Origin: Entomortierella parvispora E1425
Lineage: Eukaryota; Fungi; Mortierellomycota
Assembly (NCBI GenBank): GCA_020891255.1
Contig: BQFW01000012.1
Coordinates: 2,480,001-2,544,000, forward strand
Length of the DNA: 64,000 bases
Reading direction: 5' to 3'
Positions within the stretch are counted from its first letter, which is position 1. Each line of letters opens with the position of its first letter. Shown here piece by piece: positions 1 through 64,000 of the stretch. The notes under the pieces were generated by a model. That model saw only the letters and a list, made by a program, of their open reading frames with translations, was not told the DNA's origin and searched no databases. The position numbers and the translations under genes are program-made.

Positions 1-194
1 CATCAAACGTTGTGGCTCATGTACCAGGAAACGGGAACAAAGTGAACATGGACAGGGCGCAGAGACCAAAAGACTGGAGAAACGAGATCTTTTTCATTTC
101 TGGCAGACCTATGATCCAACTGTGGCTGATCAGACTCAGGACAAAGGACTGGCGTCAAGCAACAATGCTGACTCCCCATTACACCAAATCGTAG

Positions 195-1060
195 GATACA
201 TTGATCTCTCCAAGCGTCGTGTCTCTGCTACGGATATTGTCAAGTGCGAGGAGCGTTACAACAAGTCCAAGGCTGTGCACTCGATCATGTCGACTGTCGC
301 CAAGAAGGAGAACAAGGATTTGGAGGTTTTGTACGAGCAGTTGGCCTGGCCTTTGTACGCCAAGTACGGCCATGCCTACGATGCTTTCAAGGCTGCCCTC
401 AAGTAAGTTGCGCGAATCAGGAATATCGATTAATCATGGTCACAGCATCTAGTCTAAATTGCACATTGGACTCACCCTGGATCTTTCACCTTTATAGCGA
501 GCCCGAGAAGGTTTTCGAGGGCTTGACCATTGAGGAGAGCACAAAGGAGGAGCTTCTCAACAACATCAAGCGTCGTTTGACCCCCCAGCCCATCAAGATC
601 CGTGCTGATATTGAGGTTACCTGCTTTGACTATGAGGGTATTGATGCCATCAAGACTGCATTCAAGGAGGCCGAGGCCGTTTCCCTGCCCGAGGTCCCTA
701 TTCGTGTCAAGTTGGTTGCCCCCCCTCTGTATGTCATGATCACCAACGCTTTGGACAAGCAGCTCGGAATTGATACCATGGAGAAGGCCATTGTCGTGTT
801 GGAGGAGAGCATCAAGAAGTCGAACGGAAACATGGTCACCAAAATGAGTGTAAGTTTGATAGAAATTACTGTTTTATTGATATTGGAACGATAAGAGGTT
901 GAATCTGACAGCGAACTGCCTTGTTTATGAACAATAGCCCAAGGCCGTTACCGAGGCTGATGATATGGAGCTCGACCAGTTGTTGGCACGCATTGACAAG
1001 GAGAATGCCGAGATCTCGGGAGATGACGATGATTCCGACTCGGATGCTGAGGTCGCCTAA
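195..1060 (+). CDS. SUI2: Translation initiation factor eIF2 alpha subunit, 3' part (5' exons lie outside the window)
   Basis: Exons 195-402, 498-849 and 938-1060 with GT-AG introns and matching phases. Translation includes GYIDLSKRRVS, KSKAVHSIM, LYEQLAWPLYAKYGHAYDAFK, RRLTPQPIKIRADIEVTCFDYEGIDAIK and VKLVAPPLYV, which are characteristic eIF2-alpha motifs. Confidence 0.96.
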
Positions 1061-1853
1061 ATGTCCAAACCCAAGTACACGATACAAATCAACCCTCTTT
1101 CACAGACTTGTACGCGCCTGCCAAAGACGCTTGGATCGATTTGGATTAACGACATGTAGAGTTAGAAAGGAGAGTGGAGGAACGAAGGTGGTGGACGATG
1201 TAGGATCCACTGATCATTAAAGAAGTAATATCTGTTTTTGAACATAGCAATGGGAGGGGTGCGCAACACGACGGAGCAGAACTTGTCATGATTTGCGAAC
1301 ACGCGTGAGCACTGGATCCGAAAATGGACCGTGCTCACCATGGCTGCACTCTCCATTCTGTCTGAGTACCTGTTCTTATCGTCATGAATGACTGAGGACC
1401 ATGAGTTGTGTGGCTAACAAACAACATGAATGAAGAACGAGCTGAACGTCATTTGGACCAAGAAAAAAAAAGAGAATGAAAAATTGCGCAAGAGTGAAAC
1501 GCAGCGCAAGCGTGATAGGTGAGATCAAGGAAATGAACGCGGGAAAAAAGATTTTTTTTTTTCCTTCATAAAAGCCCCCAAGGTCTCGCCTCACTGTGTC
1601 TGGTACCCACGGACTCTCTTTTTGTGCGCTTTCTTTCTTTCTTTCTTCTCACTCACTCTTGTACATAGTACATATTGATACTCTTCCTATTCATCCTCCT
1701 CTGTCGTCTTTGCTGCCGACACCCACCTTTCCTTTTCTTCCATTTTTACGTTTGTTTCGCCTTATCTTGCTGGCTCTTTATCGTGACACCCAGTCAAGCT
1801 CTCTTTTCTTTTTTCTTTTACTTTGCCAATACCATTCGAATCCCTCCGAAAGA

Positions 1854-4800
1854 ATGAATCGTGCCCGCCGCGAATCTCTCAACTGCTTGAACGCAGACAA
1901 GGAGGCCCTCGAGCACTTTGCTCAGCAGGAGCAAAGCCGACCCTCACCCGAATTACGCAATGTCGAACGCATGGCTGGATCTGGCGCCAGCAATCGCAAC
2001 CGATCAAAGTCTTTGGCGTATGGACTGACATGGGCCCAGGCGATGAATGGCCGGGCAGTGAACCCAACAGACATGTTTGGGATCTTGAACGCTGACGAGT
2101 CGTCGAGCTGGCAGGGAGCCTGGGTCGGACCAGGATCGACTACCCAGCGCAAGACTGACAGTGACCAAGAAGATGAAGAACTCAACCTGTTGAACAACCG
2201 TCTTCCTGGAACCAGCAGCAACGGTGGCGGCGGCAACGTCCTAGGTGGACCGACATTGATCATGCCCAGCAACAACCTTCCGCAGGCTCTTGGGGTCATG
2301 GACGCTGGGGCCGTGGCCTTCTCCCCCAAGCTCAGTGCCCAGACGTGGGAGCAGACGTTGGAACGATCCATCCGATCGATTGTCTCCATCACAGCGAATC
2401 ACGTCCGAAGTTTTGACACAGAGACGTCAGGTAAGGGAACGATACGCAATGGACTTCCTCATTCCCCATTCTTTCCCCCCCCCCCCTCTTCAGACTAGGT
2501 TAACTCTAGTCCTCAGTGGATCGTTGTCGCCTTGGGTCCACCTTGTCTCCCAGTGCCCTTCACCCTCCCAGCCAGAAAAATGAAAAAAAAAGTTTTGCCC
2601 ACGTCTAAAATAGTGGCGCGTGACTGTCTCATAATGACATTGGGGTGATGCCATGGGGACGACAATGAAACTAACCCTAGGACCCTGCTCCCCTTCCTTC
2701 TGCTCTACTAGGCGCATACTCCGCCACCGGCTTCCTTGTCGATGCTCAACGGGGTATCATCCTGTCCAACAGACACGTCGTCTCGCCCGCACCTATTCTC
2801 GCCCTCGCCATCTTGTCCAACTATGAGGAAGTGGAGCTCAAACCCATCTACCGTGACCCCGTCCACGACTTTGGTTTCATGCAGTTTGACATCTCCAAGG
2901 TCAAGTTTATGAATCTCGAGGAGATCCCTCTCAGCCCCGAGCGTGCCCGTGTGGGTCTGGATATTCGTGTGGTTGGAAACGACGCAGGCGAGAAGCTGAG
3001 TATTCTGGCCGGAACATTGGCCCGATTGGATCGACAGGCGCCCGAATATGGTCAGGGAGAATACAACGACTTTAACACGTTCTACCTCCAGGCTGCCTCT
3101 TCGACCAGTGGAGGATCCTCTGGAAGTCCTGTGCTCGACATTGATGGACACGCAGTGGCGTTGAATGCTGGAGGTGCAAGCAAAGCCTCGGCTTCTTACT
3201 ACTTGCCCTTGGACCGTGTCAAGCGCGCGCTCAAGTATGTTCAGGCCGGCGAGACTGTGCCCCGTGGTACTCTTCAGACTGACTTTGATTACTTTCCCTA
3301 CGATGAGTTGCGTCGCTTGGGTCTCAAGCTCTCGATGGAGGAGCAGATCCGTCAAAGGTTCCCCAACGAGACTGGAATGCTTGTGGTCAAGACGGTCTTG
3401 CCCAAGGGCCCTGCTGCCGACCAACTGATTCCAGGAGATATTGTGATTCAGTGCAACAACGAGCCCATCGCCAACTTTATCCAGCTGTTCTCGGTTCTGG
3501 ATGACTCCGTCAATCAGACAGTATCTTTGACCGTCGTTCGAGGATCCAACTCGCAGCTTCTCACGTTCAACTTTACGGTTCAGGATCTGCACTCTATCAC
3601 GCCCGATCGATTCGTCGAAGTCGGAGGAGGAGTTGTCAACGAGCTGTCTTATCAGTTGGCTCATTCGTATGGACAGCCATGTGGTGGCGTCTATGTCGCG
3701 ACCTCGGGACACATGCTCGCCTCCGCTAGTGCTTGGCGCAAGAGTATCATTGTGGCAGTCAACAACATCCCCACACCAAATCTGGATGCGTTTATTCAGG
3801 CTGTTGGAACCTTGCCTGATGGTGCCCGTGTCCCCATTCGCTTCTACACTCTTCAAAAGGCCTTCAAGGAGAAGATCATGATCATGCACGTCGATCGTCA
3901 CTGGCACAAATGTCGAATGGCCATTCGCAATGGTAAGTCAACTTTTTCAATACCAATGCCCTATAATGAAGATCTGAACTTTTCGTTGTCTTAAACGCGA
4001 AAAACATTCTCTGTCAATTTTAGACAAGACCGGTCTCTGGGACTTTACGGACTTGCCTCCCCCTCCCCCTTCGCAACCCTATGCTCCAGCGACGGCCATC
4101 TACCCTACCATCAGCGAATCGTTGCATCCAGCTGATGTGATCATGCCCTCGTTCGTAGCCATTGATTTCCATTTACCCTTCCTGGTCGATGGTATGAAGG
4201 CGACCCAGTTCTACGGTACTGGTTTGGTAGTCTCGACCAACCCTCCTCTGATCGTCTGCGATCGCGACACGATCCCCATTTCGATCGGAGATATCTTCGT
4301 CACTTTCGCCAACAGTGTCATCATTCCAGGACGCCTGGTGTACCTCCACCCATTCTACAACTTTGTGGTCTTGACTTATGACGCATCCTTGTTGGCCAAC
4401 ACCCCTGTCAAGCCCGCGACATTCAGTAACAAGGCTTTGGCTCAGGGAGATGAATGCTACTTGGTCGGTGTCGGCACCGATCAGTCGCCCGTGATCAAGA
4501 AGACCACGGTCTCCAACGTTGGAAACATTGGCACTCGCGAATGCTCCCCTCCTCGCTGGAGAGCCATGAACGTCGAAGGCATCAAGGTCGATGACCCCGT
4601 CGGCACCCAAGGAGGTGTTCTTTGCGACGGCGATGGTAATGTCCAGGCCCTTTGGGTCAACTATTCCTCCCAGGACGAGAAAGGCAACGATATCACTTTT
4701 ATGTCTGGATTGGATGTCTCATGTGTCAAGACTGTCACAGAGCCCTTTATGCGAGGCCAGTATCCAAAGTTGATGACCTTGGATGTCGAGTTCTGGACAA

Positions 4801-5889
4801 TGCGTATCGCTGCCGCCAGATCCTTGGGCTTGACAGATGAGTGGGTGCAGAGGATCGAGAGTGACTCGAGCTCAAAGCATCAGCTGTTATACGTTCTCAG
4901 CTTGCTGGATACAACCTCCCCTTGCAGTCAAATGCTCAAGGTCGGAGACATCATCTTGGAGCTCGAGGGCGAAGTCGCTACAGGCATGAAGGACCTTGAG
5001 CGTGCTCGCTCTGTGGAACACGTCAACATTGTAAGTTTGTGTTCATATTTTTTTCTGTTTCTCTTTTATTCTTCTCCATGATCACAGCCATATCCTTACA
5101 CCCTCCCCTCCCCTCATCTAGACCGTTCTCCGTGAGGGCAAAGAGCTGCACTTGGTCGTGCCTACTGTGCCCATGGTCGGAACCGATACCAACCGTATCG
5201 TCGCTTGGGCTGGAGCCTTGATCCAGATGCCTTACAAGGCCGTGCTGGAGCAAGTCTCGAACGTTCCCAGTGGTGTCTACGTCTCTTGCACACTCTACGG
5301 TTCGCCCGCCTCAACCGCTCTTCGACCCGGTGTCTGGATCACAGAGGTCGATGGTATTCCCGTCGGTAACTTGGACGAGTTCTTGGATGCGGTCCACCAC
5401 CACGAGAACAAGGTCGTGCGATCGCGCCAGGGAAGTGTCTGCGAGGTGGCATTGAAGCGTCTCTCGTTGGTCTATGGCAGCAGCAGCAAGCGTCTCTCTG
5501 CCAGTGTCATGCAGCACCAGCACTTGATGGCCCACCCTGAGGGCTTGCCTTACCAGCACAATGGTGCATCTTGTGACGGTCTCCACCCTCACGAAGGATG
5601 TGCTGCTGCTCCAGTCGCGCCTACTCCCGTGCCAGCTACTGGTGATACGCGCACGGACATTGGTGCGGCTGCTGACAACATGGATGTGCCCTCGTCGCCC
5701 TCTTCGCCCAATGTTGACCAAGCCGACGATGCCGCCCAGTCTCAGGGATACGTCCGTATCAAGATTCAGGCCAGGAACGGAAACGTGTCTGTGATCGCCA
5801 TGAAGTTGGATCCCATCTACTGGAGCACCACTCAGCTACTGCCTGATCCCGATAGCGTCAGTGGCTGGAAGATGATGGACGTTATCTAA
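1854..5889 (+). CDS. NMA111: Nma111-like HtrA/PDZ serine protease (about 1190 aa)
   Basis: Exons 1854-2430, 2712-3932, 4024-5030 and 5122-5889 with consistent phases. Catalytic-region motifs ATGFLVD..GIILSNRHVV, YRDPVHDFGF and GGSSGSPV are present, followed by PDZ-like segments and a second protease-like domain. Confidence 0.93.
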
Positions 5890-6070
5890 AAGACGATACT
5901 CTTTTTTTCCCCCCCTATTCGTCTGGTTTTCGTTCTTTTTCTTGACCTACAAAACAAGGCCAGGCCTACCCGTCCGTTTTTGTTTTTTGTATAGCTGTAT
6001 AGTTGAATCGCAATATATATATTTATATTTTCTGTCCCAAACCATGTTTATTTTTTGAAGGATAGAAGGA

Positions 6071-8860
6071 CTAAAAGGTCATTTGGGCAGAGCGCGACTT
6101 GCCCATAGGATAAACGACCAAGGCACTGCCAAAGAGTCCGACACTGATCGCGATGGCAGTAATGACCATCTGCAGTGCAAAGTTCACGCCGCCCGTCATG
6201 TCTTCCGTGAACCAGGCCATGGCGCCCTTCAAACCCATGCTTCCGGGGACTAAGAAAAAGACGGCGCAGACGACCGCCTGGAACGTCAACTGATGGGTCA
6301 ACCGTTGATAGACGTTGCCCAACAATCCGATCGCGAAGGCGGCCAAGGCCGACGAGACCTCGGTCTGGGCTCCTGCATAGGTCGAGGAAGCATAGCTGAC
6401 GGCGTACCCGACAATGGACAAAATGGTGGCCAAGAACCATTGGCGAGGATGCGCCTTGATCCAGATGTTGAGCGAGATGGCAAACAAGGGCACAAACAAA
6501 ATGTTCCAGAGAGGATCCAACGGCGGCAGGGGGCAGACACCCGTCAAGTTCTCTTCGCCCGTGTCTGAATGGTCAAAGAGCTGCCAGATGGAAGCACCGA
6601 TGGTGAGACCATAGCCGAGAAGCAACGAGAACACGACGGCGTAAAAGAGTCGCACCGAACCCGAGATGATGTGACGAGAACTCAACTCGAGGATCGCACA
6701 GGTGATGGTATAACCGGGCAGGATAATGACAATGCCCGCCATCTTGACCGCGGACTGGCAGATATTGTTATGACGCAGGGCCTCGGCCACAAAGGCCACG
6801 ACGACCGACATGGTGATCTCGCAGATGTGGGCGTAACTGGGCACCTTTTCCGACAACCACACCAACAAACCGACGGCACCTCCAATCACAAACGAGACAC
6901 CCGCATCGATCCAGGAACCCTTGAAGAACATGGGGGCTGTGCAAAAGGAAGCGACCGCGTACGCCAACACGGTCAACCACCGTGAATTGGCGTCTTTTTC
7001 CGTATGGATGGCTTCCAACTTCATGATGGCCTCTTCCACAGGCATGGAGGAATGTGTGACCATCTTGTGGATTTGGTGCACCAAGGCACATTTGTACATG
7101 TCGAGTCCTGCAGGCATCTTGAGTAAGTGTGTCTCGGAGGTATGGGTTTCGTAATCCGTAAAGGCCACGATCATGACATTGGGGAGGTACACACACTGGA
7201 CATTGAGCTCCAGAATGCGAGCCGAGCTATCGATCGTGTCCTCAAGACGATGCGAGGGGTAACCGTACTTGATCATGGACTTTGCCAGTCGAAGAATGTA
7301 ATCCTGACGCTCCAAAATGTCGGCCACGGCAATGGTGATTCTGATCTTTTCCTCATGGGAAAGTGTGCCTCCAGGGGTGCTGGCGCCACTGTAGAGACCA
7401 CCAGTGGGAGTGATCTCGCCCGAAAAAGACCCCCTAGGCGAAACGTTGGGGGACTGAAGGGGGGAGCTAAGACCTGCAAAGGACATGGCAAAGACATTGT
7501 CGAATTGCATCGACTGTCGGTTGGGATTGCTCCTGGCTGTGGGCTTGAAGTTGGACAGTTGACTCGCGGCGCCGGTGGTTGTGGCTCCTGCGATGGGGGG
7601 CAGAGGAGGGTAGGTAGCAAAGACAGACTTTGCGTTCAAGGAAACCGTCGAGGTGTTGGCCGAGTGGCTGTAAAGAGTGCATCGCTTGACTTTTTTTTCC
7701 TTGACCACCTTTTGACGGCCTCCACCGACCTTGTGCTGTTGATGTGGACGTCCCTGACCGGCCTGGAGCTTCAACAGGTTGCTGAGAACACCAGCTTTCG
7801 AGGGCTGGCGGGTGAGGTCTGTGGTCCGTTGTTGTTGCTGTTGATGTTGTTGTTGCAATGGGTGTTGATGCTGATCCTGGGTATATGTTTGATGGTCGGA
7901 CAGAGTACGTTGAAACAACTTTGAGATGCGGTTCGACTTTTTCTTGTCCTTGATCATCACTGCCGCCGTAGCTGCCGCCTCTTCCTCCTCTGCAGGTGCA
8001 GCCAAAGTAATCTCAGATCCATTGCTCTCCATCGTAGCCGCCATCTTTTCTGGGTCGAGACGATCGGGGTTGTTGATTTTGGGGTACTTGCTCACGCCCT
8101 TTTGCTTTTTGTGGGGCGGTGTTCCTGGTGGTGAAGAAGAGGTCGAGGTCGAAGCAGATCCCTTCTCCTGCACTTCTTCTTCTTCTTCATCCTCCTCCAC
8201 AAGTCCCCGTCCCTCATTCTCGATCAGGTTGGACAAGGCCCGTTGCAAAGAGATGACATGGCTCTCTGTCTCGGTCGAGTTGGATCCTCCTGGGGTGGTG
8301 ATGGTGATCTCGGGTTCTTCTACCCGCAAATGGTCGACAGAGTAAGACCTCTGACCCACGGACGGCCGCAAGGGCTCCTGAGTCTGTAACCGAATCGGTT
8401 GTGGTGGGACAACAATCGAGATACTGGATGGCCTATGTGGCTGCTGCAAAGGGGGTGTGCTCGCTCCATGGGTGTAAAGATGTGACCGTTGGTAGGCTGC
8501 TTGGAGGTAATAGTTCCTCAATCCACTGGGAGGGGTGCCCGGTGGAGAGCTCGAAGCACTGCTGGCGCCTGAACGATTAAAAGGGTATCCGTTGTTATTG
8601 TTGATATTGCTTGATCCTGCTGTGCTGCTGCTTCCAAGGTTGTTATTAGAGGTGCTGTTGTTGTTGGGGGTATATTTGGAGCTCATCTTGCTAGGCACTG
8701 CAGGGGTGAACCGGGGGATGGCTGGGTATGTGGTGGGAGACAGAGAAGAGGGCAAGGTGCGATGGTTGCGCTCAATGTTGATCTGAGCCTGTGTTTGGCG
8801 TGGAAGGGCGACAGGCGGTGTTGTCGGTGGTGGGGAGGGTGTGGGTGAAGGAGTCTTCAT
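6071..8860 (-). CDS. PRM10: ThrE/DUF1212-family multi-pass membrane protein (Prm10-like) with a long disordered N-terminus
   Basis: Intronless ORF; likely start is MKTPSP at 8860 (the ORF track extends 44 codons further upstream). It contains RQDYILRLAKSMIKYGYPSHRLE, followed by about 10 hydrophobic segments and the C-terminal AVFFLVPGSMG motif typical of ThrE/Prm10 proteins. The symbol is a family-level assignment. Confidence 0.85.
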   Translation of the reverse strand: MKTPSPTPSPPPTTPPVALPRQTQAQINIERNHRTLPSSLSPTTYPAIPRFTPAVPSKMSSKYTPNNNSTSNNNLGSSSTAGSSNINNNNGYPFNRSGASSASSSPPGTPPSGLRNYYLQAAYQRSHLYTHGASTPPLQQPHRPSSISIVVPPQPIRLQTQEPLRPSVGQRSYSVDHLRVEEPEITITTPGGSNSTETESHVISLQRALSNLIENEGRGLVEEDEEEEEVQEKGSASTSTSSSPPGTPPHKKQKGVSKYPKINNPDRLDPEKMAATMESNGSEITLAAPAEEEEAAATAAVMIKDKKKSNRISKLFQRTLSDHQTYTQDQHQHPLQQQHQQQQQRTTDLTRQPSKAGVLSNLLKLQAGQGRPHQQHKVGGGRQKVVKEKKVKRCTLYSHSANTSTVSLNAKSVFATYPPLPPIAGATTTGAASQLSNFKPTARSNPNRQSMQFDNVFAMSFAGLSSPLQSPNVSPRGSFSGEITPTGGLYSGASTPGGTLSHEEKIRITIAVADILERQDYILRLAKSMIKYGYPSHRLEDTIDSSARILELNVQCVYLPNVMIVAFTDYETHTSETHLLKMPAGLDMYKCALVHQIHKMVTHSSMPVEEAIMKLEAIHTEKDANSRWLTVLAYAVASFCTAPMFFKGSWIDAGVSFVIGGAVGLLVWLSEKVPSYAHICEITMSVVVAFVAEALRHNNICQSAVKMAGIVIILPGYTITCAILELSSRHIISGSVRLFYAVVFSLLLGYGLTIGASIWQLFDHSDTGEENLTGVCPLPPLDPLWNILFVPLFAISLNIWIKAHPRQWFLATILSIVGYAVSYASSTYAGAQTEVSSALAAFAIGLLGNVYQRLTHQLTFQAVVCAVFFLVPGSMGLKGAMAWFTEDMTGGVNFALQMVITAIAISVGLFGSALVVYPMGKSRSAQMTF

Positions 8861-11016
8861 GTGAGATGGCAGCTTGATGAGTTGAGTGAGGGAGTGAAGT
8901 GAAGTGAGGGTTGCTCCTGAAAAAAAAATAGTTCGATGAGGTGTGGTCTGATCGCAAGTGTTGATGGACCTGCATTTTTGTTTGTTCCACAAGACAGAGA
9001 GACAAGGAAGATCATATCAATATTGGTGTTTGGAGAGGCCATGGTACATGGAGTTAGCATGGCACGGTCAATGGTCGGGGAGGAGGCAACGAACCGAAAG
9101 AAAGAGAGTTGGGTCTAGTCGTTAGAAACTGGCAAGGAATGAGAGAGTGGGCAGCACAGAAGCACTGCGACCAGCAAGCGATCGACGCACGAAGCAGGAA
9201 TGGGGGGTTGTGAAAAAAAAAAAGTCTGAAGAGTGAAGAAAAGAAACGAAAACAGAGATGAGTCTTGAGAAAAACAGACAAAAAAACGGCGGTTGGTCGG
9301 AGACTGCATTGATAAACGTGGTTTGCGGTCAGACAATTGTATGCATCGATGGCGATCTCTGCAACGAGGATGAGTAACCGTCAATGTATGGGGCGAGGAA
9401 GGATGTGTGGAATGGAGAATGAAATTATTTTTTTCAGCTCGAATGGCCCGGCGAATTGACCGGTGGTTGGTTGGTGTCTCTGTTGCAGTGTCTCGAAATG
9501 ACCCTGAAATGGCTGGCTGCGTGCGAAGGATTGAATCGATCGACTAAATCGATCGACTATAACAAACAGCACGGACATCCTTCAACAGATTATCAAGGCG
9601 ATATAATCGCGCCATAGAATGCGTCTTGGCAACCGCCTCCTCCAGAAAAACAGAAAACACAGAAGGCGTGGGAGTGTTTACTGCACTTCCTGATGAGGCA
9701 ATTGCCATCCTTGTTCCCACGAAGACAAAAAAAAAAGGAATGCGTCAATATCCAAGCCAGATAACACCATTCGTACAAAACGTTGACCATCGCCGCCATT
9801 CCGCAACCTCTTCTTCCTCCTCATGGGCGCGATCTTGTAGGTTCTTTGACGGGTGCTAAAACCACCCTTCGGACAATTCGCCTCAGACAGACAGACACAC
9901 CCACACACACACAGCAGAACAGCCACACATTCCAACACTTTCGGGATAAAAATAATTTTTTTCCCAAGGAGATTCAAAATTGAATCTCAAACTTGTCAAT
10001 TCACTGCCCTTTCCCAGCTCTCCATCGTGGAAAAAAAGCCCCTTTTCCCAATTCAGCGGCCGCGATTCCAACAGCAGGTTTCCATGAGATCTTCGTTCTC
10101 GCTGTGTGCTTGCTGTCTGTGGTTTGTTGCTGGTCGCTTTAACTCTCTCTGCTGGCTGTGATTTTTTTTTCTCTCTTTACTTTGTCACCTCATCTAGGAC
10201 CAGTCGCAGCGCAGTTTTTGGCCTTGCCTTCCGTCGATCCACATTGCAACTGGCGGAAATCGAAAAACTCTCTATCTCGCGTAATTTCTTTATCCCATTT
10301 TTGTTCGCCTTTTTGAGGGTTTGTGGCCCTTCGTTGTTCCTGAAGAATCGTACTGTCGCCAAGGAAAAAAAAACAATTCCCTTTTTGTTCATTTCCACCC
10401 CCGCGTTTTAGTATGTGCACCCACCAAGCTCTCTGGTAGGCTGGCACCATTTTCATCTCCACGTTTCCCCCTCCTTTCCCTTTTTCCTTCCCGGCGGCGG
10501 ATGCCTATTCGTTTGTTGCGTTCGCAGTTTGTTTTTTCTCAGTCAGGGTTTTCTGGGCCTAGTTGTTTATAGTAAGTCGATCGATTGCACCCTTTTTCTC
10601 CTGCTTTTTCCCTTTTTTTTTTTTTTTTTTTGCATGAACTTCAAAAACCGATTTGCCAATTGAATGTCCATGCGCACGTTTTTTTATATTTCTTTTGAAT
10701 AGATGGATGTCTAATATACACTATGTAAAGGATGATGAAGATGCTTTTTTTACCCCTTCCCTTTTTGTGTGTTTTGCGTGTGTGTATCATAAGCCCTAGG
10801 CCTGGGCGGGGTGTGGGGGGTCATAGGAGAGGCCGAAAAAACAACCGGGGTGTATCGTTAAATCATTACTTTTGGGGATGGGAGGGGACATTTTTCGAAA
10901 AAGAAGCAAATCGCGATGTGCAAGAAAAAGAAAAAAATAAAATAAAATAAAGAAAAAAAAACTGCTGTGGGCAAGAAGAGGAGAGTCTTGTCCCACACTT
11001 TCTTGCAAGAAAAAGT

Positions 11017-13128
11017 CTACCAGACTTTAGCTGAAGAAGGAGTTGGTTGAGAATGAAGGGGAGTGGAGGAGTGAGGCGAGGAATGAGCGGCAGAAGAAGG
11101 TGAGTTCAGAGACCTTTTGTTCACCCATCGACTCTTGGCCTTGGGAAGGATCTCGGCCAGGCGTCTAGAGTGCTTTCCAGCCGAGCTCTGAAAGTTGTGG
11201 ACGAGCGATTGGAAGCGATCTTTCCATTTCTGACCATCGACATCTTCCCACAGTTCTGGGTTCGCGTCTTTAATCGCCAGTTTGGATTTGCCGCCGTGAT
11301 GAGGATGATGTGGGTGACGGTTGCTTTCGGGTGTAAACTGTGTAGGGCTGCTTTGATACTTTCTCAATAAAGACGAGCCTCGTTGCAGGATGCTGTTGGC
11401 TGTATGGCTTTGGTGACCACTCTTTAGATTCACTGCTGCCGCAGCCGTGGCCGATTGCCAAAACTTTTGAGTGGCAGTCGTTTCAAAGTTGCCGGCCCTT
11501 GAGCAAAGGGTCGAGTGGCCTGAGAAAGTCGGCGGGAAGGTGGGGCTGCAAAGCGTTGAAGTGAGCGAAAACGCGCCTGGGGACATGGGTGAACGCGGGG
11601 ACAAGAGAGAATCAGCAGCCTCGTGTTGCTGCTGTTGCTGGCGCAGGAACTGCTGGTGCTCCTTTTGCAGCTTGCTACCCTTGCCAGGACGTCTGCGGGT
11701 CCAGTTGGCATGCCAGGCCCGCCAGTCGACATCGCTGTCCACAGCGGTGGTTGGGGTTGTGGGGCTTGCGATGCCAGTCGGACTGCGACCCTCCTCATGA
11801 TTGGCCTGAGGAATAGGGTGGAAGGCTTTCTCTGAGCAAGGCGACGATGGAGAAGAAGCAGGAGAGCATTGGTCTTTTGCAATTTCCAAACGTTCCAAGT
11901 TCCATTGAAGAGGTAAGATGGGCATTGAAGTTGAAGTATAGGGTTCCTTCTCGGTTCTTGTGGTGCCCAAGGGGCTGTGTAAAGTCGATGGGCTACGGTC
12001 CATCGCGCTATCAGGGCCACCACCGATCATTAATGGTGAGATCGCGTTTGAGGCAAAAAGTGTGGAGAGGATAGATGTCCTGCGGTTGACCAAAAAGGAG
12101 GGTCGTCGCATTTGTGTTTCAATCGCCCAGAGGCGCTGCGACAGTCCCTCCATGGAAGAGAGTGCATGAGGGGAAATAGGTGAGGAAAGGGCCGAGTTAA
12201 CAGAGGAACATGTAGGAGAGGGTAGAGAGGAAGAAGGACTACCTCGATGGGCCGGCAGGGAGGAGGACCGTTCGCTGGAACAGGGAGAAGGTGGACTGTC
12301 GCTACTGTTGTCCGTGGTGATGTGGTGTTGGAAGAGTGCTAGACCAGGAGGGATCGCCCAGTTTCGTTTTGCGCTCTGTTCTTGCTTTTGGATGTCTTCT
12401 GGCGCGATGGCTTCTGCTGTTACTGCTGAGGCTGATGGTTCTTTTGATGTCATCGCAGTAGATGGGGTGGATGCTGTGGATTCTGTGGATGTGATAAAGC
12501 TATGTTCAAGTGGGGAGATTGACTGTACAGGGGAGGAGGAGGAAGAGACGACTGTGATCGAAGAAGAAGAGGGAGAGGGTCTAGTGTTGGGTGGCGAAGG
12601 GAACAGGCTCAGCAAGAAGTCGCTATTCATGGTCGAGACGATCTCCTCCTTCACTTTGGAGATATCGAACTTTGCCTGATCGAGCGTTCTCGGTGACAAG
12701 ACCGTGCCCAGATCTGATACTGATTCCGATGCTGCAACGGAAGGAATTTGGATACAGAGAGTTCCTGCTGAAGAACGCCAATCTTGAACATGCTCAGGCA
12801 CATCTTTGTCTAACGTATCCTTCATGACGTCTGTGAAGGCACTATCGACCAAGTCGCAGAGGTGACGCACATTGGCCTCTAGCGAGGTTTGTGATGAAGA
12901 GACCAATGGCTGATATGAGAAGGGAGAAGAAGGTGTAGAAGCGAATGCTGAGAGAGGGTGAAGAAAGAGTGGTGAATCTGTTTTGCGAGGGCCAAAGGTC
13001 AATGGGAGGAATTGTGGTCTGGAGGCGATGTTGAGCGGTGCGACTGGTTGTGATGAGAATGTGCGTGTGGAGATGCTTCTGGAGAGGGAGCCGGTGGGCT
13101 TTGAGAATTGAGTGGTGGTGACGTCCAT
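11017..13128 (-). CDS. Hypothetical Ser/Pro-rich low-complexity protein (about 703 aa)
   Basis: Long uninterrupted ORF. Probable start MDVTTTQ at 13128, preceded by a pyrimidine-rich leader. No domain recognised. Confidence 0.7.
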   Translation of the reverse strand: MDVTTTQFSKPTGSLSRSISTRTFSSQPVAPLNIASRPQFLPLTFGPRKTDSPLFLHPLSAFASTPSSPFSYQPLVSSSQTSLEANVRHLCDLVDSAFTDVMKDTLDKDVPEHVQDWRSSAGTLCIQIPSVAASESVSDLGTVLSPRTLDQAKFDISKVKEEIVSTMNSDFLLSLFPSPPNTRPSPSSSSITVVSSSSSPVQSISPLEHSFITSTESTASTPSTAMTSKEPSASAVTAEAIAPEDIQKQEQSAKRNWAIPPGLALFQHHITTDNSSDSPPSPCSSERSSSLPAHRGSPSSSLPSPTCSSVNSALSSPISPHALSSMEGLSQRLWAIETQMRRPSFLVNRRTSILSTLFASNAISPLMIGGGPDSAMDRSPSTLHSPLGTTRTEKEPYTSTSMPILPLQWNLERLEIAKDQCSPASSPSSPCSEKAFHPIPQANHEEGRSPTGIASPTTPTTAVDSDVDWRAWHANWTRRRPGKGSKLQKEHQQFLRQQQQQHEAADSLLSPRSPMSPGAFSLTSTLCSPTFPPTFSGHSTLCSRAGNFETTATQKFWQSATAAAAVNLKSGHQSHTANSILQRGSSLLRKYQSSPTQFTPESNRHPHHPHHGGKSKLAIKDANPELWEDVDGQKWKDRFQSLVHNFQSSAGKHSRRLAEILPKAKSRWVNKRSLNSPSSAAHSSPHSSTPLHSQPTPSSAKVW

Positions 13129-15342
13129 GGTGGTGATCGATGAGAGAGTGCAAGAAGAAGAAGAAGTCGGAAGCAAGTCAAAGGACAATGAAGTATCAAG
13201 AAGAGAGAGAAGAGAGGAGAAGCAAGAAGAAAGAAATGAACGCAAAAGACGGGAGAGAAGAAAAAGACGCGTGGGTGGAGGAGGGCACAGACGGCCCCAG
13301 TTTGCGAGCTTTTGGGTTAATATTGGAACTGTTGCGGAGAGCCTCAGTACACTGTCGAGCAAGTCCTCTTGGAACCTGCACGACCTCCTCGTCCTGAGGG
13401 TTATGTAAACGACGTTGTGCAAGTCTCAAAGGAACCCCCTTCCCCCTCTATCCTGACATCTCTCTATTTCCCAATCTCGCTCTCTTGAGCCCCTTCTCTT
13501 TTTTATTATTTTTCTTTCAGTTCTATTCGGACGAACGAGGAGAATTTGTAAAAATAAAAACGACTGTGGAGCCAGTCAGAGTGAGTTGTCTGCTACAAAG
13601 TAGAGGCAAGGGTGAACGGACAGGAGGGAGCGAGCGAGCGAGACACACACGCACACACTCAAAGAGAGACAGAGAGAATGAGAAGGAGAGGAGAGGAGAG
13701 ATGGCAAAAAAGAAGGGTCATTTGTATCGAACGGGAAGAGGAGGTAGTCTAACTGTTCAACGAGGAGACCGCCTCACCGCCGTCGTGAGGCTCATGTTGA
13801 GCCAGAGAACAACAAAGGAATCCAGGGCAAAAGAATGGCCTTCCCGCGTGAATTACATGAAAAACGGGGGGACGTCGAGGGGCTGGTGAATACCGTTGCG
13901 GACAGTGGACGCCCTTTTCTGCTCCCTAAACGACGCGTTTGACGCGAACGTCAACCCTGCTTTTTTTTTTCTTATATATTTATAAACGAGCCAGGTCGGC
14001 GAAAAAAAAGATGCGCAATGCATGGGGGGGGGGGGGGATGAGGAACCAAGGCGGCAAGAAAAAAGAAGGCAGCAAGGAAATAAGACAAGACAAAGAAGAA
14101 GGTGTCAAGGATCAACGATGAGACAAAACAAGGAGAACCATTGAGGATTGAGCCGACGCGGGGTCACGCACAGCCTGCAAAAGAGTGCAGCAGGACTGGG
14201 CTGGCAGCTGTCGCAACATGTACGACTTTGTTCTTTGTCCAGGAAACACAAGTGTGTTTGTTCGGGAGTTTGTGCGGAAATGGGGGGGCGAGAGGGTGAA
14301 GGACGGGGCGTTGCGTGCGCATGTCTGTCTGCATGTGTAAGAGAGACAAGACAGACAAAAGACAAAAAGACAGAAGGACACGAAGAGAGACAGACAGACA
14401 TGCCCCAGGGAGACACCAGGCAGGGCACAGCTGCAGACTGGCCCTTTATCTCTTCAACACCAGCAGCATGCATGGCCCCAAAAGGATCAACTCCAACCAC
14501 TGCCGAAGAGGGCAGGGCAAGGCGGATCGTGTGAGAGGAGCACGACGGGCAGCGCAGCACGACAGACGGAGCAGCAAGACAGACAGAGTAGCAAGACAGA
14601 CAGACAGAGAGACAGAGGACCATGACGACAAGATAAAAAAAAAGAAAGACCGAGTCCAGGTCCCGGGCCACCGACAGGGACGACGATCGACCCACACACG
14701 AATTATCGGACAAAATACAATTATTGCAATGATAAATAAGAATGAGTCGCCATGCTCATTCATGGCTCATGGTTCTAGGCCAGCCACGCCCAGCGCACCA
14801 CTCACTCGACGCATTCTGTCGGTCGGGGGAACAAGGGTCCTTTCTTCCTTCTGGCTGCAACGTGCCAAAGGGTGTCCATCCATCACTTCTCATTCATCTT
14901 TCATTCTTCCTCCTCTTGCTCTTCCTCTTCCTCTTGTCATTCCTCTCCTGCATGCTTACTTCCAGCCAGGATTCCCGCTCTTGATCCGCCTGTTTTCCTT
15001 TTTGTTTCATTGAATCAGTTTGTTTTATTTATTTTTTATTTCTTTTTTGTCACGTCCCCTTCCCTTTCCCTCCTCATCTGCATTGCACTCATTCACTTCC
15101 ATCCGTCCATCCATCCATCCATCTATCCGTCTTTCTATTGCATTCACGCCCCTCCTCCTCACTCTCATTCGTTCATTCATTCATTGGCATCGCAAAAAGA
15201 GACCTCACGACTCCTTTATTTTCTTCATTGTTCCTGCAGTCCCTTCTTATCTCTCCTCCATCGTTTTCGCGTCAAACGGAGGAGTTCCACATCCCTCCCT
15301 CCTTCCCTCATATAGATCTCGCCTCCTTCTCGCCTCAGAACA

Positions 15343-18300
15343 ATGTCGAGTAAGTTACATTTCTTCTCCATCACCACCCACGCGCGCGCATTCGCATCCA
15401 TTTAGAATGCTGGACACAGCACTTTTTGTTCCTGGCCCTTGCCCCTCACCCCCGGCTCTCTCTGTCGTACACACACACACGCACAGAATAAATTACGCCA
15501 ATCGCAACGACACTCTTGCTATGCCACCCCCGGGAACCAACACAAAGACAGGACAGGACAGGACAGGACATGACAGGATAGGATAGCGCAGCACAGCAGT
15601 CGATAGACAAGACCTGCTAGTACTGCCTGGGATTAGATCAGCCTGGCTTAATCGAGGTTGGGTTGGGTTGGATTGAACTAGACTTGGACTGGGTGAACGC
15701 AAGGCCATGCGTCCTGAATCCCTGGGTCGCTCGAGCTGTCTGTGCGAGAGGGTCCTCTGTAGAGATCCTGCTCCTCCGGCCAAAGTGCCCTTGGTCTCCC
15801 CGCATCCCTCGTCTCCTGCCCAAGCCCGCCTTACTCGTCCTTTGCAGTGCACAGCCATTCATCCTTTCACGGTGTCCATCTAATTTGGGCTTTTTTTTTT
15901 TGTTTTTTTTGCCTTTGCTCTGGTCCAAAACGTTTTTTTCCCTTGGGCCTATTTTTATCTACCCCAATGCCCCCGAAGCAATCTTGTCAAATCGCCCATA
16001 TGATTTGAATTTCATTTCAGTCCCTCTTTGGCAGATCTGTGCCCATTGCTCCAACATCAAAGACAGGCAAACAACAACACAACAACAACAACAACGACAA
16101 CAACTGCGAGAGCAATTGCCGGCTCTCCAGACGGCCATTTATCCAATTCTTTGTTCCTGCTCTCACTCAACACTCATTCGCACTCACTCACTCACCCACA
16201 TTCGTCCTTCCGTTGCACGCGCCTCTTAGATGACTGGAGACGACAAAAGGTCCAGGACCACAAGTTTGACTTTATTGATGTGGAAGACTACGTCGACAAC
16301 TCGCCCTGGCGCAAGTTCAAGTACTCTCTAGTGTTTGCCATTGTCATCAAAGGCATCCTTATTTACTGTGCCGATTTGTGGTATGCCATCATTCGCAGAC
16401 AAGTCAACTATGGAGTGAACTACATCAGCAACAGCGTTTCTTAACCCAATCTTGTCTCTGCCCCGCGCCTCTGCTCTTATCCTCTTTTAGGACGGCCGTC
16501 AACTTGTTAGTCTCTGGTAACTGGACCACCAAACTTGGAGTAGAAGGAGGAAACATTGCCCTCGGTAAGTTCATGTTTCCTGTGACGCCACCAATTTGTC
16601 CAGTCGTCAGCATCGATCAAGCTAACGTTTGTCGCCCCTTTGCTTTACCATAGGCGAGTTCAAAATAACGTTCGCGATTTACAAGGTACAGCATGGAGAA
16701 ATGGCAACAGAAGAAGACCGAATGACCGTTCTGCTACTGTACTCACACAACTTGTCTTTGTGCTGTCTCTAGTATATTTTCTCTGCTTGTATTATCTTGT
16801 CGTTCATTCTTCTGGCTTGGGATATTAAGAAGGCAACGGCCATTATTCAGAGTCGCGACATCAGTTATGCCTTCACCAGTATGATCGCATACCGGTACTA
16901 CGCCATCAAGAGTTACGCCCATTTCTGTCTTTTCCAGAAGATCCACAACTCCAAAAAGACAATCGATGAGATCGCATTCTTTTGTTTCTTTACTTTCAGA
17001 GGTATACATTGGTTCTCTTATTTTTCGCCACTTTAATTTCAAGAGACCCATGATTATTAACACGTCCTGTTTGTATCTTTCAGGTTGGAAGCGACTGCTG
17101 TTTGCCGATGGTCCCAGACAGGTTATCAACGGAATCATCTTGATTACTGTGATCAAGGGTAGCACTCAGAACAACAACGGATTCAGTTTGGCGTTCTGGA
17201 ACTACGGCTACAACACCATGACATCCATTACCATGGGACTCATGATGTTCACATTGACTCTCTGGGTCATCTCTGTCCTGCTCATGATCGTTGCTGTCGT
17301 CCTCTATATCCCGTTGGTTATTCACATTCAGGGTAACTTGAAAGAGTTTTGCTGTCACAAAATCGACAAGCGGTAAGTCCTCGCTCTTTGGGTTGCCCTC
17401 TACTCCAATTGACCAAAGAAAAAAAAAAAAAAAAAAAAGAGAACAAACATGTTGAACATTATCTGTTTTTCCCCTTGATTATTAGAATTGACGAGATTGT
17501 CAAGCGAAAGGCAAAGCAACGTGCTCAGGAATCGGCCAAGAAGGGCGGTGGCGGAGAGAACCTTCCCAAGGCAACACTCCCCAACATTAATCTCTTGGAA
17601 GAGGGACGCAGTTCTCCTGGACCAGGTGCGACTCCTCGCCTGGGAGCCAAGAGCCCGTATATGGCCCCTGGATCGCCTGCAATTCGCAAGGCAGGCTTGC
17701 CAGCACCCAACGATCCTTATCGCCGCCAACATCCCCAACCTCCTCGGCCGTACTCTCCCAGCCCTCGCTCCTATACCCCTTCTTTGGACGATGATGGTGA
17801 TACAAAGCCATTGAGACAGGACAACCATGCTCAACACTACCATAACCGAAACTTGCGTCGACAGGACCAAATGTACGACTATGACGACACTCGGAGTGAG
17901 GTCAGTGAAGGCGCCTACTCTGCCGGTGGTGGATATTTGGCATCCCAGGCTGGACCCCCCAAGCCTCAGGTACATGGACACGGGCACGGTCACGGTCACG
18001 GACACGGACACGGACACAGGAGGCAACCATCAGATACAAGCACGGTGCTCAGTGGGTCAAATCAAGGCAGTGTCGTTAGTGGATATGGACCTCGTCATGG
18101 TGGCAAACCTCATCCCTTGCGCGAGGCTGGCCTCGGACAAGGTAGTCAGTACTCTGACACAGTTATGATGACAGACATGAGTGGTCATCATCGTGGAGTC
18201 GCTCCACCTTATACCAACAATGGATATCACGGACCGCCCACTGGATTGGGTGGTGGATTGGGCCACAACATGGGAGGCAGTGTTGTCGGCGGAGGAAGCG

Positions 18301-18374
18301 TAGTGAGTGGACCTAGCTATGCGGATCAACAACGAGGACGGTACCAGCAGCAGCCCTCACGTCCTTACCACTAA
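15343..18374 (+). CDS. KCH1: Fungal Kch-family (Kch1/Kch2-Prm6-like) potassium transporter/channel with a disordered C-terminal tail (about 556 aa)
   Basis: Exons 15343-15349, 16230-16380, 16491-16564, 16654-16685, 16773-17001, 17084-17372 and 17486-18374, all phase-consistent. Motifs include WRRQKVQDHKFDFIDVEDY, WRKFKYSLVF, IKSYAHFCLF, GWKRLLFADGPRQVING and GNLKEFCCHKIDKRIDEIV. The symbol is family-level and the first exon is inferred. Confidence 0.85.
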
Positions 18375-19136
18375 AAAACAAAAATCATCGAATGGTTAAT
18401 TAAAAGAGAAAAAAAAAACAAAAACTCGGAAAACAGCATTCACTAAAAACCCCTGGCCTGGTATGGTTATTGGATGCAGGTTGTGGGGCAATTACACATT
18501 CTGGAGGCCTGGTAGTTACACCAGAAGGCGACAGCTCACGGTCCAGCCCCACTTTTCCTCACATTCAGCATTTCAAAAAGGGCCTCAGTCTTGGGGTGCC
18601 GAGATGTTCAGCCCTAGGGTTTCCCATGCAAAGACAGGGAATCCCAAGTGTCAATCTACCCTTACCCTGACCCACAGCATTCTTGGGCTTTATAGGTAAC
18701 AAAACCCACCTATAGAGAATGCATTCCATTGAGGGTAAAGCATAGCGACTGTTCGGAATCGGGGAGGATGGAGAGACGACGTTTTTCCCCTTTTGTGCGA
18801 GGGGGGAAAAGGAGGTCCAAGAAGACAAAAAAAAATAAGCGATCTCGCTTGGAGGACAAGATATCTATTTGTATTCCAATGTGGCCTACCAAGCTCGTTC
18901 CATCGTTCTGTTTGCTGTTGAATTGTTGATGCCGATGCCAACCTAACGCTGGGACAAACATAACTCTCTCTCTCTCTCGGACCCAACAAGAGGCACGCGC
19001 AGCGCGCGCGCGCGCTCGTAGATATTCTTTCTGAGGCCGAATGGTGCTGCATGTGGGTCATATTTGTCTGTGCGGGAAGAGGGATGTGGTGGAGACACCA
19101 AAAGAAAACCGTGGTACGTGCAGATCAGAAAGCCCA

Positions 19137-19143
19137 TATAAAG
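19137..19143 (+). promoter_or_regulatory. Putative TATA box of the DHSHH-repeat gene
   Basis: TATAAAG lies about 240 nt upstream of the ATG and is followed by a CT-rich leader. A (GC)7 run sits at 19002-19015. Confidence 0.5.
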
Positions 19144-19378
19144 CAGAGCGAGTCTGCCCCCTTAGTTCATGATATTTTTTTCTCTTTTTCCTTCTCTCTG
19201 CTCTTCTCTCTCTGATCTCTTTCTTCACGCGCACTTCTTCTCCCTCTACGTCTCTCAGGAACGACTGTTTTCTTCGCTCCCTTCCATCTTCACGCGACAT
19301 TTTAAGCCCTTCCTTCACAGAAAGAAAGATCTATTCAGGAACTCTCAACTTCCTTACATCTCCTCTCCGTCTATAAAC

Positions 19379-20704
19379 ATGCGCTTCATTCTCTCTGTTC
19401 TCTTGGCTACGGCCCTTGTTGGCGCCATGGCGACCGCTGATGTTCAGCATGGTCAGCAGGTTGCCTTCCGCTTGGAGCCCCGCCACCAAAAGAAGAATGA
19501 CAACTCTCACCACCAGAAGCAGCAGGCCAACAAGAAGGAACGTCGCGACTTGCAGGATCCCTTGATCGCCGCTAATGTCCCCGTTCCCGTTGAAGCGCCC
19601 ATTGTGGCTGCTGCCCCCATTGAGGACGTCTCCAAGCCCACCGTCTTGGCCCCTCAAGAGGCTGCCCCCATTGTCGCTGCGCAGATTGCCACCCCCGAGA
19701 CCATTGTGGACAAGAAGATCTCCAACTTTGGATTCCATCACCGTATCTCGCGTCAGGGTCGCAAGACCAACCGTCACAGGAAGGTTGACCACTCCCACCA
19801 CCAGCAGCAGCTGAGCGCGGATGGTAAGGACCACTCCCACCATCAGCAGCAGCAGCTGAGCGTGGACGGTAAGGACCACTCCCACCACCAGCAGCAGCTG
19901 AGCGCGGACCGTAAGGACCACTCCCATCATCAGCAGCAGCTGAGCGCGGACGGTAAGGACCACTCCCACCACCAGCTGCAGCAGAGCCAGAACAAGCAGG
20001 CGGATGGTAAGGACCACTCCCACCACCAGTTGCAGCGGAACCAGAACAAGCAGGCGGACGGTAAGGACCACTCCCACCACCAGTTGCAGTGGAACCAGAA
20101 CAAGCAGGCGGATGGTAAGGACCACTCCCACCACCAGCTGCAGCAGAACCAGAACAAGCAGGCGGACGGCAAGGACCATTCCCACCACCAACTGCAGCAG
20201 AACCAGAACAAGCAGGCGGACGGCAAGGACCACTCCCACCACCAACTGCAGCAGAACCAGAACAAGCAGGCGGACGGTAAGGACCACTCCCACCACCAGC
20301 TGCAGCAGAACCAGAACAAGCAGGTGGACGACCATAAGGACCACTCCCACCACCAGCTACAGCAGAACCAGAACAAGCAGGCGGACGGCAAGGACCACTC
20401 CCACCACCAGCTGCAGCAGAACCAGAACAAGAAGGTCGATCACTCGCACCATCAGCCCCAGACCAAGCGCGCTTTGGCTCTTCACCGCAAGAAGGACCAC
20501 TCTCACCACAAGAAGCAGTCTGGCTCTTGCCAGCACAAGAAGCGTGCCTTGAAGTTGCACCGCAAGAAGGTCGATCACTCTCACCACAAGAAGCAGTCTG
20601 GTTCTTGCCAGCACGAGAAGCGTGTTATCAAATTGCACCGCAAGAAGGCTAACTCTCACCACAAGAAGGCTGAACACTCGCATCACAAGAAGGCCGAGAA
20701 CTAA
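19379..20704 (+). CDS. Secreted His/Gln/Lys-rich tandem-repeat protein (441 aa) with 16 DHSHH repeats; candidate peptide precursor
   Basis: ATG at 19379 in an AAAC-ATG context, with a hydrophobic signal-like N-terminus MRFILSVLLATALVGAMATA. Intronless, strongly C/G-ending codons, and TATAAA at 19137-19142. Confidence 0.9.
   Translation: MRFILSVLLATALVGAMATADVQHGQQVAFRLEPRHQKKNDNSHHQKQQANKKERRDLQDPLIAANVPVPVEAPIVAAAPIEDVSKPTVLAPQEAAPIVAAQIATPETIVDKKISNFGFHHRISRQGRKTNRHRKVDHSHHQQQLSADGKDHSHHQQQQLSVDGKDHSHHQQQLSADRKDHSHHQQQLSADGKDHSHHQLQQSQNKQADGKDHSHHQLQRNQNKQADGKDHSHHQLQWNQNKQADGKDHSHHQLQQNQNKQADGKDHSHHQLQQNQNKQADGKDHSHHQLQQNQNKQADGKDHSHHQLQQNQNKQVDDHKDHSHHQLQQNQNKQADGKDHSHHQLQQNQNKKVDHSHHQPQTKRALALHRKKDHSHHKKQSGSCQHKKRALKLHRKKVDHSHHKKQSGSCQHEKRVIKLHRKKANSHHKKAEHSHHKKAEN
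19787..20460 (+). repeat. Coding tandem repeat: four 42-45 nt units followed by about nine mostly 54-nt units (GACCACTCCCACCACCAG...)
   Basis: Near-identical units are directly visible. They encode DHSHHQQQLSADGK and DHSHHQLQQNQNKQADGK. Confidence 0.97.
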
Positions 20705-21106
20705 AAAAAGTTCCTGTCTTGTCGTGTAAAAAGAAGAAAAAAAAAAAAAGGCCTTCAACACGCCCGATACCCCAGTTGATTCATTCCAACCAACATTGAA
20801 AAAAAAACAAGCACCCCTCAAAAAAAAAAAAAAAAAAAAAAGACCAAACTCATTTTGTAATAGAAGCGCTAGGCAGATCAGTCTTTTCTCTCCATCTGTA
20901 AATAATAAACCCGATCCTTGGCGTCCTTCTCCAACAAAGGTATATGTTCAGTCTTTTCCTGTTCGAGGTGGTTGCTTTTCTGAAAGACCATTGATCGAGA
21001 AGACGCCACCAATTTATGGTTGAGGTCACGTGCTAGTTTGACTATAATCTTGTGGCTGATTCGGCGCAGGGGGTTCTTCCTTTCTCTCGCTTCAGATTTA
21101 TTCACT

Positions 21107-22725
21107 ATGGTATTAAGGGGGACATTGCAGCTGAGCTTGGACAGGATGTGCCCAGCCCCAAGGACCCATGGTCCATCGATCCATCAATCTCAACAGGAGT
21201 GGCATCAACCCGACGTATCCATCATCCATCATCCTCCGTCTTGCAGGGAGGCTATTGTCGAAAAATACCGAGAGAAAAGGATCTTGATCGCATTCATTTC
21301 AGCAGACATGGATGAGCATGGACGAAAAAACTCTTCAATTCAGACACCAATGTCAAAAACAGAGGCATCATGAGGGACCTCTGATCCCATCCCCAAACCC
21401 GGAATGCAAACATACAAATATACCAGTCAACGTTATACCAGGATCGACATCTCTAGTGCTACAGGATTTCAATCGCAGGAAGGAAAAGCAGAAATGCAAG
21501 GCGAAACTTTCATCAACCTGTCTGCGATGAATCCATCATCAAATCTCAACACTCCCCAACAGCAACTGCAGAGAGCTCCATGAGGACCCTTATCTTTGAC
21601 CAGCATACACTGGAGGCCAACCACAGAAAGAGGGCACTTGGGAGTTCAACAAGCTCTTATATGACAAGGTCGCTAACAGGACCTTTCGTTTTCTCTTCTA
21701 ATAGCGCACTCCTACTTTCCAGCGTGTCGTCGAGGTTGGCCGTGTCGTCATGGTCAACTATGGCCCCGATGCCGGCAAGCTCGCCGTCATTGTCGATATC
21801 ATTGACCACAACCGCGTATGTTGTCCTACCTTGCTATCATTTTTTCTTTCTTCAGCACTATTTTACACAAGGACACCGGAAGTGCCTTCTACGCTGGAGC
21901 AGGAAAACTGAACAATACTCGGGAGAGACTATTCGCCTGTGGAACCTTTGACTGACATCAGATCTGATGAGAGAGATCTATTCTGGAGGGATGGAGTGGG
22001 ATGGATGTGATCTGATCCTGTTTTCAGCGACATCGACAGGATCTAGATTGCTTTAGAGCTTTTACAGATTCATGGGAAAGGAGATCAGCCAATCGTCTGA
22101 GAGACAACTTCCAGACTGATTTGTGAGCATCCAAGTTGATGCTAGAGATGTCTTTTCCATGTACTGTTTTTCTGGACCCTGACAGCCATATGGACCAGCA
22201 CAATCCTGAAAACTATCTCAGGATCTCAGGAAACCAAAGGACTTTTTCAACTGCAGAAGAGACATCGATATCTGACCGAACGCCGCATTCTTTTCTAATA
22301 GGCTCTCGTTGAGGGTCCCACCACCGGCATTGCCCGCGGTGCCTACGCTTTCCGTCGCTTGACTTTGACCCCCTTGGTCGTCAAGGTTCCCCGCAACGCT
22401 GGCCAGACCGTCCTTAAGGCTGCCATTGAGAAGCAGGACCTCGCTGGCTCCTGGGCCAAGACTTCCTGGGCCAAGAAGATCCAGTCCCGTGCCACCCGCG
22501 CTTCCAACACTGACTTTGACCGCTTCAAGCTCATGAAGTACAAGAAGCTCGTAAGTCAAATTTTTAATATCTTGCCATTTTTGATATGGAATTAACAGCA
22601 ACTGGGAGCCTGGGAAGATGCCAATGCTCGTTCGATCATTTGGACTAACCAACCTTTTGCCTTTTTTTTCTTCTCTACAGCGCCGCGAGATTGTCAACAA
22701 GGCCGTCAAGACCATCAAGGCTTAA
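21107..22725 (+). CDS. RPL14: 60S ribosomal protein L14 (eL14)
   Basis: Secure exons 21705-21815 ([37 protein letters not shown]), 22302-22550 (ALVEGP...DFDRFKLM) and 22681-22725. The start codon is inferred at 21107-21109 (ATG|GTATTA); an alternative is ATG at 21016. Confidence 0.95.
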
Positions 22726-24321
22726 ATGTCTTTTTGATTCGAAAACGGAACCATGTCGACAAAATGTCAGCAAAGAAAAAAATAAAGCATTGTGATGGAT
22801 CGTATTCAATCACTCTTGTTACAAAAAAAAATAGATACTCAGGATGAATAGCCTTGTCAGTCTCAGGAACCAATCTCTCCCAATTCTTTTTCTTTGAGAA
22901 AGAAGACTCGATCGCTTCTTTGACAACATGGATGCGGCCTTGACAACTATTTTTTTTTAACGAGCAGAACTCTTTACCAAGGCGATCAGTCGGTGTGTTT
23001 TTTGCAGTGCGCGCCAGTTTCATCTTGGTAGCCTTGTTCTATCCTCTATGATGTAAATTCCTCCGATTGGTTGTAGAAAAACACGGGCAAGTGAGATAGT
23101 CCAAGCGCCAGGCCAAAGAAACCGATTTCCTCAAGTAAGAAGCAAGGTACTCTCCAGCACAGGAGAGAGAGTCCACAGAGGTGATCATATTGCTGCCCTC
23201 AACGTGACTGAACAGCCGCTGTACCATCCACTTTACCGAAAAAAGTCTTACACAGGGCTGCTCGTGCCCCCCACAACGCTGCCAAGAATGTCTGCCTGAG
23301 ATCAGGAATGGAGCCGGTTGTCATTGGGTGCATGGATGTCTATCCAACTCTCGGCCCAAGATACGGAGCGAGGGTTGCGCTTTGTGCTCTATATATCTTT
23401 ATACCATAATTCTTGTGTCTCGGCTTGAGGAGGCACCCATCGGTCCGTGCCAACTATCCCGGCTGGCAATGAATGACATGCAACAAGAAGAAAAAAAAAG
23501 TTCGACTGGACGGTCCTGAACAATCGAAAAAATGTCATGGGATCAACAGACCAACGGCTCCTCCCTCCCCAACTTTCATTTTACAAGTGGGGGCCTTAGA
23601 TGTTCTATGAGGCCACAAGACATGGGCGTAAAGGCTAGGACACAAAGGGAGTTGAGAAACAGAGCGGTCCCTTTTGTAATGCAAGAGTCCATTGGAAGGG
23701 AGGAAAGCGCTCTCTCATAAGGTTTTCTCATCATGCGATCACAAACCCATTCAACAGGGCACTCTGTTGGATGGTTTGTTCGTCGTACAGTCAAAAGAGC
23801 AATAACTTTTTCCTTCCTCCCTCCCTCTCTCTGCGGCGCAGGGGGAGGAGCGGACAACTGGGAAAGGAAGATTGCGTGGTGTGGGGCCAAGATGAAAAGG
23901 AGCACTTTTCCGGATTTCGGATTTTCAAACGACGACCAGGCCCGAGTGTGGGGTAGAAAGTCTGTTCTCAACAACGTCAAGGGTTCATTCATTTTGAAGG
24001 GAGCTGTTCCTTCTCATGATCGTTTTCATTTGGATGTGGGGTTCTTTTTTTTTTATTCGTTTCTAGTTTCTATTCACAGAACAGGAAGAGAAGGAATCTG
24101 GAAGGAGAGAGAGACGAGCTTGGAGGACAGGGGGGACAGAACCGACACTGGTCCTTGCCCTTTTCCTTTTGTCACTCGGGGGTTTCGTTTTTGGACAGGG
24201 GGGGTTTTTTTCGTTATATACAAAGGGTTGGAGAGTGGAGAGAAGAGGAGAGAAGAAGGGTTCCTGTCTGCGACATGGGGAGGAAAAAAGGGAACACCAG
24301 AATGTAGGCGAAGTTGTATCT

Positions 24322-24798
24322 TTACGCCTTCTTGAGCTGTTCAGCCTTTTCCTTGCGCTCCTGCCAGAACTCCTTGTTGGGCGACCAGAGCTATGGAAGA
24401 GTGGAGGGAGACAAACAAGAGTTAGGAAGAGAAAGAAATGGCGCTTTAAGGAAAGGCCTGGGGAAAGGGTACGTTGCGTGTTCTTGTTGCTGTTGCCTCT
24501 TTTTTTTTACCTTGGCGTTCTCGTGGGGCTGGATGCGTTGCCATGGCTTTTGAGGAGCAGACTTGTTGATAATGACATCGGGTCCGTTGGCCAAGCAGTG
24601 GCCGATATAACTAGAATGGTGTGTCCAAAGGTGAAAGGAGAGTGTGTGAGTACTCTTCTTGTCTCGTGAGGGCTCGGAGGTTGTGAAGACCCAAAGTTCC
24701 TGGACTTACGCAATGCCTCCGACGATACCTCCGCCTCCAAAGAGGAAGAGAGGAGCGAGAGCAGGGTTAGCCTTGACGAGAGAGATGACGCCGGACAT
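24322..24798 (-). CDS. NDUFA4/MLRQ (B12D)-family small mitochondrial membrane subunit, 85 aa
   Basis: Exons 24798-24710, 24610-24511 and 24390-24322 join to give MSGVISLVKANPALAPLFLFGGGGIVGGIAYIGHCLANGPDVIINKSAPQKPWQRIQPHENAKLWSPNKEFWQERKEKAEQLKKA. The P-L-x-PLF, single TM, PDV and PW pattern fits the MLRQ family. Confidence 0.82.
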
Positions 24799-25799
24799 GA
24801 TTGTGTTTGTTTTAAGAGTGGAGAGGAAGAGGAAAGGGGAGAGCAAAGAGTGGTTGTGTTGAGGATTGAAGAGAAGAAGAAGAAGAAAGAAAAAAAAAAG
24901 GAGAACAAAGCGCCATTGCTGTCTCCTTTTATACCAACGCAAGTAGGCCATGGGCCGAAGGAGCAAGAGTGGGAGCGTGTGCAAAAAACAAAAAACAAAA
25001 GAGGACGCCTCCCCACAAGGTGGGGAACAGTGGAGAGTTGTAACAAACAAGAGGAGAGTAGGGTGCCATTGGACGTTGGTCTAGTACGACCGTGCCAGTT
25101 ATGAATGTTGGTGGGTCTATCGGCCAAGTCCATCTGCCTGTCGAGGCCATTGACGTGTCCACTAGCAGACGCAGACAGTGGACTAGGTTCTTTGGCCCTG
25201 CAGGGAAGGAGAGGGAAAGAAAGAGAGGACGAGAGCCAGTCAGGGATTGTGACCAGCCGACAGGGCAAAGGAAGGATAGGATGCGCGCTTGATTGCACTT
25301 TGCTGCTGGGATGCCAATCGGTGCTCTCTCTCCCTCTCTTTTTTTCATGTCATTATTGTCTTTATCGATTTTGCCTTTGTACATCATCTATTAACTCACA
25401 CGTAAAGAACCAGGGAGGAAGGGGCGGAGCCAGGCACAAGAAACAGGGTCTCTCGGTTCCACCACTCCATGACGACGATCGAGATATAGATAGACAAGAC
25501 ATGACCAGACTGGGCAGACTCGCACCCATCCACACGCGTGTCCCTAGACTCAAAAGTCCGCCCAGGCACAGACAGACAGACACCACCAGGCACAGACATA
25601 GACACAGAGCGACAGGTGGACAGGTGGACAGGCAGAGACAGACAAGCCAAGACGGGCAAAGAGGATGTGAGCGCAACTCTTACTAGCGGAGACCCAAGTG
25701 AGTCGACAGGATGACAGAGAAGAGTGAAGAAAGAAGAGCGAAGAGACGAAAGAGAAGAAAAGAGAGGACGGAGAGTGGATGCACACGGACAGATAGACA

Positions 25800-25831
<32 letters not shown>

Positions 25832-26076
25832 CAGACAGAGAGAGAGAGAGAGCAACCACGGCATCAACCAACTGCAGCCAATCTGCGCCAGAAAGAGAGC
25901 AAAGATGTCCACGTTCGTTCGTCTGTCCCCTCAACATCCAAGTCAAGTCAGCCAGGGGGGAACGAACGAACGAACGAACGGACCTCTGTTTGTTTGTTCA
26001 CCTTTCCACCTTGTCGCCTTCTCACCTCATCCTTCAGCTCTCTTGTCTTTCTACTTTCTTTGCCTCTCTCTCTTTC

Positions 26077-26114
<38 letters not shown>

Positions 26115-26410
26115 CTTCCTTCCTTCCTTCCCTCTTTCCTTCATCACCTTGCATCCCTCCATTCATTCATTCATTCACCCACCCACTCTCTCACCACACT
26201 CACTCACTCTCCCACTGATTGAATTCAGTGTCCTCTCTCCCCTGCCCACACACCCCTTCCTCCCTTTGTCCCGCCGACCTATCGCCGCACTGTGCGGTCA
26301 ATCCTAATTTCCTTATTTCTTTTATTTCGTCTCCCTCCTCCTCCCTCCTCCTCCTTCCTCCTCCCCCCAACAATAATCTCTCCCTCATCCAATCCATTTG
26401 ATTCGTCGCC

Positions 26411-29151
26411 ATGATCAACACCATCGTGGCCCGTCTTATCCATGTCGTCATGTTCATCATTGCCGCAGGGGTAAGCCCGATTCGCACCACCCGACCGACA
26501 GCTCTCGGCCCTGCCCGCACGCCGTCTGTGCCACCCTCTCGATGCACTGGCAGCAAACGCAAAGTCAGGCACCAACGGACTAACTTTGTCGCCACTCATT
26601 CTTCCTTCTATTCATGTATCTCTTCTCGCTGTATAACTGTCTATCGTGTACATCGGTCCACCGGTCCATCTGCCTGTCTATCCGTCCATAGACCTGCGGC
26701 TGCATCGTTGCAGAGCTGAGTAGGTGTCTCTTCCTCTTTATCCCTTTCCGCCCTTTTCCCCTCGATCGTTTGATGCCCGTCAGGGCATGCCCATGATGCC
26801 ATCCATGGCTTTGAACGTGTGATGTCTTTTCCTTCCACGCTGACCTTCAATACTCCCCTTTCTCGCTCTCTCTCTCCCCCCGCGATCTTTCTCATTGCAG
26901 TCACGACAAAGAAGAATCAGGGCGGATACGACTACACATGGGCTACCTACTACCTCCTCACTGTCAGTAAGTACTGCCCAACCTTTTTTAACTCAATGGA
27001 ATCCTCGGTCAAGGACGGCGGATGGCTGAATAGAGTTGCACGCTCGATAAGAGCATCGGGACCAGAAGACCAAAAGAGAGCACCACAGCATCCCCGCGCC
27101 CCCCCTGGGTACACTATCTTACAGTAGAGCACCTGGGCTTTTCCATACTCGTTCGAGCAAGAACGGCCGTTGCAGGCCTCATTTCACATGGGTTCCCGAC
27201 ACCGCAGAGACCGTGGCTGCTGACTATCCGAGAAAGTCAAGGAATGAAGGGAAAAACGCACGCACACAACGCTCAAACCCCTGCTGTTCCCGCGTTTGCC
27301 TCTCCCTTTGCGCCCTGGGCTTTGCTTTTTTTAGATTCAAGAAAACAAAAAGGCCTTTTTTTTAAAACTCTTCGCCCTTTGCCCTGGCACCCACGCTAAC
27401 ACGCCCTTCTCTTCATCCCTGAAAACAGCCTCCATTGGGGCTTTGCAGACCCTGCTTTGGATCTTCCAGTCTAGGATATACGAGAATGGTCGCCCGTCGG
27501 TCCAGGAATGTGTCTTTAATGGCGTCCTCACCCTGTTGCTCGGATTCGCGTTCGCCTGGCAGTTGTACCAGACCCTGGCCAATTCTTCCCCGTTGCCCTT
27601 TCTGTGCAGTACCGATTCCTTTGACATGACGATACGCTGCCGATTGTGGCAGTCTGGGCTCGTAGGATGTGGTGTCAGTGCGTTGATGTACTTTGCAATG
27701 ACCATTTTCTGCATCATTCTCTTCCGAAGCCGGCCCCTTGTTCTGAAAGAGCTCCCTGAAGATTTCATCTTGAGCACCCCTGCGACAGTGTCGGCCGCCA
27801 TCGCGAAACAGGATGCAGACCAGCGGGAACGCGATCGAAAGGAGGCGGAGGCAGAGCAACGATCCATGCAGGATCGACAGGCGCAACAGCAGAGACAGTT
27901 CTCTCAGCGTCCTATCATGCAATCTAGACCAAGCAACCAGTACATGCTCCAGCATCAACAGTCGCAGCAGCCAATGTTGCCCCAGAGCGCCCGTAGTAAT
28001 ACAGGCCAACTCAGGAGTCAGAACTCGGGATATAATCTTGGCCAGGACCCCTACGTAAGCGAGAATCTTTTTACTCTCCCTTTGTCCATGGGTTGTTTCA
28101 CGCGCGTTCTCTAACCCCTCCCCTTTCTCCTCTTCTGACCCATCACCTCCCTTTGTTGTCTCTACAATGTTAAACTACCTAGCAACGAGTCCCCGTCCAA
28201 AGCAACTATTCAGATACCACGGGCGAATCTTACTACAACGAAAGTTACGCTTTCCAGCAGCAGTCGCCCTACGACGCTGCATACCAGCACCCCAATGCCG
28301 CTCGATCAACCTCGCCTTTGGCCATGAACGGATATGGTGCCGACGCCTCTGCTGGATATATGGAAGCCCCCGGCACCTCCAATGGTCAATATACCGGTTA
28401 TGGAGACTATGCTTACGGACACTTTAACCCTGCCGAGACATTTGATGACCCGACATCTCAGGAGGCTCAGGCCCATTTGGCCTACGCAAATCAATTGAAG
28501 GAGCAACAGCTGTACCATCAGAATATGGCCGATGTTCTGACCAAGCAGCAGCAGCAGAGACAGCAATCGAGGATGCAACAGCAACAGCGCCAAAACTCAA
28601 AGCAGGAGGATGAGTTGCAGCAGCCACCTCAGCGATTCCCTCCCGCCTCAGGATCAACTGCCAGTCTTTACACACCACCCCCCTCCACCGGCGCTCAGAA
28701 CAACTCTATCATCCCACCCTTGCCTGTTCGTGCTTCTACCTCAAGTTCAAACGGACGACCTGAAGTAGAACAACAACATCAGCAGCAGTATGGAGCAAGC
28801 ACTTCTGTGAATGCTCTTACAGGCATGATGACCCCTCCCTCCAACTTTAGCAGTTCTCGAATTGCAGGAAGTCCCCAACTGTATTCGGATCAGCTCACAG
28901 TGGCGGAATCCCATTACTCGGATGATCGGCACAAGGAGAACCTGTTGGGCGATCTCAGAAGGAATCGAGGCGGGAACGATGCTGATGGTGCTCAAGACTC
29001 TGAGGAAATGGAGAGCTTGCAGGGATACAAGGTTCCGCTTTCGCAGTACGGAGGAAACGCGGACCCAAGACATGCGGGATCGAGCAATAATCTTCGTCAT
29101 AACAGCTCAGGGTACACTCCTCCACCTCGCTCAAGTACTTCACGGTCTTAG
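26411..29151 (+). CDS. Four-TM MARVEL-like membrane protein with a long Gln-rich disordered tail (about 582 aa)
   Basis: Exons 26411-26470, 26692-26719, 26901-26966, 27429-28054 and 28183-29151 with consistent phases. Four hydrophobic helices lie in the first about 170 aa, with two Cys in the last loop. The family assignment is inferred from topology only. Confidence 0.72.
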
Positions 29152-29910
29152 GCTCTGAAAACAAAAACGAATTTGAGAAAAGGAAATTGGATCATTCGGC
29201 CCTGGGGACCTTTGCCTCTTTTACCCTTTGCCCTCCTTGTACCATGGTCCTTTCATTCGTACATGATCCGATATACACCCCTTCCACCACTGCATTTTGA
29301 ACTAAATCCATCCATATATACGCCACCTTCCCCCCATATATTAAAATAATAAAGCAATCGTGAGTGTATAGTAGCAAATATGAATGGTCTGACAGTCCAC
29401 CCTCCAGCAAAGCTGATCTGATCCCTCTGTCTTTATCTGATGATTACGTGCAACAATGGGCCAACGGTTCAAACACAGATTGCGATCTAGACTTTCACTA
29501 GAGGAAAAGCGCGTCAAAAAAGAACAAAACGTGTCCTGTTTTTCCACTGTTTGGTGGCACCCTCTCTCAACAAGTCCATCGTCATCGTCACACCAAAGGA
29601 GAGACCCGTGGCTCTGTGCCTGCCCAGCAACATATTCCTGGAATTCATGCAGGCCCATGTTGCTGCAGAGCCACCCAATCACAACACACACCCACAAATC
29701 TCTTTTCCTCCGCCCGACCTAGCTCGACCCCATGTCTTCTTTTTTTTCTGAACTGGGCTAAGGGGAGGAACGTTTCTCCTCTTTCTTTCTTTCTTTCCTT
29801 TCTCTTTCCTTTCTCTTTCCTTTTTTTCCTTCTTCCTCATATCCTTGCCCGACCCCTGTCACTTCTTTCCTTCTTCCCCTTCTTTTCACCCAAAAACTTT
29901 TTTTACCACG

Positions 29911-30318
29911 ATGAGCGACAACAAGAGCTGGACCAAGACCTTGAAAGAAGTCTTTACTGGTAGCAAACCATCCACCGAGACGCAGGACAATGGACGCCAC
30001 TCGAGCAACGATCTCCAGCAACAGAGACAGGAGAGCCAGAGTCAATTGCAAGACGAGGCTCCTCGTCGTGAGGAGCGTGTTCAGCCTCCACAGCAACAGC
30101 CTCCACAGGTACAGCAGGAGCAGCAGCAATATCAGCAACAACAACAGCAGCAGCAGCAGCAATATCAGCAACAACAACAGCAGCAGCAGCAGCAGCTCCC
30201 AGAACCAACACCTGAAGTCGCTTATGATTACAATGCAGGTCAGGACTCGTCCACCTCCACGTCCTCGTCCAGTGGCGATGCTATCGACCTAGTTTCCCAG
30301 ATGGCCACGGGTCTTTGA
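29911..30318 (+). CDS. Hypothetical small Gln-rich protein (135 aa)
   Basis: ATG at 29911 follows a CT-rich leader. Single exon, MSDNKSWTKTLKEVFTG...MATGL. The poly-Q tract contains a perfect 33-nt tandem duplication (30121-30186). Confidence 0.65.
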   Translation: MSDNKSWTKTLKEVFTGSKPSTETQDNGRHSSNDLQQQRQESQSQLQDEAPRREERVQPPQQQPPQVQQEQQQYQQQQQQQQQQYQQQQQQQQQQLPEPTPEVAYDYNAGQDSSTSTSSSSGDAIDLVSQMATGL

Positions 30319-30596
30319 AGACAAGACAAGAAAAGAAGGTTGAGCCCAAAGAGAGACCCACCAGCGTAGACACAGAAAAGGCCCAAACAAAGAACAAGGG
30401 CATGCTACATCCTATAGCCGACTTTTAGCTCTTTATAAAAAAAAGAGAAGCGACAAACGAACCATTGCGTCGCTCTCAACATCCTCTCTCTCAATGACCA
30501 CAAATGTGTTTCATTCATCATTCATCCATTCACTTTTTTGACAATGGTGAGAGCATTTTATTGTTGTTTTTGCCTGGCTTTATTATTTTTTATTGC

Positions 30597-31089
30597 TCAC
30601 TGATCCCGAAGCCGGGTGACAAGGGTCTGGATGTTCTCCAGGTGCCCACCTTCTGCATGGGCCAAGGTTTCGACACCGTGTACGAACTGAAGCACAGGGT
30701 AGGATTTGAAGTTGGCAAAACAGTTTCCTTCCAGGATAGCTCTGCATTCAAACAAGTGCAGGACGATATGGGTCCCATGGGTCATCTTGAGCACCTCTTC
30801 TTCCACCGTCTTGCAATCGCTAAAAGAAAAAGAAAAAGAAAAAAAAAAAAAAAGTGAGTTGCGCGTGTTTGCGAGTTCATCTTGCTACTCTTCTTTTCCT
30901 ACCACCCCCTTTTCTTTTTCCTTTCTTTCCTTTCTCTTTCCTGCTCTTCATTTTTTTTCTCCTCGGGCAAAAACAAGAGGCTTACTCTTCGCCCTCATAA
31001 TAATAAAAGATGATGATCTTTCTCTGCTTGTTGTCGGCGTTTCTGAGGAGAGCCATGTACTCGTCGTAGCAACTTATAATACGGCGCAT
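30597..31089 (-). CDS. Atypical thioredoxin-fold protein, 108 aa, lacking the CxxC motif
   Basis: Exon 1 is 31089-30986, then a GTAAG...TAG intron (30985-30820), then exon 2 at 30819-30597; phases match. By eye the sequence aligns along the full length of thioredoxin (KIIIFYYYEGEDDCK; FKSYPVLQF; EGGHLENIQTLV). Confidence 0.72.
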
Positions 31090-31389
31090 GTGGGGGGACA
31101 GATGGAGGAATTCTTGCGGGGAATGGTAGGGTATGAAAAGGTTGGACGACCGTTGGGAGGGAAGATCGAACTGTGGCTACAACACCTGCTTTTTAAAAGG
31201 ATTCGTGCAACATCGGGCTGCGGTAGCTATTCCTCAATGTTGTGGTCAAAAGATGTTGCTCAGGCGGCGTGGCTGCGGCACTACTACGACAAAGGGTGTC
31301 TAAGGCACCTCTGTGCTCACTCCCAGAGAACCATGCCCACCTTCAGCAAGAAGCCTCATCACACTCACACACACATACACACACCCACC

Positions 31390-31511
<122 letters not shown>

Positions 31512-31703
31512 GAAAAAGGACAAAGAACGCGTACCATCACGCGGAGCGCGTTCTGAAACAACACCAGGATCGACGTTTGAGTGGTCTCTGTTTTTTTTCC
31601 AATGTGAAAAAAACACGATACGCTTCCAAGAGCCCCTTTTTTTGTTCAGATGAGGTTCGACTGGGGTTGATTGGGGTTGCCTTCAAGGCTGTCAATACCT
31701 TTA

Positions 31704-31933
31704 TTGACCGAGTTAAACCTAGTTAACTTGACCGATTAATCGATATGACCGACCCCATTGACCGGGTTAACTCAATGACCAATTGACCAAATTTGACAGA
31801 TTAATCGATTAATCGATTAATCGTTCGATTGACCCATGGACCAAGTTAACCCAACCAATTAATCGATTGGCCCATTGACCAATTAATCGATTAATCGTTC
31901 AATTGACCCACGGACCCAGTTGACCCATTGACT
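31704..31933. repeat. Array of nine same-orientation TTGAC(C/T) hexamers interleaved with ATCGATTA/GTTAAC palindromes
   Basis: TTGACY at 31704, 31728, 31758, 31783, 31829, 31875, 31903, 31920 and 31928. There is an about 45-nt imperfect direct repeat with 74-nt period (31809 vs 31883). Confidence 0.9.
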
Positions 31934-32234
31934 GGTGGATGGCCGACAAGATAGGAAAGAAAGAAAACGCGGCAATCCTTCCAAGACTGGACTATCAACA
32001 CAAGGCAACATTCCCCGATCAATCACCAACAAACTCCCAATCACCCACATCCCTCGAAATTCAATGAAAAAAAAGCGTCTTTAATGTCTGCTTTTGCCTG
32101 TGAGGTCTATGATGATATATATTTGTCGGTTTATCTTCTTTATACAATCCTGTTCTGTCCAATGTCTTTTTTGTTTCCATGGAGTCCAGGGTTCTTTGAA
32201 AGGTGTGATCCCTCTCCTTCATTTCTTTTTTTTT

Positions 32235-34605
32235 TTACTTGGTGAGTCTGGAGATGGCAAACACGGCAATGATCGTAAACGAGAGCGTCACCAAAGCGCC
32301 AGGAAGCAAAAGCTCCTCGGGAATAGAATCCAGCATCTTCTTGAATTCTGATGGTGCCTTCTTGGGTTCTTCAGGGGCAGCGACGGGCTTGGGCTGTTCG
32401 GCCACGACAGGTGCGGCTGATTCCTCAACCACAGGGGCGGGGGTGGGTTCTGGGACAGGGGCTGGGAGGACGGTGCTGGTAGCGATCTGGCTAGCTCCAG
32501 CAGGCTTGACAAACAACATGACACGGTTCTGTCCCTGCTTCTTGGCGATGGTGACCGCATCCGTAAGATCAGCATCCGAGGTCATCATCACATAGTCTTC
32601 CTCGTCATCCAGATAAGAGATGTTGAACTCGTTCAAAAGAGCACTCTGACTAGGGTCCGATTCTGGTCCAAGTGGTTCCTTCTCCAAAATAGTCTCACGC
32701 AAGCGCGCCAGGTCGGTATAATCGGCAGTGAAGCGATGGACGGTATTGGACGTGGGCGATTTGAACTTGAAAACAAACGTCGTGTTCTCCTCCTCGACTT
32801 GCTTGTGAATCAACTCGCTACGATCCTCAGCAACAACCGAAGCAGACTCGTTGGGGAAGATCTCTCCGGGGAAGGGCTGCATGGCCTGGTGGCTGTTGGG
32901 CGAGGCTGCCAAGGTGGGCGACATGATAGAAGAAGGCGCCATGGACTCGGAAACAACGGATCCTTCACCATCATCAGCCATGGCAGCAGAGTTCCAGAAG
33001 TGATTCCACATGGGTCCAGACTCTGAATCCTTGGTGTTCATAGAGTTGATTTGTTCCATGGTGGCGTAGGTCAGCTTCAAGACATCAACCACTCCGACGA
33101 TCTCCTTGTCCTCCTCCACAACGGGCAAGTTCAAGTAGTGACCATCGTGCATCTTGCGCAGAGCATCCATGATAGTCATGGTCGAGGGGGCAGTATCGGG
33201 ATGAGGGGTCATGACACGGACCACACTGCAGTTACCGGGCTCCAACTGAGCAGCAATAACACGCAGGACGATATCCTTGGAGGTAAAGATACCAGCAATA
33301 TCCACTCCGTTCTGATCCATGACCAAGACGGCGGTGACACGACGCTCCTTCATCAACTTGGCGGCATCCCGAACAGTTGCCTTCACAGTGACCTCTGCCG
33401 CGGGCGAGCCATCGAGAACAGAGCTCAAGTCGGGGCACATCATCTTTTCTCTCAAGGTTTCCATGTACTGAACCATAGCCATGTTTTGCATGCCACCCCA
33501 CTCCTTGTCCACGCCCTCCAATGCGTCGTACAACTTCTTGGACTGGCCATAAGCCCTCTCCATCTTTGAGAGCGATTCGTAGAGGCACTTTGTAATGTCC
33601 AACAAGCCCACAATCTCGGACTCCTCGTTTTGAACAGGCTAGAAAATATAAAATGAAAACTGTGTCAGCGCTCGGATGTCCTGTGATGGGGTTCAGGGGG
33701 AAAAGTATTGTTTACGGGATTATCCGAGTCCTGTGTCCGGAGCATACCAAGTGTCTAAAGCCCTTTTGAACCATGAGGTTCAGGGCATCCGTCGCACTGC
33801 GGTCCGTGGTGACGACCATGGGGTTGGGCGTCATAATGTCAGCAACGCGGGTGGAACGAGGATCGAGACCACTATAGTGACAAGAAGAAGAAGAAGAAGA
33901 AGAAAAAAAAAGAGGAATTCTCGGTCAGCTCTCTGCTTCCTCCTGGTCTGTGTGCTCTATCTGTCTGTCAGAAAAAGAAAAAAATGCGATCCTGGCGGGA
34001 TGAAGTTAAAAAAAAAGAGAGAGAGAGGAGCCAGTAACATACGCAGCAACGACACGGAAGGCGAGATCCTTGGCGGTAAAGATACCCGAGAGATGCTCCT
34101 CGTCGTTGATGACCAGGACACAGTCTGCACGCTTGGCGGCCATGTTCTGGGACGCCTCGGTGACGGTGATGGATTCTGAGACAGTCAGTGCCTGAGAGAC
34201 GCGCAGGGCAGAGACTGTGCCGGCCATCATCTTCTGGGTCTGCTTGGCCTTGCGGGAGGTATGGCGCTTCTTGGACAACTCCTGCTCGATCTTGCGGCGG
34301 ATGGCCTACAGGGACAAACGGACAAGGGGGGCAAAGGGGAAGGAAACAAGTCAGTCAAGTTCTGTAGGGGCTTCTTTGCTTCCTCTTCCCACATCAAGGA
34401 CTGCGTGCATGGGCATGTAGCGCGTGCGCGTGCGCGTGTGTGTGTTTCATGGGCGAACCTCATCCTTCTTGGACTGGCGATGGCGTGCAGACTCGCTGAA
34501 GCTGGACGAGACGTCGGACATTTGGTCGTTGACTCGGCTATTGACGAGACTTCCCGAGTAGGACTTGCCGGCCTGGGGAGGTCGGAGGGAACTGGCCATG
34601 GACAT
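32235..34605 (-). CDS. CBS-pair and PB1 domain protein with a C-terminal membrane anchor (Mug70-like, about 645 aa)
   Basis: Exons 34605-34459, 34305-34043, 33871-33748 and 33638-32235. Two CBS pairs (GIFTAKDLAFRVVA; GIFTSKDIVLRVIA; MTP.P; HLPV/NLPV), a PB1 acidic motif (ISYLDDEEDYVMMTSDADL) and a hydrophobic tail. Confidence 0.92.
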
Positions 34606-35300
34606 GATGAGAAGACTGGAGAATGAAGAATGTGCAGAGCGGAGAGAAGAGTGAGATGAGGAGGATTAGTTTTGAAGTGAATAAGTTATTCTCTTGACAG
34701 AGCAAAGAGAAGGGAAAGAGAAAAGAAGAGAAGGGAAGGGACGAAGGAAGGGACGAAGGAAGGGAGCGGGAAGAGCGTCTTTGTTGTTGTTGTTCGTTGG
34801 TTTTTTTTCTCTTTCTTTTTTGGTCACACGCAAAAAAAAAAAAAAAAAAAAAAAGGATGGGAAGATGGTTGCTCTGTCCGTGTGTATCTCTCTCTCTCTC
34901 TGTCGGTGTCTGTGTGCGCTGCCTGGCTGTTGTCGCACGCGCTCTCAGGCGGCTTGTCTTCCTAAAAGAATCGTTGTGTGGATGCCCATGGGTGCATGGG
35001 GCACGCATGCACGCACCTGTCTTTTCGCGAGGCCGAGGAACGAGAGGAAGAGAGGAGAGGAGAGGGTAAACAAGAAAAGAGAGAAGGAGAGGAGAGGGAT
35101 GGAGATGAAAGAGGACACGGGGGGAGCAGACAAAGAAAGAGTTTGAGTTGGTCTGTTGGTGGGGAGCAGGAACCTGTGCCTGGAATGAAGTCGAATAAAA
35201 AATAAAAAGCGTGTCTACGTCACTCCAGTTTTTTTTATTCTAAGGTTTTTTTATTCATAATGTTGTACAAATGGGATGCAGATGTGGTTCTTCTTGTTTT

Positions 35301-38072
35301 CTAGCACACAGGCACGCAGACTAATGAAAGATATGAAAGAAAACGATGTCAGTAAGTGCTCTTGTCCGTCAGCACTGTCACTCCAAAGAAAGAAAGAAAC
35401 TGCAAAACGAATCCTTACCAGAGAGTCCTCCTTGAGACGTTTCCTTGTACTTGGCCTGCATGTCGTTTCCAGTCTGACGCATCGTCTCAATAACCTGGTC
35501 CAACGTCACGCGGTGGTGGCCATCTCCGTTCAACGCCAGCTGAGCTGCGGTCACAGCCTTGACTGCTCCGAGGGCATTACGTTCGATACAGGGGATCTGA
35601 ACAAGACCATCAATGGGGTCGCAGGTCAATCCCAAGTTGTGCTCCATACCAATCTCGGCCGCGTTCTCAACCTGCTGAACAGTGCCACCCATCACAGCCG
35701 CAAATCCTGCGGATGCCATGGAGCAAGCGACTCCAACCTCACCCTGACAACCCATCTCGGCAGCAGAGATCGAAGCACCACGCTTGTAAAGCATACCAAT
35801 GGCAGAGGTGGTCAACAAGAACTCCATAATGTCCTGCTCAGGGTTGTCCGAAATGAATTCGAGGTAGTACTTGAGCACAGCAGGGATAACACCTGCAGCA
35901 CCGTTAGTGGGCGCAGTCACGACGCGTCCTCCTGCCGCGTTCTCCTCGTTCACTGCAATGGCGTACACACTCAAGTAATCCAAAGCAGGCAACATCAGAC
36001 GCTTGACCGAGCGCTTGGGCAACACCTTGTCGATTCCACGCTCCTGGCTGTTGTTTGTCAATCCATTGCTTCCTACGAGTCCGCTCTGGTTGCCAAACAT
36101 CTGGTTGTCCTTGTAGAGAGGAGTAGAGGTATAAAGACCCTTGAGCAACTTCTTGTACAGGCCAGGGGCACGACGGCGGACACGAAGGCGACCGGGCAAC
36201 ATCTCTTCGCTCGAAAGGCATCCGTTCTTGATGGCGTTGTCCATAGTGTTCCAAATGGCAAAAGTCTTCTCCCGGATCTCGGCTGCGGACCGCCAGCGGA
36301 GCTCGTTCTCGTACACAACCTGGGCAATGGTCATGTTCTCACGCTTGCACAACTCCAACAACTCTGTCGCGTTCGTGAAGGGAAGGGCGGCCGTGGCAAG
36401 ATCCTGGTTTCGGCGAGTCTGGGGAATGACCTTGTTGTTCTTGGTCTCCTTGTCCTGCTCTCCCTTGTAGAAGACGTTCTCTCCGTGGTTCAACTGAGTT
36501 CTCTCGTTCACAACGAAACCGCCTCCAATCGAAAAGTATTCGTTTGTGGCCAAGAGATCACCATTGTTGTCAAAAGCACAGAAGCGCATGCCGTTGGGAT
36601 GCTGGGGGAGCGACTCAAAGTAGTGGAAAACGAGGTCCTTGGCAGGGTCAAACGTGATCCTGTTGGTCGAGTCCAAGGTCAAGGCCTTGTGCTCATCGAT
36701 GGCCTTCAGGCGCGACTGAATAGTCGAGGTCTCGACAGTTTCGGGAGACTCTCCCTCCATGCCCATCAAGATCGAGTCTGGTGTACCATGTCCAATTCCG
36801 GTCAACGCAAGAGATCCAAAGAGATCAATACGAAGAGTAGCAACCTTTTTTTTTTTTTTTTAAAAAAAAAACAAAAGGAATTGCGACACGGAAGCGAAGT
36901 TGTGGTGTACAGGTGATTACCAAGGCCAATTGTGCGCAGGTTGAAAAGCAGCACGGCGAACAATGGTAAAATCAGCAAGTAGGCAACAAGCGATGGGACA
37001 AACGTTGGAAAGGGGGAAAGAAAAACAAAAAAAAGAAGTGTGAGTTGAATCACTCTTTTTTTTTCTCTTCTTTGGAATGGAATGGAAGGGGAGGACTGGT
37101 GAAGAAAACAATCAAACAAAACTTCATTTCCGTACCTTCTCGAGAACGTTGTGATCCTTCAAGTCTGTAACAAAGATCTTTGCGGCACGCATGGGGCCAA
37201 CAGTGTGACTAGAACAAGCGAGCAAGAGAAACAAGTTAGTGCCCGATGCAATGATGACCGTGCGAAAAAGCGCTGATCCAATCCCATCCCCTGTTCTTCT
37301 CACGCCTCATCTACGCTCTACTGCTCCTCTAGCGTTGGCTCATTTTTTGCTCCCAACAAATGAAAACAACAGCAAAAAGACTATCCTCCCATCGTCAACC
37401 GAACGTTGGTGCCTGACAGACACTTGGATCGCCTTGTAGCAGTCCATGTCATCGGCAGGTCAGAATAAACTCGACAACAGCTCCCCCTTCCATCTTTCCA
37501 AAAAGCCTGACTGTCAAGCACATGGTCGAATCTCTATCCTTCGGACGGATCATCCGCCGTCGGTGTCTGGGTCCGTGGGCTGGCTTTGGTGCTCTGATTT
37601 CTTGAGCAAAGAGAAGCACGCTGCGCCTCTGTCCCTGCTGTCAAACACATGCCCACTCTTTTTTTTTTTGTGCAATTGTTTGCCACCAACGTCCACTAGT
37701 TCATTCTTCTCCCCCTTCATAACAAGGCACATACCTGGAACTAGGACCAATACCAATAGAGAAGAGATCAAAGGTCGATACGACAGCGTGCTTGGTCTCC
37801 TCCTCAGGGGCGTCCTGGCGAGCATTCTCCTCAGGCGCAACAGGGTTAGGGACAGGCGTGGTCAACGATGGATCGTTGCATCGAGCCGAGGTCGAGAACT
37901 GTGAGCTCTGGACGGCCTTTGTGAGTGTGAGAAGACGAGGGGTGATGGCAGAAGAGGGGGATTGAGAGAGCCATGAACGCTTGACAACGTTGCTGGCAGC
38001 ACTGTGGTATTTGGTAGTCAAACGCTGGACCTGGCGGGGGACCAAGGAGCAAACTCGGGCAAAAGTCGACAT
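35301..38072 (-). CDS. sdaA: Iron-sulfur-dependent L-serine dehydratase (single-chain SdaA type) with a predicted mitochondrial presequence (about 618 aa)
   Basis: Exons 38072-37735, 37208-37136, 36844-35419 and 35320-35301. Motifs [78 protein letters not shown] and QIPCIERN are present. Confidence 0.95.
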
Positions 38073-38103
38073 GGCTGGGGTTTAGTGATGTGAATGAATG
38101 AAT

Positions 38104-38110
<7 letters not shown>

Positions 38111-38174
<64 letters not shown>
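38111..38174. repeat. (AG)32 microsatellite just upstream of the serine dehydratase ATG
   Basis: Perfect 64-nt run. It reads (CT)32 on the coding strand, about 40 nt before ATG 38072. Confidence 0.97.
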
Positions 38175-38176
<2 letters not shown>

Positions 38177-39743
38177 TGGGAGAATGGGATGCTGTGCGTG
38201 CAGGGTCAAAGGGGGGGAGTGTGTTGGGTATAAAAAAATGATGTATGCAAGGCGATTCTAACGGACAAAGGGGGTCGTTCGGGAAAAAGAGAGGGGAGGG
38301 GAGAGTGGGGAGGGGAGTATGGTTGCGGACAGGGTAAAGAAGAAAGAGAAAAGAAAGAAAGGGAAGAGAGAAAGAAAGCAGAATGAAGAAAACGAAGACA
38401 ACTTGAAGGAGAAAAAAAAAAGGTTCCCTCGTTTTTCATTGTCCGTGGAGAAGAAGAAAACGAATTCAACTTCCGTTGGGGGAGAGAGTGGACAGAAAAT
38501 AGAAAGAAAAAAAAAGTGGGCAACGAGCTGAGCAAGGGGCCGAAGGAAAGGGACCACTCGCAAACAGGCAAATTCATCCCGAGATTGGCCCTGTGGGCAG
38601 CAGAGCTCAGTGTCTGGTCCTTTTCTCCACACTCGCCGCACCTCGCGTCTTTGTTGGGTGGGACTCAGATTCGTAACGTCGTCCGTTTAGCCCTTTGTCC
38701 GCCCGTCTCGCGACTGTACCGGTTCTTGGGTACATCCCAGGACCAGGATGGCATTCAAAGAATCAGGAATGATCCTGTCCGTTGGGGCAAGATTTTTTCT
38801 TCTGGTGTTGGTAGAATAGCGGGGCCCTTTGCTGGAGGAATCACTTGTGAAAGAATACAGTAAAACGAAGAATCCAGCCGCGGACTTTGTCTCCGAAGAT
38901 CGGGTCTCAACTAAGTAGCATTCCTCCGAGAGGACCCACATGGAGACCCCTCTTTTTATGACGACAATTGTACATACACCTGGACACTAGTTCCCTCATT
39001 CCAGCCCAACCTGCCCTACTTGCGGCCCTATTCCTTTGGCTTTCTTGACTCGGGCGACTCTGTCCTAGCGGCAATGACACTGGCACAGGCTATTGGTACA
39101 CCAAAGTCTCATCTGCACGCACCTCCTTACGTTGAGGGACAGGCAGCGAGTTGGTTTAGCAGCGGGGAGAACAGGGTTCAATCCGCGCGCGTCCAACTGA
39201 CTGTCCAACTGAATTAAGCATTTTAATTTTTTTTTCAAAGTATCCGCCCAATGTTGGCACGGTGGAACGGGCACGGCAGAGCCCTTCTTTGGAAAACAAA
39301 ATGGCGTGCGACCGTGTCCCTTGACCTGGATTTTTTTCTCCTTCTTGTCTTTGCACTCCACAGGGACTCACCTTGGCAGTTTCCACTCTCTTTTCCTCTT
39401 TCTCTCTCTTTCAATGGCTACGCTCTTCTTACTTGAAGTGCCAGTCCAAAAGCTCTTTCCCACCGTCCACAGTTCGAGTTGGAAGCATTTGCGGTGGTGT
39501 TTATAAAAAGTATCTGTACCGTCTCATGCATTCTGAGCACGTCCACTGGTGACAACGTTCGATTTTTTTTTCTCGACGAAAAGAAAAGAAAAAGAACGTG
39601 CCTGCCCCTTAAGGATCGCGAGATGACCGAAGCATCGAACCCCTTAAAAAAAGTCAGCTTGTGTTTTCTTGCATGCTGGCTGAGTTTCTCGATTTCTTTC
39701 ATCATCCATCAACCCCCTGAATCTCAAGACAAGACAAATCATC

Positions 39744-40561
39744 ATGGACGCCTCCGCCGTTGCCAAGCAGTTCGTCGACTTCTACTACCAGACTTTCGAC
39801 TCTAACCGTCAGAACTTGCTCCCCCTCTACGTGAGTCACCTTTTTTTTACTCCCTCTGGCTTTTGGTCTTATCGCCTATTTGGTCTTGACAGGCAGCGCG
39901 TCATGGGGTCCAGGTGGCAGACAAAGACTGACTGACGCGAATCTTTCAGAGGAGACATGTGACGCAGTCAAGGACTGCCTGAGAAAACTTGGATGCGACG
40001 TGAAAAAACACGATGCATGCTGTAGGACCTGACATTAACTCTTTTTGAATCCTACCAATGTGGTGTAATTAGAGACCTACCTCCTATTTGAGCTTTGAGG
40101 GTACCCAGCACGCCGGTGCCAACGATATTGTCGAGAAGCTTGTCGTAAGTGCTTCACTCCTACCATTTCTGTGAAGTTGATCTGATGTATGATCTTAACG
40201 AGCCCACGGTTGTCCTCTTCATCATAGTCCTTGCCTTTCCAGTCGGTCGCCCACAGAGTCAGCACCAACGATGCTCAGCCCACCCCCTCGGGCGAGATTG
40301 TCATCAACGTTACTGGTCAGCTCTTGGTATGTTTTCTCTCTTTTTTTCTTTTCTCTCTCAGGACACCAGCACTGGATTCGATTTACATTCCATTCATGCA
40401 AGCGTTGCTAACATGGAATGTTCATATATATATTTTTTTTGCTTCTGCCGTAGATTGACGGAGAGTCCAACCCCCAGTTCTTCACCCAGACCTTCGTCTT
40501 GAAGAACGATGGCACCAACTTCTACGTCCAGAACGATATCTTCCGTTTGGTCTATGCTTAA
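39744..40561 (+). CDS. NTF2: Nuclear transport factor 2 (121 aa)
   Basis: Exons 39744-39830, 40073-40144, 40228-40326 and 40454-40561. Translation: AKQFVDFYYQTFD.NRQNL..LY, SFEG, IVEKL.SLPFQ, DAQP, VTGQL, FTQTF.L, FYVQNDIFRL. Confidence 0.96.
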
Positions 40562-41058
40562 ATGGTGGAAGCTCCCCCTTCTCCGACACTCCGTCGAATG
40601 ACTCTGGACTGACCACTTACCCCATAACGGATATCACCATTCATTCAAACAATTTTCGCTTGGACTGGATTCTTTGGACCTATTTTTTTTTCTTGGACAA
40701 AAACGCCCATCTTAATAAAGGATACAATTTTCATGATGGCAAAAAAAAAAAACTCTTCTGAATGGCCTTTTCGCAGTTAAGGCCAAGGACGTATGGATAC
40801 ATGGCATGGATACATGGATGAACGATTGTCAATTGCAGGGAACTCATTTTTTTCTCAAGATTCTCTTCAATCATACACTACAAAAATAACTAGAATATAA
40901 AAAAATGCAAACAGGGGAGATGGATGGATGTCAAAACTACATTCTTCCAAGCTATGGCCAGAAAAAGCGAGTAAAAAGACAAATGCGGTAAAATGCGGAT
41001 GAGGGGTAATAGATGGCGAGGGAGAGCTGACTGAGGGTGGGCAAAGAACGCAGAACGC

Positions 41059-42734
41059 TTAGATGTCCATCAACATGTCATCGTCAGCAGGCTCGGGCAA
41101 CATCTCGCCACGGGCCACACTGTTCATCAACTCGCGACGGATCTCGGGCGAGATACCCTCATGGGACTTGAAGCGCATCAAATCCAACAAGGCCTGCTTC
41201 TGATCGGGGGTGATATCGGATTTGTAACGCTGGGCAAAGATCAAAAAGGCCTGGTGCCAGAGAACGGGCATCGGCCGTGGGTCCATCTTGAATCTCAAGA
41301 AATGATCCACCAATCCATCAATGACCTTGTATGGCAACGCGTACTTCTTGTCGAGTAATACACGAATAAAGAGCGAGTTGGGTCCTAGAAACGGGAAACA
41401 AAACAATTGAAACTAGGTCAGCATTGCGCCACCAAACAAAAGAATATTGAAAGAAACAGAGAATATCAATCAAAAAAAGAATGGCTTACCAGTGTACTCC
41501 ATATCAGCCAAGCGGAGAAGAGCAGCAGCAGAGTGCAGGACAGGTATACTGACTTTGGTAATCACAGATCCGACAACAGCGGCCTCCTTGAGCGTGCAAG
41601 TACCGGATTCGCAGAGAGGGAACAAGATACCCTTGAAGAAAGCCTTGCTCTTGTACAATGACTTCTTCAAAGCCATGTACAAATGGTAGTTCAACTTCTT
41701 GTTCTCGGCAATATCATCCCTGATCTTGTCCAAAAGAACCAAGCTGAAGAATTTGTGTGCCTGCTTCTCCTTCAAGTTGGAAGTGAAAATCCTCGTTGCC
41801 TGATAAGTTGCGTGGACAGTCCAGTTCTCGGGAGCAGTGATGTACAAGATCTCCTCCCAGTTTTGCAAAGAGGGGATGATCTTGAAGGCCTTGGGCAACT
41901 TTCCGGATTTGTATCTCGACAACAGCAAACCGACCTTGGAGTAGACCTCCACGACCTTGGGGCTCAATCCCATGGGCATGGGACGGTTATCACCAGTCTC
42001 CTCATCATCTGCGTAGTCCATGACCGAATCCAAAGGTCCCTTCTTCTCCGATCCAGGAACAACGACGGCCTCACCACCAGCGGCAGCGGCAGCAGCGGCG
42101 TTGGCAGCATTCTGGGCGTTGATCTTCTCCATGATCAAATCAGCCAGGGTCTTCTTCTCCTTGGGGGCGGCGGGCATGAACTTGGCCAAGAGCTCAGCAT
42201 CTCTCTGGTCAATCTCAATCTCGTCAAAGGTGCCAAAGTCATCACCATCCTCTGCGCCGGAATCCTCCTCGTCACTGTCATCAATGGCGGGAATAAAGCT
42301 CTTGCTGACGGCTCCCTTGCTGGGTCCTGATGCCTTCTTGCCATAAGTCTGAGTCTCCTCCTCGTCATCGTCTGAAGAAAGTCCTCCACGATCCTCTCTG
42401 TTGATCTCATCCTGCTGCTCCTGTGCGATGGAAAGAATCTTTCTGGACAGCTTGGCATCGACAAAGTTCTAAAAGTCAAGAAAAAAAACACACCAGTCCA
42501 AGTCAATAAGACGTTTGATCGGCGACTGGCCCCTCCCAGCTCTGGTGTCCATGGTAAGCTTTATCATCCTCCACCTACAGCATCGGGCTTGTTCTTGCGC
42601 TCGTTTCTGGCGGCCTTGGCGCGAGGGACCTTGCCCTGGGGCAGAGGGTCGTTCTCCGAGCCAGCCATCAGCTGAACATGAAGAGGGTCGTGGCGAGTCT
42701 TTGAGCCGGGACGAGCAAGGGTATCCTTTCCCAT
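41059..42734 (-). CDS. ENP1: Bystin / Enp1 40S biogenesis factor (about 486 aa)
   Basis: Exons 42734-42579, 42468-41490 and 41384-41059. Motifs RHDPLHVQL, LSRKILSIAQEQQDE, LSRYKSGKLPKAFKIIP, KKLNYHLYMALKKSLYK and LPVLWHQ-like PMPVLWHQAFL. Confidence 0.96.
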
Positions 42735-43100
42735 AGTATGTATGTATGTAGTGTGTTGGGTGAGTGGTGAGTGAGGGGGTCGACAAATGGATGCGATGAG
42801 GAAGGGAGGGGAGGGGTGAATGTAGCCGACAGAACAGAGAGGGAGAAGGCTAATGGATGGAGGGGCGAAGGGAATGTCAATGAATGCAGGCAATGAACGA
42901 AACGTTGGACTGTTTGACCTTCGGTGCCTGCTCTGCTTGCTGGACTTGAACCAGCCTTGACAGACAAAAAAAAAAAAAAAGTTGTTTACACTGGCAATCT
43001 CAGCCACATTGTTCACGTGATTATTTTTGGAATTCGACATCCACTTTTTTTCTCTATTTTGGTGGGTTTCTATGGAGTGGGGAGAGGCTATAAACAGGTA

Positions 43101-45042
43101 TCATTGGAATGCAGAGCAACGGTCAATCTCTGCATCGGGTGCAGCAACAACGACCCAGCTGCGGATTGTGATATAAAGGGTAAAGACCATGGCGATGACT
43201 CCGATCACAAAGAGAAGGATGTCCAGCACCTTCTCCCTCATGGTCTTGGCGCACACCTTGTAGTGGAACAACGCAGGGAAGAGGAAGCACAGGGGCATGC
43301 AAGCAACACTTCCAACAAACGACACAAACTTGTCAAGGTTAGGTCCTATAGCATCGAAAAGTTGAAATGGTTAGATAAAGGCAGATCAATTGAAAGAAAG
43401 CTGTTGAACCAAATCCTTCAGATATTTACCTCCAACGCCAAAGGAGATGAGAGCACAGGCGCAGATCAACACGATGCGAAGGACATTCTTTTCCCACTTG
43501 ATCTTGATGTCATCATGTCCAGACTTTGTGCCAAAGAAAGCATGCTCGAGAATCTTGGAGGCGGGCGACAACATCAAGGGGACGGAAAGAATAATAGCCA
43601 AGGAGTACAAGATCTCTACCGTGATGGTCCAGCCAGACTTGATGGGGAGATTGAGGACCACAATCGTCTGGACATTGCTACCAAAGGCGGCATAGCACAA
43701 AGCACCAACACTAGCAAAGATCATGGCCACAACCGAGATGGTAATGGCAAGGACCTTGGGGAATTTTTCAGGCTCGGCCATAGATTCGGTAATGGGGATC
43801 ACTAGACCGATACCCTCGAAAGAGAAGACGGCCGTTCCAATAAAGAGTGCAAAGTCGTCACTGTTGAATAGTGCGATGTCGGGACCAGCACCGTTCACGG
43901 CAAGACTGTCAATGCTGAAGTACCAAAGGTAGACAATACCAAAGATAATGAAGAGGTTTGCCAACATACTGGGCAGGGACAGGATGGACATTCTTCGGAT
44001 CAGGACCAAGGGGATCAAGATGACGAGAGGAATAAGAATATAGTACTTCTGCTGGATACCGTTGAACGTGCACTTTGTAAACGTTTGTACCACCGCGTCA
44101 ATGTTTTGAGAGACAAAGATCAAGTAGGCACAGCAGAAACCAATCTGCGAGAGGGCCACACTCAAAAGGACTGCGAACCGCATGTATTTTCCAAAGAGAA
44201 CAAAACCAATATCCTGGAACGACTCTCTGACCACAAGTCGAACCTTGACGAGCATCAAGAATGCGATGCAGCAGACAACGGCGACCAATACGAGCAACAG
44301 GGAGGAGAAGAGAATGCCTGTGTTGGTTTAGAAGAAAGAAGGTTTGCATGAGTACAATGAACTCCTTTGTGCCATGGTCTCCAACTCTTTTTTTTTCTGC
44401 CCTTGTAGTAACACTCTTTCTAGTTTCGTAGGTCTTACCTCCGTTCATAAATGCCTTGGGCAAGAAAAGGACTCCTGTACCAACAAAGGCCTTTCCAAGC
44501 AGGAAGCTGGCTTTTAGAGGTGTAACAGTGCCACGAACTGGCTCCTCTTGAGATCCTTCTTCGGACGTGTAGTCCTCGAGAACTTTTTTGCTTGTAGCTG
44601 ATCCATGGGTGACTAACTTCTCATTCGAAGGCTCAATATGTGAAGGGAGCTTGGCAGAGTGCTTTGGTAACGTCGTGGTAGAAGATTTTGCTGTGGAAGA
44701 GGACGAGGAAGCACCTTTCTCGGCTAATGAGTCGTGATCCTCGACATCCGGCGTCATATGATGTACTCCACCATAGTTTTCAAACATGTTGGCATACTCG
44801 GAGTTCGTGCGGACAATCCATGAGACAGGACGAGAACTTGGCTTTGATGAAGGGCGGGAGCGTGAGTTGGCTCTTGATCCAGCTCTTGATCCAACTCTTG
44901 ATCCAACTCTTGACCCGGGATTGGAGCGGAGGGAGGAAGGCATGTGGGATTGGTTGATGGTAAGGTTGGTAGAGGGCAAGCGACCCCGCTCCTGATAGTC
45001 GTCTGTGGGGGGTTGCTGAGTATGATGCTCTGGAGTGCTCAT
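43101..45042 (-). CDS. AAAP-family (Avt3/Avt4-like) amino acid transporter (about 578 aa)
   Basis: Exons 45042-44439, 44317-43430 and 43345-43101. Motifs LLGKAFVGTGVLFLPKAFMNGG, SQIGFCCAYLIF, FIGTAVFSFEGIGLVIPI..SMAEPEKF and LDKFVSFVGSVACMPLCFLFPALFH. Confidence 0.93.
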
Positions 45043-46588
45043 TGTGGAGAGGGAATAGGGTATGAAGATTGAAGAATTGTTGGAGGGAAGAGGGGGGGAC
45101 AGCGGGGCTATATAAGCGTGGAAGGAGTCTCGGATCCAGGAACAGGGCTCGTCGGGTTGGTGGCTGCAGGGAAGGGAAAAAGAGGACCGGCTAAGAGGCG
45201 AAAACATCCCGACCGCTTTATAGGATTCGGTGGAAGGTGACCCCATGGAGGCGTCCACTCTGGACTGCCAATTCACGGAGTGTCATCCCTCTTTCCCGCC
45301 CTTCTCCTTTGTTGGTCGTTCTGGGACCAGCCGGTCCTTCTAGAGCTGCATTGTTTGCTATTTGTCGTTCTTCATCATTCAAACGGAGAGAGAATCCTTT
45401 TTTCTACTTTCTTTTATCTTCTTGTCGTCGTCTTTTCTTCTCAGTAAAGTCAGATGCTCCCCATTGCAGCTGCTCGATCGACCTGTCTATTTCAAGAAAT
45501 GTTCATTTTTTTTCCCACCATCCCGGAAGGGGTTTGAATCATCAAAAATTGTCGAGTCTTGGATGTAGAGCGAATCACATTGTGATCCTTTTGAGGATCC
45601 GGTACCCTTGACCGTTCGGAGCGTTTCCATGAGCTTTTGATCTTAATAACGCTGCAACAAACAAGTCTAGTGGAAAGTAACACAAGCCCATGCGCCCAGG
45701 ACCGGGACCTTTGAACGTTTTCAACTGGCTGAGGCTTTTTTTCAGGGGAGAAATGTATGAAGCTGATGATGACAATGATGTCGTTGTGCATTCCTGTTAT
45801 CTTTGACAGGAATACAACAGACGCTCCTGTGCTCTGCGCGGAGCCATGTAAAATAAAAAGCACATAAGGGGAATATATTTCATTATTTGGGTTTCTCTGC
45901 ATCCGTGGTGGCGGTCCTTCATATTCTCAGCATTCAAACTGCGACTTGAGACTCTACCAAGCATTTCGCAGTTGTCACCGACAGAACGGCCATTTCGTAA
46001 GATATACCTGGATTATAACTGGACGGTTGTGCAGATGGAAGTGGACACAACCGTCAAAAGCCATGGGGCCACCTTGTGAGATGCAGCCGACCAGCTGTTT
46101 CGCCCTTTTTTTTTGGTTCTTGTCACACTCAAGATGAACAACCTTGATGAAGACCTTTCTGGGTGTTAAACCTTGGATACTATCCCCCACAGATCTGATG
46201 CATACGATTGCTATTTCCGTGACACAGCTCTTTACTGGTCGTCTGTCATCTTGATTGTGAAAAGGGTGAGGGTTTCGCAAAAAAAGTTCAGAGCGGTCAG
46301 CAAGGACAGAAATGCAACGCGCCCATAGACGCAGGACAGGCGATCATATCCAATACAGTGACATCATTACACCCTTAATTAACGGGGCAGTCTAAAATCG
46401 CGTCGAGGCTCGAAGCTCGAAGTTCGATAGGGGCAGAGGCATATTGCATTCATCCATCCGTGAGCCCTTGCATCATTCATTATCGAGTCCACTCACTCAG
46501 GAACGCATCCTCTTCCAAGTGCATCATCAGCAACTCGCCCGCCACCATTCGTGTACCTGGACTCTAGACGACAGTCGCCACATAAAAG

Positions 46589-47854
46589 ATGAACAACTCT
46601 GTTGAGCGAGACGACTTCTTGTCGCCCGCCGCGCCAAGCTATGCCGAGGCCACATATTCCGACACGTATGACAACCCCTTTGAGACAAACATTCCTCAGC
46701 GCATGAACTCGCCCTCCATCGAACCTGATGATGTGCCCCTCCCTGGCCAGAAGCCATTGAGCCCCACACGAAGCCCCTTGCCAAAGGTGTCTGGCAACAT
46801 TGGCTCGAGCAGCAATGCTGCCAGCAGTGGAAGCGCAAGCAACAATCTCGGTGGCGGTGGTGCTGGTCTTGGCGTGGGCCAGGCCATGATGGGAAGCGCC
46901 ATTGATACCCTGGATGAGCCAGTTTCTGAAACTCTCGTAAGCCTTCAATGACATTTCTGTCGGAATGATGCCTCACGGTGTCGCATCTCTTGGCATTCTT
47001 GATTTTTTTGGGCTGAAGGAACTGATAGTGACCCCTTGGATTTGTATGAATTAGCTCCGCGACCTTCGCAACGTCGGCGCCAAATTGCAGCAGGTTCTGT
47101 ATCCCAAGGGGCGCAAGGATATCCTCAAGGACTGTACGTGCTGTTGAATGACTTGGAGGTGCAAGGGAAGCCATAGTCGACTGGAATGTTGACACAGGAC
47201 TAACATATGACCTGCATTTATATGTCCATGATTAGGGGATTTGTGGGGACCCTTGTTGATGTGCTTGACGTTGTCCATGTAAGAGATCCCGATCTGGAAC
47301 AGTCTGTCGGTCTGAATCATATCGACAAAGAAGACATGGCTAACCCGATAACACATTTTTGCAACTAGTGTCCTGAGTGTCAAAGCCCAAGCAGATCAGA
47401 AGATTACGGTCTTCACATGGATCTTCATCATTGTCTGGATGGGATCTGCTGTTGTCACGGTCAACGCCAAGCTTCTCGGCGGCAGAGTGTATGTGGATAT
47501 TTTGACTGTTCTGGCATTGATCTCATAGACTGTGGCCTTTTGCAAAATTCATGGGAAAGTCGCCTAACGCCACCAACCTTCTTCTTGTGTTCGACCATGT
47601 GCAATAGTTCCTTTTTCCAGAGCGTGTGTGTCATTGGATACTGTCTGTTCCCATTGGTTCTCGTCAGCATTGTATCGATAGTGGTTCCCAGCATCTATAT
47701 TCGCCTCCCTCTGTGTGGCGTTGCTTTTGCTTGGGCCTCTTGGGCCTCTCTTGGATTCCTCTCGGATTCGAATCTCGCCAACCGTCGTGCACTAGGAGTC
47801 TACCCATTATTTTTGTTCTACTTTATCATTGCTTGGATGATCCTGATTTCATAA
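46589..47854 (+). CDS. YIP4: Yip1-domain protein, YIPF6/Yip4-like (about 278 aa)
   Basis: Exons 46589-46936, 47055-47133, 47236-47278, 47369-47488 and 47608-47854. Motifs DTLDEPVSETLLRDL, LKDWDLWGPLL, NAKLLGGRVSFFQSVCVIGYCLFPL and LGVYPLFLFY. Confidence 0.92.
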
Positions 47855-49540
47855 GATTCGACAGCTCTCCTCCAATATATCCGACCTTCAACACCTAGCA
47901 AAAAAATACTTTGTCCTTTTTCAACGATATGCAGATACTCCAAGCGGAGGAATTCGAGGTGCATAGCTGTGGCTCAGATAACGAAAGAGTGCGGTTGCAA
48001 GGGATCAACGACTAAAAAAACAATTAAAGGCATCATATTTCACAAAACTAATGACAGACGCTTTGTTTTTTGCGGACAAAATCGGTGAGCAATCCGTTCC
48101 ATGGGAAGTGTCGCATCCGTCAGCGCTGGTCAGGAAAAATTGGAAGTTGAATGGCAAAGGTTTCGGACCAGTGTTCAAGACGGCTCGAGCTGAAGACAGC
48201 CGTGGGTCTGTACGACTGACAAACTGCAAAATGGTATCGCCAACCTACGTTTCCTTGTTCTTTCCTGGAACGTTTACTGGGACTCTACCAACGATACAGC
48301 AATATTGTGATCTGTCCTGGCTGTTCGAAGTAGTATACCGACATGTTGATGACCATGGTGTCAAAATGAGAAAAAAAAAAAAAAAAAAAGAACGACTGCC
48401 ACCCTCTTTCATACTCCCAAAAACATTCAATTGCGCGGCCTCTTCGTCAGAAATCAACCGCCGTGCACTTTGTTGACATCGAGAGAAATGTTGCCACGAC
48501 ATGCTTGCCTGCCACAAGCTGGTTGCTGCCCAAACAACCTGTTTCTTCTTCCTCCACAAGCTCACAACCGAGACACTTTTGCTCACCAGATGGCCCGCCC
48601 TCACCTCGCCCACACATTTCTCCAAACAAACAATGCCTCGATTTGACGCCCATTCCTGACTCCTTCCTGAGTCGTTTCCCTGTCCTCGCAGTCTTTCTCT
48701 GCTGGCTCTCACTCTTTTTCCAACCACACTCGAGTTGCAGGAAGGATCTCTCAAAGTATAAACCCCATTCTTGGTAGCACACAGTGGGCGGATTGTGTTG
48801 AAAACTGGTGGGTGGGAAACTGGGCTTGGCCATCAGCGCACACAGAGAAAGAGGGCAAGGAAACGAAGGATGTCAAGCATGAGGGATCGGGTCCCGCCTC
48901 GGCTCAGACTAGTGGGACCCAGAAGGACCTTCGGTTGACCAGCCGAGGCCAGGTTTTCCGTGCCATCGCGGAGCCTTGCTGGAGGGTTGACATATGTTTG
49001 CTCGGCAACACAGACACAGAGATAGAGCGAAAAAAAGTAGTTTTGGAGGAAAGGACAGAGTTAATTCAATCGCAATGACCAATTGCTCAGACGCCTTGCG
49101 CGGTGAAGCGTCCAAGAAGGGCTGTCGGAAGGCGATTTCCCGAGCAACGAATGGTTGTTGCAAAAGGATAGGCAGTCAAGACAGACAGTCAAGAACAGCT
49201 GGGCTGATCAGCCCCCTTCTTGACCGCCTTTCCCTCCCTATCATTGCGCTTCTCTTGATATATTCCTCTCCTTCCTTCTTTCCTTTCTTCGTTCATTCAT
49301 TCATTCGTTCGTTCGTTCGTTCTTCGTTCATTCCCTCCGCTCTCTTTCGCTCGCTCCCTCCCTCCCTCCCTCCCTTCCTGGCTTCTTTGCTCTTTCCCTC
49401 TCCTCCTCACCTCTCCTCCCTTTTCGCTCTCCCTCCGCGCTCCCAACAGTCTTGCGTCTCTTTGCCTGCACTGCGCATTCCTCATTACATAAAACACACG
49501 CAATCCTTTTCTTAATCTCCATCGCACACCCATTTCGCAA

Positions 49541-52500
49541 ATGACCCTGACCGCAAAGGCACAGGTCATTGAACGTGACTTTCAGCTGGCTAGAGGCAGG
49601 GCCAACTACTCCACCTTCCCAGAGTTTGCTCGTCGCTACGTCAAGCACTACAAAGACGGTGTCGGTAAGGAATTTGACCGTTTTGCACAAGGAATAAGAG
49701 AACGGGGGAGAGAAGGGCTGGGGGGACTAACTCAGGGCAACGGAACAACAGGCAGTATAGGAAAGGAAAAAAAAAGAAGAGCCATGGACAGTACCTTCAA
49801 CCTTCCTTTGGGCACAGGGCAACAACACCCAGGTCAAGTCAAACGTGGAGCCTGGAAAGGAAAACAAAGCAAGAGCTCGCTGTTCGCTTTAGACAGGATG
49901 GAAACACAAGGCACATGGGTGCTACAGATGCAAGCTGACAAGCTGATGCATCGAGCAGATGACAGATTCAGTTCTTCAAACTGACATGCAACTCTGGCAC
50001 AACGGAGCTCGACCCCACAGCCGCCTTTGGGACAGCGCCTCAATGGAAACAGCCATTGCGATGCAGCATGTGAGCAATGCATCCACTCTAACTTCACAAT
50101 GACATTCCTTCATCGGTCCTTGTCCTCAATGCAATAGTCCTGGCCAACACCGCCCTACTGGAGCTGGCCATTGGCGAGGCAGAGTCCCAGGCGCGGCGGA
50201 CTCATCTATGGTTGCAGTCGGTTTCATTGGACGACACCCCTGAGGTCATTGCCGTCAGTCCGCGTGTCCGTCCAGAGGCTATTCAGGAGGCTGTTGAGCG
50301 ACTCGAGCGCGTGTTGACCAAGGGTCCAGAAGAGCATCAAGAGGTAAGCTCATGCTGGACGAGTCTTGGTCAGTTGGTCGTAGATGTGGTAGCTAACCTC
50401 AACCCCATGCAGTATGCTGCTATTGTATTAGCCCGATCCGCCATGGCAAGCGATGCCCCTGATCGACTCCAGCGCGTCGCCCACTACCTTCAGAATATTC
50501 AGCTTCCCCCTGCTCGCATTGTAACAGGATACAACTTTACGTTGATCGTATCTGGACTGACAATCAAGGGCATGGCTCTTGAAGAAGAAGGAAGGATCCC
50601 AGATGCCATCGTCTGCTACGATAACGTCGCGGTCATGTTGCAATCCAATCCCAATGAGCGCAGCGATGAACTCTTTTCTTGGACAGAGCATGCATTGTAT
50701 CGCGGAAGCATGTTGAAGTTGCGGCAGGGGTAGGCTACATGCTCCAATCTCAATATTCATATTCTTGAAGGGCACCACTGTCTGACTGAGCTATTGTCCT
50801 CAACTCCAATAGAGATCAACTTGCAGCGATCCGATCTTTCAGAGCTTACCATCATCAGGCAATGCAATGGCCTGGAAGCTTCAGACTCGCGAGACGTGCC
50901 ACAATGTACCGTTACTACGCGCAGACATTGTCTGCCTCTTCTAGAGCCAATCTGTCCAATGGATCCGCTACAGCGACAGAGTAAGTGGTCTTGCCATTGA
51001 CTTCCTTGCTAAAAAAAATAGGCGCACGACTCATTGACTCACACTTTCTCGTCTCGCACTCTATAGCGATCAATCCCAGTTCCAGCCTGCAGCTCTGAGC
51101 CACGAGATGGCGCAGATCCATGCCTACTGGGAGGACTCACTTTACGCCGTGACGCCGTTCCCCGGCGCCAACGAGAAGAACTGGAGGGTTTTGGTCATGG
51201 TTGAGCAGATCGTGGAAGATAGAAAGCTTCTTGGATCCGGTAACAATGCCGACAAGCGTGCCTTGGTGGAGGTATATACCTATGAACGGAGGGTTACCAT
51301 CCATTTTTCACGTGTATTAACCTCAATTTACCCCTCTCCTCACCTAGACGATCTATCGCGCCTCACAAAAGACCTTCCAGTCCCCAAGAATCCTGCGATT
51401 CTTGTTCTTTGCTCTTGTGGATATGGGACAGTACGATGAGGCGGCTTTGGCTTTGAAAGCATATCTGGATATGGTCGAAATCAATATGAAGGTCAAGAAT
51501 GATGGCCTCGTGGAGGATGACTTGACGCACGAGGAGCGTGTTCGCATGGATCTTGAATCAGAGTACGACATTACAACCGTCCAAATCGCAGGATCACGGC
51601 TATACAGCAAGGAGCTCGGAAAGGCTGACGAGGGACTCGCTTGTGCTAAGGGTGCGTTGGACAACATTCACCAGTACCTCCAGCAGAGTCCACATGTCAC
51701 GCAGCTCCTCAGCGATGCTTACAAAGGCGAGGGAGTTGCTTATGGTCTCCAAGCTTCAAAAGGTAAGGATGGTGCCACCCATTCGCGCGACCGACTTTTT
51801 TAACGTACAGGTCAGCTTTTACTCACTGTGTATACCCTTGCTGTAGTTCATGACCCTGAAAAGCGACCGGACTTGTATTCCAAGGCAATCGACGCGTTCG
51901 AGAAGGCGATCAAGGTCACCCCCGGCAACTACGATACCTACTACCTTTTAGCGCTGCAGTTAGCCGAGATGCGTGATATTCCCAAGGCGATTTTGACCGT
52001 GAAGCAGAGCCTGAGCATCCATGCTTCACATATCCCATCATGGCATCTTTTGGCTCTCCTCCTGTCTTCTCAAAAGGATTACGAGCGCGCGTTGAGCATT
52101 TGTGCTATTGCTTCCAAGGAGTCTGAGTGGGACTTGGCGACGACGGATGCGCTCTCTGCGTCACAATTGGACGGAGAAGACTATTTGGCTTTGCGTATCA
52201 CCCAGGCTGTATTGCAAGATCAAATTCATGGACCAGAGTCGGCTCTTGAGCTTCAAGAAGCCTTGTTCAGCCTTTATACCAAGGTCTTTGCACCTGAACC
52301 AAGTTCGTTGGGCGAGAGCATGTATGATATCCAAAGCATTCGTCGTCGAGACCAAAGTGATGTCGAAGTATCGAACGCAACAATCGCAGGACGTCCCCGC
52401 GCTGGAAGCATACTGAGTTCCCGTAGCAGAAACGGTACCGGATCTGATCTTGGACATCAATCGACAATCAACGGCAATACTTTGGGTAACGTATCTTTGA

Positions 52501-53315
52501 GTCTTGTCTCCTCATTTTTTTCCCTTCGTATCTGAAAACTAATTGAATTTTTGTCTCCGTAACAGACATTCCAAAGGCCAACTACGCTTCCTCCATTGCT
52601 TCGTCGATCGGTTCTACTGGCTCCAAGAACCGTCGCGGTGCACCTCAGCCAATGACACCCGCTACCCCTCTTGGTCGTTCTCTTTTGAGTTTGCCCCCGA
52701 CAGTCCGTCGTCCCACTGGTCAATCTGTGATGCGAACGGCACGAGCCAATAAGGTGCTGGTCACCCTCTGGCTCATGTCGGCATCGGCATTTAGACGGTT
52801 GGGACGAATGGACGACGCTATGAAGGCCATTGAGGAAGCTGAACGAGTGGATGCCTCTAACCCCGATGTTTGGTACCAGGTAATGAAGAACAACAGATGT
52901 CTCCACAGGTCAAGATCGATAGTACTCTCTCCTTTCGTGTTTACTAATATATCTGCTTGCATTCTTATACACCAAATAGCTGGGATCACTTCATGCTGCA
53001 CAAGGCGATCAGGAAACAGCTTCAATCGCATTCTCCAAAGCTTTAGCACTGGCACCTTACCACGCCGCTTGCCTGGCGCGTGTGGGACGATCTTATTTGG
53101 AGGCGGGATCCTTGGAGATGGCTGAAGGAGCATTGGACACGACCACGCGCTCCATGGGCTGGGACTGTGCGGAGGCTTGGTTCTACCTTGGCAAAGTCTT
53201 TGAGGCTTCGAACCAACTCTCCAAGTCCAAGGAATGTCTGTGGTATGCCCTCGACCTGGAATCCACACGACCAGTTCGCCCTTTCACTGAGGCTTTGCCC
53301 CGTTTCCTCTCTTGA
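49541..53315 (+). CDS. YPP1: TPR protein, Ypp1/TTC7-like PI4-kinase scaffold (about 907 aa)
   Basis: Nine phase-consistent exons: 49541-49664, 50138-50343, 50413-50729, 50813-50980, 51067-51271, 51348-51762, 51847-52485, 52566-52879 and 52980-53315. TPR-like repeats, WHLLALLLSSQK, LRITQAVL and the C-terminal ALDLESTRPVRPF match this family. Confidence 0.88.
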
Positions 53316-54446
53316 GCTGTCTTGAACAGTTTTACGAAAGCCAAAAAAAAAGTTGATAATATACAAAGACATCTTCAGTCTTTCAAAAAGTTATCTTTTT
53401 TTGTTGCCATTATGATTATTTGTAGTGTGCATCTGGCGTCTCGGAAGGATGCAAGAACTACTTCAAGGAAACAAACAAAAAAAAAACTTGAACATGAACG
53501 AACATGGGAGGATGCCACTTACACCCTTAACAAAGTTCGCGTCAATGACGCGTTTCTCAAAGATTTTTTGGGGGAGGTGGAGAGATATTACGAAAGGCAG
53601 TGAAAGCGATCCTGTTCATCCATTTCTCTCTCAAATTGGTCATAAGAGCAAAGACGATGTTGAATCCTCCGGTCAGTATGAGCGTGAGACAAGATGGTGA
53701 ATTTATTGGTAGACCAAAAGAAGCTTCAGGGTCAATTGAGCGAGTGGCCGAGAAAGAATTGGCCCTCACAAAGTTCCAAACCCGCGGCCACACGGAACAA
53801 ACCACACACCTCTCTTGAGATGTGGGAGGCGCGTTATCTTTTCCGACTGTTTTTTTCTTTGGCCGGGTTCACTTTGTTTTCGACTCTTTGTTTTTGTTTT
53901 GAATCCGCTGGTTATTCTTTTTTTTTTTTCAAGCCACCCAACTTTTTTCTCCAGATGCTTAGCCCAATAATTGAGTTTTGTGTTCGCCGGGAGGGAGGAG
54001 TTGAGAATACGACAAGGGGAGGAGGGCGAGAGTACAAGAGTACAACCGTGTTCAAAGCGTGGGTACACCGGCATTGTCACGTCAACTCTCTCTATTCATT
54101 CGCTGCAAGAAGAGAGAGGAGGCTGTCATTGTCCTCCCGTGCCTCCCATAGTTCAATGTCTGGATAAAAATTTTGGCAGGATTTTATTCGTACGAGAACG
54201 TCTGCTTTTTTTTGGGGGGGGGAGGGGGGGAGACGCGACTTTTTACAAATGACTTGACTTCCAGGATGGGTGTTGAGTGATAAAAAGCTGTTTGGGTACT
54301 GCAATGGAAGATTGTCTTTTTTTTTTGGAGAAAGAGGTATAAAGGTGGATTCCGATGAAAGAATCCGAGGTCAAGGGGGTTGGATTTGTTGGAGGAAACG
54401 TCAAAGGCGGTCCTCTCAACAAGGATCTTTTTTGGATCCCAACTTT

Positions 54447-54815
54447 TTACAGGTGGTCTGGGGGGACGACATCGCGCATGACGATCAGGAACTCTTGGTA
54501 GGTCAGGTTGCGAGGGTTCTTGACGTCAAAGCCGTGGATCGCGTTGGCCACCGACTGGTCCGAGACCGAGTATTCCATCGAGTCAATGATCGCGTGGACT
54601 TCGCAGAGTTCGAGGGTACCATCTTGATCGTGGTCATGGTCGCGGAAGAGGGTCTTCATGAGCTCGAGCTCATCGGCATTGAAGGGGATTTCGTGTTGGA
54701 GGACGGCAGGCGACTGTGGAGAAGGGTACAGGGCGACAAAATTCCAGAGGTGTTAGTTTTGACTGATCTTCAAAATGTTCATCGACATTTCTTCTTGTTT
54801 TCGTAGCCTTGCCAT
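54447..54815 (-). CDS. Small two-EF-hand (half-calmodulin/polcalcin-like) protein, paralogue A, about 89 aa; second loop degenerate
   Basis: Exon 54713-54447 encodes SPAVLQHEIPFNADELELMKTLFRDHDHDQDGTLELCE...DVKNPRNLTYQEFL. The start is inferred as an ATG-only exon at 54815-54813 followed by a 99-nt GC-AG intron. Confidence 0.8.
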
Positions 54816-54942
54816 GGTAGAAGTTTCTTGAAAAGGCGTGGTCTTGAAAGGTGTGGATGAGCTGTGGAGCGAGGAGGAAGTCTTGGAGATGAGTGAAGAG
54901 GAGTGATGAAAAAAAAGACAAACTGCTGGTGATGAACCTGGT

Positions 54943-54950
54943 CTTTTATA
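54943..54950 (-). promoter_or_regulatory. Putative TATA box of EF-hand paralogue A
   Basis: TATAAAAG on the minus strand, about 128 nt upstream of ATG 54815 and followed by a CT-rich leader. Confidence 0.5.
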
Positions 54951-55420
54951 GCCCTTTTCTGTCCTTTACCGTCGGTCGCGATGGCCATACCGATTACCGT
55001 TCACTCTTGACGATACCGCCTACCCTTGAAGATACCGTCTACCCTTGATGATGGTGGGGAGAGAGAGTGTAATTCATGCAAATGGCTTTCACTGCCGACG
55101 CGTTCTTTTTCTTTGAACGACCACACTTCCCGACGGTTGAACAAACAAAACGGAAGAATCCATCTAGTTTTAGGCAAAGACGAATGGGGGAGGGCAAACT
55201 CACAATCATGGTAAGCAGGCCAAGCAGGTCGAGCAACAAAGAAAAAAAAAAAGACAAAAAAAACCAAAATAAGATAAGGCGCGGCGGGCAAGGCAAGGGA
55301 ATAGGGCGAGAGAAGACAGAGCGAGAGAAAGGACAGGGTGGGAAGCCGAGCAAATCAAAAACCAGCGGGACCGACCCGTATTCGCATAAAGGAGTGAGTG
55401 AGTGTATTGTTGCCCAGCTA

Positions 55421-55502
55421 GCCAGTCAACCAAGTCAACCAGCCCAGCCAGTCAAACCAGTTAAGCCAGTCAAGCCAGTCAATCAATCGACGCAGTCAAC
55501 CA
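55421..55502. repeat. Imperfect 9-nt tandem array (GCCAGTCAA) containing six AGTCAA (TTGACT on the minus strand)
   Basis: AGTCAA at 55424, 55433, 55450, 55468, 55477 and 55494, plus one AGTTAA variant. Confidence 0.85.
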
Positions 55503-57012
55503 ACAGTTGGTCCGTCGATACTTTTTCTTTTTCTTTCTTTCCGTTTTTTTTTTCTTTTTTACTTCGGCAAGGTAGGACAATCCAATGTGTAATCGTGGTG
55601 TTTTTGTCCCTCTGTTCTAAAACGCCCCCCCTCCGATAGAGTTGGCAAAGGGCCGGTGAACGGAACTATGGTTATGTTCGCGGACGCGACAGACAGCCCC
55701 TGAAACTTGCGAGCGTTGACTCTTCCCAGCGAGTGGTTTTTTGTATTCTATTTTGCTTTTTCATTTTTTTTTATTCTGAGCTGGCTATTGTAAACCATTG
55801 ATGAGCGAAATAAGCGAACCAAAAAAGAAACGAAAAAGAGTATGAGGATGGAGGATCGAAGATCAACAGGAAAAGGAAAAACAGACGACAAATAACAAAA
55901 AAAAACAAATCAACCCTTGGATATTGTGAGCTATGCTCTCCAGTATGGGGCAAAGAGGGGGAGGAGGAGGACGGAGCGTGTGGTTTGCCGATTGAAAAAA
56001 GGTCCAACAAAAGAAAAGCTCGTGCCTATGTGGTGTTTTTTTTTATATCTCTGCCTCTGACTCCTACTCTCCATCTCTGTTCTCGGGCCCTGCGCTTTTC
56101 ATGCAAAAAAAAGGAAGTCGCAAGTCAAAAAGGCATCCCGCAGATAGTCCCTCCACTCCCATTGACCATTGCCGAACGAAAAACAAGCACAGACAACAGC
56201 GAGCTGTGCATGCTGCTCCATGTCGTCCATCAGGGTAGGTCAAAGCCTAGAACAAGGGTGCAGAGGAACACGTCTCCATTGGGGGAAAAAGACGCGTTTT
56301 TTTTTCCTAGGGAAGAAAAATACCGCCGGGTACAAAGGTACAAACTGCTGCATTTGGACGCGTCGGTCGGTGACAAGATGTCGAATGGTATGTTTTGTGG
56401 GCAAGGAAAAAGAGATGGGACAAAATTCCAAAACCCTCCGCCCGACTGAGAGCAATTTACGACACTGTGACACAAAGCGCCGCTGGGCAACCAACCGCTC
56501 TGTGGTCTGGAGTATTTCTTCTCTCGTACGGCCAAGACGGTGCACTGTCTACTCTACTCTCTCTACCAGTGTATTCAAGGGCTAGTCGGTATCGTCATAG
56601 CAATTGGGCTAATGTTGATAGTTTCCTATGTACGCGGACTTTGACAGGTCGGGACAGTGGTTCGGGGCGTGAGAGTATATCGCCCTTACTCTATCACTCT
56701 CCCCCTCTACATGTTGTGTGGATAATATAGCTCTTATTGACGGAGAACAGTGCCTGGAACCAGAGAGCAGTGCGCAAGCTACCGTGCACCCGCCGCTCTT
56801 GTTTTTTCGACACTGAAGAGCCACAGAGGGAGAGAGACAGAAAGACAGACAGAGAACAGAGAGACATTCCTTCATCCGAAAAAAAAAATCACTGGAGCAA
56901 GACATGGCAACACTGATGTATTGAATACTACCGACTACAAACTGATTCATTGGGGAGCATCAAGGGAAGGGAAGGTATAGGGGCGGGTAATCCAGGGCAG
57001 AGTCAATGTCCC

Positions 57013-57400
57013 TTACTCACGCCCAACGGAACGAAGTGTCGTCATCAAGTTCAAGAATTCTTGATAGTCCAGGGCACCGTCATGATTGGCATCAAAGGAC
57101 TTCACTACAAAGTCCAGCTCTTCGGCTGTGGCTGGCTCTCCCAAGGACTTGGTCAAAGCGTGGAGTTCCTGAGCATCGACACGGCCGTCTTTGTTCTTGT
57201 CGTAGGTCTGGAACAAGTCCCTGAACTGCGTGAGCTCGTCTTCGGTGAAAGTGACGTTTTGTTTGTTGGAGGACTGAGAGGAAGAGGGGAGAGAGAGCAG
57301 TCAGTCAGTAATCTGTTTCGGACTCTTTAGTTTGTTCAAGTGGGGCTATTGATTGCCCAGAGCAGGGGGGGTGGGGAGGGTGGAGGGATGTTCTTACCAT
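57013..57400 (-). CDS. Small two-EF-hand protein, paralogue B, 87 aa, both loops canonical
   Basis: ATG 57400-57398, a GTAAGA...CAG intron (57397-57274), and exon 57273-57013. Loops are DKNKDGRVDAQE and DANHDGALDYQE. TATAAAG lies at 57486-57480. Confidence 0.9.
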
Positions 57401-57962
57401 GATGTTGTTGTGGTGTTTGAGGAGAAGGCTGTTTTGTTGTTGGAAAAAGAACAGAACTGGAGCTGAGGCAGACAAGGGACTTTATACCTCTTCCTTCACT
57501 GCCTCCAGCAGAACTAAGGTAACGATGTCTCTTTTTTCATCGCCGTCATTGGCGTTTTTGGGCTTTTGCCCGGGTTTCGCTATGGGTGATGACCAAAGAA
57601 TGATTCCAAGAGATCCATGGTCTTCTTTTCTTTCCTTTGGCGCTGCTCCACTTTCACTTACTTTGCCCGGGTCTCTCCATGCCCCAAGCGTAGTCTAGAC
57701 TGAACATCCAGCAAGGCAAACACAAACACACTCAAACACACAAACACCACAACACACACAACAGGTCGACAGATTCATTGGCAAGCGAAGCGAACTTTTT
57801 TTTTTAGTGGCGTCGTCTTTCGCCCAAAATACATTGATGTGGCAAAGTGACAAGGTTGCTCTCATTGTCATTTTTGAAAAACAAAGGGCTTTTAATTATG
57901 ATGACTGGATAGAATGGCGCCTATTAGATTACGGAGGGCAAAGTTCAGGGCGCTCAGTTGCC

Positions 57963-59783
57963 TTAAGACGAAGAAAAGGACGGTTCCGTTTCTGGGTAGA
58001 GAACCTGGGGAGCTCTTTTTGGGGATGGGGGGATCAGTTGTGGTGAATGAACTCGTCTTGGTACACCGGAGTTAGAGCTGGAAGCGGATTCAACTGAGAG
58101 CTGACTGTTTCGCTTGGTGTTGTCGACCCTGGTCGACTCTTTTGTGGCGGAAGCAGAGGTTGGGGCTGGGGCTACTATCACAGCGGGTACGGCAGGCGCA
58201 GCCCCCAATCTTGAAGTCGCCGGTGTGGATACCTCTGGCCAGGGCTCGCTTTTGGTGAATCGAGCATCGCTCTCTGTAGTTGCATAGTCGCCCAACGAAG
58301 AGACACCTGCTGTGGGTGGGTATGGTGCAACATAGCCCTGGTCCGGCAACGTTTGACCTCTGTAATCGTAGTTGAACTGACCGTTGTTGTTTGACTGGGT
58401 CGACGGGTAAGTGGCTGCCACACCCGGAGAGACCCTCGATGGACTAAAGACGCCTGCAGGACGTTCAAATCCTTGCCCCTGTTGCTGGAGATGCTGGAAC
58501 TGATCACCAGAGTACCGTTGCTGATCAGAGTAGTAGCCATCACCCTGGATGCCGTATTCTGCTTGCGGCTGTTGTGCCACACCTCCATAGTACGGGCTGG
58601 TTGCCTGACCAGCTACCCCACCAATCGCTCCTCCAGCTACTCCACCAGGAGCCACTGCAGCAGCTTGCCGCCATTCTTGATCCGCAAGGTACTGCTGGTA
58701 CTGATTGTACCTAGCAGCTTCCTGTTCTCTCTGGGCAGCGTACTCGGGATTATACCGCTCTTCATCTGTCATACCGGGTTCAGTAGGTGACGCATAGACG
58801 ATGCGTTGTTGGTTCCCGTAGTAGTCTCCTTGCCTTCCTCCTGCTTCCTGGTGCATTTGTTGCTGCTGCATCTGACGGCGTCTATTGGCTTCATACCCGT
58901 AAGCACCGCCCATTGCCGCTGCCTCTCCTCCGCCTGCAAGAATGTCGCTTTCGTATCCCATACCGCCGGAGGATATTTGTGAAATCTGGTTCTCTCCCAG
59001 CAACGAAGCTGTACCCATCGATGGGGCCTGAGGTGGTATCCGGCCGCCATTACCAGTTGCGGGCCATTGCTGTCCATGGGCTCCAGTCAGTATACCGTCA
59101 CCGCCACTGTCACCGCCCTGTCTTCCTGCTCGATTCTCTTGCAAATCAATGGCCACAGGGTTAAACATCAAGTCGGTGTTCCTATTCTTTTGGCGTCGGC
59201 GACGACGAGACGCAAACATGGCCAAGGCGGTGAGGGCGATAATGGCCGCCAAAGCAGCCACAGCTATCCCTACAATGGCTCCTGTGGAGAGGCGGTTGCT
59301 GTTATCATCCGAAGGCGTAGGCGTTTCAGTTGGAGGGATAGTTGGTCTTGTAGTCGTTGTCGGAGGTGGAGATGAGCTATTTGTACTTGAACTGGTGCTT
59401 GAGCCTGTGCTGGTTCCAGTTATGGTCAGAGTTCTTGTGGATGTGCTTGTTGAGAGAGTCGTTGTCTTCGTTGTTGTTGTTGTTGTTGTTGCTGTCGTTA
59501 TGATGGTGGTCGGGGGTTTAGTCGTTGTGGTCGGAGGCTCTGCTGTAGTAGTAGTAAGACGCTCTGTTGTAGTAGTAGGCAGCGGCTCTGTTTTCGTCGT
59601 GGGGGGTAAAGTGGAGGTTGGATGGACGATGCTCGTGATGACAGGGTCGGCGATTTTGGGCACGAAAGATGTCACGATGGTCGGGAACTGATCGACAATG
59701 GTCAAAGGCGTTATGGGCCCTATCCATGGCGTTCTCGTCCTTGTCCTCGTCCTCCGTGCCAACGTGGTGGAGTTGGTGAACAT
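57963..59783 (-). CDS. Thr/Ser-rich single-pass membrane protein (Mid2/Wsc-like topology) with a long Gly/Gln/Tyr-rich cytosolic tail (about 606 aa)
   Basis: Intronless coding stretch from MFTNST. A mucin-like TTT/SSS region precedes the TM segment LSTGAIVGIAVAALAAIIALTALAMFA and a basic stop-transfer SRRRRRQKNR. The start site is uncertain. Confidence 0.8.
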   Translation of the reverse strand: MFTNSTTLARRTRTRTRTPWIGPITPLTIVDQFPTIVTSFVPKIADPVITSIVHPTSTLPPTTKTEPLPTTTTERLTTTTAEPPTTTTKPPTTIITTATTTTTTTKTTTLSTSTSTRTLTITGTSTGSSTSSSTNSSSPPPTTTTRPTIPPTETPTPSDDNSNRLSTGAIVGIAVAALAAIIALTALAMFASRRRRRQKNRNTDLMFNPVAIDLQENRAGRQGGDSGGDGILTGAHGQQWPATGNGGRIPPQAPSMGTASLLGENQISQISSGGMGYESDILAGGGEAAAMGGAYGYEANRRRQMQQQQMHQEAGGRQGDYYGNQQRIVYASPTEPGMTDEERYNPEYAAQREQEAARYNQYQQYLADQEWRQAAAVAPGGVAGGAIGGVAGQATSPYYGGVAQQPQAEYGIQGDGYYSDQQRYSGDQFQHLQQQGQGFERPAGVFSPSRVSPGVAATYPSTQSNNNGQFNYDYRGQTLPDQGYVAPYPPTAGVSSLGDYATTESDARFTKSEPWPEVSTPATSRLGAAPAVPAVIVAPAPTSASATKESTRVDNTKRNSQLSVESASSSNSGVPRRVHSPQLIPPSPKRAPQVLYPETEPSFSSS

Positions 59784-60426
59784 GGGGTTTCTCCTGGGTG
59801 GATGGGGAAGGGTGAAAAAAAAAAAAGAAATGAGTCCAGCCAAGGACATTTTTCTTCTGTAATGTTTCATCTGGATGAGACGCGCGCGTGATCACCTGAC
59901 AGAGTCGCGTTTTTTTTGGTTCTTTGGCAACGTCTTGACGGGAAGAGGGCATGGACCAACATGGCTTCATGTTGCGAGCAGTTTGTTGTGTCGGGAAAGA
60001 CGCACGCCCTCTTCCACGTGCGGGTCTTTTCTACCTGTGCTCTGTGCTCTGTGATCTGCGGCGTCATCATCATCATCCCCCCCCAAGCGAAGCGAGGTAG
60101 CACCAACATGGGCCATGGTCCACTCTAGAAGAGAGAGAGAGAGAGAGAGGAGAGAAAAGAAAGATGGGGTGCGCACAGACAGACAGACAGACAGACAGAT
60201 TCCCCTTCCCAGCATGTACTGCACATGTGCGTCTATCTCTCTATCTCCTCTCCTCTCTCGCGCGGCGCTGTTTGTCCCTGTTCTCCCGTTCGCTCATCGC
60301 TCGCCCCCTCTCCTCTCCCTCCCCCTCCCTCTTCTCGACACTAAAGACAAGAAAAAGTCATCTCTCTGCTTGCCATCACTTTGGTCCAAGATCCCCATCC
60401 CATTGATCATCTCTTCCCATGCACCC

Positions 60427-63289
60427 ATGAGCGAACCAGCATTCCTCCCCACAAAGGCTCATCAGCACCTTTTTTACCAGAGCGTAAAGTCCGCTCCCCG
60501 ACAAGGCCCTGGATCCTCAGAGAGCAATTGGAAAGAAAGCGCGTCTCTTCAGCAACAACAACAACAACGACAACAAAAACAACCCAAGGAAGAGCCACAG
60601 CAACAGCATCATCGACCACAACAGCAGCTTCGCCACGCTGCGCTCCTGTCCCCTGCCTTGCTCTCCTCATCAACATCTCCTTCCAAGTCAACGTCAAGGC
60701 CTCGGAGGCAGCTGCAGCCCCAACAGGCTCAGGTCCAGGGATCGCTGTCACAAAGGCGACTGAACCCAATCGATAAAACGCTCGAAGCAACAGCCACGAC
60801 CCTCGACCCTCCGTCCACAACGCGTCTTTTATCTCGCGGAGAGTCTGTGAGCGTTCAGCGGGGCTCTGGGTTGGCGCGCAAGAGATCCACTTCAAACTCT
60901 TCGACTTCGACCACGTCTGTCTCGTACTTGCGGTCGGCTGCTTCGGCCGTCATTGCGACCGCCCACCGAACCCACTTTCGTCACAACAACAGAAACAACA
61001 ACAACAACGTTGGCATCACCCACAACATGAGCGATATCAACAGACTGTCTCAGGATGGACGGGAAGACGACGACGACCTGAACAGCCATAGGAGCAACAA
61101 CGACAAGCTCTCTCTTTGCCACCGACCAGCTGAGAACAGTAGCGGCGGCGATCTCGGATCCTTGATCGGCTACAGGAGTAAAGATCCACGGGGCCATCAT
61201 GCGCACGTCCCGAGCATATCGCCCCCGATCCAGTTTGATCCCGAAGGTCATATTCAAGAACGAGGCATGTGGGAACAGTACAGATACAGGGCGTCTGTGC
61301 CCTTTGGGGTCGAGGCCCAGTCTCAATGGCAATACGCTATCCCCTCCATGGACCTGGGCTCCTTTTCCTCTCGGGGTGACCCGAAGACGCCTTTATTCCT
61401 AACCGATCCATACATCCCCTTGGATCTTGCTGCAATTCACGCAGAGTCATCTCGTCGGTCCAACTGGTCCAATAGTACACACTGTGAACAAGAGCAGGCA
61501 CCCGATGGCTCCGTACCTACACACATACACCATCGATACCCTCTGCCAGCACATCCTCAAGGAAACGACGCTGTAGGGACAATTGAGAACCTGGATGACA
61601 CTGAATCATATGTATCAGAGGCTGATTCCAAAGAGCGGCGGGCAGCTGAACGGCACCAGGACATGCACAGAGCTCTTTTCCCTTCTTCGGGCAACCTCGA
61701 CGAATACCAACAACAAGCACATCCATATCCTGTCGTGGCAGCTCCAGCAGAAACTCAGGAAGACGATGGCGATCGAGAGGTTTTGGAAGTGTATAGGCGG
61801 CGACAGAATCCTCTTCGACCCATAGAACAATATGGCGGTGAACTACTTGCCTTGGAAGACTCCACTCCTTGGCCCACCCTTCATCAGAGCAGCAGTGACA
61901 TGGAAATCGACATGCTTATGAACAACAATGATTCAACTCAGCAAGACCTGTCGTTATTGAACACGTTAGCTCAACTGGAAGAGGAGGTTGGACGACTACG
62001 AGGGGTGAATCGAGAACTGCAGTCAGCTCTGGATCAATGCAGGCAACACAATGGTAGGTCGTTTTTTTTCTTTTTTCTTTTTCATTTAACTGCTTTCTTG
62101 AGGTGCGTCCTACAAGCCTGTTTATATAACACGAGCACCCTGTAGATATGATAGAGCAAGACTATGAGCAAAAGCTCCAAGCAATTCAAAAGCAACACGA
62201 GGAGATGGTCACGGATATGAAGGTATGCCTATCCCCTATAGCCATGCCCTTTTGGGCGATGTTCATTTTTCTCGTGGTTTGCCGATCCGCTCCTCATCTT
62301 CCTCTTCATTTTCTGTTCTCCAGAATCAATTGAAGCGACAACATGATCAGGAGATCCAGGACCACCAACATCAGGAGAGCCAACGAGTCGCTGTCCTCCA
62401 ATCGACCCTGAAGACACAATTGACAGCCTTGCGGAATCTTCACCGAGAAACACGGGACCAACATCGCCAAGCAGAGGCAGATCTGTCACTTTTACTCGAC
62501 TATTTGAAGAACACCCTCAGTCCTTCTTGGATACATTTTTGCAACACTTCAAGCCAGAAAGGGGGATATCAGGAATCCCCTAAGAGCGCCTGGTCTATGA
62601 ATCAAGTCTCTCATTTCACAACGGATCGCCAAGATCGCAAAGTCCAAGAAGAGGCACTGGATAAATCTTTGGCTCTGACAGGAGACATGGCTTGTAAAAC
62701 AACAACGGGTCAGTCATGCTGGCTGATCCTTCAACAGCTGGATAGAGGCATCAACGACATTATCCCTTTGGTTGCAGATGCAGATCCTTTGACGTTCGAT
62801 TCTATCCAGCCCCAAGCACGACAGTGGAAAGAAGGCACAGGAGAATCAGGAGTCAATCTCCTGAAGAGACGGCGGCAACAGCACAAGCGATTGAGCGACA
62901 GCAGTGCCAGCAGCGGGAAGACCATTGTTGCAACTCACTTGGCAGTCGGGACTGCCACAACTGCCACAACGGCTGCCGCATCGCCCGACCCGCCTTCATC
63001 AGCCACCAAAGCTGGTCAAATTCAGCAAGCGCTGGCGACTCTACACTGTGTCGGAGACATGAGAGCCATGGAGGGCGGTCGTCTCCCAACAGAAAATGAC
63101 CTGTTAAACTTCAAACAGGAAAAAGAATATTTTCTGCAGTGTTTGACAGACCTACAGGCCGATCATCAACTCGAGATCGAGAATATCAAGCAGCAGTGCA
63201 TTCGTCTCTACCGAGAGTCCCTTCACGAAGTCCGTGCTGAGCTCATGGACAAGATGCAGCACAAACGCCTTCAAAAAAGAAGGGGTTAG
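60427..63289 (+). CDS. Hypothetical protein with a disordered N-terminus and coiled-coil segments (about 889 aa)
   Basis: Exons 60427-62053, 62146-62222 and 62324-63289, phase-consistent. Heptad-like stretches include LAQLEEEVGRLRGVNRELQSALDQCRQ and LTDLQADHQLEIENIKQQC. Confidence 0.75.
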
Positions 63290-63572
63290 CTCATGAACAG
63301 GGACTTTTCATTCTGTTTTTTTCTCTGTCTGACGCAAAGTCATATCTTTCTCTCCTATCTTTATTATTGTGCGGTGATAGTTGTATGGATAATAAAAAAG
63401 AGCCGATTGCTGGCATAGTATTCTTCCTTTTTCTAAATATACGGCGGGTTGCAGTGGCAGATATCGGGGCGAGAGCAAGGAGTGGGGATCATGGAGATGA
63501 GCCTCCTCAGAAGAAAGCAACCGGTTGCTTGACCTCCCTGCTGCTCCTTGAGAGAAAACAGTCATCTTCAGC

Positions 63573-64000
63573 CTACTCATCGCCGATATCCCTCAAAAAT
63601 TTGCTGTAGCTTTCCCGTACACACTCGCCTCCTTTCTGTGGATCAAACATGAAACGGTAAAAGCTGCCGTCGGCACATATCACTATAGGATAAATGGCAT
63701 AGCAAAAAACATGTTAGATGTCATTTGGCTCTGAGGGCTATCAAGAGATGCAGCGGTAGAGTAATGGAGCAATCATACCTATAACGGTGTTCTTTTCTCC
63801 TCCAAAAGCACAGATACAGCGACAGTCTGCTGCAACTTTGAACTGCGCAAACGACCATGCCGACGAAAAATACTTTGGCAAGAGATCCTTCATAAATGCG
63901 AGGCTAAAAGAAAGTTCGTACAATAGATATGGTGTCAAATCCCTGCATGATATTATCGATCCTACTTTATCAAGGAGGAAAGGCATGGCTTACCTTGATT
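63573..64000 (-). CDS. HSV2: PROPPIN WD40 protein Hsv2/WIPI3-4-like, 3' end only
   Basis: Exons >64000-63994, 63903-63779 and 63682-63573 join to give QSSLAFMKDLLPKYFSSAWSFAQF...CICAFGGEKNTVIVICADGSFYRFMFDPQKGGECVRESY. This matches the WIPI3/WDR45B-type C-terminus. Confidence 0.88.

Follow-up and report, generated by a model that had tools for sequence, protein, structure and literature searches.

A predicted secreted histidine-rich repeat protein of Entomortierella parvispora as a candidate extracellular metal binder

What kind of protein carries sixteen copies of the pentapeptide DHSHH, and what might such a protein do beyond the membrane of a soil fungus? The question is posed by a gene within a 64,000-nucleotide stretch of contig BQFW01000012.1 (hereafter the window) from the assembly GCA_020891255.1 of Entomortierella parvispora E1425. 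An intact open reading frame of 441 codons occupies positions 19379–20704 of the forward strand as a single exon, with its ATG at 19379 and its stop codon at 20702–20704, and an identical 441-residue product is annotated as a gene on the contig, such that the gene and the repeats noticed in an initial annotation of the bare sequence are both real. Recounting gives the same totals, namely 16 exact copies of DHSHH, with first residues from 137 to 399, the variants DNSHH (residue 41), NSHH (425) and EHSHH (432), and 66 His residues, alongside 72 Gln, 52 Lys and 25 Asn. At the nucleotide level TRF finds tandem arrays of a 42-nt unit (4.7 copies), a 54-nt unit (9.0 copies, 92% matches) and a 78-nt unit (2.4 copies), and the motifs are therefore products of tandem duplication and not of chance. 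The layout of the locus, in window positions and with the basis of each assignment, is as follows.

15343–18374, forward strand: KCH-like gene, the 5′ neighbour (called gene; tblastx to the E. beljakovae KCH at the same position)
19137–19142, forward strand: candidate TATAAA hexamer, 237 nt 5′ of the ATG (read from the sequence)
19372–19377, forward strand: second TATA-like hexamer, immediately 5′ of the ATG (read from the sequence)
19379–20704, forward strand: coding sequence, 441 residues and stop (open reading frame, annotation, unit substitution pattern)
19379–19432, forward strand: predicted signal peptide, residues 1–18, cut after AMA18 or else ATA20 (hydrophobic run, AxA pattern)
19433–19546, forward strand: RR-ended propeptide, residues 19–56, GQQ.aFRLEPRH ... 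DNSHH ... KKERR (family conservation)
19547–19786, forward strand: Ala/Pro/Val-rich spacer followed by the KISNFGFHHRISRQGRK box, residues 57–136 (sequence; spacers of relatives)
19787–20437, forward strand: DHSHH array, residues 137–353, with no internal KR or RR (TRF 42 and 54 nt, unit list)
20438–20701, forward strand: basic tail, residues 354–441 (78-nt repeat; predicted KR/RR fragments)
20471–20545, 20546–20623 and 20624–20701, forward strand: three KR-delimited tail peptides of 25–26 residues, ALKLHRKKVDHSHHKKQSGSCQHE type (78-nt repeat)
21107–22725, forward strand: ribosomal protein L14e gene (RPL14), the 3′ neighbour (called gene; translation checked; spliced RNA)

The first clue to the nature of the protein lies in its N-terminus. 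Its resemblance to a signal peptide holds up by eye (MR, a hydrophobic run and then AMA/ATA), and in an AlphaFold2 model built with the family alignment the predicted signal helix, at residues 2–19 (pLDDT 70–80), is the only helix. Dibasic sites bracket the Ala/Pro/Val spacer as described in the initial annotation, with KKERR at residues 52–56 and RK-type sites at about 127–134. No family had been recognised at that stage; a profile covering positions 1–63, however, picks out 25 representatives from 1.84 billion proteins, with matches spanning E values from 8.5e-33 to about 1e-7, and those that carry a name all belong to Mortierellaceae (Dissophora, Podila, Mortierella, Linnemannia, Gamsiella, Entomortierella, Haplosporangium, Lunasporangiospora and Modicella). 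On this profile evidence the protein is a member of an unnamed family which, among its named members, is restricted to Mortierellaceae, and on which no paper was found in the literature. The first 60 residues are 63–73% identical to those of seven relatives, and the signal peptide is approximately 70% identical across the family. The leader features common to the family, MRFILS..LLATAL, GQQ..FRLEPRH and an invariant RR with basic His/Lys repeats after it, are all present here, the invariant columns of the propeptide being G25, Q27, F30, L32, E33, R35, H44, R55 and R56. Where E. parvispora has NDNSHH in the propeptide, most relatives have K[VA]DHSHH.

Beyond the propeptide, the family layout consists of an optional Ala/Pro/Val spacer and then KR-delimited peptides of 20–27 residues, rich in His, Lys and Ser, which open with an xLxLHRKK core and often have Cys and His at the end; 43 such units occur across 18 relatives, and the relatives are strongly basic (pI 9.6–11.4). 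A spacer similar to that of E. parvispora is found in L. zychae, M. claussenii and Mortierella sp. GBA43, and the KISNFG[LF]HH box is common to this protein and the Podila proteins P0009 and P0031. The tail units are nearly identical to those of Podila minutissima P0031 (ALELHRKNHSHHNKASGSCSHE). The repeat payload, by comparison, is wholly different between congeners. In E. parvispora one DHSHH sub-unit lacking a KR site has expanded to about 14 tandem copies with Gln/Asn linkers.

The position of the gene is also conserved, in that it lies directly upstream of RPL14 in E. parvispora, L. zychae and E. beljakovae, the three loci compared. The gene is the positional orthologue of the family, between the KCH-like gene and RPL14, and family members elsewhere than at these three loci may be paralogues. 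A link to a metal transporter was considered and judged coincidental, since a cation-efflux gene lies past RPL14 only in E. beljakovae and is absent from the window. Both TATA-like hexamers of the initial annotation are present in the sequence; alignment with the upstream regions of L. zychae and E. beljakovae reveals no conserved upstream block, the TATAAA hexamer included. Matches to Zap1, Mac1, Ace1, Aft1, SreA and PacC sites in the three orthologous upstream regions are scattered and single, with none shared.

The same leader also heads a protein of known function. The Mortierellaceae ice-nucleating proteins MoINpro and EnINpro (Sci Adv 2026, PMC12978214) are homologous in their signal peptide, in their pro-region and in a basic linker that contains an ALELQRK box, with an hhalign probability of 98.5% (E 2.4e-15) and a BLASTP E value of 5e-18 over approximately 200 residues against the family member P0008. 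The leader and the linker are all that is held in common with the ice nucleator P0022, since the 441-residue protein is without the 16-residue InaZ-type TxT/SLT/YGS beta-solenoid repeats and has His-rich repeats in their place. The ice-nucleating protein of M. alpina is recovered cell-free from mycelial washes (PMC12978214), and that a secreted protein bears the family leader supports, by sequence likeness, the export of the His-rich protein as well.

What lies behind the leader is predicted to be disordered. The mean pLDDT of the AlphaFold2 model is 47, with all residues beyond the signal helix modelled as coil and the array below 50, and an ESM Atlas model gives a pLDDT of 0.44. The earlier idea of self-assembly through the Gln/Asn linkers finds no support in these models, and the linkers contain Lys and Asp. 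The language-model neighbours in the ESM Atlas include the alpha-factor and apidaecin multi-peptide precursors, although these are leads only, with all scores below 0.8 and structural TM values below 0.4. The repeats bear the mark of constraint. Seven 18-residue units of the array depart from their consensus by 11 synonymous nucleotide changes and 4 non-synonymous ones, on 9 synonymous and 45 non-synonymous sites, an excess of synonymous change (binomial p 0.001–0.025) that places the per-site synonymous rate at about ten times the non-synonymous rate. Dominance of synonymous change among the copies points to purifying selection on the repeat sequence itself.

Whether the repeats are cut into peptides can be considered against the KEX2-processed repeat proteins, or KEPs, which were defined by Le Marquer et al. 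in 2019 (PMC6339444) and surveyed by Umemura in 2020 (PMC7329392), neither of which mentions Mortierella or Mortierellaceae in its main text. A KEP has a signal peptide, at least three internal repeats over at least 15% of the protein, and KR, RR or KK between the repeats (PMC6339444). Members of the family have this organisation, and in the E. parvispora protein it is seen in the three tail units, which make up 17% of the length. The central array, a further 49%, differs. It consists of four units of 14–15 residues (DHSHHQQQLSADGK type), nine of 18–19 residues (DHSHHQLQQNQNKQADGK type) and one shortened unit; 10 of the 13 units with Gln/Asn linkers end in GK, in agreement with the initial annotation, and the endings across the 13 central units are GK, RK, HK or KKV, with KR, RR or KK between none of them. 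Kex2 would thus not be expected to free DHSHH peptides, and the greater part of the repeat mass would not leave the chain in peptide form. The earlier suggestion of a Kex2 multi-peptide precursor therefore stands for the family layout, with its invariant RR and its 43 KR-delimited units in 18 relatives, and for the three tail units, and it fails for the central units with their GK, RK and HK separators.

The DHSHH motif has a well-characterised counterpart in human Ctr1, whose N-terminus of 14 residues starts with MDHSHH and has an ATCUN site for Cu(II) and a bis-His site for Cu(I)/Cu(II). The pentapeptide is the same as Ctr1 residues 2–6, where His3 is an ATCUN ligand and His5 and His6 are the bis-His ligands. 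By this analogy the earlier view of the motif as a chemically plausible metal site is borne out, and the motif probably grips Cu, Zn or Ni. The match, however, extends to five residues only, and the fungal motif is internal, is present 16 times and comes without a transporter domain (Pfam gives no Ctr transmembrane domain at E up to 1, and the model has no helix past the signal peptide). The high-affinity site of Ctr1 requires a free N-terminus two residues ahead of the His, such that the internal fungal units could form an ATCUN site only if a cut were to free an N-terminus two residues before their first His. His-rich composition alone, moreover, cannot distinguish metal binding from pH-dependent binding to polyanions or membranes.

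Other His-rich systems offer further analogies. Plasma histidine-rich glycoprotein, with its GHHPH repeats, resembles the array in its high His content, short tandem units, disorder and multivalent metal binding. Helicobacter pylori Hpn and Hpn-like, together with Plasmodium HRP2, are likewise disordered, multivalent metal binders with His-rich tandem units; Hpn and Hpn-like are cytosolic bacterial proteins, and the latter has a composition of His and Gln, as here. All of these differ from the fungal protein in sequence, organism and cellular location. The predicted KR-delimited tail products, of 23–26 residues, resemble the histatins, His-rich peptides of human saliva such as histatin 5, in being polycationic with much His, Lys and Ser, and carry HxHH-type motifs of a kind that binds Cu and Zn; the resemblance is one of size and composition, there being no sequence homology to histatins in Pfam or the PDB, and the fungal peptides are from a multi-copy precursor. 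A fungal precedent exists in an AA14 LPMO, whose cationic His/Cys tail binds Cu and is antifungal. The folded, metalloprotease-like HRXXH domain of the zincophores Pra1, Zps1 and Asp f 2 was not found (Pfam, and PDB sequence search at E up to 1), the model being all coil. More broadly, a Pfam scan and a PDB sequence search with the protein return no family and no match, respectively, at E up to 1.

Codon usage is strongly biased towards C- and G-ending codons, as first reported, with a GC3 of 0.81 over the whole coding sequence (0.70 in the non-repeat N-terminus and 0.89 in the array) as compared to 0.76 for RPL14 and 0.27–0.68 for other long open reading frames in the window. The high expression that had been read from this bias is contradicted by the RNA data, which come from a single RNA-seq library of E1425 (endobacterium-cured mycelium, half-strength CMMY medium). 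A search of RNA runs with the gene itself listed none; the library was found through an RPL14 query and, although labelled ‘DNA?’, shows spliced GT..AG joints (21815/22302 and 22550/22681 in RPL14). In this library the gene has a depth of 0–10 among the contigs listed, and of 0 over its unique 5′ part, against 10,000–29,000 for the RPL14 contigs. Its coverage does not exceed that of the RPL14 intron or of the intergenic background, and none of the RNA contigs marks a transcription start. In the related strain X4 the contigs pass directly from 19739 to 20564, suggesting that the array is dispensable or absent there. Two other candidates were set aside. Splicing within the repeats was considered, as the donor look-alike GGTAAG occurs seven times in the coding sequence, yet there is no RNA joint within the gene, and a Logan contig with P0017, taken up as possible evidence of expression, includes the promoter and has no poly(A), and thus looks genomic.

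The reading that we favour, at roughly even odds and from the sequence features above, is that of a secreted, disordered, His-rich repeat protein which would act as a multivalent extracellular binder of Cu, Zn or Ni and would in addition supply three histatin-like C-terminal peptides. In such a scheme the signal peptide would be removed, the propeptide cut away after RR56, and the three cationic peptides of 25–26 residues freed at the KR sites, leaving approximately 300 residues as a single central chain. This chain, with its 14 Ctr1-type pentapeptides, would carry no net charge near neutrality and become strongly cationic once the pH falls below 6 (the computed net charge of the array is +0.4 at pH 7.5 and +38 at pH 5), and would most likely serve as an exchangeable, multivalent extracellular binder or buffer for Cu, Zn or Ni, from which acidification could release the metal or on which it could switch it. 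The small peptides may add a metal-dependent antimicrobial or metal-shuttling activity.

Several alternatives have to be weighed against this. A rather unlikely one is that of a pure antimicrobial-peptide precursor, where the KR-delimited His/Lys peptides are the functional, histatin-like product and the DHSHH/Gln array is a spacer or carrier born of slippage. In its favour, the element conserved across the family is the KR-delimited xLxLHRKK peptide and not the array, the relatives have the strongly basic pI values given above, and repeat turnover between species is fast, as is typical of defence peptides; the apidaecin and alpha-factor neighbours and the AA14 tail agree with it. The array units, however, show purifying selection in motif and linker alike, so that the array is no neutral spacer, and in spanning half of the protein with no net charge at pH 7.5 it is unlike cationic antimicrobial peptides. 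We regard as improbable a pH-switchable polycation, bound to the wall or matrix at the hyphal surface and active in adhesion, wall cross-linking or surface conditioning through acidic wall polymers or polyphosphate, to which it would bind upon protonation of its histidines, a mode of action which could include metal-mediated cross-links as in the His-rich proteins of mussel byssus or worm jaws. Its appeal lies in the charge swing of the array, the computed charge of +21 on the tail at pH 7.5, the disordered multivalent chain, and the proposal that the linker of the related ice nucleator drives electrostatic multimerisation (PMC12978214). Against it, the sequence of 441 residues contains no GPI signal, Ser/Thr-rich glycosylation stalk or N-glycosylation sequon, Pfam returns no wall-anchoring domain, and the conservation of KR and RR sites speaks for cutting into small, soluble products.

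Two further alternatives were considered. That the repeats are largely a functionless, runaway expansion, and the gene itself silent or in decay in this strain, would fit the background level of RNA coverage, the jump in the X4 contigs and the complete difference in repeat content between congeners. It is nonetheless very unlikely in view of a 441-codon frame that stays open through 650 nt of repeats, a roughly tenfold excess of synonymous over non-synonymous change per site, the strong codon bias, a leader kept across at least nine genera and the conserved position beside RPL14. Near silence in axenic culture would also suit induction upon contact with a partner, as expected of an effector. 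Secreted, repeat-containing effectors are known in Glomeromycotina, an example being SP7, and by analogy the KK/KR-rich units might be uptake or nuclear-localisation signals of a protein sent into a plant root, alga or bacterium. The protein is indeed predicted to be secreted and disordered, and is repeat-rich, lineage-restricted and fast-evolving; the Pfam and PDB sequence searches, however, give no similarity to a known effector, and the His-rich motif is kept across saprotrophic genera, such that this possibility too is highly improbable.

Mortierellaceae are abundant soil- and root-associated fungi, and also hosts of endobacteria, in which His-rich secreted repeat precursors have no earlier description; secreted repeat-peptide precursors are known across fungi, with almost none from early-diverging lineages having an assigned function. 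The practical value is modest, the protein being a putative metal-binding polymer of natural poly-His type and a possible supply of histatin-like peptides. A bolder and rather unlikely proposal is twofold: that the array is a protein-sized extracellular metallophore, in which 14 tandem Ctr1-type Cu sites on one secreted, pH-releasable chain capture or buffer Cu, or Zn and Ni, and that the leader, propeptide and linker are the native scaffold onto which the horizontally acquired bacterial InaZ repeats were grafted to give the secreted fungal ice nucleator, a reusable export module for repeat payloads in Mortierellaceae. The leader shared with the ice-nucleating protein would then show how a repeat domain acquired horizontally from bacteria came by a fungal secretion route. 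The family as a whole provides a compact and testable case, in which a conserved export cassette is kept while its payload is swapped completely between congeners, the payload here being a multivalent copy of a chemically well-understood Cu-binding pentapeptide. If metal is indeed bound and released with pH, the protein would represent an extracellular, protein-based form of metal handling, distinct from siderophores, zincophores and metallothioneins.

The open reading frame at window 19379-20704 (+), read directly from the sequence, is unbroken over 441 codons and a stop, and assembly GCA_020891255.1 has a called gene for this same product on BQFW01000012.1, a record which the genome announcement assigns to Entomortierella parvispora E1425, Mortierellaceae. 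Within this protein (66 His, 72 Gln and 52 Lys) the motif counts of the initial annotation are exact: 16 DHSHH, with the variants DNSHH, NSHH and EHSHH at residues 41, 425 and 432. The DHSHH motifs arose by tandem duplication, and the protein falls into five parts.

Parts of the protein (residues) and tandem units of its gene (window coordinates, + strand; Tandem Repeats Finder)
Residues 1-18 or 1-20: hydrophobic leader
37 residues: pro-region, ending KKERR56
Residues 57-136: Ala/Pro/Val spacer with a basic box
Residues 137-353: DHSHH array
Residues 354-441: very basic tail with three KR sites
19787-19987: 42-nt tandem unit, 4.7 copies
19946-20435: 54-nt tandem unit, 9.0 copies, 92% matches
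20483-20668: 78-nt tandem unit, 2.4 copies

The 3′ flank of the gene (window 20705-20845) contains several long A runs of up to ~23 A, and the strain's DNA contigs seem to be cut at 20724-20852; this may be relevant for assembly quality or polyadenylation.

No family had initially been recognised for the protein. One is found by profile searches, with members in the Mortierellaceae, although it is unnamed. No paper on it was found, and a Pfam scan of the window protein at E up to 1 returned no family. Word-indexed searches gave seven relatives. A profile covering the first 63 aligned positions, run against 1.84 billion proteins, recovered 25 representatives (22 at E < 1e-9), and another profile search added three partial members. 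The two weakest matches, P0025 and P0026, are non-fungal-looking, align over 20 residues only and were discarded as noise. All named members are annotated 'hypothetical protein' and all are from Mortierellaceae (Dissophora, Podila, Mortierella, Linnemannia, Gamsiella, Entomortierella beljakovae and E. lignicola, Haplosporangium, Lunasporangiospora and Modicella), with two or three paralogues per genome in several genomes. The first 60 residues of the relatives are 63-73% identical to those of the window protein, invariant columns including G25, Q27, F30, L32, E33, R35, H44 and the RR at 55-56. K[VA]DHSHH is present in the pro-region of most relatives, such that the DHSHH motif is ancestral to the family.

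Beyond the leader the sequences diverge almost fully, yet they retain a common grammar. Each of 43 units from 18 proteins starts with xLxLHRKK directly after KR, continues with 12-20 His/Lys/Ser-rich residues, often with a single Cys then His near the end, and stops at the next KR. The window protein's three tail units follow this pattern and are near-identical to units of P0031 from Podila minutissima. Family members range over 180-441 aa, with pI 9.6-11.4 and a His content of 4.6-17.5%. None is longer than the window protein, which is also the richest in DHSHH (16 versus at most seven in relatives), and its Gln content of 16.3% lies far above the others (at most 9.4%).

By published definition, KEX2-processed repeat proteins have a signal peptide and at least three internal repeats, with KR, RR or KK between them, which make up at least 15% of the length; judged from its sequences, the family fits this definition. 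Cutting the window protein in silico at KR/RR leaves a central product of 308 residues, preceded by a propeptide of 37 and followed by peptides of 25, 26 and 26 residues, the last of them C-terminal. The units of the central array end GK, RK, HK or KKV, so they are predicted to remain on one chain. In other words, the relation to Kex2 precursors that had been proposed holds for the family, but the array itself is predicted to be uncut. Language-model neighbours, which at scores below 0.8 are leads only, include the alpha-factor and apidaecin precursors, both of which are multi-peptide precursors.

Family match P0022, the partial M. alpina protein KAF9555718.1, has in order the leader, the pro-region, an ALELQRK box and 16-residue repeats of AGYGSTQTAG type, and is the fungal ice-nucleating protein of Sci Adv 2026 (PMC12978214). 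It aligns to the family alignment by hhalign with a probability of 98.5% (E 2.4e-15), and its first 215 residues align by BLASTP to family member P0008 with E 5e-18 over ~200 residues. The ice nucleator and the His-rich family thus have in common a homologous signal peptide, pro-region and basic linker (window 19379-19800 compared). PMC12978214 reports that the protein has a canonical signal peptide and, N-terminally, a flexible linker that is charged and contains His, and that mycelial washes show cell-free activity; the paper's cloning primers encode MRLFLS (MoINpro) and MGTADV (EnINpro). From the homology and the cell-free activity, therefore, the family leader cassette is used by a protein that exits the cell. 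On sequence grounds, the bacterial-derived InaZ repeats appear to have been added behind an export cassette native to Mortierellaceae; in term searches, the main text gave no account of the N-terminal linker's origin.

In E. parvispora a KCH-like gene is followed by the DHSHH gene, RPL14 and, further on, a B12D gene, and the Linnemannia zychae locus L002 (JAAAHV010000112.1) is ordered likewise. There, GenBank model FBU30_000699 (L002 6001-8861) joins the His-rich ORF to RPL14, an annotation artefact, because this 273-aa ORF stands alone with its own stop at L002 6822. In E. beljakovae the order is ThrE, KCH, family member P0012 and RPL14, ThrE and KCH corresponding by tblastx to window 7229-8632 and 16193-17373. 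Lying between KCH and RPL14, P0012 is thus the positional orthologue in a congener; its seven LHRKK units are KR-delimited, and it lacks a DHSHH array. It follows that the array is an innovation of recent date, at species or strain level. In run X4, from another isolate under the same species label and ~90% identical to the window in this region, contigs over window 19676-20600 join 19739 to 20564 and loop inside the 78-nt repeat, with a depth roughly threefold that of single-copy sequence. As a hint only, since contigs collapse repeats, this suggests that the Gln-rich DHSHH array is absent or different in that isolate, and that it has extra KR-delimited units instead.

A second His-rich low-complexity stretch lies about 1.5 kb from the DHSHH gene: the C-terminal portion of the upstream KCH-like gene (window 17349-18374 (+)) contains a (GH)8-type run, HGHGHGHGHGHGHGH, within a Pro/Gly/Ser-rich, probably disordered tail.

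The C/G-ending codon bias is real (GC3 is 0.81; RPL14 has 0.76, and other long ORFs have 0.27-0.68), but the high expression it had suggested is not borne out in X2, an RNA-seq library of this very strain that shares its sample with the genome reads (7-day endobacterium-cured mycelium, half-strength CMMY medium). RPL14 shows GT..AG joints in X2 and exon depths of 10,000-29,000. No X2 contig lies across the unique 5′ part of the His-rich gene (19085-19555), and the sole contigs listed over it, both short, are 19588-19816 (depth 3.5) and 20295-20389 (depth 9.9). Depth is just as high in the RPL14 intron (10.3) and in the intergenic stretch before RPL14 (15.6), and the upstream gene reaches ~250. 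The gene is at or near background in this one condition, contig depth being a crude measure, and a single condition cannot show that it is never used.

The same strain's DNA and RNA contigs also contain, against window 21700-22560, a second RPL14-like sequence with ~6-7 differences per 110 nt and another intron (393 different letters from 21821 to 22297). Its expression reaches several thousand-fold depth, and a second active RPL14 paralogue is therefore probably present elsewhere in the genome. DNA and RNA contigs of X2 and of X1, a further run of this strain, match the repeat up to 19856 and 20439 and then pass into other His/Gln- or His/Pro-coding sequence, which indicates that similar low-complexity sequence is expressed from at least one further locus in the genome.

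The AlphaFold2 model built from the family alignment has a mean pLDDT of 47, and its sole structural element is the signal helix (residues 2-19). For this sequence the ESM Atlas model has a pLDDT of 0.44, and a PDB sequence search at E up to 1 returned no match; on these models the mature protein is best regarded as intrinsically disordered. That the array is a repeat in decay appears very improbable. Set against their consensus, seven 18-residue units show 11 synonymous and four non-synonymous nucleotide changes (six versus three distinct events) over nine synonymous and 45 non-synonymous sites. This synonymous excess (binomial p = 0.001, or 0.025 with synonymous sites assumed to mutate twice as often) means that the DHSHH motif and the Gln/Asn linker are both under purifying selection, which argues against a neutral runaway repeat.

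The reading we prefer, with perhaps an even chance of being correct, is that of an extracellular pH-switchable metal binder or buffer accompanied by three histatin-like peptides. Of the residues in the central chain, 26 are acidic, 24 basic and a further 40 His, and the chain's calculated net charge moves from +0.4 at pH 7.5 to +18 at pH 6.3 and +38 at pH 5; the tail is calculated at +21 already at pH 7.5. DHSHH is exactly residues 2-6 of human Ctr1, in whose 14-residue N-terminal peptide His3 completes an ATCUN site for Cu(II)/Ni(II), and Cu(I) and Cu(II) are bound at a bis-His site made by His5/His6, the copper being let go upon acidification. Unlike in Ctr1, the internal motifs lack the free amine that a true ATCUN site has. 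Even so, five residues that supply three imidazoles and a carboxylate, occurring 14 times along a flexible chain, would plausibly make a multivalent, exchangeable Cu/Zn/Ni site. A fungal precedent is an AA14 LPMO whose cationic, disordered His/Cys tail has micromolar copper affinity and inhibits fungal spores. A precursor purely of antimicrobial peptides is unlikely, a polycation bound to the wall more doubtful still, and an effector directed at a partner as improbable as decay. No metal-responsive promoter element conserved among orthologous upstream regions was found. In E. beljakovae a cation-efflux gene (CDF, PF01545; L003 9209-10804) lies just past RPL14; it has no counterpart in the window by tblastx, and metal-transporter linkage is not conserved. 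The metal-binding reading therefore rests on chemistry, not regulation.

Overall, the description given in the initial annotation is confirmed. Of its interpretation, the secretion leader, the Kex2-precursor relation and the plausibility of metal-binding chemistry stand, and its views of family status, array processing and expression need correcting. Secreted repeat-peptide precursors of fungi with a His-rich, metal-binding character are a kind already known. Within it, the E. parvispora member is, by its sequence, an unusual variant, half of which is a predicted non-cleavable array of Ctr1-type copper motifs with Gln/Asn linkers.
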